Assembly (NCBI GenBank): GCA_030167865.1
Contig: JALAGF010003106.1
Span: 1 to 35,404, forward strand
Origin: Craspedostauros australis
Lineage: Eukaryota
Direction of reading: 5' to 3'
Length of the DNA: 35,404 bases
Notes under the pieces: generated by a model
The model's database searches: none
Seen by the model: only the letters and a program-made list of their open reading frames with translations
Told to the model about the DNA's origin: nothing
Shown: positions 1 to 35,404 of the stretch, in pieces
How positions within the stretch are numbered: the stretch's first letter is position 1
Layout: every line of letters begins with the position of its first letter
Made by a program: the position numbers and the translations under genes

Positions 1-1164
1 AATAGCTTATATTATACAGAGAAGATTAGCATGGTCTCTGAGCAAGAATGACACGCATAATCGAAGAGAAGCAAACCTTTTTTTGCACCCCAACCCCTGT
101 TGCCAACCACGCAACCGCGCACCCCACACATTCCAATTCAGCATCACCACGGATACTCGCACGAACTATTATTATAATACGACCTATTACATCATACTCG
201 TACTACCTACGACCTACGAGTACGAACTGTGGGACCAGACCATACCCACCAACCCAGCTGACAACACCACAGTGCCTCACTGTCTCGAGTATTCTTCTAT
301 GGCACTATGCGGCACGGCAAAGTGGCATACAGTAGAATACTTCTTCATCCCTTGCGTTCTGTTCTCCAGAGTACTCTTTATTCTCTTACTGGGATCTATT
401 ATTATCTATTGTAATATTGTATTATATTTTATTGTATTATACTCGCCACGTGCCATAGTTGTACTCGTATGGTGTGATGCACGTGCAATTCCTCACCTAC
501 CTGTCTGGTGCATACCATACGAGTATCCATATCTGGCACTCCCCTCGCATACTATGGTATTGCTTTGTAGAATACAATCCAACTCATCCAGGCCTGTCCC
601 CCCGATCATGTCCCGTCTGCCATAGATTGTTCACAATCACTTCCTCTTCGCCTGGACATCCGGACGCAACGGCGTCGTCGCTCACCAGCGTTCTTTGGAC
701 GAGCCTCGATTCTTGGCGCAGGTGTGGACTTTCCCCGCACACCTTGAAGGTCTGTTGATGGTGATGTGTGGCCATGGCATCGCTGCCAACAGCGCGGCGT
801 TGTTCGGACAGAGTCGAATACCGCTGGTTGCGACCATGCAGTTGCACCGGACGAAAGCATGGTGCAAGAGCAGTCCTGTACTGCACTAAGATTAAGCCAT
901 TCGTTGTTGTTGTCTTCCAGTTGTGCGATATCCCTTGAAGTTTGTTGCGCAGCTGTGTCTGCGGCTGGTGTAACGTATTATACATTAATAAATATTGCGT
1001 CTTCCGTATTGCGTATTGCTTGCTGTTGTGCGTAGTCTTGCCCCCGATGTCTGGATTCCGTTGAACTTGCATGCAGTCCTCTCTAGCAGAGTAGAGCACC
1101 GATCGAGCACAGTATGTGCATGCCATACATACACGTGCCAATATGAGTGCTCCGGATTCTGCGG

Positions 1165-1923
1165 TCAATGTGATCGATCATCATCACTGCTGTCGTCATG
1201 CGACGAGGATGAATTGTCATCGGATTCGTGGGACGGCGATCGATGCCGACGACGACGTGAATACTTGCTGCTGCGTCGATCATCGTCTTCATCCTCATCG
1301 CGTCGCCGTTTGTGACGACTGGTGCGATGTTCACCACGGCGTTCTCGACGCCGGCGTTTTCGTTGCGCATCGTCGTGATGCGTTGCCTCGTCCCGCAGCG
1401 ATCTGACGAGACAGCTGGGCACGGGCTTGGCATGCAGGAAGCTGCAGGTGGGACCTCGCGTGCAGTAGCCATCCGTGAAATCCCTGCATTTGGCGTCGCG
1501 CAGGTCCGTGACGGGACTGTACTCCATGTTCATCTTGCGGCCATCGTAGTAGCGGCCGTTCATGGCCTGCAGGGCGTCGGAGGCGTCCTCCTCTAGCTTG
1601 AACTTGCAGTAGACGTGTCCCAGGAGGTAGTCGCTGAGGTTGTCGACGACGCAGAGTTCGTCGATTCTGCCGTGCTTGGCGAATTCCAGGTATAGGTCCT
1701 CGAAGAATGAGTAGAAGTGCTCTAGGTTTTCCTCGGGCGTGGCTGTCTTGTTGTAGCGCGCGGGGTGGCGGTAGAGGTGCTTGACGAGGATGGTGGTGGA
1801 GAACGCGGGCTTGTGGTGCGATCGGCTGCAGCGGTCGAAGTTGCGGCAGGCGCCGAACTTGCTGTAGTACGAGCAGTTGCCCTTGTCGTCGTCGCCGCCG
1901 TGGTTGCTGTCGTGGCGGGGCAT
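1165..1923 (-). CDS. U2AF1: U2 snRNP auxiliary factor small subunit (U2AF35-like splicing factor), 252 aa, intronless
   Basis: CCCH finger 1 (CSYYSKFGACRNFDRCSRSH), UHM/RRM (FFEDLYLEFAKHGRIDELCVVDNLSDYLLGHVYCKF...NGRYYDGR), CCCH finger 2 (CRDFTDGYCTRGPTCSFLH) and an R/S/D-rich tail. This is the U2AF35 domain order. Confidence 0.92.
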   Translation of the reverse strand: MPRHDSNHGGDDDKGNCSYYSKFGACRNFDRCSRSHHKPAFSTTILVKHLYRHPARYNKTATPEENLEHFYSFFEDLYLEFAKHGRIDELCVVDNLSDYLLGHVYCKFKLEEDASDALQAMNGRYYDGRKMNMEYSPVTDLRDAKCRDFTDGYCTRGPTCSFLHAKPVPSCLVRSLRDEATHHDDAQRKRRRRERRGEHRTSRHKRRRDEDEDDDRRSSKYSRRRRHRSPSHESDDNSSSSHDDSSDDDRSH

Positions 1924-3357
1924 GGCGTCCGTCCTTCTTCTAACGCTCTATTCAGTGTGGTTGTTGGTGTCACAATGATGCCATGCACTGTGATGCACTG
2001 TGATGCAATGTGATTGATGGAGATGGGTGTGAATCGCCCTCCAGATCTCGTTCTGGCATTGTGTCCGCGTTGGCGTTGACGTCTGCGGGTGTTGATGTCT
2101 CTCCCTTGTTCTCGCGCCAACGCCAACGCCCTGTCTTGCGCCTGTCGTCACGGTTTGGTTGGTCGTGATCTCTTTGGTATACCACACACAAAGGAGATGA
2201 AACACATGTAATACGCAATTAGAGGTACCAAAACCGCTCGCGGAAGCACCTTTTCACCAACGCCAAACAAACGGAAGGCGTCAGTCACAATGGTCATCCG
2301 CAACAAGATTTTGTATCAATGAAAAAGGCACATGACAACACCTTTGCGACAACACGGTTTCTTGGTGTGTCACGCTGTTTGTCACGTTGCCGCCATTCTT
2401 GTCGATGTTCTTTTGTCGACACAGCGCCTTCGAAATTATCTTTCTGCTTCTGATTTGTCGCGGCAGCGCTGTGCTTGGCTCCTACAGTATGGGTGCGTAC
2501 GACTTTACGGATACTCCTGCCCTGTCGACGACAGCGTTGCAGTAACCACCATCTTGATCGCCATACCTCCACTACTGCCATCTGCGGACAAGGGAAGTTG
2601 AGGCAGTGGAGCGCGCAGATCTCTCGTCAACCTCCATTCACAACTCCATCTGCTGCTACGGGAGTATCTTGTGGAGTATTGGCAACAGCATCCTGTTGAT
2701 AAGAGTACCATACGGAGCATCACATCATACTATACTATACCATACCACACTACTAATATATAATAGTACAGAGAGACAGAGAGTCGAGACTGCTCGGGAG
2801 CACCAAGATCTGTGACAGGAGAAGAAGGAAGGCGCATCTCCATCCAACACCGTACCACAGATCGCGCGCTTGTGTTGCTGCGGCTTCTCAGAGGAGAGAA
2901 GAGGAGAGGACGCTCACCAGGAGGTGCATACTTGGGCGCTGCGACTTCTGCACCAGCCGTCTTTGAACTGTCCTCTCTCGACGTCGCTGCTCTTGTCGAC
3001 TTGGCTTGCACACCATACACAAGCAAGCAGGTTGAAGAGCAAGGAGTCAGAAAGCGAAGCACAGAAAAGGCTTGTGGTGAATCTCTTTCATCGTGCGATT
3101 GAGACAGAACCCATCATCAACTGCACCTCTCCTCTGCACTGCTTTACATACCTACTCTATCGTACTCTATCATCCTCTGTCGTACTCTATCGTACTCTAA
3201 TTGGAATGTTCAACGCTCAATAGCCAGCAGCCATCTCATCAACCAACCACATATCAACCACGTACCAACCAACAACAAACCAACAAACCATATCAACATA
3301 ACTACAACATCAACAAACTACATCAACAAACTACAACTACATCAACAACGAAAAGAC

Positions 3358-6300
3358 ATGTCGAACTCCGTGGAAAGCTACGAAGAAGTGGAGGAGCTCG
3401 TTGTGGGAACGAGCAACCACTCCTACGAGGAGATTGTGGTAAGCAGCGACGAGGAAGACTTTGTGGAGGAGATTATTGAAGACGATGATGAAGAAGAGAT
3501 GAGCGCGGAGCAGCTGCTGGCGAGCTTGCATTCCTCCTTCCAGGCCCTGGTCAAGCGTCCCTCCAATATCGAGACCTCCCTCGCGACTGTGCGCGAGTTG
3601 GAGGAGCACACCGGCTTGGACCTGTCCGATGACAACCTGGATCGCGGCCCGCACAGCGCGCAGCACAGCGAACTCATCGAGGAGGAGCTTGTGGACGACG
3701 ACGAATACGACAACGACGACGAATACGACGACATCAACGACTCGCGACGCCAGTCCGAACACAGCGTCTCGATGGCGGATTCGGCAAGCGTGGAGTTCGA
3801 TCTGGGTTCCTTCACGGAGGAGGGCACGGATGAGGACTCCGAACCGGAAGACTACGACGCCGCGTGTCGCAGGCTCATTTCCAGCGTCTTCCGCAACGTC
3901 GACAACGTCGATCCCGATGACATGATCCGCCGCTGCGACTTGCCCACCCTCTACATGCACCTCAAGCAGCAGTACCGCGCCAAGGTCCGCAACAAGCAGA
4001 TCCTGCCGGACGGCGATGTTGCCGAGATGGGGAATTGGGAAGATTTTGACAGCAGCAAGGTCTCCTTTTCCGGAGGACCCTTCTTCCCGACCATGTCCGA
4101 TCACACCGCCACCTCGATGGCCAGCAAGGATTCCACAGGCAACAAACGCGCCAGGTCCAACGCATCGGCCGATCACAACAACAAACGCGGCAATTGGGAT
4201 GGCTTTCAGGATGATGCGGATGATCCCTTTGGCATTTCGTCCCCCAGCGCGTCGGCCATGCAACGCAAACGTCCACCCAAACCGGACTCGGCGACAAAGC
4301 CAGCGGCAACATCGGCACCGCCCCCGCCATCATCAACGTCCTCATCGTCGTCGTCGTCATCATCTTCGTCATCGCAATCCAGTTTTGGACAAGAGAGTGA
4401 CAACGAGAGCAGTGATGATGCTGCCACCGCTACTGATGTGCCAGCAAATGCGCCGATGGACTCCGTTGATACGTCACAGATACCTCACCCAACTGCATCT
4501 GCAACTACGTCTGCTTCTCCTCTCACTGAACAACAATCCTCAACGATACCATCATCGTCATCCTCCGCATCGACCAACGTTGCGACAAATACACAACAAC
4601 AACAACAGCCGCAAGAGATTGGCAGGCAATCGTCTCACGAGGAACAGCTGGAGCAGGTCCAACGTTGGTTGGATCGCAACGCCGATGACCCCGATGATTA
4701 TCCCTCCGCCAACCAGATCCTCATCACGCTCCTCTACAAGGATGACACGGAACACGATGTCGAGACCATGGTGCACCGCACACCGCCCAAGGAGCTATAC
4801 CGCTACCTCCAGCAGTACTACTGGTACAAGGTGCACAACAACGAACTCACCAAGTCATCCTTCCAGGAAGCCTACACCTCCTACCTGAACGATCCGGAGG
4901 CCTTCATCGCGGAGCAGCAGGAGAAGCTGTACCAGGAACGAGCTGCCAAGAAGCAGGAGCTCAGCGCAGAGGAGAAAATGAGGAGACAACGCGCCAAACT
5001 CCTTGCCAACGACGTTCTCAAACGCAAGGAGGAGATGGAACGCGAAGAGGAGCGGCGCAAGGAGAATCTCAGACAGCTGCGAGAAGATGCAGAGCGCGAG
5101 CTCGAACGTCTCGTTCGGGAAGCGGAAGAGAAGAAGGCCGCGCAGGAAGCCGCGCAGCGTGAGCAGCTCGCTGCTCAAGCCATGCAGGATGATTCTTCCG
5201 GCTCCGATTCATCCTCGTCGTCGTCATCAGCCTACGGCAGCCCGGAACGCGGTGGTAGCGACGCGTCATCGTCGACGTCATCGCAGGATGCCGGCGATGC
5301 GAATATCGCATCCATCCTGTACGCAGCCAGCAACGACGACGCGGATGCTCCCGCCATCAATGCGGACTCTTCCAAAACTGCAATCACCCAAGAGAAGGAA
5401 CGTCTTATCGAGGAAGAACGACGTCTCGCGCAGGCCTTGGGCAAGCTGCAGGCCGAGAAGGACAGACTGGCCGGCAAAGTCTCGCAGTTCTCAGGAGACG
5501 TATCCACATCTTCGAACGAGGATGACATGGATTCTGCCGGCGAGCCAACCTCTGGTTCCTCCGATGCATCCAGCGACGAAGACGACGCCGCCTACCTCCT
5601 CAACGACAAGTCTCGCGCGTCCGATTCCAACCGGTATTACCAGAACTGGTCGGAGAGTTCCAATTCTGCCGCCAACACCCAGAATTCAGCGCACTCCGTG
5701 GACACCGCGGAACGTGAACAGGGCATGTCCTTGCTGGCGGGCGCATCAGGGCGCGGCAACACCAATTCCGATGCATCCAACGAATCGCGACAAGTCCAAC
5801 CTCCACAACGCATGTTACAGAGCGATGATACATCCTCGTCGGATTCGTCGTCGGATTCGGATTCCTCCGAGTCCCTCCATGACGACTACGAGCACATGGA
5901 GGACTCGTCCCATCACACCGAGCCTTCCGAACGAGAACAACGCAGCAAGCCTCCGCCGAAACGCACCAAATCCGAAGAGGACAGGATCCAGGAACTCTCC
6001 GAGATACTGGAATTCAAGCACCGCCTCGAGAAGCAAAAGTTGCAAGACGAGAAACGCAAGTTGGATGAGCGTAAATTCGAATTCGAAACCTTTCTCATCG
6101 ACAAGGCCAAGTCGTTGGACGACCGCCGACGGGCGGAGGAGACCAAGCTGTTGGGGGAAGCAACGGCCCGCGAAGACCAACGCAAAGCGGATGATGCCAA
6201 GTACCGCAAGGAACTGGAGAAGCTGGAGAAGGATCACCAACGCCTGCAGAAGCGCGGCAGCAAGGACATGAGGAACTTGGAATCCAAGCGCATTCAGTTG

Positions 6301-9300
6301 CACAATCGCGCCAACAAGCAATTCGACATCATCGAAGAGGAGTCCAATCGAATCGAAGATCAGCTGGCGCAGGAAGGCAAGGTCATGGACGATAAGCTCG
6401 CTCACGCGCAAGCGCGGTTGGACGCTCTGCTTTCCAGCACGGCGGACGATGACAACGGCGAGCAGGGAGGGGGCAGTCCCGAAAAGGAGAAGGGGGCGGG
6501 TTTCTTTGGTCGTCTCAAGAACCGCAAAAAGCAGGCCAGCATCGAACAGGAACGACGCAAACAGGAGCGCTTGATGCAAAAGAAGCTGAAAGAAATCGAA
6601 GTCGGAAAGGAGATCAGCGAAATTGCCGAGGAAATCGAGCGGCTCGAAGAGGTAGCTTCTGAATCGGAAAAGAAGCAGGTCGCACGCAAGGCACGGCTGG
6701 AGCAGGAATTGCAATCCTCCGATCGATCCATCGAGACCGAGATCAAGCAACTGCAGCACGATCTGGAGAAGCAGGAGAAGAAGTACGCCAAGGAGTCCGA
6801 CCGATTGAACGGTGAACTGCAGAACCTGCAGAACCTCCGCGTGAGCGACGAGCAGTGGTTTGCAAGAGAGTCAGGCCTCATCGAACAGCGCTGGAGAGAT
6901 TCGCAGGATGGGCTCAAGGATGAAGCAGCAACGCAACGCGAGCAGCAGAAGGTTGCCTACGACGCACTCCAGCAGCAGGCCGACGAGCTCAACGATCAGA
7001 ACAAGCAAAAGGACCTGCGGATACACAAGGAGAAGAGTGGTTCGAAGAAGGACAAGCACGTGCGATTCATCGCAAACGAGTCCGTGGCACAGCCCGAGCC
7101 CGCCGAAGAAACCGCTGCCGAACCAGCGAAGGATGATTCGGCGCCTGCTGCGGAAGAAAGCGCGCCGACCAATGAGAAACAGCTCGCAGAGCAGACCAAG
7201 CGCAGCGATTTCATTGAGCACGAGCTGGGAGCGATTTTGAAACGAGCAGCACAAGAGATGGATGGTGGGATGGAACGGGAGGCAGTGGATGCACTGGCGC
7301 AGGCCGCTTTCCGTGTCACGTACACCAAGAATTACTACGATGTGACGACCGATGACTTCTTGTACTTTCCCACGGTGGCAGAAGCAATGCTGAATTACTC
7401 CATCTTTGAAGACGCCAACGAATTCTACGGCGAAGAATTCCCAGTGGAGTACACATCAGAGATCAGGACCGTCGCAGCAATGCTCGGCACGGACGGTGAC
7501 GTCGACGACGAGTATCGCAACAACATGTCCATGGATCTCGACCTGCAGAAGGAGTACATGGGACCCAGCGCGACCTTCGACTTGCACAAGTATCTGCCTG
7601 CTGAGACTGCAAGAACACCGGCAGCAGATCAAGTAGAACAACCAGAGAAAGATCCATCTATGCAGCAACAAGATCCCGATACGGAAAAGTACAAGAAGGA
7701 GCAGGAGTTGCGAAGCGGTCTCATCCAGGATGAGCTCGGCACGATTCTGAAGCAAGCGACAGAAGAAATGGGAGAAAAGATCGAGTCCCATGCCTTCGAC
7801 GCACTCATTCAAGCTGTCTTCCGTGTCGCGTACACCCAGAGATTCTACGATGTGACGTCCGATGACTTCGTCTACTTCCCGACCGTCGCCGAGTCGATGC
7901 TCAACTATTCCGTCTTCGAGGAATCCAGACAATTCTGCGTCAACGGGGATCCTTTCCCGCTCGATTACACCTCGGAAATGAGGAACGTCGCAGCGGCAAT
8001 CAGCGTAAATGAAGATGTCGACACGGAGTACCGAGAGAATATGTCGACGGATCTGGACCTCAAGGCCGAATTTATGGATCCATCCCCCTCCTTCGATCTC
8101 AGCGAGTACTGCGAGGTGCAGAAGAAAGAGTTTCAATCATCCATTCTTATGGACACGTACAGCTTGGCGTTCGCTGAGCTGGATCCAATCACCGAGACGG
8201 CGGACACCGCCCCCGAGAGCATCAGTCCGGAGACTGATTCATCCTACCGCGAAGACTCGAAGAATGACGAGGATGCTGACAACACTGCCGTCTACGACTT
8301 TGTCGTTCCTGACCATCTGATGCATGTCAACCAACCAAAGGCGGAATCAAGCGACGATGGAATGTCGATTGGATCGGGCGATATCTTCGAGGATCCATCA
8401 ACTCAACGTGGCCCAGTCTCTTTGGTCGAGGCAGCAAGACGTGCCAAGGAAAAGATCGACGAGCAGAATGCTTCTGGTAAGGTCAATCACGACGACGCAA
8501 ATCAGAATTCCTCCTCGTCGAAACAACGCAAGGTTGAGGCAGAGATCGTCGTTCCTGATCATCTGATGTACGTAAACCAACCGAAATCAGAGATGAGCGA
8601 CGATGGCGATTCAATTGGGTCCACGGATTTGTTCGATGCACCGTCATCACCACAACGTCCAGTCACTCTTGTGGAAGCTGCCAAGAGAGCAAAGGCGAAG
8701 ATTGAAGAGCAGAATGCATCGGCGAAGACCAACAACGAGGCGCCAGCTACCCCATCGAAGCCTTCCGCACCAGCCGTGCAAGCGGTCATCCCAGAGCATC
8801 TCCTGTTCGCGAATCAGCCCAAGACCGAGATGAGCGACGATGGTGATTCAATTGGATCCGGCGACATCTTCGACAAGCCATCTGCGTCTCGCGGTCCAGT
8901 CACTCTTGTGGAAGCTGCGAAAAGAGCAAAGGCAAAGATGGAAGAGCAGAATGCGTCAGGCAAAATCAACAACGATTCACCACCTACTCCATCGAAGACA
9001 TCAAAGGCTGCTGTTGCACCTGCGGTCATCCCAGAGCATCTCCTATTCGCGAATCAGCCCAAGACCGAGATGAGTGATGATGGCGATTCAATTGGATCCG
9101 GTGACATCTTCGACAAACCATCCGCATATCAAGCACCAATCAGCTTGGTGGAAGCAGCGAAGCGAGCAAAGGCGAAGATCGAAGAACAGAATGCATTGGC
9201 GAAGGCCAACAACGATGCGCCAGCTACCCCATCGAAGACGTCGAAGGCTGCTGTTGCGCCTGTGGTCATCCCAGAGCATCTTCTGTTCGCGAACCAGCCC

Positions 9301-12300
9301 AAGACCGAGATGAGCGATGATGGTGATTCAATTGGATCCGGCGATATCTTCGACAAGCCATCCGCATACCAAGCACCGGTCACTCTTGTGGAAGCAGCCA
9401 GGCGGGCAAAGGCGAAGATGGAAGAGCAGAATGCGTCAGGCAAAATCAACAACGATTTGCCACAAACTCCGTCGAAGGCATCGAAGGCCGCTGTTGCGCA
9501 TACAGCAATTCCAGATCACCTTTTGCATGTCAATCAACCCAAGACAGAGATGAGTGACGATGGTGATTCAATTGGATCCGGCGACATCTTCGACGAGCCA
9601 TCCGCATACCAAGCACCGGTTAGCTTGGTGGAAGCTGCCAAGCGGGCGAAGGCGAAGATTGAGGAGCAAAATGCATCTGGAACGACCGATGCCGCAGCAC
9701 CAGCCACCCCATCCAAGACATCGAAGGCTGCTGTTGCGCCCGCAATCATCCCAGAGCACCTCCTGTTCGCGAATCAGCCCAAGACCGAGATGAGTGACGA
9801 TGGTGACTCCATCGGATCCGGTGAAATCTTCGACAAGCCATCCGCATACCAAGCACCGGTTAGCTTGGTGGAAGCAGCGAAGCGAGCAAAGGCGAAGATC
9901 GAAGAGCAGAATGCATTGGCGAAGGTCAACAACGATGCGCCAGCTACCCCATCGAAGACGTCGAAGGCTGCTGTTGCGCCTGTGATCATCCCAGAGCATC
10001 TTCTGTTCGCGAACCAGCCCAAGACCGAGATGAGTGATGATGGTGATTCGATTGGATCTGGTGATATCTTCGACAAGCCATCCGCATACCAAGCGCCGGT
10101 TAGCTTGGTGGAAGCTGCCAAGCGGGCGAAGGCGAAGATAGAACAGCAGAATGCATCAGCGAAGACAAGCAACGATGCGCCAGCCACCCCATCGAAGGCA
10201 TCGAAGACTGTTGCACATGCTGCAATCCCAGAACATCTCCTGTTCGCGAATCAGCCCAAGACGGAAATGAGTGACGATGGTGATTCAATTGGATCTGGTG
10301 ATATCTTTGACAAACCATCGGCATACCAAGCACCGGTCACGCTTGTGGAAGCAGCTAGAAGGGCAAAGGCAAAGATGGAGGAGCAAAACGCGTCGGACAA
10401 GGTCAATGCTGAGGTGACAGCAACTGCAGCAGCAGCAACAACAACATCGAAGACCCCAAGCTCCAAGTCGGTGGCGCAGTCGCCTGCTGCGAAACTGGCA
10501 GCAGAACACGGCAGTCCATCGAGGGCACCACGCCAGGTGCAGTTGACGCCGTCGGAGCTAGAATACTACGAATCAGAATGCCGCCGACTTGCCAAGCGTA
10601 CGTTTGATGAAAATGAAGTTGACATCGATGACATGATTGCAAACTCGGACATCCATGACCTCTACAACTACCTCAACAAGAACCAATGGTACAAGACCCA
10701 GCAAAAATCTACCGAGAGTTTCTCAAGGGGATCAGCATCGCCCTCAGTCACACAGAGCCCACGTACACGTTCAAGACATTCATTCCCACAGGCCCGCGTC
10801 GAGGCCAATGGAGGCAGCAACGCTGAACCAGTCTCCTCCAGGGCAACATCTGTTACCTCCGGCGGAAGGACGTTGTTTGATGCACTTGGATTGTCTGCCT
10901 CCGATTTGCACAGCTCTGCGCCATCAACAGCCAAGGACGGACCGCAAAGCACCCAAATATTTGCAGGATCTGCGAAGGAAGGGCGGATGACACTATTCGA
11001 CGCGCTTCGAGGACCAAATGATGCGCCTTCTGGAGCAAATGCAAGCGCAAGTGCAAATGGAGGATCTGGATCGGCTGGAACCAAAACTCTTGCCGAGGCC
11101 TTGGGTTTACCATTGGAGCATGCAGGTAACACCGTGTCAGACAACAGGCCTGTCAGTTCCACCCATGATCAATCGCCGACGTCACCACAGCGCAAGGGCC
11201 GAAAGTCTTTGTTTGACGCAATGGTCGCTTCGTCAGCTTCGACAGGCGCTACTTCGCCCTCTACGCAAGCAGGACAGCCAGCTGGATCTGGTAAGACGCT
11301 GTTCGATGCACTGGGTGGTGAGGGGCGAGGGGGCACAGATCAGCGATCGATGTCTTCCCCCACCCCTCGACCACAGACTCAACGCGCATTGCCAGGGTCG
11401 GGCCAAGGTGGCCGAAAGACTTTGTTCGATGCTCTTGACATGTCTGGAACAAAGAAGCAAGGAAGCCAACCAAAGCAACCGCAATCTGGTGGCGGAAAAA
11501 CTCTTGCGGCGGCCTTGGGTCTTTCTTCTATCGAGGATGACCGTTCGCCTACACCGAAGCAAACAACCCGCGAGAACAAAACACTGTTCGGTGCCCTGGG
11601 GCTCCACGATCCCGACAGCCAGAGTGCGAAAACCGCTTCACCGAAGCAACCACAAAACACTGGACAACAAGCCATCTCAGGAACACAACATAGACAGAAG
11701 ACGCTGTTCGACGCACTTGGTTTGCAACCATCAGACACAAGCACGACACCGAAAGCCTCAAGTAAACTGCAGACACCATCTCAGAGGAACATACAGCAGA
11801 CGGTTGGATCTGGACAGAAGGGACAGAAGACATTGTTCGATGCTCTGCGCGTCCCCAAGGACGAACAAGCAATGACAGCATCAACCGAGAGATCTGGCGC
11901 CGGCGGAACAAAAACTCTTGCCGAAGCTTTGGGGCTGACCACGGATGATGCCAGCACCACGTCCGACGCGCCCACACACCAAGTCAAGAATGGCGGTGGC
12001 AAAACACTACTTGACGCCCTCCGAATGACACCTCCAAGCAAAGCTGCCCAAACGGAAAATCGGAAAGCTTCGAAGCCATCAAGTCCTCCAAAATCAATTC
12101 AAAACGGGCAACGCACGCTATTCGATGCATTGGGCATTCCGCCACAGCAACCACAGCCACAAGCACAAGCACAGCAGCCAGAATTACAACAATCATCCAG
12201 AAAGCCGCAACCCAAGACGCTTGCGGATGCCTTGGGCTTATCAGTGCCCCATGACACTGTCACTCCCCATGATCGGCCAGCAGCAGGAACGCCGCAGAAG

Positions 12301-15300
12301 ACATTGTTTGATGCCCTGAGGCAACCCGGGTCCGGCGGAGAGGCTGCACCGACAACGGCCGTGGGTTCGCCGCGGATGCAGGTAGGATCACTGGGCCAAG
12401 GACGGCCAGGGACTGGATCCGGAAAAGGAGGCCGCAAGACGTTGTTCGACGCTCTCGGTCTCTCGCCTCCTCCATCGTCAAACCCAGCAGCAACTGCATC
12501 ATCCACAAACGGCGATGGTCGCTCGGGCGTGGCAGGAACGAAGACTCTTGCAGAAGCCTTGGGACTTCCGATGGATAATGCTGTGATATCCGCTCCGATC
12601 GCTTCGAGCACTTCGAATGGAAGATCTGCTCCTACCCAACGAGCTCCACAGGCCGCCAACGGCAGCAGTGGTAGACAAAAGACTTTGTTCGACGCGCTCG
12701 GGTTATCTCCTCCAGGCGGAGCTGCAGATGCCACTGCCCCTACTGTCGGAGCCATTGATGTCGGTGCGGCTAATACATCGCGCAGTGTGCCTTCCATCGG
12801 CAATGGCGGGAAGACTTTGTTCGATGCGCTTGGTGTCACATCAGCTGGCGAAAGAGGAGCAGCCACTCCTGCACTTGACAACCACGAAATTCCTAAGTTG
12901 CAACCACAGCAACCAACTCAGACCGGATCTGGTCGAGGCGGGCAGAGGACGCTGTTTGATGCGCTCGGCCTCTCGGGCCAGCAAGTTGCCAAGGAACAGC
13001 AACGCGTAACACCACCTTCTCAGGTTGCACCAAGGAAGGCAGGAACGAAGACCCTCGCAGAGGCTTTGGGAATTGCTCCTTCACAGAATCAGGATTCTCG
13101 TGCGGTTGCTGCTGTGCCAACGGGAGCGCCATCTCGACTTGATGTTGCTAGTCTTGGAGATGAGGGTACAAAGACCCTGTTCAGTGCGCTCGGTATCCAG
13201 ACGCCAGCCACTCCGACATCAAAGCCACAGCAGCAGCAGGAACGATCGGCTACCACAACCGACAGTCGCACAGGAGCATTGGGGACAAAGACTCTCGCAG
13301 AGGCTTTGGGACTATCTGCTGCGCAGATTCAGGGTCCCGCCGCGGTTCCTACCGTCGCAAATGTGATGTCATCCGAACCAAGTGTCGCTGGTTCTGCTCA
13401 AGAGACCCCGAGAACACTCTTCGATGCGCTTGGTATCCAGGCACCAACCACCGCAACTGCCAAACCAGCAATGCAACAAGAACGATCGGCTACCACAACC
13501 AACAGCCGCACAGGAGCAATGGGGACAAAGACTCTCGCCGAAGCTTTGGGCCTATCTGATGCGCAGACTCATCATCCTGCCGCGGTTCCTACCGTCGCAA
13601 AGGCGGTGCCATCCGAACCAGGTGTCGCTGGTTCTACTCAAGAGACCCCAAGGACACTCTTCGATGCACTTGGCATCCAGGCGCCGGCCGTTACAAGCTC
13701 GAAGCCACAACAACAAGAGCGATCGTCTGCCACAATCAACAGCCGGACAGGAGCAATGGGGACAAAGACTCTCGCCGAAGCTTTGGGACTATCTGCTGCG
13801 CAGATTCAGGATCCCGCCGCAGTTCCTACCGTCGCAAAGGTGGTGTCATCCGAACCAAGTGTCGCTGGTTCTACTCAAGAGACCCCAAGGACACTCTTCG
13901 ATGCACTCGGCATCCAGGTGCCGGCCGTTACAAGCTCGAAGCCGCAGCAGCAGATAGAACGATCGGCTACCGCAACCAACAGTCGCACAGGAGCATTGGG
14001 GACAAAGACTCTCGCCGAAGCTTTGGGACTATCTGCTGCGCAGACTCATCATCCTGCCGCGGTTCCTACCGTCGCAAAGGCGGTGCCATCCGAATCAAGC
14101 GTCGCTGGTTCTGCTCAAGAGACCCCAAGAACACTCTTCGATGCGCTCGGCATCCAGGCACCAACCACCGCAACTGCCAAACCAGCAATGCAACAAGAAC
14201 GATCGGCTGCCACAACCAACAGCCGCACAGGAGCATTGGGGACAAAGACTCTCGCCGAGGCGTTGGGATTATCTGCTGCGCAGACCCATCATCCTGCCGC
14301 GGTTCCTACTGTCGCAAAGGTGATGCCATCCGAACCAAGCGTCCCTGGTCCTGCTCAAGAGACCCCGAGGACACTCTTCGATGCACTTGGCATCCAGGTG
14401 CCGGCCGTTACAAGCTCGACGCCACAGCAGCAACAAGAACGATCGTCTGCCACAATCAACAGCCGGACAGGAGCAATGGGGACAAAGACTCTCGCCGAAG
14501 CTTTGGGACTATCTGCTGCGCAGACTCATCATCCTGCCGCGGTTCCTACCGTCGCAAAGGCGGTGCCATGCGAATCAAGCGTCGCTGGTTCTGCTCAAGA
14601 GACCCCAAGAACACTCTTCGATGCGCTTGGCATCCAGATGCCGGCCACTTCGGCATCAAAGCCACAACAGCAGATAGAACGATCGGCTACCACAACCGAC
14701 AGTCGCACAGGAGCATTGGGGACAAAGACTCTCGCCGAGGCGTTGGGATTATCTGCTGCGCAGACCCATCATCCCGCCGCGGTTCCTACCGTCGCAAATG
14801 TGATGCCATCTGAACCAAGCGTCGCTGGTTCTGCTCAAGAGACCCCGAGAACACTCTTCGATGCGCTTGGCATCCAGGCGCCGGCCACTTCGGCATCAAA
14901 GCCACAACAGCAGATAGAACGATCGGCTACCACAACCAACAGCCGCACAGGAGCATTGGGGACAAAGACTCTCGCAGAGGCTTTGGGACTATCTGCTGCG
15001 CAGACCCATCATCCCGCCGCGGTTCCTACTGTCGCAAAGGTGGCGTCATCCGAACCAAGCGTCGCTGGTTCTGCTCAAGAGACCCCGAGAACACTCTTCG
15101 ATGCGCTTGGTATCCAGGCACCAACCACCGCAACTGCCAAGCCAGCAATGCAACAAGAACGATCGGCTGCCACAACCAACAGTCGCACAGGAGCATTGGG
15201 GACAAAGACTCTCGCCGAAGCTTTGGGCCTATCTGATGCGCAGACTCATCATCCTGCCGCGGTTCCTACCGTCGCAAAGGCGGTGCCATCCGAATCAAGC

Positions 15301-18252
15301 GTCGCTGGTTCTACTCAAGAGACCCCAAGGACACTCTTCGATGCACTTGGCATCCAGGGACCGGCCGTTACAAGCTCGAAGCCGCAGCAGCAAGAACGAT
15401 CGGCTACCACAGCCGACAGCCGCACAGGAGCATCGGGGACAAAGACCCTCGCAGAGGCGTTGGGATTATCTGCTGCGCAGATTGAAGATCGCAACGTAGT
15501 TCCGCCCACGGCGCCGGTGCCAACCGCCACTACTCCCGAGCAAGGAAACTCGAGGACCTTGTTTGGTGCACTCGGCATCCAGACAGCGTCAGCGCCAGCG
15601 CCAGCCCCCGCAGGACAGACCACCACAGCCCCGGCGAGGCAGCAACCCCAAAAACGACCAGGCGGCCCATCAGATCGCCGCACGGGAGCAGCGGGCACAA
15701 AAACGCTCGGCGAAGCCCTTGGGCTTTCTCCGGCCCAGATCGCGGCTCCTCCCGCACCAAGACCACACCCGCAGCCAAGGAGTCAGAATTCTCAGAGATC
15801 ATTGACACAGCAGCAACAGCAGCAGCAAGCATCAGTGGCGAACGAGAAACGATCTGGTGCTGCTGGGACCAAGACACTTGGAGAAGCGTTGGGTCTGTCG
15901 ATGGCGGATATTTCAGGGAATCGAAATCAAGCACCAATTGTACTGGGTCGCTCGTCACGCGGTACCAACAATTCGCAACTGCCCTATAACCCTCAATCGC
16001 GAGGCGACAGCGACAGTGACTCCGAGTATGGCAGCAGCAGTGACAGTTATACCACATCCAGCAGCGGCTCTGGCTCTGACTACACATCCGGTTCGTCGTC
16101 CGGCTCGTCGTCGAGCCCTGTCGATAGGTTTGAAAGCGCCGATGGCAGCGCGAGGAATAGAGCTCCTCTTGAACCAAGCTCCAAGATTGTTGCCGCCAGT
16201 CGTGGAAGTCTCTTCGATTCATTGAGCAGTCCAAGGAACGATGCGGCAAAGAAGGTCGCTTTTGTCGACCCATCATCTGCATACGTGATAGTGCCAAAAA
16301 AGCGTGAGGCTTCGGTGGAGCAGCCGTCCTCTGGTTTGTCCATGAACGAAGCTATCTCATACATCGAAAAGCAGATGGGCAACGAACGGCACAGCACAGG
16401 ATCTGAGAAGATTCTGATGGATATCGCCAATCAGGCGACGAACGGTTTGCATGCCAAGGTGCCGCTGCCGCTGCCGCTGACACAGAAACGGGCATCTACA
16501 AAGCCACCAGCACCAGCGCAGCCATCGACGCCGGTGTCTAAATTGAGCCCGTCCAAGTCGACGACCATCCACTCGTCTTCGAAGCTGGAATGGTGGAAGA
16601 AGAATGGAAAGCAAGCCGTCTCCCAGGCTCGCGACGGCGTAGCACGCACCGAAGGAGCACCAACGCCCAGCAATGCTTTCGTGGCCGTCTCCCATCGCGA
16701 CGTGAGCGTTTTCGAACAAACCAGCGGAGAACACAGCAGCAGCAGCGCCGCGGCGCCCCCAAGTCCCAGTAGCAGCAGGCTCCGGCCGGAGATCCTTCCA
16801 GCTGTTGCGCCTCGCACAGACAGAGAACGAACGCCGTTGTCGAAATTGGACGCCCAATCGGAGAAGCAGCGCATGTCGCGGCTTTCGAAAAGGATTGAGA
16901 AGGCCCACAACCCCGAGCCTCGCACCAAGAATCACGTTAGTTTCACCTTGCCTTCGGCACCCGATGCGGAGCAGACTGAGCGGGCTGTGACGACGCCCAA
17001 CAAGCTCGAAGAGAAACGCCGCAGGGTGGCAGAGCAGCGCCGTGCTGTCGAGGAGAAGCTTGTCAGGAGTGGCGCAGCACCATCAGGAACACCAGAGAAG
17101 AGCCAAACGCCAGGTTCTGCTCGTACTACAACCGCTGCATCTCCATCTGCTTCAACAGCCGCCAGCCAGAGTCCAAGTCGACTGGAGGAGGCCAGGCGCC
17201 GTATCGCAGACGCCAGAAAAGCAAGAGAAGAACGTAAGAACGCTGCTGCTGGGGACAGCGACAACCCTGCGCAAGCAACAGGAACAGCAGCAGCGGTATC
17301 CACGACCGTCACCGCTGCCGGCGCTGATGATATCTCATCACAGCCTCGAGCACTAGAACCTCAAACGCCTCCGCGAACACCTAGCAGCGACGCTCGAACG
17401 AAGGTGCGCACGCCAGGCAGCGTTGCCAGCGCCAACTCCAGCGATCCGCGCCTAGTGGCCCTCCAGGAGAAACGCCGCAAGCTCGCTGAAGCACGTGCAA
17501 GAAGGGAGGAATTATCCAAAGCCAACACCAAGCCTTCACCATCTCCGAAGCTATCACAGCAGATGGCCCGAACCAATGATACACCTTCTCATATCGAGGC
17601 CTTGGCCGTGGGACCAACGTCAGAAGTGGTAACACAAAAGGCAGACGACTCCGTCAGTCAGCTCCGCCATGACGAGGAAGATGGCCACATCACGCATGCC
17701 ATGGTGCATGAAGTGGAGCGCATGTCCTTGCTGATTCGGAAGTACGAGCGCAGGATGGAGATGATGTGCAAAACTCTAATCATGCTGGAAGACGGCGAGG
17801 TGGGCGACAGTTCTGCAGCAACAGCAGCAGCCAGCCAGCAACTCCCACAACTGTACCACCACGTGGTCCAACAGCCATGGTTCACTGCTCATGCGGAGGG
17901 CGACCACTCCAGTCGATCCTCCTTGTTGGCAACTCCTGTAGTTACCCGCAGCGCAACCAACGGCCAAGCACCGGCGAGAGCCGCAGCCGCAGCAGACGCC
18001 AAGTACCGGCTGAGCCCCACAGGAAAGGCGTTCCTGAGGATGGACGGGCCGGTGGGAGCGGACATCGGTCGCTTCCTGGCGTCATTCGATTCCGTCGACA
18101 CGGTGAACATTTCTGTCCTCAAATCCAACTGGGAACAGATCTTCAACTTATCCAGAGATCATCAGAGCCATCGCATTCTGCTGAAGATCGACGATCTTTT
18201 GAGTGTCTGCGTCGAATCGAACTTGATCGAACTTGTTGAACGCCAACGATAA
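3358..18252 (+). CDS. Giant 4964-aa modular repeat protein of unknown function (acidic N-terminus, coiled coils, duplicated globular domain, two 80-aa tandem arrays, small C-terminal domain)
   Basis: Single 14,895-nt stop-free frame. The ATG follows a C/A-rich leader (aaaagacATG). Indels between repeat units preserve frame and many differences are synonymous. No hydrophobic signal peptide or TM segment is evident. Confidence 0.9.
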   Translation: MSNSVESYEEVEELVVGTSNHSYEEIVVSSDEEDFVEEIIEDDDEEEMSAEQLLASLHSSFQALVKRPSNIETSLATVRELEEHTGLDLSDDNLDRGPHSAQHSELIEEELVDDDEYDNDDEYDDINDSRRQSEHSVSMADSASVEFDLGSFTEEGTDEDSEPEDYDAACRRLISSVFRNVDNVDPDDMIRRCDLPTLYMHLKQQYRAKVRNKQILPDGDVAEMGNWEDFDSSKVSFSGGPFFPTMSDHTATSMASKDSTGNKRARSNASADHNNKRGNWDGFQDDADDPFGISSPSASAMQRKRPPKPDSATKPAATSAPPPPSSTSSSSSSSSSSSSQSSFGQESDNESSDDAATATDVPANAPMDSVDTSQIPHPTASATTSASPLTEQQSSTIPSSSSSASTNVATNTQQQQQPQEIGRQSSHEEQLEQVQRWLDRNADDPDDYPSANQILITLLYKDDTEHDVETMVHRTPPKELYRYLQQYYWYKVHNNELTKSSFQEAYTSYLNDPEAFIAEQQEKLYQERAAKKQELSAEEKMRRQRAKLLANDVLKRKEEMEREEERRKENLRQLREDAERELERLVREAEEKKAAQEAAQREQLAAQAMQDDSSGSDSSSSSSSAYGSPERGGSDASSSTSSQDAGDANIASILYAASNDDADAPAINADSSKTAITQEKERLIEEERRLAQALGKLQAEKDRLAGKVSQFSGDVSTSSNEDDMDSAGEPTSGSSDASSDEDDAAYLLNDKSRASDSNRYYQNWSESSNSAANTQNSAHSVDTAEREQGMSLLAGASGRGNTNSDASNESRQVQPPQRMLQSDDTSSSDSSSDSDSSESLHDDYEHMEDSSHHTEPSEREQRSKPPPKRTKSEEDRIQELSEILEFKHRLEKQKLQDEKRKLDERKFEFETFLIDKAKSLDDRRRAEETKLLGEATAREDQRKADDAKYRKELEKLEKDHQRLQKRGSKDMRNLESKRIQLHNRANKQFDIIEEESNRIEDQLAQEGKVMDDKLAHAQARLDALLSSTADDDNGEQGGGSPEKEKGAGFFGRLKNRKKQASIEQERRKQERLMQKKLKEIEVGKEISEIAEEIERLEEVASESEKKQVARKARLEQELQSSDRSIETEIKQLQHDLEKQEKKYAKESDRLNGELQNLQNLRVSDEQWFARESGLIEQRWRDSQDGLKDEAATQREQQKVAYDALQQQADELNDQNKQKDLRIHKEKSGSKKDKHVRFIANESVAQPEPAEETAAEPAKDDSAPAAEESAPTNEKQLAEQTKRSDFIEHELGAILKRAAQEMDGGMEREAVDALAQAAFRVTYTKNYYDVTTDDFLYFPTVAEAMLNYSIFEDANEFYGEEFPVEYTSEIRTVAAMLGTDGDVDDEYRNNMSMDLDLQKEYMGPSATFDLHKYLPAETARTPAADQVEQPEKDPSMQQQDPDTEKYKKEQELRSGLIQDELGTILKQATEEMGEKIESHAFDALIQAVFRVAYTQRFYDVTSDDFVYFPTVAESMLNYSVFEESRQFCVNGDPFPLDYTSEMRNVAAAISVNEDVDTEYRENMSTDLDLKAEFMDPSPSFDLSEYCEVQKKEFQSSILMDTYSLAFAELDPITETADTAPESISPETDSSYREDSKNDEDADNTAVYDFVVPDHLMHVNQPKAESSDDGMSIGSGDIFEDPSTQRGPVSLVEAARRAKEKIDEQNASGKVNHDDANQNSSSSKQRKVEAEIVVPDHLMYVNQPKSEMSDDGDSIGSTDLFDAPSSPQRPVTLVEAAKRAKAKIEEQNASAKTNNEAPATPSKPSAPAVQAVIPEHLLFANQPKTEMSDDGDSIGSGDIFDKPSASRGPVTLVEAAKRAKAKMEEQNASGKINNDSPPTPSKTSKAAVAPAVIPEHLLFANQPKTEMSDDGDSIGSGDIFDKPSAYQAPISLVEAAKRAKAKIEEQNALAKANNDAPATPSKTSKAAVAPVVIPEHLLFANQPKTEMSDDGDSIGSGDIFDKPSAYQAPVTLVEAARRAKAKMEEQNASGKINNDLPQTPSKASKAAVAHTAIPDHLLHVNQPKTEMSDDGDSIGSGDIFDEPSAYQAPVSLVEAAKRAKAKIEEQNASGTTDAAAPATPSKTSKAAVAPAIIPEHLLFANQPKTEMSDDGDSIGSGEIFDKPSAYQAPVSLVEAAKRAKAKIEEQNALAKVNNDAPATPSKTSKAAVAPVIIPEHLLFANQPKTEMSDDGDSIGSGDIFDKPSAYQAPVSLVEAAKRAKAKIEQQNASAKTSNDAPATPSKASKTVAHAAIPEHLLFANQPKTEMSDDGDSIGSGDIFDKPSAYQAPVTLVEAARRAKAKMEEQNASDKVNAEVTATAAAATTTSKTPSSKSVAQSPAAKLAAEHGSPSRAPRQVQLTPSELEYYESECRRLAKRTFDENEVDIDDMIANSDIHDLYNYLNKNQWYKTQQKSTESFSRGSASPSVTQSPRTRSRHSFPQARVEANGGSNAEPVSSRATSVTSGGRTLFDALGLSASDLHSSAPSTAKDGPQSTQIFAGSAKEGRMTLFDALRGPNDAPSGANASASANGGSGSAGTKTLAEALGLPLEHAGNTVSDNRPVSSTHDQSPTSPQRKGRKSLFDAMVASSASTGATSPSTQAGQPAGSGKTLFDALGGEGRGGTDQRSMSSPTPRPQTQRALPGSGQGGRKTLFDALDMSGTKKQGSQPKQPQSGGGKTLAAALGLSSIEDDRSPTPKQTTRENKTLFGALGLHDPDSQSAKTASPKQPQNTGQQAISGTQHRQKTLFDALGLQPSDTSTTPKASSKLQTPSQRNIQQTVGSGQKGQKTLFDALRVPKDEQAMTASTERSGAGGTKTLAEALGLTTDDASTTSDAPTHQVKNGGGKTLLDALRMTPPSKAAQTENRKASKPSSPPKSIQNGQRTLFDALGIPPQQPQPQAQAQQPELQQSSRKPQPKTLADALGLSVPHDTVTPHDRPAAGTPQKTLFDALRQPGSGGEAAPTTAVGSPRMQVGSLGQGRPGTGSGKGGRKTLFDALGLSPPPSSNPAATASSTNGDGRSGVAGTKTLAEALGLPMDNAVISAPIASSTSNGRSAPTQRAPQAANGSSGRQKTLFDALGLSPPGGAADATAPTVGAIDVGAANTSRSVPSIGNGGKTLFDALGVTSAGERGAATPALDNHEIPKLQPQQPTQTGSGRGGQRTLFDALGLSGQQVAKEQQRVTPPSQVAPRKAGTKTLAEALGIAPSQNQDSRAVAAVPTGAPSRLDVASLGDEGTKTLFSALGIQTPATPTSKPQQQQERSATTTDSRTGALGTKTLAEALGLSAAQIQGPAAVPTVANVMSSEPSVAGSAQETPRTLFDALGIQAPTTATAKPAMQQERSATTTNSRTGAMGTKTLAEALGLSDAQTHHPAAVPTVAKAVPSEPGVAGSTQETPRTLFDALGIQAPAVTSSKPQQQERSSATINSRTGAMGTKTLAEALGLSAAQIQDPAAVPTVAKVVSSEPSVAGSTQETPRTLFDALGIQVPAVTSSKPQQQIERSATATNSRTGALGTKTLAEALGLSAAQTHHPAAVPTVAKAVPSESSVAGSAQETPRTLFDALGIQAPTTATAKPAMQQERSAATTNSRTGALGTKTLAEALGLSAAQTHHPAAVPTVAKVMPSEPSVPGPAQETPRTLFDALGIQVPAVTSSTPQQQQERSSATINSRTGAMGTKTLAEALGLSAAQTHHPAAVPTVAKAVPCESSVAGSAQETPRTLFDALGIQMPATSASKPQQQIERSATTTDSRTGALGTKTLAEALGLSAAQTHHPAAVPTVANVMPSEPSVAGSAQETPRTLFDALGIQAPATSASKPQQQIERSATTTNSRTGALGTKTLAEALGLSAAQTHHPAAVPTVAKVASSEPSVAGSAQETPRTLFDALGIQAPTTATAKPAMQQERSAATTNSRTGALGTKTLAEALGLSDAQTHHPAAVPTVAKAVPSESSVAGSTQETPRTLFDALGIQGPAVTSSKPQQQERSATTADSRTGASGTKTLAEALGLSAAQIEDRNVVPPTAPVPTATTPEQGNSRTLFGALGIQTASAPAPAPAGQTTTAPARQQPQKRPGGPSDRRTGAAGTKTLGEALGLSPAQIAAPPAPRPHPQPRSQNSQRSLTQQQQQQQASVANEKRSGAAGTKTLGEALGLSMADISGNRNQAPIVLGRSSRGTNNSQLPYNPQSRGDSDSDSEYGSSSDSYTTSSSGSGSDYTSGSSSGSSSSPVDRFESADGSARNRAPLEPSSKIVAASRGSLFDSLSSPRNDAAKKVAFVDPSSAYVIVPKKREASVEQPSSGLSMNEAISYIEKQMGNERHSTGSEKILMDIANQATNGLHAKVPLPLPLTQKRASTKPPAPAQPSTPVSKLSPSKSTTIHSSSKLEWWKKNGKQAVSQARDGVARTEGAPTPSNAFVAVSHRDVSVFEQTSGEHSSSSAAAPPSPSSSRLRPEILPAVAPRTDRERTPLSKLDAQSEKQRMSRLSKRIEKAHNPEPRTKNHVSFTLPSAPDAEQTERAVTTPNKLEEKRRRVAEQRRAVEEKLVRSGAAPSGTPEKSQTPGSARTTTAASPSASTAASQSPSRLEEARRRIADARKAREERKNAAAGDSDNPAQATGTAAAVSTTVTAAGADDISSQPRALEPQTPPRTPSSDARTKVRTPGSVASANSSDPRLVALQEKRRKLAEARARREELSKANTKPSPSPKLSQQMARTNDTPSHIEALAVGPTSEVVTQKADDSVSQLRHDEEDGHITHAMVHEVERMSLLIRKYERRMEMMCKTLIMLEDGEVGDSSAATAAASQQLPQLYHHVVQQPWFTAHAEGDHSSRSSLLATPVVTRSATNGQAPARAAAAADAKYRLSPTGKAFLRMDGPVGADIGRFLASFDSVDTVNISVLKSNWEQIFNLSRDHQSHRILLKIDDLLSVCVESNLIELVERQR
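7201..8109 (+). repeat. Tandemly duplicated ~131-aa globular domain within the giant ORF (7201-7593 and 7711-8109)
   Basis: RSDFIEHELGAILK...FRVTYTKNYYDVTTDDFLYFPTVAEAMLNYSIFE...DLDLQKEYMGPSATFDL aligns with RSGLIQDELGTILK...FRVAYTQRFYDVTSDDFVYFPTVAESMLNYSVFE...DLDLKAEFMDPSPSFDL. Confidence 0.9.
8302..10404 (+). repeat. Coding tandem array A: 9 copies of a ~240-bp (80-aa) unit
   Basis: Unit IPEHLLFANQPKTEMSDDGDSIGSGDIFDKPSAYQAPVSLVEAAKRAKAKIEEQNA...TPSK... starts at 8302, 8548, 8785, 9025, 9265, 9505, 9745, 9985 and 10222. Confidence 0.95.
10864..15897 (+). repeat. About 44 copies of a short motif [KR]TL(F/A)(D/E)AL(G/R)(L/I) separated by S/T/G/Q/P/A-rich linkers
   Basis: Manual count from the translation: 22 irregularly spaced copies (10864-13200), 20 inside array B, and 2 after it. 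Confidence 0.9.
13201..15582 (+). repeat. Coding tandem array B: 9 regular plus 1 degenerate copy of a ~240-bp (80-aa) unit
   Basis: Unit ...ERSATTTNSRTGALGTKTLAEALGLSAAQTHHPAAVPTVAKAVPSEPSVAGSAQETPRTLFDALGIQ, with high nucleotide identity between copies. Confidence 0.95.
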
Positions 18253-19274
18253 AACTGGTGCCCGTATGACATGGTGGGCATACTCATGCGTAGGGTACGC
18301 AGAACGATTCTACTCTGCCCGACCATGCTGCATACGATCCCATGGAGAGTACCGCACTCGCAAGGACCATACGAGTATGGGGCAAAGTAAATGAACACGG
18401 TCCTCCCAATACACTACGTAGGCATGAACCAGGTGGGTGCTGATGTGACGAGGATGTGCCACTTCTTGGGCAAGGAGAGAGGAGCAGGGGATACTGAACA
18501 AAAATGCAAACACAACGAGAGCACTCCATGTACGAGTAAAAGACTGGACCGAGGGGAAGACCAGCAGCCGGCGAAGAATGACCACCACGCATACACACAC
18601 ACGTGTCCACTGACATGCACAAATACGCACGGGTCCAAATGCGCACACACTGACACACCACACTAAATGTTGTACTGTGCAATAATAATTAATAAGTAAA
18701 AGGGGAATATCAATGTTGATGAGGTTGGTGTGTTCACAGTGCTTGATGCTTGATGTTTGATGCACGGTGACGACGACTCTGTTCTGGATGCATTTTGGGT
18801 CATTCTACACAAGTTACATAGTAGTCTGTGGTTTGAAGTACTCGATCTGCTCTTTTTACATAATACCTTCATCACAGTATCACGTTGTGTTTCGGACAAA
18901 CTGTTTCGTCTTGTCCCACGGCCGCGACAAGACAACGACTAAAACCCGAAGCGAAACAAGCAACCAAACAGACATCGTGAACGACGCACATCGCGCCAAG
19001 AGAGCGAGTAGCGTATCCGTCATGGCATTTGCGGAAGCAAGCGGACCAGAGGTGTGGCATGCCATTGACGACAGAGACCTCGAGCCAACACAGAGGAGGG
19101 GAAGGATTGCTGGTATCAGAGTATTATTATATTCTATTATAGAATACAATACGACTATCATCGACATCCACATCTGCATCTAGGGTACAACCAGACATAG
19201 CGGTATCAGTAGTATCAGTAGCAACAACAGCAGCATTTCACCGTGTTTCCGCACAAGCATTCATCACAAAACGA

Positions 19275-21617
19275 ATGCAAGCGACCATGAGCGTCGCTGT
19301 GTCTGGACAAGAGAGCTTCGTGGTGGAGGAGGAGATCCTCCTGGACGACGACGATGATGATGACGACTATGAGTGCACCACGGAGGAGATCGTGGAGCCC
19401 GATGACTTGGTGTCCGCCATTCACGCATCTCTGATGGAGTACAAGACGCAGCAGCTGGAACCGCACGTGGCGCAAGGCATTCGCCAACGGCGCAGTTCGC
19501 TGGGTGGGGGCATGCGACGAGCGTCCATGTCGGACTACTCTGTCGAGATCGTCGACGACGGAGCCAATCGCACCGACGCCGAGACGGACGAGGACGAATA
19601 CGAGGAGCAGGTCATCGAGCAGTGGTTCCGACGCGACGAGATGCCCGACGATCTCGAGACGGCGTGCCGCACGCTCATCGGCATCGTCTTCAAGGAGGAG
19701 GATGTGGATGCGGAGACCATGATGCGCCGATCGCCGCTGCCGGAGCTGTACCGGTATCTCAAGCAGCACTACGATTACAAGGTGCACACCGAGCAGGTCC
19801 AGGATGAGGAACAGCAAAAGGAGACGAAGCAAACCAGTTTGCAGGATATCTTCCGACGCAAGGCGCCGCCGGCGGACTCATCCGCAGCGCAGACGTCTGG
19901 GGCTGCTGCGGCCAGCGAGAATGGTGGCGGAGTCAACAACGCCAGCAGCAGCGTTGGCGATACCTCTGTTTTGGAAGAGGAGGTGCTGGAACCGTCCATG
20001 GCAGCGGTGTCGTCGGAGATGGAAGAAGAAGAGGAGATCATCCTTGAAGACGAGAACTTCAGCGAGGAGGTCATGCTCGATGAAACGGAAGTGGTGGTGG
20101 AGGATGACGAAGACGATGGTGCCGATGATGTGCATGAGGAGGAAGTTGTGGACGACGATGACGATGACGACGACGAAAATAATGGCGACGGCGTCACGCT
20201 CAGATCATCGGACGATGAAGCCGTCGTGAGGCATAGCCACAGCCCGCTGGACACCCATTCGTTCGACACGGACACCTCCGGACCCGAGATACTGCTCAAT
20301 TCCGGCATCGGCGATGATACGACGGTATCCACATTCCACAACTCGACGGACGACATCTACGCGGTTGGCGGCGGCGAATCGCTGACGCTCGATACGGACA
20401 GACGGTCCCGCGACAGGCGGCGTCTCAAACGCGATGAGAGCCAATCCTCGCTGGTCATGAAGGAGCTACTCATCTCGGTCGTGCCTGGCATGATCTCCGT
20501 GTCCAACGCGGACACCAACATCAACATGGGATTGGACTTTGATGATCAGATCCTGCAGAGCTGGCTGGGCGCCGAGAACGATAATAGCAACGAACCGGAC
20601 GACTACGAAGGTGCGTGCCGGCAGCTCATACCCGTCATCTACCGCGGCATGAACGTCGACGCGGATGTCATGGTCAAGCGCATGCCGGTGCGAGAATTGT
20701 ACAAGTACCTCAAGCAGCATTACTGGTTCGTCATCCACCGCAGAGGTACGGATGATTACGCATCCACCAAACGATTTGATGATAGCAACCTCAATCGGAA
20801 ATCCATGACCATTGCGGAGATCGAGGAGGATGCTTTGTTGCACGAATTGAGCAATCATCGAGATTTGCCACCACCCGCAGACGACGATGATCTCAAGGCA
20901 GGAGCATCGTCGGAGGACAGCGACAGCGATGACGAGGCCGACGTCACCATGATGGGTGCGTCCAATCAACACATCCACGTGGTCTTGACCAACAAGAGAG
21001 AATCAAGCAGCGAAAAGAACAAGGTCGCAACAGCTGCCGACGCCACCGACGACGACGTCGACGACGGCGAGCCTTCCCAACGACTCAATCCCAGCACACG
21101 TAATGAGGACGACGACGACGGCAGCAGCGTGGTCTACGAAAGTGTCGCGTCGCTGTCGGAAGCCGATCCCAACGTATCCAGCAACACGCTCGACGTGAGC
21201 GTGAACACGATGGAAATCCGTAATGTGCACGATGATTCAGACTATGTTGAAGAAGAGCACGTCACAGACGAGGAGGTGCTGATTGACGAGGATGACGAGG
21301 ATGTCGTTGACGAAACCGAAGTCGTGGAGGAAGAAGTCCTCGATAGTGTTGGATCCAGACATGATGATGTTCATGAACATGAACAAGCGTTTTCGCAAGA
21401 TGCGACACCACAGCAAATACAGATACAGCAAGAGTCAGAAATCGAGGAAGAGGATGTGATAGATGATTTCGAAGAGGAAGAGATTGTCGTCGATGAAGAC
21501 GACTTCGTGGAAGAGGAAGTGGTGGAAGAAGTTGAGGAGGAGGATTACGGCGCAGAAGAGCTATTATCCGATCTTCGTGCCGACTTGATGGCGTACCGCT
21601 CGGAGAATTATTCATGA
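19275..21617 (+). CDS. 780-aa hyperacidic (D/E-rich) protein, partial paralog of the upstream giant protein
   Basis: Long ORF with two copies of the ~50-aa 'PDDY..ACR.L...ELY.YLKQHY' module (19638-19784, 20592-20735), which also occurs three times in the giant ORF. Confidence 0.88.
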   Translation: MQATMSVAVSGQESFVVEEEILLDDDDDDDDYECTTEEIVEPDDLVSAIHASLMEYKTQQLEPHVAQGIRQRRSSLGGGMRRASMSDYSVEIVDDGANRTDAETDEDEYEEQVIEQWFRRDEMPDDLETACRTLIGIVFKEEDVDAETMMRRSPLPELYRYLKQHYDYKVHTEQVQDEEQQKETKQTSLQDIFRRKAPPADSSAAQTSGAAAASENGGGVNNASSSVGDTSVLEEEVLEPSMAAVSSEMEEEEEIILEDENFSEEVMLDETEVVVEDDEDDGADDVHEEEVVDDDDDDDDENNGDGVTLRSSDDEAVVRHSHSPLDTHSFDTDTSGPEILLNSGIGDDTTVSTFHNSTDDIYAVGGGESLTLDTDRRSRDRRRLKRDESQSSLVMKELLISVVPGMISVSNADTNINMGLDFDDQILQSWLGAENDNSNEPDDYEGACRQLIPVIYRGMNVDADVMVKRMPVRELYKYLKQHYWFVIHRRGTDDYASTKRFDDSNLNRKSMTIAEIEEDALLHELSNHRDLPPPADDDDLKAGASSEDSDSDDEADVTMMGASNQHIHVVLTNKRESSSEKNKVATAADATDDDVDDGEPSQRLNPSTRNEDDDDGSSVVYESVASLSEADPNVSSNTLDVSVNTMEIRNVHDDSDYVEEEHVTDEEVLIDEDDEDVVDETEVVEEEVLDSVGSRHDDVHEHEQAFSQDATPQQIQIQQESEIEEEDVIDDFEEEEIVVDEDDFVEEEVVEEVEEEDYGAEELLSDLRADLMAYRSENYS

Positions 21618-21946
21618 TGATGTGTTGGGGATTTGTGGTACAACTGGCAACTTCGTGGCGGATGCATGGGCACTCACTCTCTGGGTAGGGGTGTGCCGTA
21701 CTTTAAGTACTCATCGACCCGATCCGACCACGATTATGTTAGGGAGCACATTTGAATGCGGTATTCGGTTTTCTGTCATAAGATCGCGCCTTAGATCGTA
21801 TTGTATTGGTACGTTACGGGCATCTATGGAGCTCCTACGTATTGATAGTATCTTTGCTGCTCTTACTGACGTTCGGGAGCATGCGAACCTGTGCGCCTCC
21901 TTGTGCGCATCAATGCTATGTGAGTATGGCTCCTGTCATTCAAAAC

Positions 21947-22457
21947 TCAACTGGCCGCCACCAGCGTCGATTCCACATCCACACTTTCCCATTCATTCTC
22001 TGATATCTGAAAGACGACATGCAGCTCCGAATCGTTCTCCGTGTGCTTTGCCAACGGTTCGTCGTCTTTGAGAACCTGGTTGTTCTTCGGCACGATGAGA
22101 CGCATCTGATCCGTCTTCCAGGATTCCTTCGTTGCCAGGGCAACCTGCTCCTTCACGAACCCGGCCGTATTCTCGGGCGTGCAGTTGATGAAGTAGGTTT
22201 GGTTTCTTCGTTTGACGCGGATGTACCTGCGGCAGCGTGAGACATGATGGAGCGCGGTCTCGTGAGACAGTAGGAGAGGATACGAGTATAGTTATTGTGG
22301 CGGAGTAGACAACCATGCAACAGCAGAAGGAGATTGGTGAGAAGTATGGCTCTGGATCTATGGTAACACCAAGCAGCGCTGCAACGTCGACCTGGAACGT
22401 CGCGATCATTACAAACAGCACTGTTCATCGATCGATACATGCAATGTGTCTCAAGAC

Positions 22458-22492
<35 letters not shown>

Positions 22493-22512
22493 TTGCCATT
22501 GGATGCTTACAT
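21947..22512 (-). CDS. ELOB: Elongin-B-like ubiquitin-fold protein, 93 aa; complement(join(21947..22226,22511..22512))
   Basis: The spliced product MYIRVKRRNQTYFINCTPENTAGFVKEQVALATKESWKTDQMRLIVPKNNQVLKDDEPLAKHTENDSELHVVFQISENEWESVDVESTLVAAS has the Elongin-B/UBL pattern (MYIRVKR..TYF, MRLI, VL.D...L, C-terminal 'EWE.V.V'). Donor is AT|GTAAGC and acceptor is GCAG|G. Confidence 0.75.
22227..22510 (-). other. 284-nt GT-AG spliceosomal intron splitting the start codon of the Elongin-B-like gene
   Basis: The minus strand reads ccaagAT|gtaagc ... ctcac ... gccgcag|G TAC ATC CGC. Splicing restores ATG in frame with the TGA at 21947-21949. Confidence 0.75.
22462..22489. repeat. (AG)14 microsatellite inside that intron
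   Basis: Read directly from the sequence. Confidence 0.95.
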
Positions 22513-23482
22513 CTTGGATCGGTATTGGTGCTGTTGTTGTTGAGAGTGAGCAGAGTATTGCAGAGTATGGTATGGATCTGCGTGTCCTTGGCGTTCAAGA
22601 GAAGGCGTTCTTGCCTTTGTTCTTGTTGCGTTTCAACCGTGTTGTTGTGTTCTCGTTGTGGGGTTTTGGAGGGAGTCGATAACTCGTGATCGACTCATGA
22701 TTGAAATGGCGCCCCCTCGTCAAGAGGTCGAAGTGGTCGTACTCACGCGATCGTCGTCACCACACGAACGAAGCCGACAGTCGAGTGAGGAACAACAGAG
22801 AATGCAAGAAGACAAGAAAACAGATCTGCTTCGCTGTGCGTGTGCCGCGGAAGGAAAGCAATCAACACCCAACACCGCTGTTTCTGTCGGTTGGAGACGT
22901 GGACTTGATCCTCATCGCTCTTCTTGTTGTGGTAGCGTCTGCAACTTCCGAAGGCGCGTACATCGAGCCACCAACAAGAACAATTTCTTGGTTGCACCCA
23001 AGAAGACGAGCGCGTGTGCCTTTTCTCCCTGATTGTTCTCTCTTGGTTCGTGGTGGCCTCACAACGATTCGTAACCAAAAAAACAAGACTGAGTCCCACA
23101 TCATCCATGGTGGTGGAACCACGGACGCGGTCGCGGTTTTGTCTCTTGCTTGGTTGCCACATTTTTCCATGTTGTTTCGCCAAGACACCAACCACATGCA
23201 AGATGAAACACGACACACGAGGGACCAAGAAACAGGACAAGATGACGGAGCAAGATGGTGCAGCAAGATGGCATGGCACGGCATTGCACGACATGACATG
23301 GCACGGTATTGGTGGCAGTCGGATCGGAGGCAACGGAGTATCCGAACCAATCCATCCTGCCACCACACAAATGTGGTCAACTCGCACAAACGCATCAGGC
23401 ACTGCGGCTGAGACCATCACACACCCACACACGCTCACACATCGCAGCATTCAAGTAACGAATCCTTGAGCAACGCAACACC

Positions 23483-24937
23483 ATGTACGCACTCTGTCGC
23501 CAGACCGCAAACGCTGGTCGTCAACGATTGGCACCACCATCCAAGTCGCCATTAGCATCATCATCGCCAACGGTAGCAGGAGGAGCAGGCACAGCACCGA
23601 TTGACAGCTCAGGAATCGCACCAACAACTTGCGAACAGCAGGATCAACAGTACTTGACGGGATCATGGCGCAAAGTATCTTCGTCATTGGTGACCAAGGG
23701 TGGCGCGCACGGTAACCGCGTCAACAGCAACCCAATTGCCAATGCCAACGCGAATATCAATACAAAGCCAATCGATGACGCGGTCATGACGAGCAATGCG
23801 AAGTACGTTTCCGTCACGACCAGTACGGACGATCCTGTCACGGCTGAGGCGATGGACAATAACTCGTCATGCTCCACCAGCGAGCACCTCATCAAGTTCA
23901 TTCCCCGCGATAGCTTCTCGACAATCACCACGGTCCTGTCACAGCGCATGCAGGCTTTCGACGAGATGACAGATGTCGATGCAACAGCAACGAAGGATGC
24001 AACCACATCTTCGCAGACGCAGCAGCCGTTGTATTACTTTGTGTTAGATTTGGAATCAGATAAAGGGGACAAGGGGGACGAACATAAGAAAGCAGAAAAA
24101 CCACAAGCGAAGCAACCACCGCGACAACAGCCGGCACATGATGGCCAATCACATGTTGGAAAACAATCCGACCAACCGCGACAACAAGAGAAGGGACCAA
24201 GACCGACAACGAAAGCAATTGGAGCGGAGCCAAAGACAAACGAGCAACACCTTGATCAGCAACAGCAGCAACGTCATCGCCAACAAACGCTAACGCCGGC
24301 GCCAACGCCAATGCATCATCAAGAAAGACGACCACTCAACACCCAACGCCAAATCCAAGGTCGATATTCAAATCACATCTACAATCGCAATCGCGGCCAC
24401 ACTTACTCGTGCAATCCAACTCATGGTGGCAACCGTAATCACTCCAATGCCTTCCTCAAGGCTGGTGGCAGCAATTTCGTCTCACCGCTTCACTCCAAAC
24501 CAGAATTCCGCCAAGTCGCCTCGAAGGCAAAGAGGGGTTCGCCATTTGGCGGCACAATGCACAACGCAAGTCCAACGAAGCGAAAGCTCCTGCAAAAGCC
24601 ACGAAAATTGCCCGAACCGGAAAGCCTCGACGACGATGACGCCACGACGCAGCACGGCAACGAGGAGAACGCGGCATGGGTCCCTTTCGATTCCTGGAAC
24701 TGCGTGCTGCCATCGTCCATGGTATCGCAGGACTCCACAACCCACAGCGCCAAGACACAGAGCATCGTCAATTCGGTGGCCACCCGTAAGCGGCACAGCA
24801 TCCTCCTGCGGAAATATGCCACAGCCCGTCGCACCACCTCGGTGGGCATCGATTATTTGCAACCACCACCAAGACCGCTCGCACCGGCTAAGAAGATCGG
24901 CCGTCCTAAGTTTGCGATGGGATGCATCGAAGTGTGA
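23483..24937 (+). CDS. Hypothetical low-complexity (Q/P/S/T-rich) protein, 484 aa
   Basis: 1455-nt ORF with a caacaccATG start context. No recognisable domain. Confidence 0.6.
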   Translation: MYALCRQTANAGRQRLAPPSKSPLASSSPTVAGGAGTAPIDSSGIAPTTCEQQDQQYLTGSWRKVSSSLVTKGGAHGNRVNSNPIANANANINTKPIDDAVMTSNAKYVSVTTSTDDPVTAEAMDNNSSCSTSEHLIKFIPRDSFSTITTVLSQRMQAFDEMTDVDATATKDATTSSQTQQPLYYFVLDLESDKGDKGDEHKKAEKPQAKQPPRQQPAHDGQSHVGKQSDQPRQQEKGPRPTTKAIGAEPKTNEQHLDQQQQQRHRQQTLTPAPTPMHHQERRPLNTQRQIQGRYSNHIYNRNRGHTYSCNPTHGGNRNHSNAFLKAGGSNFVSPLHSKPEFRQVASKAKRGSPFGGTMHNASPTKRKLLQKPRKLPEPESLDDDDATTQHGNEENAAWVPFDSWNCVLPSSMVSQDSTTHSAKTQSIVNSVATRKRHSILLRKYATARRTTSVGIDYLQPPPRPLAPAKKIGRPKFAMGCIEV

Positions 24938-26325
24938 ACGCGGCAATCCACACCGATGGATGAAGTTGATCGTCTTGGGCTGGTGGTATGAAGTGAAAGT
25001 GAAATGGGAGGAAACATGATGATGCATTCGTGGCATCATGGGAGGGGCGCGACGATATTGGCGAGCAGGGCAGAGTTAACTTTTCGTAGCCATATTGTTC
25101 GCGCAACACTTGTCACGCGAGTGCGATTCAACCTGTGTGGTGTGTGTTTGGGGATCGAAGAAATTGGCGATATGTCTGGAAAAGGTATCTTTTTCTCGTT
25201 CTTGATTCGCTTCTTTCTCATTCGTCAGTGTTCATCGGCGCTCGTCGGTGCTCATCGGCGTTCGGACACGAAACAGAAAGCGTCACCAGTAAGTGGTCGG
25301 CGAGGTTGCGAGCCTGGTGTTGCGCATCACATCACATGAACTGACCGCCCCTTGGAGCACTGTGATGTATCCCCCTCTTGGGATGATTAAATATCCATCA
25401 TGTGGAGGATAGATGATCTATCAGCAGCATTGACGGCCGCGCGTTTTAATCACCATGAGCTCCTGTGGGGTTGTTCAATCCGAATCGCTGGTAACTTGCG
25501 ATCGTTGGGACAAATGGAGATCCAGTCGGCGCAACAGCAGGATATCGGAGGTTGCCATCGTCTCAGAGTCAGAGTGCACTCATCTGGGGGAAATGATTGA
25601 GATGATGAGCAAGGTGAACAAAACGAGCAAGATGAACAACAGTCGCATGACCAACATCTCATCAACTTCTCCTTGCCAAGTGACGCCATCGAAAGTCCGC
25701 ACCTCCAGGCACAAAGTGGGTGAGGGCGAGATAGCCATCGCCATCGCAGACACGCGTGGGTGAACCCCGTACTACCTATGATATGAACACATTGATGTTG
25801 TCTACAGGTGGCGCAGACTGAAGGATAGGTCGTGCCACATGTGACCCTCTGCCGAGGCTCTCGAACACCTCATCACTTCATTCACGACACAATCGCACGA
25901 ATAAAACTGCTTCATACATCGCAGCCATCCGCGAAGAGTCGGTTTGGAGTAAATAAGAAAGCCAAATGAAGATCCGTCCCCTGATCTCCCAAACCTGCGC
26001 CATGCGCGCATACTACCTTCTGGATATTCGTATGTTGCGTTGGCAGAACCGGTCCTTCCCGGCTTCATTGGATGTGATATCCCATGGAACATGAACGACC
26101 ATATGTGCCGTACGTTGCAAGTAACGCAAAGAACACTGATCGAGTTGACGATTCACTCGTTTCTGTCTGAGTGGCGATGACGAGACCGACTTGCAACACT
26201 TTAGGTTCGATTGCATTCATGGTTGCCAACGTCACCATGCAACACAATCGCCCTCGTTGACCTCATTTTTCGTCTGTTCGAGTGATAATAAATGCATACA
26301 ACGCAGCTACTCTACTTATATTCAG

Positions 26326-28005
26326 TCATATTGCATCGTTAAACGGCGAAGTGGAAAAGTCAAAATCACCTTCATGCAGCTCATGGAATGGCATGAAGTC
26401 GAACAAGGTCGATACAGGCTGTTGCCTCCGAACAGCTGCGAATGCGGCTACGGTTTCAGCTTCAGCTGCGGATGGTGGCGCGGATTCTGGAGCTCTATCT
26501 GAGCTCATGCCGCTGTCTGTCACATCAAGTGACGCAAAACTGCTCTCGGCTGGGTTTTCGCCCATCATCCAACCATGCACCCATTTCGTGGCACGTTCAT
26601 CCGGGAGCGCAGGAAGACGGAACACGGCGGATGGTGGGCGAGGCAACGATACTTTCTTTGGTGCATCGAGGACTTTCTCCACCTCATCATCGAGTGTGAT
26701 GAACCTGTCTTCTGAGACATGGTGCAGAAGCGAGGCGCCACGGGGCATTAGCCTTGTGGCTGCAGAAGGAGCGTCTCTCACATGGGCAGAACCACGAAAG
26801 CTGCCATGGAGGCCACCCTTATTCATGCGCGTCGGCGAATGACCGCACCTCGCCTCTGCTGGTTGTTCCATCACGAAAGTACAGGCATCAGCAACGGTAT
26901 TTGCACCAACACTAACATCAGCACTGGCACTGACACTGACACTACCATCATCGGATATCACAGCGATTGTGCCCACGTAGCTGCCAGTTGGAGCCACGGT
27001 GGATACAATCGGAATGAGATCATCCATGTTCCATTCAGAACAGCAGGATCCATATTCCAATGGGTCTGCGGAGGAGAACTCGCAGGATGAACTGATCCGA
27101 GAGGCGAGCGACGCGAAGGTCCTGTCAAGGTCTTTCGTCGACGACGCGGTGGGGGCGAGATCGTGAGAGACGACAGGCAGTCTTGATCTTGCGATTTGCA
27201 TCTCTTGGGTGCTTGGCGCGAGCGGCCCATGCGGTGGGTGGCATGTCAGCCCTTGCTGGTCGCTGCAGAGCGACATGCAGACCATGTCACCTGATCCCAG
27301 GCGCGTTGGCGTGCTGGCTTGGTGTTCGGTATGAGTTCCATCCTTGATCTTGCACATGCTTGCTCCGCCGTTGACGGCAGCTCGCGCCTTGTCTACGGAA
27401 GTGGCAGCGGATGCCTTGACGCCCCTTGCCTTGGAGTCCTTTGCCTCGGCGAGTCGTCGCTGCCGTTGCAGGAGCTTCTTGAGGCAGTCTCTGATGGCAT
27501 GCCCAGCCTTGTCGCGGGCCACGTTGTTGCCAATATCGTACCAATGGTTAGTATCGGCGTCGCGCTTGAGGAACAGCGTCCCGTTCCGGCGCAGCTTTTT
27601 AATGACAGACGCAACGACGACGCTCTTGTCGATCTTCTTCGGCGCCGTGTTGTACTTCAGGGCGTTAGCCTTGATCAAGGCCTTGTACCGGACGTTGCCT
27701 GGGTGCTTCCAGCATATGGCTCCTCGACCACACAGCACATCGAAATCTCCAGGTGTGTAATCGTGAGGTAGCAAAGTCCTCGCTTCGTCCATGAACTGCC
27801 GTTTCTTGGCAGCAGACATCACACTCGATGAAGACTTCAACAGACTGTCATTGGGTGTTGCGGCTGGCATCGTCGTCGCTGCAGTTGGTGCCACCTTTTC
27901 GTTCGATGTCGTCAGGACGTTGATGGCTTCGCTCGACACCACGGGCGCCGTGGTACAAGCACTGACATTGGATGAGTCTGGATTGGCGGTCAATTCGAGG
28001 CACAT
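26326..28005 (-). CDS. DUF6824-domain protein, 559 aa (domain about 27487-27741)
   Basis: Signature DVLCGRG...HPGNVRY...Y......KS.V...VI......G..FLK......WYDIG...ARDKAGHAIRD, followed by a disordered region and an acidic/aromatic tail (LFDFMPFHELHEGDFDF). Confidence 0.88.
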   Translation of the reverse strand: MCLELTANPDSSNVSACTTAPVVSSEAINVLTTSNEKVAPTAATTMPAATPNDSLLKSSSSVMSAAKKRQFMDEARTLLPHDYTPGDFDVLCGRGAICWKHPGNVRYKALIKANALKYNTAPKKIDKSVVVASVIKKLRRNGTLFLKRDADTNHWYDIGNNVARDKAGHAIRDCLKKLLQRQRRLAEAKDSKARGVKASAATSVDKARAAVNGGASMCKIKDGTHTEHQASTPTRLGSGDMVCMSLCSDQQGLTCHPPHGPLAPSTQEMQIARSRLPVVSHDLAPTASSTKDLDRTFASLASRISSSCEFSSADPLEYGSCCSEWNMDDLIPIVSTVAPTGSYVGTIAVISDDGSVSVSASADVSVGANTVADACTFVMEQPAEARCGHSPTRMNKGGLHGSFRGSAHVRDAPSAATRLMPRGASLLHHVSEDRFITLDDEVEKVLDAPKKVSLPRPPSAVFRLPALPDERATKWVHGWMMGENPAESSFASLDVTDSGMSSDRAPESAPPSAAEAETVAAFAAVRRQQPVSTLFDFMPFHELHEGDFDFSTSPFNDAI

Positions 28006-28535
28006 TTTCTTACCAGCAGCGCATCGATGATCGAGAGTGACTATGTACTATATGCGATTGGATGGATGGGTCGACGTCTTGATGGATTGCTGTTTAAATT
28101 GGTGTTTGAGTTGGTGTTTGAATTGCTGGGTGGATGATATTCAGGTGACCGGACGGTGTGGCAATTGGTCAATTGCGGGTTGGCTGTGGAGTGCCTGTTC
28201 GCTTGGTGGTTGGTCGCTGATGCTGGTGCTGATGGTCTCCGACACGTCGGCTTGCTGATTTGCAGCGGCCGCCTTTTTGCGTGTGGGAGCGATCTTGGAA
28301 TAAACGATCTTGCGCACATCGAGGGGAGACAGTGCCCGCTGCACGAGCATGCACTTCGAGAAGCCCTCTCACACATCCATCCACACATTCATCCGCCATC
28401 TGTCACCCAGCATCTACCCATCACACGGCTGCCACGCTGCGTCGCGCATGATAGCGAATCATTTCGGAATACGATGCCGTGGCATCAGAAGGGCGTGCGC
28501 GCACGCTTGTGCTTTGCGATAAATGGTGCCTCCAT

Positions 28536-28589
28536 GTACCATCATGCCCGTAGAGCCCCCAAGTACCATCGTGCCCGTAGATTCCCCAT
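28536..28589. repeat. Imperfect 27-bp direct duplication
   Basis: gtaccatcatgcccgtagagcccccaa / gtaccatcgtgcccgtagattccccat (23/27 identical). Confidence 0.8.
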
Positions 28590-29036
28590 AGAATAGAATA
28601 GGTAGAGAGTATTTCGCAGAGTATCAAATGCTCCAGCTTCTTCTGCCGTGGTCGTGAGAGGAAGCAACTTGAACAATCTGTGATCGCCCATAAATGAAAA
28701 GTGTCTGCCTTCGTCAGGTGCACCAAGTCACCACCGCTGATTGCTGGCTGTCTTGACCGTTGCCCTCGTCTGCAAGTATGTCATTTCCCAGCCTCGTGCT
28801 CGTGTCAGAGCTCATATTCACAGGTACATGACGTACGTAGCCACACGAGGTCAGTCTGCAAGGCACGGGAATTCCGTTGAAACTGACACTCGATCGCACT
28901 TGACCAAGACGACCACTCTAGAAACGCAATCACGATTCGACTACAGCGACTAATATGCTGGACCAGTAGAAGAAAATATAACGTCTATAACCGTTATTGT
29001 TTTAAAATCCGAACACCAGGCTAATCGCAAATAAAC

Positions 29037-29223
29037 GTTGAAACTATCACTGATCTGTTGAAACTAATGACGAAACGTTGAAACTAATGACGAAACGTTG
29101 AAACTAATGAAGAACCGTTGAAACTAATGACGAAACGTTGAAACTAATGAAGAAACGTTGAAACTATCGGCGAGGTGTTGAAACTATCGGCGAGGTGTTG
29201 AAACTAATAGAGAGCCGTTGAAA
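29037..29223 (+). repeat. 20-bp-period array: 9 full units plus a partial, with invariant GTTGAAACTA core and variable 10-bp half
   Basis: Core at 29037, 29057 ... 29197, then GTTGAAA at 29217. Variable halves: tcactgatct, atgacgaaac, atgacgaaac, atgaagaacc, atgacgaaac, atgaagaaac, tcggcgaggt, tcggcgaggt, atagagagcc. Confidence 0.95.
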
Positions 29224-29527
29224 GCAGTCACGATTCATTCGTGAAGCCTCGTGACACTCCAGATGAAAAATGACGCACGTGATTTGATCGAGGCGATGTC
29301 ATCACACAACAAGGCAACGGCGGAAAAGCCTCCATTTCTGTTCGCGTTTTGTTGGTGCTCTTGCCATCCACTATCAGTCATCATACAATCGAACAAGACA
29401 GCAAGCCCAACAAGCTGGGCAACAAGCATCGGAGGAGGGCATTGAGGCGGAGGCAGCGAGGGAAGCCGTGCCGCAACCATCGCGAGCAGCAGAGGATGGC
29501 AGCAAGGGAGGAACCACCACAACAACC

Positions 29528-31272
29528 ATGAGCAGCAGGGGACGGCAGCGAGGCGGAGGCAGCACGAGCAGCAGCACTGCGAGAATCGCCAGCAGCAGGG
29601 GGCGGCAGCGAGGAGGAGACAGCGAGAGCACCACCACCGCAACCGTTGCAAGCAGCAGAGGAAGGCAACGAGGCAGAGGCAGCTTGAGTAGCAGCACCGC
29701 GAGCATCGCAAGCAGCGAGAGCAGCAACACCGCAACAATCGCAAGCAGCAGGAGACCGCGGCGAGGCAGAGGCAGCGAGAGCACCACCACCGCAAGTATC
29801 GCAAGCAGCAGAGGGCTGCAGCGAGGTGGAGGCGGCAAGAGCACCACCACCGCAACAATCGCAAGCAGCAGGAGACCACGGCGAGGCAGAGGCAGCGAGA
29901 GCACCACCACCGCAAGTATCGCAAGCAGCGAGAGCAGCAACACCGCAACAATTGCAAGCAGCAGGGGACCGCAGCGAGCTGGAGGCGGCGAGAGCACCAC
30001 CACCGCGACCATTGCAAGCAGCAGACGGCTGCCGCGAGGCAGAGGCGGTGAGAGCGCCACCACCACGAGCATTGCAAGCAGCAGACGGCTGCCGCGAGGC
30101 AGAGGCAGCGAGAGCACCACCACTGCAAGCAGCAAGAGCAGCAACACTGCAACAATTGCAAGCAACAGGGGACCGCGGCGAGCCGGAGGCGGCGAGAGCA
30201 CCACCACCGCAACCATCACAAGCACCAGAGGAAGGCAGCATGATGGAGGCAGCGAGGGCAGCAGCACGGCAACCCAGACATCAACCGAAACCGATTTCTT
30301 GGGGCACGGTGAAGTGCTCACACTTGGCCTCAAGTATGCCGGTTTCCGTCAGGAAAAGATGGCAGATCGCACGATGCAGACTCGCTTTGCTGCAACGTAC
30401 GGACTGTGCCCTGAAAGCTTTGCTTCCCTCTTCGTGGATCTCTTCAACAGCCAAACGGCACAATTCAAACGTCCGCGTCCGCGCGATCTCTTTGTTGTCT
30501 TGAACTGGCTGAAAACATACTGCACAGAGCATGTGATGGCTGGCCGATGGAATTTGGATGAGAAGACTATCCGTGGTCTCATCTGGTCGTACTTGCCAGC
30601 TATTCAAGCCCTGCTGCCACAAAAGGCAAGTGTGACAAAGGGAATCTTGTGCTGGAATGCTTCTTTCATTTCCTTCTCTCGAACGAACTCTCTCACATGT
30701 TTCTCTTCTTTCTTTTCATTCTGGTACACCATCAATAGGTCATCTGGCCGCCAAACACAACAGAACTTGCAGGAGACGATAAACACTTCATCATCACTGT
30801 TGATGGTGTTCACATCAGGATCCAAGAACCACGGATGGACCCAGGAACCAAGTGGTACTCTCACAAGTCTCACTCAGCTGGTTTGACGTATGAGCTCGGG
30901 ATATCCCTGGCAGAGAGCAAGCTGGTGTGGATCAATGGGCCATTTCCAGCTTCCACTTCAGATCTGGTGATGTATCGCAAGCCAGATGGTCTCAAATCCA
31001 AGATCCCACCGAATGCCCTGGTAATTGCTGATGGGGGGTACAACAATGAGCCTACAATCAGTGCCCCAAATCCGTGTGATTCTGCTGCTGTGAGGAAGTT
31101 CAAGAATCGAGCAAGAGCACGGCATGAGAGCTTTAACGGAAGAATCAAGAACTTCCAAGCACTTGCGAATGGGTACCGCAATCAACTGAGCAAGCATCAG
31201 TGCCTATTTGAGGCCTGCTGTGTTTTGATTCAGTACGAACTCGACCATGGCCATCCAATATTTGACATCTAA
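29528..31272 (+). CDS. PIF/Harbinger-like DDE transposase (DDE_Tnp_4-like), ~543 aa; join(29528..30625,30739..31272)
   Basis: The spliced frame gives ...RFAATYGLCP...LNWLKTY...AGRW...LLPQK|VIWPP...ITVDGVHIRIQEP...WYSHK...GLTYELGI...VWINGPFPAS.SD...VIADGGY...RARARHESFNGRIKNF. Putative catalytic D (VDG), D (ADGGY) and E (RHE) are intact. The start codon is uncertain. Confidence 0.85.
29531..30280 (+). repeat. T-poor 60-bp coding minisatellite (11 long units, one shortened, plus three 33-bp short units) in frame with the transposase
   Basis: Translates as (SSRGRQRGGDSESTTTATVA)-like units interspersed with SSESSNTATIA. Confidence 0.9.
30626..30738 (+). other. 113-nt intron in the transposase, probably GC-AG
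   Basis: AAG|GCAAGT donor, T/C-rich body, ctcac branch-like site and caatag|GTC acceptor. Removal joins the two transposase ORF halves in frame. Confidence 0.75.
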
Positions 31273-31344
31273 ACAACATGGGAGTCGAGTAGTAGGAACT
31301 AGTTGATTACTTATAGAATACTTCAATGTTTGCAACAGATTGCT

Positions 31345-31989
31345 TCATGCCTGGGAATAGAAGAGTTCGAGTGCCTCGTCAACACTCTCAGAATCAGTGT
31401 CACTGCTTGGAACACGTGTGTTGACTGCAAGATCAATCGATGCAAGATCAATTGATGCAAGCTTGCTGTCTTCTTCATGCTTGTCAGCCTTCATCTTCTT
31501 CGGGAGATTGTTGTGGCGCAGCACGGGATGAGAGCGCTTGAGGTGCTGCCCTTCGTCGCCCATGATTGTGTCTGTTGGGTTGCTCGAAGCTGCAGGGGCA
31601 CAGCAAGCAACAGTAGCAGGCGCCACTGTCGCAATTTTAACTGCTGCTGGTTCTTCCGCAGCGGGCTTCAGAGCATCTGCTGGCGCAAATGGCAATTGCA
31701 AGTCCAATGCATCGATGCCTTCCACAGTTTCAGCCGGATTCGCAGGAGCTGGATGGATGCCATTGTCATTGCTATAGACTGGGTCCGGACAAATTGGATA
31801 GATGCCATCATCATTGCTATGGACTGGGTCCGGACGACCTGGATGGATGACACCGCCATGGCTGAAGGTTTGGTTTGGCGTAGGGTCTTCTGGGCTCTCT
31901 GCGTAGCTTGAGACGTCGCTCATGCTCATGTTGTCATTTGCATCATGCCTGCCACTACCGGCGACGGTAAGCGATGCTGTGCGAATCAT
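31345..31989 (-). CDS. Hypothetical acidic, low-complexity 214-aa protein, convergent with the transposase
   Basis: The ORF ends 72 bp from the transposase stop. It has frame-preserving internal duplications (PDPVHSNDDGIYP / PDPVYSNDNGIHP; LASIDLASIDLA). Confidence 0.55.
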   Translation of the reverse strand: MIRTASLTVAGSGRHDANDNMSMSDVSSYAESPEDPTPNQTFSHGGVIHPGRPDPVHSNDDGIYPICPDPVYSNDNGIHPAPANPAETVEGIDALDLQLPFAPADALKPAAEEPAAVKIATVAPATVACCAPAASSNPTDTIMGDEGQHLKRSHPVLRHNNLPKKMKADKHEEDSKLASIDLASIDLAVNTRVPSSDTDSESVDEALELFYSQA

Positions 31990-32120
31990 GACAGTTTGGG
32001 TGCGTGCACGTCAATGAAGAAAGAGCAGTTGGTGTTTGTTTGTGAGTAATCAGTCTAATTTGATGTTACTACAATGGTAGAGCAAAGCACAGGTCAATCA
32101 GGTCGAATCAAATGCTCGTT

Positions 32121-33233
32121 TTACGCACCGGCTTTGCCCATCATTGCGAAGAAATCGTCTTCACCCTCGCTGTGGTCTTCCTCGATGTCCACCTTTCCAT
32201 CGAATCCCTTGATCGCAACTTTCCAGTACACCACATTCATTGGAATTTGATATTCCATGTGGCTCTTGTGGTGGATGTGATGCTTTGCGATCGGTCGGTA
32301 CGTTTTCGCGAGGCGCTCTGGCTCGTTTCCAAAGTAGTTGGTGGAGAGCACCATGCCATCAGGGCAGATGAAGTAGGTGTACTTGGTCTCTGCACCTCTG
32401 TTGAGCTCTCTGTTGACGAGCTTGTTGAAGGCATTCTTTTCCCTCCCAATGTTGGGATCATGGTTCCCCTTCTTTGTGAGAAACATTGTTTGTGTGGATC
32501 TCTCGAGCATCACGGCTGGGACGCTTGGCTCCTCAATCTTGATAGAGATCCCATCATCGCACAGGGATGCCTTCACCTTCGTGACATCATCCTTGTCCAG
32601 AATGAACTTGCGGATGACAAGGCAGTCCAGGGAGCGGCCATCCAGCAGCACGTCATTGACACGATAGATGATCGTGTTGTCGGCATTCTGGAAAGGGCGG
32701 TCGAGGTCTATCTTGTACTCCATCCCAGCATGATCTTCGTTGGTGAAGTTGCTGGTGTCATCGCTGTTCTTCGCCATCTTGTTCTTGTATGAGCTGAAGT
32801 TGATCCTTCGTCTTTGTGGTGGTGAGGTTGTTGTCGATACTGTTGATATTGGTGCGGTTGGCACGGAAGTGGGAGGTGTTGATGCGACTGTTGGCGTGTC
32901 GATCGTCTCCTTGGCTGGTTTGTGATCTCCTCTGTCATTCTCCAGCTCAAGGGCCTCTCTGTGTGTTTGCTGTAGTGCCAAAAGGCCAGCTCGGTCCAGC
33001 CGTCTTCTGAGGTAGTACATTCGTTGGCGGCTGGCTTCGCGCAGATCAGAATTGCGCTTGCCATGGATGTGCTGATTGTCGTCACAGTGAGCTTTGAATG
33101 TGTCCAAGCGACTTGCTCCGAGCAAAAAATCCAACACAGAGAGATCGACTTCACGAGTCACCGACTTCTTATTTGAACGGCTGGGAGTTTTTTGGCGGGC
33201 GGACCGCGGCGCGGGAGAAGTAATCTGTTCCAT
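32121..33233 (-). CDS. Hypothetical 370-aa two-domain protein (helical/basic N-domain, P/T linker, beta-rich C-domain), putative transposon accessory protein
   Basis: Start chosen at cacacgATGgaa (MEQITSP...). The upstream extension in the ORF track looks non-coding. Amino-acid composition is natural from this ATG onward. Confidence 0.75.
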   Translation of the reverse strand: MEQITSPAPRSARQKTPSRSNKKSVTREVDLSVLDFLLGASRLDTFKAHCDDNQHIHGKRNSDLREASRQRMYYLRRRLDRAGLLALQQTHREALELENDRGDHKPAKETIDTPTVASTPPTSVPTAPISTVSTTTSPPQRRRINFSSYKNKMAKNSDDTSNFTNEDHAGMEYKIDLDRPFQNADNTIIYRVNDVLLDGRSLDCLVIRKFILDKDDVTKVKASLCDDGISIKIEEPSVPAVMLERSTQTMFLTKKGNHDPNIGREKNAFNKLVNRELNRGAETKYTYFICPDGMVLSTNYFGNEPERLAKTYRPIAKHHIHHKSHMEYQIPMNVVYWKVAIKGFDGKVDIEEDHSEGEDDFFAMMGKAGA

Positions 33234-33943
33234 CGTGTGCTGGAGTGTGGCGCAGAGTGTGGTGCCGAATGCGTTCTCTTGATTGGCTCCTGAATTTCTC
33301 TGCTGGTGGGTTTTGTGATGGTTCGGCAGAGTCCAATTTTGGCTGCCATTCAAACACCGACACCACCCACAGAAGAGCACGCAATGACACGAGGAAGAGA
33401 GGAAGAGATTTCTCTGTGTGCTGATGATGATCACTTCACACAAGACCATACCTACACAAACAATGACAGTGCCAAGTATAATACGAATGTGGTCCCACCA
33501 ACTTGGAGAAAGCAAGGCCAACTGTAATTCGAACAACCGGATGAGCAACACAAGCCAGGAGATTGAAATGCAACAGCACCATGTGCAAGGACATGGTCAG
33601 CAACGGACACACACGGAAACAGCACCATGGTCATGTGCAAATGCGGGTACAGGATAAACGGTATGTTGCACGGAAAGGTACCAGATGAAGCAACAATCTT
33701 GATACCAGTACCTTGGCAGCAACAGCAGAAGGTGCACCCAGGGCACCATTGCAACAACGCCAGCAAACTACATCGAATGGCATGGTGCGCATCCATGGTA
33801 TCCAAATTGGTGACATCGAGTGTTTTCAATGCAAGTCCATTGACACCGCAGCAAGACCATCATCACATACATCGTCTCTTCTTGGCACAGCCACCATCGC
33901 AACCCTCATCGTGAAAGCCTGGTGATCATCATCGCAAGACAGG

Positions 33944-34420
33944 ATGCCCATGAAATGGGCCGACGCAAAAGCAGTGCTGGAGAAGGACCTGAAGATGGGA
34001 GCCATCACACCAGAGATGACTCCCAAGCAGATATACGAAGGGAGGGTTGAGTTTGGCAGCATCAAGTACACCAACTTTCGGAACAATCTCAATCGACTAA
34101 GAAAGAAATGGAGGAAGTACGAAGAAGAAGCAAACAAAGCTGATGAAGCACTTGCAGCATTTGAACGGATGCACATCTCAACACCTCGTGCATCAAAGCT
34201 GCGATGGGATGGATCGGAAGCACAGCGAATGCTGAAGCAAGACATGCAAGATGATGCTGTGAAATGCCTCTCATCAAAGCAGGTCCACAACCTGCGAAAT
34301 TGCAATCAGGTCTTTCCGATCGATCAGTTTCGAAAGCACTTTCACGCAGCAAAGAGATCGAAGTATGAATCACTCTACTGGCAGCAGCGAAAGAACAACA
34401 GGAAGACGTCCAAGAAGTGA
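33944..34420 (+). CDS. 158-aa basic protein with two internal ~50-aa helical repeats, candidate DNA-binding accessory protein
   Basis: WADAKAVLEKDL...KQIYEGR...FRNNL and WDGSEAQRMLKQDM...KQVHNLR...FRKHF, with a K/R-rich C-terminus. Confidence 0.75.
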   Translation: MPMKWADAKAVLEKDLKMGAITPEMTPKQIYEGRVEFGSIKYTNFRNNLNRLRKKWRKYEEEANKADEALAAFERMHISTPRASKLRWDGSEAQRMLKQDMQDDAVKCLSSKQVHNLRNCNQVFPIDQFRKHFHAAKRSKYESLYWQQRKNNRKTSKK

Positions 34421-35404
34421 GGCCATTGCGCTCACGATCACTACCACACCCGGAGAAAATTAACAATAGTAGGAACTCAACACTCTGCATGTAATTAACT
34501 ATCAATCATCTTCAATGTATTTGGTTTCAGATATGATTGCTGGTTCTTGTTGTGTGTGTGCTGTGGTGTCCGTCTCTGTGCAGATCTGGGCGCGCGATGC
34601 ACCACACTCACTTGGCAAACCGATAGCACGAGTTGTACAGTTTTTAGATCTCCAGCGTGGGATTAGTCGTGTTGCGTAGCCCAGTCTGGAGCAAAATTGC
34701 AATCCATCCCAAAAACGCTTATGATGCTATATCGCAACACCACATCATCTACAATTAAAACTAAGTGTACCATGTGAACAACTCGTTGGTTGCGAATAAG
34801 AATATTGGACTTAAATTGAAATTGACTTCAAATTTAACATCATTTTGTTGCCAACGTGCGATTGTGTGTGGCGCAAAATTCTGGATGGGACCATGCTGCC
34901 GTTGCTTTGCCATCCAAGACGATGCCCATGAATGTCTCATTTCGTTCACTTGCACACCTCATTGTCTCCATATACCCCATTTGTATCCATCCCTGGCAAG
35001 CATGCACCAGTGTATCTCCCTTCAATCCGCATTGTCAGCTCACTGCTGAAAACCAACACCTTGACAATGAGGGTCGATCTTCACACAGCCGCTTCATCCG
35101 ACCATACCTCCTGTTCACAACCATCTATGTTCCTCCTCCCCCAAGCATCATACCTCGATCCCTGATTCATTGAGGGCATGTTGATGCATCCTCCAATGCC
35201 TCAGGATGTATCTCTGCATTTCAATTCATCCCGATGCTGGTACCATGGCCAGCTTTCTTTGTCTCGGAAATGCGACTGCCACATTTTCTTGATTTCCACC
35301 TCTCCCACTCAATCGAACCAATCCCCACTTCTCCACCCCATTCCCGACTTGATGATGAAGACATCTTATATGGGTCGTTTGGCAATGTGATGGATGTTCA
35401 CATG

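Follow-up and report, generated by a model that had tools for sequence, protein, structure and literature searches.

A predicted 4,964-residue diatom protein with 45 copies of a short motif belongs, in expanded form, to an unnamed giant-protein family

The 35,404-nucleotide window analysed here, a contig stretch from Craspedostauros australis, contains a giant open reading frame at 3358..18252 (+ strand, as for all features below) whose product is, on comparison with other diatom proteins, a much-expanded member of an existing, unnamed family and not an orphan. Two parts of the protein have been expanded. An array of 'NQPK' units is amplified to nine, and a field of 45 short motifs is, in the same comparison, the part without counterpart in the relatives. 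Codon differences show strong purifying selection on the motifs and drift in the spacers. We give about even weight, for and against, to the reading that the protein works inside the cell as a multivalent scaffold or tether of the 'sticker-and-spacer' type.

Coding status of the frame

The frame opens with ATG and comprises 4964 codons and a stop in a single exon of 14.9 kb. It contains 0 in-frame stops, compared with 75, 138, 116, 99 and 131 in the remaining five frames over 3358-18252, and the window sequence has 0 N. A preliminary description of this DNA had reported an uninterrupted intronless frame, and that observation holds. Judged by its homology, the frame is a genuine single-exon nuclear diatom gene, because both its termini and modules of four kinds line up collinearly with giant relatives. 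A chance or assembly-inflated frame that is no gene is extremely improbable. In its favour is the absence of the protein itself from a word-indexed search of a 5.8-billion-protein collection; against it stand the stop-free 14.9 kb, homologues from end to end, repeat units that have diverged, and differences between them that are biased towards synonymous changes. The word-indexed search returned no match for the whole length against proteins of 2730-8687 aa, and none for aa 1300-1660 and aa 2480-3290 against shorter proteins. These blanks are partly an effect of the word filter, because HMMER found relatives of aa 1300-2480 in a representative library (202 proteins at E<=1e-3, 25 of them at E<=1e-30). 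Assembly-inflated copies are disfavoured because the repeat units differ at the DNA level (77-94% identity among five units of array 1, 83-97% among seven of array 2), an argument that does not replace long reads.

The protein is predicted to be non-secreted and largely disordered. No hydrophobic segment was found (the maximum 19-residue Kyte-Doolittle mean anywhere is 1.08) and, by composition and hydropathy, the N-terminal 40 residues are acidic, have no hydrophobic core and lack signal peptide features. From the acidic N-terminus and the lack of a hydrophobic segment we infer an intracellular location; a secreted or cell-wall protein of the frustulin or silaffin-like kind was considered and rejected on the same signal peptide evidence. 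A Pfam scan gave nothing above cut-off (HTH_Mga reached 17.2 bits against a cut-off of 23). The earlier statement that neither an enzyme domain nor a signal peptide or TM helix is recognisable is thus borne out. The description had named an unambiguous hit to an already characterised family as grounds for giving up its reading, and none was found by Pfam, PDB sequence profiles or fold searches.

Giant relatives in other diatoms

The relatives are 'hypothetical' proteins of 1,700-3,450 aa. Thirty were looked up, and all nine that carry a eukaryote name come from Bacillariaceae, raphid pennate diatoms. They include Nitzschia inconspicua KAG7348323.1 (3308 aa) and Bacillariaceae sp. MAG KAL3922617.1 (3120 aa), with further records named Cylindrotheca fusiformis, Tryblionella compressa, Pseudo-nitzschia heimii and Nitzschia sp. 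Nitz4. Three of the nine (P0014, P0027, P0030) are MMETSP records, which derive from transcriptomes. As far as names go, the family is known so far from raphid pennate diatoms and appears lineage-restricted. The earlier suggestion that the protein is 'possibly lineage-specific' therefore stands at the level of the family, with all nine named relatives in Bacillariaceae, but fails if taken to mean an orphan.

Relatives share with the giant protein an acidic head, two to three helical modules, two to four alpha/beta domains, a charged rod, NQPK units, a W-W-K-x-N-G-K motif, basic helices and, as the last element, a C-terminal domain. They differ in being only ~29-35% identical over matched stretches and 1,500-3,200 residues shorter, in having 0-5 NQPK units against nine, and in lacking the field of [KR]TL[FA][DE]ALG motifs. 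Module order also varies, with the alpha/beta domains before the rod in four relatives and the rod first in the giant protein. A literature search by accession found nothing on the relatives, and the family is absent from the titles and abstracts among the matches listed for raphid gliding, actin and proteomics. A search on giant coiled-coil proteins in diatoms surfaced only a Spirostomum paper.

Folded modules and helical tracts

The N-terminus forms an acidic head (aa 1-149; 3358..3804) with a net charge of -25 per 100 aa over aa 1-100 and -26 over aa 101-200, in agreement with the preliminary description. Relatives have similar acidic heads, beginning MSN or MSS. The head is followed by a helical module of which the description had counted three 50-aa copies. 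Self-BLAST and HMM searches recover these three at aa 150-223 (3805..4026; HMM E 1.2e-32), aa 431-506 (4648..4875; 47-53% identity to relatives' copies) and aa 2387-2461 (10516..10740). In self-BLAST aa 162-215 align with aa 444-497 (31% identity, E 7e-7) and aa 462-513 with aa 2417-2468. The count rises to four with a divergent copy of ~70 aa inside the C-terminal domain (hhalign probability 90.5%, E 1.4e-6). Full-length relatives carry two to three copies by HMM.

Two tracts had been described as coiled-coil-like. Tract 1 (aa 515-611; 4900..5190) is free of Pro and Gly with an EKRQLA fraction of 0.79, and rod 2 (aa 871-1231; 5968..7050) is partly heptad-patterned with a homologous rod in nine relatives (24.6-34% identity). 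Both are indeed Pro/Gly-poor and highly charged (50-74% charged residues plus Gln). By a crude test of our own, only aa ~947 and ~1059-1150, both in rod 2, have a heptad a/d hydrophobic score above the 95th percentile of shuffles. Tract 1 may be a charged single helix and not a coiled coil, because by the same crude test its heptad hydrophobic occupancy is not above that of shuffles. As far as this goes, 'helical, partly coiled-coil' is the limit of what the data support.

A duplicated 131-aa domain had also been noted, and is present as two copies of an alpha/beta domain, 53-60% identical to each other, at aa 1275-1396 (7180..7545; self-BLAST and family HMM) and aa 1445-1568 (7690..8061). AlphaFold modelling of segments, which had been proposed earlier, gave for copy 2 a pLDDT of 87.2 and a pTM of 0.79 (AF2, 48 sequences). 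The domain of ~125 aa has invariant Asp, Phe and Pro, occurs in 124 of 164 proteins scanned, and is found in two to four copies per protein across the family, two in the giant protein. Foldseek gave no convincing fold match for it (best E 0.18, TM <=0.27), and the best hit in VIA wide, a prenyltransferase, lies within noise (Z 6.0, rmsd 3.4 A, 95 aa). The domain alignment (A1) compared with the PDB by sequence profile returned only flank and coiled-coil noise (best E 0.0031), and the ESM Atlas nothing usable. Complex prediction of the domain with one NQPK unit returned no verdict (score 0.00, mark 0.34), the tool having left the alignments unused.

Towards the C-terminus lie the conserved W-W-K-x-N-G-K motif (aa 4410-4418; 16585..16611), identified by comparison with relatives, and three short basic helical repeats of the L-[EQ]-E-K-R-R type (aa 4550-4770; 17005..17667), found by self-BLAST and with similar segments in relatives. 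The small C-terminal domain already recognised in the preliminary description (aa 4773-4964; 17674..18249) proves to be conserved as the extreme end of 12 relatives (29-37% identity, BLASTP E 1e-20 to 3e-33), with 15 invariant columns across 13 sequences and an AF2 pLDDT of 80.7. Its helical half (~aa 4777-4847) resembles the helical module and is joined by a disordered linker to a half that is, tentatively, winged-helix-like in the model (~aa 4880-4964). Winged helices make up most of the best 50 fold matches of the domain, all at Z <8. The last ~85 residues superpose on those of PriA, RPC39, RiPP recognition elements and GATOR1 NPRL at Z 6.0-7.0 (rmsd 2.7-3.7 A over 66-86 residues; best Z 7.0 for the PriA WH, rmsd 2.8 A, 66 aa), but these scores fall under the tool's noise bar of ~8 and are accompanied by no sequence similarity. 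Those winged helices serve protein or peptide binding, although fold likeness alone shows no function. The domain alignment (A2) searched against the PDB by sequence profile reached a best E of 0.5, and an ESM Atlas search with the C-terminal 265 aa gave nothing usable. A SWIB/MDM2 assignment (Foldseek E 2-8) was dropped after re-alignment gave a Z of only 2.4-3.0.

NQPK units and candidate CDK sites

Both 80-aa arrays of the preliminary description are confirmed as 240-nt periods by TRF. Array 1 (aa 1648-2367; 8299..10458) consists at the protein level of nine NQPK units of ~80 aa, defined by TRF, protein-level repeats and HMM, with TRF reporting 7.2 copies at 8671-10385 with 81% matches. Every unit has P-[DE]-H-L..N-Q-P-K together with a basic helix and the acidic site [DE][ILV]F[DE]. 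Differences between units fall 66/82/280 by codon position, a third-position excess, and unit counts across the family show an amplification to nine in this protein. We treat as spurious a match (E 5.5e-21) to P0037, a Tenacibaculum 'gliding motility-associated C-terminal domain' protein, in which two unrelated 80-residue repeats align in phase at 22% identity.

Sites of the form [ST]-P-x-[KR] number 20 in the protein against 7.2 +/- 2.5 in shuffles, a count inflated by tandem copies; seven of the 20 are T-P-S-K within array 1, where the full CDK-type site is present in 7/9 units and [DE][ILV]F[DE] in 9/9. These features would suit a nuclear or chromosome-associated scaffold gated by the cell cycle, with a logic like that of Ki-67 or of regulators that dock on the HEAT subunits of SMC complexes. 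The NQPK units would then be CDK-switched acidic-aromatic docking sites, and chromatin binding would fall to the winged-helix-like domain and the basic helices. We consider this unlikely. In its favour, several relatives' units have S-P-x-K/R immediately after the Phe site, K/R-rich patches fit a simple nuclear-signal pattern (a pattern test only), and the winged-helix matches include linker histone at Z ~5. Condensin II is bound, according to two reports, by the acidic-aromatic SLiMs HDDFF and YDDYF with adjacent CDK sites (10.1101/2024.05.02.592151; PMC8673838). Against it, the strict pattern [DE][DE][FYW]F has 0 occurrences in the giant protein, which has only the looser site, and acidic-Phe motifs are frequent across numerous unrelated systems. 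The winged-helix-like half lacks a basic character, and the Z values obtained for it are within the noise range. A 7-mer identical to a mouse MCPH1 peptide, which came up in a literature search with motif strings, is probably a chance match.

A motif field with drifting spacers

The motif field (aa 2504-4179; 10867..15894) holds 44 copies of [KR]-T-L-[FA]-[DE]-A-L-G, predicted to form an 8-residue capped amphipathic helix, at a spacing of 27-72 residues (median 39.5). A motif scan adds an outlying degenerate copy at aa 4282-4290 (16201..16227). The total of 45, close to the ~44 amphipathic motifs first estimated, is made up of 43 regex matches (aa 2504-4172) and two near-copies (aa 2544 and 4283). 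Within the field lies array 2 (13174..15555), ten units of ~80 aa that each contain one F/D-type and one A/E-type motif; TRF places its period at 13185-15481 with 9.6 copies and 86% matches. Hydrophobic residues are concentrated in the motifs. The 1,686 aa of aa 2500-4185 contain no Trp and no Tyr, and of their 26 Phe and 128 Leu, 24 and 109 respectively belong to motifs.

Leu occupies position 3 in 43/43 copies using five different codons, and Ala position 6 in 43/43 using all four, in a regex that fixed Leu at position 3 and permitted only Ala or Ser at position 6. In eight in-register units, the motif columns have 120 synonymous against 7 nonsynonymous pairwise codon differences and the spacer columns 185 against 365 (odds ratio 34). 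The P value of this comparison is overstated because pairwise codon counts are not independent, and the motif columns were picked after the alignment had been seen. Outside the tandem array, 20-odd motifs (aa 2504-3272) are retained although the spacers there no longer align.

In relatives the field yields two loose matches in 162 proteins (119,473 residues) against 0.45 expected, and KAL3922617.1 has a single motif copy placed between its NQPK units and C-terminal part. Scans of metagenome contigs gave 593 pattern matches with the motif region and 169 by alignment of the 80-aa unit, with 0 confirmed relatives in either. The motif field is dispensable for the core function of the family, because relatives are without it, and it could be a minor, evolutionarily young addition confined to one lineage. 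Another reading is that the conserved chassis alone is functional, and that the 45-motif field and the additional NQPK units are repeat expansions that are tolerated but have no specific binding function. Relatives manage without the field and with 0-5 NQPK units, tandem arrays grow easily, and the youngest units here are 94-97% identical in DNA. The codon differences weigh the other way, as the motif is held across diverged codons while the spacers change freely, and so do the 20-odd motifs that persist among unalignable spacers. We therefore regard tolerated expansion as improbable.

A proposed multivalent scaffold and comparison with known systems

A scaffold, spacer or ruler role is inferred from architecture, and the roles in cytoskeleton, wall morphogenesis, gliding or mitosis put forward in the preliminary description are conjectural. 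In the multivalent model, the folded ends and alpha/beta domains would anchor the protein, the rod may pair or stiffen it, and the motif fields would each recruit many copies of a putative partner. Alternatively, the motif fields may cross-link partner molecules into a gel or condensate. The full CDK-type sites in the NQPK units could gate assembly through the cell cycle. A more far-reaching version is doubtful, namely that raphid diatoms invented the family from two domain types that have no solved relatives, and that in this member a new helical SLiM, amplified 45-fold, pairs with a putative receptor. Together with nine CDK-site-bearing NQPK units, this would make a cell-cycle-switched gel, fibre or condensate that organises a diatom-specific structure, for instance the raphe actomyosin track or the apparatus of mitosis or of the chromosomes.

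Several known systems offer partial parallels. EPYC1 and PYCO1, the pyrenoid Rubisco linkers, are sticker-and-spacer condensate proteins. Like them, the giant protein combines a disordered chain, hydrophobic residues nearly all in short repeated motifs and spacers free to evolve. It differs in having no plastid-targeting presequence (its N-terminus is acidic), in being far larger and in having folded domains and a rod, and we know of no motif similarity between them. FG-nucleoporins carry many FG, GLFG or FxFG repeats, whereas the giant protein has five FG in 4964 aa (two in the motif field), 0 GLFG and 0 FxFG. Sfi1 and Spirostomum GSBP1/2 are, according to one report, giant backbones that bind centrin-family proteins through arrays of short helices (PMC9946354). 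The likeness lies in a huge backbone with tens to hundreds of evenly spaced helical motifs, one small partner to each, and for GSBP also in coiled-coil segments and internal tandem repeats. Their motif, however, is 23 residues long with a conserved Trp-Arg/Lys (PMC9946354) and the motif described here is 8 residues. Within aa 2500-4185 the signature is absent (0 Trp, 0 W[RK]), and no sequence similarity to Sfi1 or GSBP was found.

Nebulin, a filament ruler of ~35-aa modules with S-D-x-x-Y-K, is similar in its giant size and dozens of ~35-40-residue periods. A cytoskeletal ruler or tether of this kind, or one like golgins or pericentrin, would run along or anchor raphid-specific filaments, for instance the actin bundles of the raphe or the spindle apparatus. 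Each filament subunit would be matched by one motif, and the C-terminal domain would serve in targeting. Regular motif spacing (the median given above), the rod and the conserved extreme C-terminal domain are consistent with it, as is the raphid pennate origin of all nine eukaryote-named relatives, a small sampling. Raphe-associated actin bundles and raphid-specific myosins do exist, according to PMC11420354. However, Pfam found no actin-, tubulin- or motor-binding family, S-D-x-x-Y-K has 0 occurrences in the whole protein and the motif field has no Tyr, WH2-like L-K-K-V has 0 occurrences in the field, spacing is irregular outside the tandem part, and the field is absent from relatives. This ruler is accordingly given a low probability.

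For the multivalent scaffold, the 45-copy field is a natural multivalent bait for finding the partner and through it an organised cellular system. If the partner were a mitotic or motility hub, it would be an entry point into a process that is genetically hard to reach; otherwise the locus would be a clear case of the birth and amplification of a short motif under selection in a disordered protein. Diatoms are major primary producers, and the structures behind their division, silica-shell morphogenesis and gliding have few known components. The locus defines four sequence modules of an unannotated giant family, two of them modelled as confident folds, and all four can be used as profiles for charting the family across diatoms.

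Pfam detected 0 families at E<=0.1 in six relatives and in the neighbouring gene of the window (19275..21617). This gene encodes a very acidic protein of 780 aa that contains two copies of the helical module (41-48% identity, E 6e-14 to 9e-12).

Results and discussion

The frame at 3358..18252 (+) runs from an ATG through 4,964 codons without interruption, as the preliminary description had claimed, and the remaining five frames contain 75, 138, 116, 99 and 131 stops over the same interval in a window without any N. Judged by its sequence, this frame is a gene, because of its codon-position bias, diverged repeat units, database relatives and end-to-end collinearity with them. Among five in-register units of the first 240-nt array (array 1), differences at codon positions 1/2/3 number 66/82/280, and codon differences comprise 199 synonymous versus 127 nonsynonymous. 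DNA identity among units is 77-94% in array 1 and 83-97% in the second array (array 2); copies are not identical, which speaks against the assembly-inflated repeats that the preliminary description had named as fatal to its reading. An exhaustive HMMER search with aa 1300-2480 against 1.84 billion representatives retrieved 202 proteins at E<=1e-3, 105 at E<=1e-10 and 25 at E<=1e-30, and the frame shares collinearity with relatives of full length (about 1,750-3,450 aa) from an acidic 'MSN/MSS'-type start through the final residues. The predicted product appears to be a conserved, non-secreted protein. No Pfam family lies above its cut-off in it, no hydrophobic segment is present (19-residue hydropathy peaks at 1.08) and its N-terminal end is acidic, in keeping with the earlier reading of no enzyme domain, signal peptide or TM helix.

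Every module type listed in that reading was found in the frame. The acidic head has net charges of -25 (aa 1-100) and -26 (aa 101-200), and self-comparison together with HMMs places the expected three copies of a helical module (~50-70 aa) at aa 150-223, 431-506 and 2387-2461. Two Pro/Gly-poor, highly charged tracts lie at aa 515-611 (nt 4900-5190, +) and aa 871-1231 (nt 5970-7050, +). Their description as coiled-coil-like stands in part: both are present, but a crude heptad test exceeds the 95th percentile of shuffled windows only near aa 947 and at aa 1059-1150, both in tract 2, and not in tract 1, which may be a charged single helix. A rod homologous to tract 2 occurs in 9 relatives at 24.6-34% identity. 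Comparison module by module, which had been proposed earlier, used local HMMs built from the alignments of this analysis and recovered the following order in relatives: two to three helical modules, two to four copies of an alpha/beta domain, zero to five of the ~80-residue NQPK units that form array 1, and a C-terminal domain. Four relatives (P0002, P0004, P0006 and P0007) have the rod after the alpha/beta domains; the giant protein has it before them.

The protein carries two independently folding domain types, for both of which the suggested structure prediction of segments gave models. The alpha/beta domain is duplicated as described (aa 1275-1396 and 1445-1568, 53-60% identical), and its model from a 48-sequence alignment reaches pLDDT 87.2 and pTM 0.79. 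Foldseek found no match to it in the PDB (best E 0.18, TM <=0.27), and in exhaustive structural alignment the top score, Z 6.0 (rmsd 3.4 A, 95 residues), falls within the noise range stated for the tool. The C-terminal domain, likewise present as claimed and conserved in relatives, was modelled from 13 sequences at pLDDT 80.7; model residues 77-103 form a disordered linker. Profile comparison identifies the first half of this domain as the helical module again, in a fourth and divergent copy (hhalign probability 90.5%, E 1.4e-6, 50 columns), and the C-terminal domain HMM also picks up the N-terminal helical modules; the structure of the module was modelled in this divergent copy only. For the final ~85 residues, most superpositions are with winged-helix domains (PriA WH, Z 7.0, rmsd 2.8 A, 66 aa; RPC39 WH, Z 6.5; RiPP recognition elements, Z 6.4-6.6), all below the Z of about 8 asked by the tool, and this part is tentatively termed winged-helix-like. 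MDM2/SWIB rows from Foldseek dropped to Z 2.4-3.0 after re-alignment. PDB profile searches by sequence returned nothing credible, and a clear match to a characterised family, another outcome named as contrary to the earlier reading, did not emerge from Pfam or from PDB sequence and fold searches.

The giant protein belongs to an existing, unnamed and unstudied diatom family. An organism name was available for 10 of the 30 relatives whose clusters were looked up; nine are Bacillariaceae diatoms, namely Nitzschia inconspicua (KAG7348323.1), Bacillariaceae sp. MAG entries (four proteins), Cylindrotheca fusiformis, Tryblionella compressa, Pseudo-nitzschia heimii and Nitzschia sp. Nitz4, and all are annotated as 'hypothetical' or unnamed. 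As far as organism names go, the suggestion of a lineage-specific protein therefore holds for the family, but the giant protein is not alone in it. Three relatives are MMETSP records; MMETSP data are transcriptomes, and relatives thus appear to be transcribed. The one bacterial name, Tenacibaculum sp. P0037 (1425 aa), was rejected as a relative. This 80-residue-repeat surface protein aligns with several units of array 1 (window 8812-9771) at 22% identity, two 80-residue repeats being in phase by coincidence, and its library-search E-value of 5.5e-21 is probably a periodicity artefact; E-values of repeat-versus-repeat matches can therefore mislead. Literature searches found no paper naming the relatives' accessions, none on the motifs and, among the titles and abstracts listed, nothing on the family by topic. 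In P0011 (1839 aa), P0026 (2106 aa) and P0161 (1702 aa), one module type is amplified per protein, as 12 or 8 NQPK-like units without other domains or as seven alpha/beta domain copies, so the modules turn up in further architectures too, or in pieces of larger genes.

The giant protein holds two kinds of repeated linear motif, and the two 80-aa arrays of the preliminary description correspond to 240-nt tandem repeats. The first, array 1 (8671-10385, 7.2 copies, 81% matches), comprises nine units at protein level, each with three invariant parts: P-x-H-L...N-Q-P-K, an acidic run of Ser and Asp that closes with [DE][ILV]F[DE] (9/9 units) and a basic helix. A complete CDK-type site, T-P-S-K, is present in seven of the nine, and the whole protein contains 20 [ST]-P-x-[KR] sites versus 7.2 +/- 2.5 in shuffles, an excess inflated by the tandem copies. 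The acidic-Phe element with its CDK site loosely resembles the condensin II-binding motifs HDDFF and YDDYF, as given in 10.1101/2024.05.02.592151 and PMC8673838, and a nuclear or chromosomal CDK-gated scaffold was considered on this basis. The strict condensin II-type pattern is, however, not found in the protein, and we regard this alternative as unlikely. The 7-mer L-F-A-N-Q-P-K of the NQPK units (aa 1648-2367, window 8299-10458) exactly matches a mouse MCPH1 tryptic peptide (PMC7862653), an identity that is probably due to chance.

The second kind of motif, [KR]-T-L-[FA]-[DE]-A-L-G with Leu or Ile as the usual next residue, is the feature that sets the giant protein apart from its relatives. 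A regular expression finds 43 matches at aa 2504-4172, to which near-copies at aa 2544 and 4283 are added, close to the 44 or so amphipathic motifs first counted. They comprise an F/D type with Phe (24 copies) and an A/E type with Ala (16 copies), spaced 27-72 residues apart (median 39.5). By general helix-capping rules, the motif fits a capped one-and-a-half-turn helix with a Thr-x-x-Asp/Glu start and a Gly end. Residues 2500-4185 contain no Trp or Tyr, and 24/26 Phe and 109/128 Leu fall inside motifs. Position 3 is Leu in 43/43 copies through five different codons, Leu having been fixed in the expression, and position 6 is Ala in 43/43 through all four codons, only Ala or Ser having been admitted.

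Part of this field is array 2 (13185-15481, 9.6 copies, 86% matches; 10 protein-level units). Pairwise comparison of eight in-register units yields 120 synonymous and 7 nonsynonymous codon differences in the 21 motif columns versus 185 and 365 in the 59 spacer columns (odds ratio 34); the pairs are interdependent, units of 79 and 75 aa are excluded, and columns were picked after the alignment was inspected. These codon comparisons indicate demonstrable purifying selection on the motifs and free-evolving spacers; upstream of the tandem part, the motif persists in 20-odd copies whose spacers are no longer alignable. Neutral repeat expansion, against which the selection on the motifs speaks, is given a low probability. 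The field is absent from relatives: among 162 proteins (119,473 residues), three loose patterns gave 2, 1 and 1 matches versus 0.45, 0.1 and 2.2 expected, the sole good copy being in KAL3922617.1. Nothing came up in a word-indexed protein search with aa 2480-3290 or in two metagenome scans. Relative to the rest of its family the giant protein is greatly expanded, and its motif field was seen nowhere else in the collections searched.

A giant backbone with arrays of short binding motifs is an already known category of system. Sticker-and-spacer condensate linkers are one of the closest working analogies. The other is provided by the centrin-binding backbones Sfi1 and Spirostomum GSBP1/2, as presented in PMC9946354. 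Membership in the compared families fails because their defining residues, W[RK] (in the motif field), S-D-x-x-Y-K and FG-type repeats, are not in the giant protein. Its anatomy suggests a multivalent scaffold or tether, a generic mechanism to which we give about an even chance. In this reading, folded ends and domains would serve as anchors, the rod may pair or stiffen the molecule, and a single partner would be bound in many copies, or cross-linked, by the motif fields, with CDK phosphorylation possibly switching this binding. A role as a cytoskeletal ruler or tether is improbable, on a par with the nuclear and neutral alternatives.

An extremely acidic 780-aa ORF (19275-21617, +) lies 1 kb downstream of the giant gene. 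It contains two helical module copies with 41-48% identity to those of the giant protein, so that the module defines a small family at this locus. The C-terminal end of this ORF is similar to the N-terminal head of the giant protein, and Pfam assigns the ORF no family. Its sequence suggests either a small paralogue or a partial duplication of the 5' part of the giant gene. Upstream, an RRM and CCCH zinc-finger gene (1165-1923, -) is U2AF small-subunit-like by domain content. A CAACAAAC-type microsatellite at window 3266-3337, with periods of 13 and 30 nt, stops some 20 nt short of the giant start codon, presumably in the 5' leader. Further downstream are a gene for a 559-aa DUF6824 protein (26326-28005, -; E 8e-25) and a repeat-rich ORF with no Pfam family (29528-30886, +), just upstream of which lies a 20-nt tandem repeat (29033-29223, about 8 copies, 87% matches). 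Within this ORF, a tandem repeat at 29531-30274 (period 60/213 nt, about 3.5 copies of 213, 81% matches) encodes Ser/Arg/Gly-Thr-rich units, and the repeat region is open on both strands, with minus-strand ORFs at 29374-30216 and 29381-30241.

Follow-up and report, generated by a model that had tools for sequence, protein, structure and literature searches.

Gene content of the locus

The window, by which we mean the whole 35,404-nt stretch of Craspedostauros australis DNA analysed here, contains a tandem array followed by a transposase gene, two ORFs on the reverse strand (ORF214 and ORF370) and a further ORF on the forward strand (ORF158). Re-reading the window sequence returned the coordinates that the initial annotation had given for these five features, together with its gaps of 72, 131 and 710 bp between successive ORFs. 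That annotation had recognised no canonical Myb or MADF domain in the three extra ORFs, and Pfam likewise gave none at E-values up to 0.1.

The array (29033..29223, forward strand) was delimited with Tandem Repeats Finder, which reported a 20-bp period, 6.7-8.4 copies depending on the row and 87% matches. Its core, GTTGAAACTA, occurs in nine exact copies from 29037 to 29197, always spaced by 20 bp. When up to one mismatch is allowed, the core has 11 matches in the whole window, a number that none of 100 shuffles reached; the shuffled expectation is 1.2.

The transposase reading frame runs from 29468 to 30886 and goes on in another frame from 30835 to 31272; judged from its sequence, this is a single gene interrupted by one intron. 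Exon 1 (29528..30625, +) most likely starts at the first ATG, at 29528, and ends at 30625. The intron (30626..30738; 113 nt, phase 0) is placed by the frame change and by the relatives P0001, P0002 and P0021, which have an insertion at the corresponding alignment column; it has an AG|GCAAGT donor, an AG acceptor and an alternative GT donor 6 nt downstream. From this putative start codon, exon 1 would first encode a Ser/Thr/Arg/Gly-rich region made of tandem 60/93/153/213-bp repeats (about 29531-30274, presumed coding), the N-termini of related transposases being Arg/Gly-rich as well, and then a helical N-terminal domain that agrees with the consensus of the aligned relatives. Exon 2 (30739..31272, +, stop codon included) carries the catalytic core and matches PF13359 (DDE_Tnp_4) with an E-value of 7.1e-12 and 45.7 bits, for a cut-off of 24.8; the same family is found in the relatives from L018 (E 4.8e-12), L047 (1e-08) and P0002 (1.1e-13). 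Three residues of exon 2, D22 (in VDG), D98 (ADGGY) and E130 (RHE), are invariant in 22 aligned sequences, and we infer from their motifs that they form the catalytic triad. On protein similarity, the enzyme is thus a DDE_Tnp_4, PIF/Harbinger-type transposase. Its 80 homologues are at most 57% identical to it, and it sits on a long terminal branch of 0.9 changes per column, the median being 0.28.

ORF214 (31345..31989, -) encodes an acidic (pI 4.6), low-complexity protein with 45-bp repeats in its gene, for which Pfam gave no family at E up to 0.1 and the related loci no whole-length homologue. It contains the 11-residue motif IMGDEGQHLKR (31534-31566), shared with ORFs at the same place and on the same strand in L038, L071 and L075; the motif pattern has these four matches and no others in the six frames of 363 kb. 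Two readings of ORF214 are favoured, a fourth gene restricted to a lineage or a 3' exon belonging to the ORF370 gene; it may also be an ordinary host gene beside the element.

ORF370 (32121..33233, -) and ORF158 (33944..34420, +) lie head to head around the 710-bp spacer (33234..33943), an arrangement that recurs in relatives and from which we presume that the spacer is their shared promoter region. The stop-free frame around ORF370 spans 476 codons, far above chance. The length of ORF158 alone is within chance: 35 kb should contain about 1-2 frames this long, and ORF158 is itself overlapped by antisense frames of 159 and 138 aa. The case for a real gene therefore rests on its homologues.

Linkage of ORF370 and ORF158 to transposase relatives

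A metagenome scan with the transposase alone yielded 374 candidate stretches, 284 of which were confirmed as relatives, and the best 80 of these 284 were kept as loci. Relatives of ORF158 (family P158) were present in 26 of these best 80 loci and relatives of ORF370 (family P370) in 25, with both in 17 and either in 34. Where at least 2.5 kb was available on one side (26 loci), either partner was found in 21 and both in 15; with a flank of at least 4 kb (20 loci), these figures were 17 and 12. Five loci had neither partner despite a flank of at least 2.5 kb (L004, L009, L048, L074, L078). The 17 loci with both partners share less than 80% DNA identity with one another, and in 13 of them the two genes are head to head with a gap of 216-615 bp, as in the window. 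The gene order itself, which the initial annotation had suggested looking for at several loci, recurs as transposase (+), P370 (-) and P158 (+) in L057, L064, L065, L071 and L075. Profile HMMs of P370 and P158 each match the 35-kb window once, at ORF370 and ORF158 respectively.

In a comparison of 18 loci, the pairwise identities of one protein co-vary with those of the other two (Spearman 0.50, 0.62 and 0.48, from 140 pairs that are not independent). For all three proteins, the four loci nearest to the window include L005 and L018, and for the transposase and P158 they also include L002. Three-gene loci occur throughout the transposase tree, their distribution over 18 rows taking 16 changes, compared with a mean of 16.3 after shuffling. 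Of five transposase gene models of Nitzschia inconspicua, four open with a P158-like part (P0062, E 1.2e-31), which ORF158 matches at their N-terminus. These four lie on separate contigs of 3-4.6 Mb, and some of the models look like fusions of two adjoining element genes. The named hosts among relatives of the window lineage are diatoms only.

Features of the two partner families

Word-based searches gave no homologue for ORF158 or ORF370, and Pfam found no Myb, SANT or MADF family among 17 members of P158 and 30 members of P370. ORF158 itself matched neither Pfam nor the sequence of any solved structure. It encodes a small, basic protein (pI 10.0) with a Lys/Arg-rich tail, and the basic tail is kept across the family. 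Its AlphaFold2 model (mean pLDDT 92) consists of two helical bundles, each of which starts with W-x2-S-x-A-K/R-x-L-L. The second half of P158 has a weak fold likeness to homeodomains and other three-helix DNA-binding domains, at a Z of 4.5-5.5 that lies within the chance range for small helical domains; on this likeness, a remote relationship to such domains (Myb/SANT type) may exist. In addition, the P158 relative in L018 carries a fused SAP domain (E 2.6e-10). The isoelectric point, the family-wide basic tail, this fusion and the weak homeodomain likeness make P158 a candidate DNA-binding partner of the transposase.

ORF370 has 32 distant homologues at E up to 1e-3 and matched neither Pfam (HSP20 and CS included) nor the sequence of any solved chain. 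Ten P370 relatives were looked up; all come from metagenome collections, mostly as hypothetical or unnamed proteins, and no free-standing named host homologue was among them. The AlphaFold2 model (mean pLDDT 77.6) has a helical N-terminal domain (residues 27-101), a disordered linker and a C-terminal beta-sandwich with a helical insert (about 168-345). As modelled, the C-terminal domain folds as an HSP20/CS-like beta-sandwich: it superposes on the Hsp20.1 ACD (Z 8.1, rmsd 2.6 A, 80 of 87 residues) and on the CS domains of Sgt1 (Z 7.5, rmsd 2.8 A, 82 residues) and Shq1 (Z 7.3, rmsd 2.5 A, 81 residues), values of Z near 8 being in the range that the fold-comparison tool grades as middling. In a second search, the first eight rows (small heat-shock proteins and one Sgt1 CS domain) had Z 7.1-8.4, the ninth 5.5 and the later ones at most 4.0. 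Unlike HSP20 and CS domains, the sandwich of ORF370 has a helical insert of about 40 residues and a fused helical N-terminal domain. The latter resembles PadR/MarR-type winged-helix regulators, with Z of 5.8-6.9 for 65-84 residues (70 residues of 1xma_B superpose with an rmsd of 2.2 A and Z 6.8), but the model contains helices only and no wing.

Repeat arrays and element ends

Arrays of 8-30-bp period are concentrated in the 600 bp upstream of the transposase (1.17 per kb vs 0.21 per kb elsewhere), and 27 of 52 informative related loci have an array comparable to that of the window within 600 bp upstream of the transposase domain. The motif TGAAACT is common to the window array and to the units of L002 (TTTTGCTGAAACTA) and L019 (GAAAGTTGAAACT), and GCGACAACTA repeats are present inside both ends of L047. 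The window array is likely the subterminal repeat array of the transposase-side end and, as such, a predicted protein-binding site. No inverted copy of its motif was found in the 984 bp that separate ORF158 from the window end; in L002, the closest informative relative, the array is likewise on the transposase side only. In L009, inverted arrays enclose a transposase-only unit of about 1.3 kb, and in L066 array copies stand between the transposase and P158, so that the partners may sometimes fall outside the array-bounded unit.

Element ends could be delimited in three relatives. About 7.3 kb of L047 and L076 can be aligned colinearly, with 73% identity, whereas their flanks are unrelated; their inverted repeats (33 bp at 97% and 30 bp at 90%, respectively) enclose all three genes, as do the 74-bp inverted repeats (93%) of L018. 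These bounded elements measure 7.7-8.9 kb and contain further ORFs: in L018 these are ORFs of 134 aa (with an HA domain), 400 aa (acidic) and 697 aa (coiled-coil), and in L047 and L076 an ORF of 518-833 aa that is also found in L050. All six termini abut CWG (CAG on both sides in L018, CAG/CTG in L047, CTG/CAG in L076), identical on both sides in L018 only. Given this pattern, CWG may either belong to the repeat or represent a duplication; a TWA target-site duplication is absent at the three elements. For the window copy, the sharp boundaries, terminal inverted repeats and 3-bp duplications that the initial annotation had named as checks were not found, and no terminal inverted repeat was detected up to the window end. 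Since only 984 bp follow ORF158, the other end of this copy may fall outside the window.

Discussion

Our findings argue that the recurrent three-gene module is real and a variant of PIF/Harbinger. We consider it probable that the region represents a single copy, whole or incomplete, of a PIF/Harbinger lineage with a conserved set of three genes, namely a DDE_Tnp_4 transposase, P158 and P370. The head-to-head pair of P158 and P370 is tied neither to one side of the transposase nor to one orientation. Elements of the lineage would have inverted-repeat ends and short tandem or dispersed subterminal repeats, and the 20-bp array of the window would be such a set on the transposase side, which we hold with the same good confidence. 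The multi-gene element proposed in the initial annotation thus stands for the array, the transposase, ORF370 and ORF158, which are backed by linkage to transposase relatives on many independent contigs and by the inverted repeats around all three genes in three relatives. The case for ORF214 is much weaker, consisting of an 11-residue motif shared with ORFs at three other loci.

An unlikely alternative is that the window copy is an immobilised, transposon-derived set of transposase, P370 and P158, possibly co-domesticated and kept by the host. The window yielded no inverted repeat, duplication or second array, all three frames are intact, and both the long terminal branch of the transposase and the expansion of its N-terminus by tandem repeats fit such a history, for which co-domesticated Harbinger pairs in insects (PMC9710019) and Arabidopsis (PMC5339849) provide precedents. 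However, nine exactly phased, near-identical array units would not be expected in a copy that had long been immobile, unless they were reused, and the short sequence after ORF158 leaves room for the other end beyond the window.

P158 and P370 could also be host-derived cargo, carried or repeatedly captured and dispensable for transposition, with the transposase acting alone or with a host factor. The several variable ORFs in the bounded elements and L050 and the transposase-only unit of L009 point in this direction. We nevertheless regard cargo as decidedly improbable because the two partners, unlike the variable ORFs, recur across the whole transposase tree and co-vary with the transposase, and because the ten P370 relatives looked up, all metagenomic, included no free-standing named host homologue. 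Finally, that the three extra ORFs are ordinary host genes lying by chance beside a transposase insertion is scarcely credible: the failure of word-based searches, the lack of any family naming ORF370 and ORF158 and the missing full-length homologue of ORF214 would fit it, but for ORF370 and ORF158 it is contradicted by the linkage counts, with either partner at 21 of 26 well-flanked loci in varied order and orientation, and by partners inside inverted repeats in three elements.

In the mechanism that we propose, P158, alone or with P370, would stand in for ORF1, the Myb-like protein of canonical Harbingers. Its binding sites would be the subterminal repeats, all facing the same side of the helix at a spacing of 20 bp, and it would recruit the transposase to the element ends and into the nucleus. 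P370 could serve as an adaptor or co-chaperone-like assembly factor, and ORF214 may be an accessory part of a sub-lineage only. We advance tentatively the fuller scheme of a three-component Harbinger, whose transposition would require all three proteins and whose target would be CWG and not TWA. In this scheme a non-Myb DNA-binding P158 reads phased subterminal arrays, and P370, as an HSP20/CS-like adaptor, either helps the complex to assemble, as a builder or chaperone, or connects it with the chaperone or chromatin machinery of the host. Were it true, no cut-and-paste transposon before this one would have been seen to encode a co-chaperone-like factor such as P370. Diatoms have few DNA transposon tools, and an element that is compact and apparently intact would also be a candidate for genetic use in them.

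Comparison with known systems

PIF/Harbinger elements are two-protein DNA transposons, with a transposase, a Myb-like partner and a TWA target-site duplication. Like the canonical elements (rice Ping/Pong, zebrafish Harbinger3_DR), the window lineage has a DDE_Tnp_4-type transposase with a helical N-terminal domain, short subterminal repeats and, in its three bounded members, terminal inverted repeats; one of these inverted repeats starts with GGGCG, which we take to resemble PIF-type ends. It differs from them in having two conserved partners instead of one, arranged as a head-to-head pair and free of Myb, SANT or MADF families by Pfam, and in its elements of 7.7-8.9 kb with further ORFs, whose termini abut CWG and not TWA. 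Within the PIF/IS5 assemblage, ISL2EU and Spy have related DDE transposases and depart from the TWA duplication and the Myb partner; we know of no partner genes in these groups that are like P158 or P370.

Co-domesticated pairs, such as the insect PIF-like and MADF genes and HDP1/HDP2 of Arabidopsis, resemble the window copy in that a transposase-derived gene lies beside a partner, with intact frames and with no inverted repeats or duplications found. PMC9710019 describes the insect pairs as co-domesticated genes without inverted repeats or duplications, in which the Myb/MADF partner is retained and which occur as single copies in synteny between species; for Arabidopsis, co-domestication of a Harbinger pair is documented in PMC5339849. 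The window copy differs from these pairs in that its partners belong to other families and its left array has been kept.

Canonical elements need a separately encoded partner (PMC2836001; PMC9710019), a Myb-like protein acting with the transposase (PMC9710019), and the Myb-like protein of Harbinger3_DR is reported to bind a 9-bp subterminal motif and to interact with the transposase (PMC9710019). The present lineage as a whole has two other partners, P158 and P370, which lie outside described families and are inherited alongside the transposase and phased subterminal arrays. If these partners are needed for movement, the picture of a minimal Harbinger system changes, and two new protein families gain a testable function.

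Results

The module in the window very probably represents a conserved three-gene transposon, in which the transposase is accompanied by P370 and P158, the protein families of ORF370 and ORF158. All the components listed in the initial annotation (a repeat array, the transposase, ORF214, ORF370 and ORF158) were recovered where it had placed them. The transposase gene (+) is predicted to have two exons, the first most likely at 29528-30625 and the second at 30739-31272, separated by an intron of 113 nt (30626-30738, donor AG|GCAAGT); three transposase relatives (P0001, P0002 and P0021) carry an insertion at the matching alignment column. Exon 2 matches DDE_Tnp_4 (E 7.1e-12), and its D, D and E are invariant in 22 aligned sequences. 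The N-terminus is Ser/Thr/Arg/Gly-rich and enlarged by tandem repeats, and Arg/Gly-rich N-termini are also found in relatives. These Ser/Thr/Arg/Gly-rich units are encoded by nested tandem repeats at 29531-30274 (+), with periods of 60, 93, 153 and 213 bp; because all six frames are open in this region, its coding status is judged only by continuity with the conserved domain.

Searching with exon 2 retrieved 80 proteins of at most 57% identity, the named ones all from Nitzschia species; the window itself has a eukaryotic, diatom-like character. A 559-aa ORF (26326-28005, -) immediately upstream of the element carries DUF6824 (E 8.2e-25), a domain typical of diatoms. Further away, a single open frame of 4964 aa (3358-18252, +) has no Pfam family match and contains many KTLFDALG-like units. 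Tandem repeats of 240 bp (80 aa) make up two blocks within it, with 7.2 copies at 8671-10385 and 9.6 copies at 13185-15481. A 252-aa ORF (1165-1923, -) combines a CCCH zinc finger (E 2.6e-07) with an RRM (E 2.4e-07).

Linkage of the partners to the transposase family

The alignment of the 80 exon 2 relatives was used to scan metagenome contigs. This gave 374 candidate stretches, 284 of them encoding a relative, and the best 80 of the 284 were retained as loci L001-L080, chosen by their transposase only. Many locus flanks were matched by ORF158 in tblastn, best in L005 (38% identity over 155 residues, E 1e-28), and an iterated search found relatives at 26 of these best 80 of 284 loci. With ORF370, a HMMER scan of 1.84 billion representatives reached 32 proteins at an E cut-off of 1e-3, and for several of them the alignment was full-length, at 360-400 aa. 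Ten P370 relatives were looked up, and all came from metagenome collections, most being named hypothetical or unnamed. A P370 profile with iterated search then placed relatives beside the transposase in 25 of the same best 80 loci, 17 of which have both partners and 34 at least one. Where one flank of the transposase measures 2.5 kb or more (26 loci), P158 was found in 17, P370 in 19 and both in 15; where it measures 4 kb or more (20 loci), the counts were 14, 15 and 12, with either partner in 17.

By the initial annotation, homologues of the extra ORFs that are never linked to this transposase family would have spoken against the element; we found either partner at 21 of these 26 loci with a flank of 2.5 kb or more, whereas L004, L009, L048, L074 and L078 showed neither. 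These counts include near-duplicate or overlapping loci (L003/L004, L048/L050, L031/L043, L001/L023, L033/L034/L037, L022/L026 and L053/L054), and L026, which has two transposase pieces, was assigned its span by hand. DNA identity among the 17 loci with both partners is always below 80%. In the window, the P370 and P158 profiles each match once, at ORF370 and ORF158. The identities of the transposase, P158 and P370 co-vary over 18 loci (Spearman 0.50-0.62, from non-independent pairs), and for each of the three proteins the four loci nearest to the window include L005 and L018; L002 is also one of the nearest four in the case of the transposase and of P158. Loci with the three genes do not cluster but are dispersed across the whole transposase tree. 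Read most simply, the family inherited the three-gene set from its ancestor, and short contigs account for most absences.

Gene order, element ends and repeat arrays

The window's head-to-head arrangement of P158 and P370, with a gap of 710 bp, recurs in 13 of the 17 loci that have both, where the matched parts are 216-615 bp apart. The pair is downstream of the transposase in one orientation in the window, L057, L064, L065, L071 and L075, downstream in the opposite orientation in L002, L005, L021, L030, L051 and L079, and upstream in L052 and L073. This changing gene order speaks against a conserved host neighborhood. Co-occurrence in the same order, which the initial annotation had proposed as a check, held in part: P158 and P370 accompany the transposase at many loci, but their order varies and no full-length homologue of ORF214 was found. 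Of the five transposase gene models of Nitzschia inconspicua, four, each on a different contig of 3-4.6 Mb, start with a P158-like segment, and residues 113-227 of one of them, P0062, match the P158 profile with E 1.2e-31; we read these models as two adjacent element genes fused by gene prediction.

Terminal inverted repeats delimit the element in three relatives: L047 (2978-10638; 33 bp, 97%), L076 (4895-12644; 30 bp, 90%) and L018 (repeats at 154 and 8998; 74 bp, 93%). In each, they enclose the transposase, P370, P158 and further variable ORFs. L047 and L076 are colinear over ~7.3 kb at 73% identity with unrelated flanks, and their similarity begins exactly at the inverted repeat. The trinucleotide CWG adjoins all six termini and is identical on both sides only in L018; it may be either a duplication or a piece of the repeat. 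In L047, GCGACAACTA recurs four to six times directly inside each end. A 20-bp inverted pair in L052 was rejected as a terminal repeat, being a CTAG low-complexity run.

The additional ORFs of L018 encode a 134-aa protein bearing a helicase-associated (HA) domain, an acidic protein of 400 aa and a 697-aa Cys-rich coiled-coil protein. L047 (7090-9590), L076 (9027-11525) and L050 (1717-3906) have in common a further large ORF (518-833 aa, no Pfam family) that sits between P370 and P158. L009 holds a transposase-only unit of ~1.3 kb (4111-5452) flanked by inverted arrays of the 20-22-bp palindrome TTGCGGCAGGCTGCCGCAAT; this transposase-only unit may be a minimal derivative relying on partners in trans. 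In L066, a 21-bp motif upstream of the transposase (8-28) recurs five times, inverted, in an array of 96-bp period (1390-2004); since this array sits between the transposase and P158, the latter falls outside the array-bounded part.

The array of the window copy (29033-29223) consists of nine exact copies of GTTGAAACTA spaced at exactly 20 bp; at up to one mismatch, this unit has 11 matches in the window against 1.2 expected from shuffles. In 27 of 52 informative loci, arrays with a period of 8-30 bp occur no more than 600 bp upstream of the transposase domain; as some, for instance in L061, may encode Arg/Gly-rich transposase N-termini, this number is a maximum for non-coding arrays. Their density in that stretch, 1.17 per kb, compares with 0.21 per kb elsewhere. 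Because such arrays recur and the units of L002 and L019 contain TGAAACT, the core of the window unit, the window array has the look of a subterminal repeat set that is a hallmark of the family.

The terminal inverted repeats envisaged in the initial annotation are present in relatives, but none was found for the window copy within the window: the best match between 28000-29470 and 31270-35404 is 12 nt (E 0.3, chance level). The longest inverted pairs in the window were rejected as element ends, lying inside coding frames, and no inverted copies of the array were found downstream. As only 984 bp follow ORF158, the other end may be outside the window or lost. That the window copy is an immobilized or domesticated set is unlikely in our judgment.

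Partner proteins

The initial annotation recognized no canonical Myb/MADF domain in the extra ORFs, in agreement with Pfam, where neither ORF214, ORF370 and ORF158 nor the families P158 and P370 matched any entry. Word-based homologue searches with ORF370 and ORF158 gave no match, the protein atlas no usable match for either, and Foldseek no match to their models in the PDB at E up to 0.001. Against sequences of solved structures, the P158 profile reached only E 0.027 and the P370 profile nothing better than E 1.5. Kinship between P158 and P370 was rejected (hhalign probability 0.5%).

ORF158 is basic (pI 10.0), and the P158 alignment shows two repeats, each starting W-x2-S-x-A-K/R-x-L-L, and a Lys/Arg-rich tail. 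Its AlphaFold2 model (mean pLDDT 92) consists of two helical bundles. The first half weakly matches FF domains and a helical part of P element transposase (Z 5.8), and the second homeodomains, including HD-ZIP (Z 5.5, rmsd 2.6 A, 69 residues), matches of a kind common for small helical domains. P158 of L018 has an additional C-terminal SAP domain (E 2.6e-10).

The ORF370 model (mean pLDDT 77.6) comprises a helical N-terminal domain (27-101), a disordered linker and a beta-sandwich (~168-345). The N-terminal domain matches PadR/MarR-type helix-turn-helix regulators (Z 5.8-6.9). The sandwich matches small heat-shock and CS domains (Z 7.1-8.4), including the Hsp20.1 ACD (Z 8.1, rmsd 2.6 A, 80 of 87 residues); in a second fold comparison, the next row after this group had Z 5.5 and others at most 4.0. 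An XRCC4-like head for the C-terminal domain, raised by a weak PAXX row in Foldseek, was dropped since PAXX was not among these second matches. In P0082, an 800-aa metagenome protein that also matches DUF7083 and an RNase H1 N-terminal (Cauli_VI) domain, five stretches match the N-terminal part of ORF370 (query residues 3-127), which suggests that this domain can occur in other contexts.

In Harbinger3_DR, a Myb-like protein binds a 9-bp subterminal motif and carries the transposase into the nucleus (PMC9710019). By analogy, P158 would bind the phased units and recruit the transposase, and P370 would be an adaptor or assembly factor that makes protein contacts through its CS/HSP20-like domain. 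We regard P158 as the repeat-binding partner with odds slightly short of even, and it is rather doubtful that P370 would be required. That both partners are instead cargo of the transposon seems quite improbable.

ORF214

ORF214 contains the motif IMGDEGQHLKR, close variants of which occur in L038, L071 and L075, a few hundred bases downstream of P370 and on its strand. A six-frame reading of 363 kb gave no match to the pattern beyond these four. Sequence of 1 kb or more downstream of P370 is available for 21 sources, the window and 20 loci, and 4 of the 21 have the motif. Because the motif is shared in matching position and strand, ORF214 probably encodes protein in a sub-lineage, be it as a small gene of its own, the fourth, or as a 3' exon of the ORF370 gene. 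Each of the four motif loci offers 24-55 candidate in-frame GT...AG introns joining the two, too many to discriminate, and P370 homologues of about 360-400 aa stop where ORF370 stops. The notion that the extra ORFs are chance neighbors is scarcely credible, being contradicted for ORF370 and ORF158 and surviving only for ORF214.

Discussion

The transposase, P370 and P158 form a gene set that is inherited together, with inverted repeats around it in relatives and with subterminal arrays. In our search of the full-text literature, no diatom Harbinger with three conserved genes was described, though Repbase may have an entry; Harbinger-like elements are noted in Thalassiosira pseudonana (PMC2806351).

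The window transposase has the sequence characteristics of the PIF/Harbinger superfamily. The element differs from PIF/Harbinger in lacking the Myb/MADF partner, and whereas the target duplication of that superfamily is TWA, the bounded relatives described here abut CWG. We file the element as a PIF/Harbinger variant rather than a new class.
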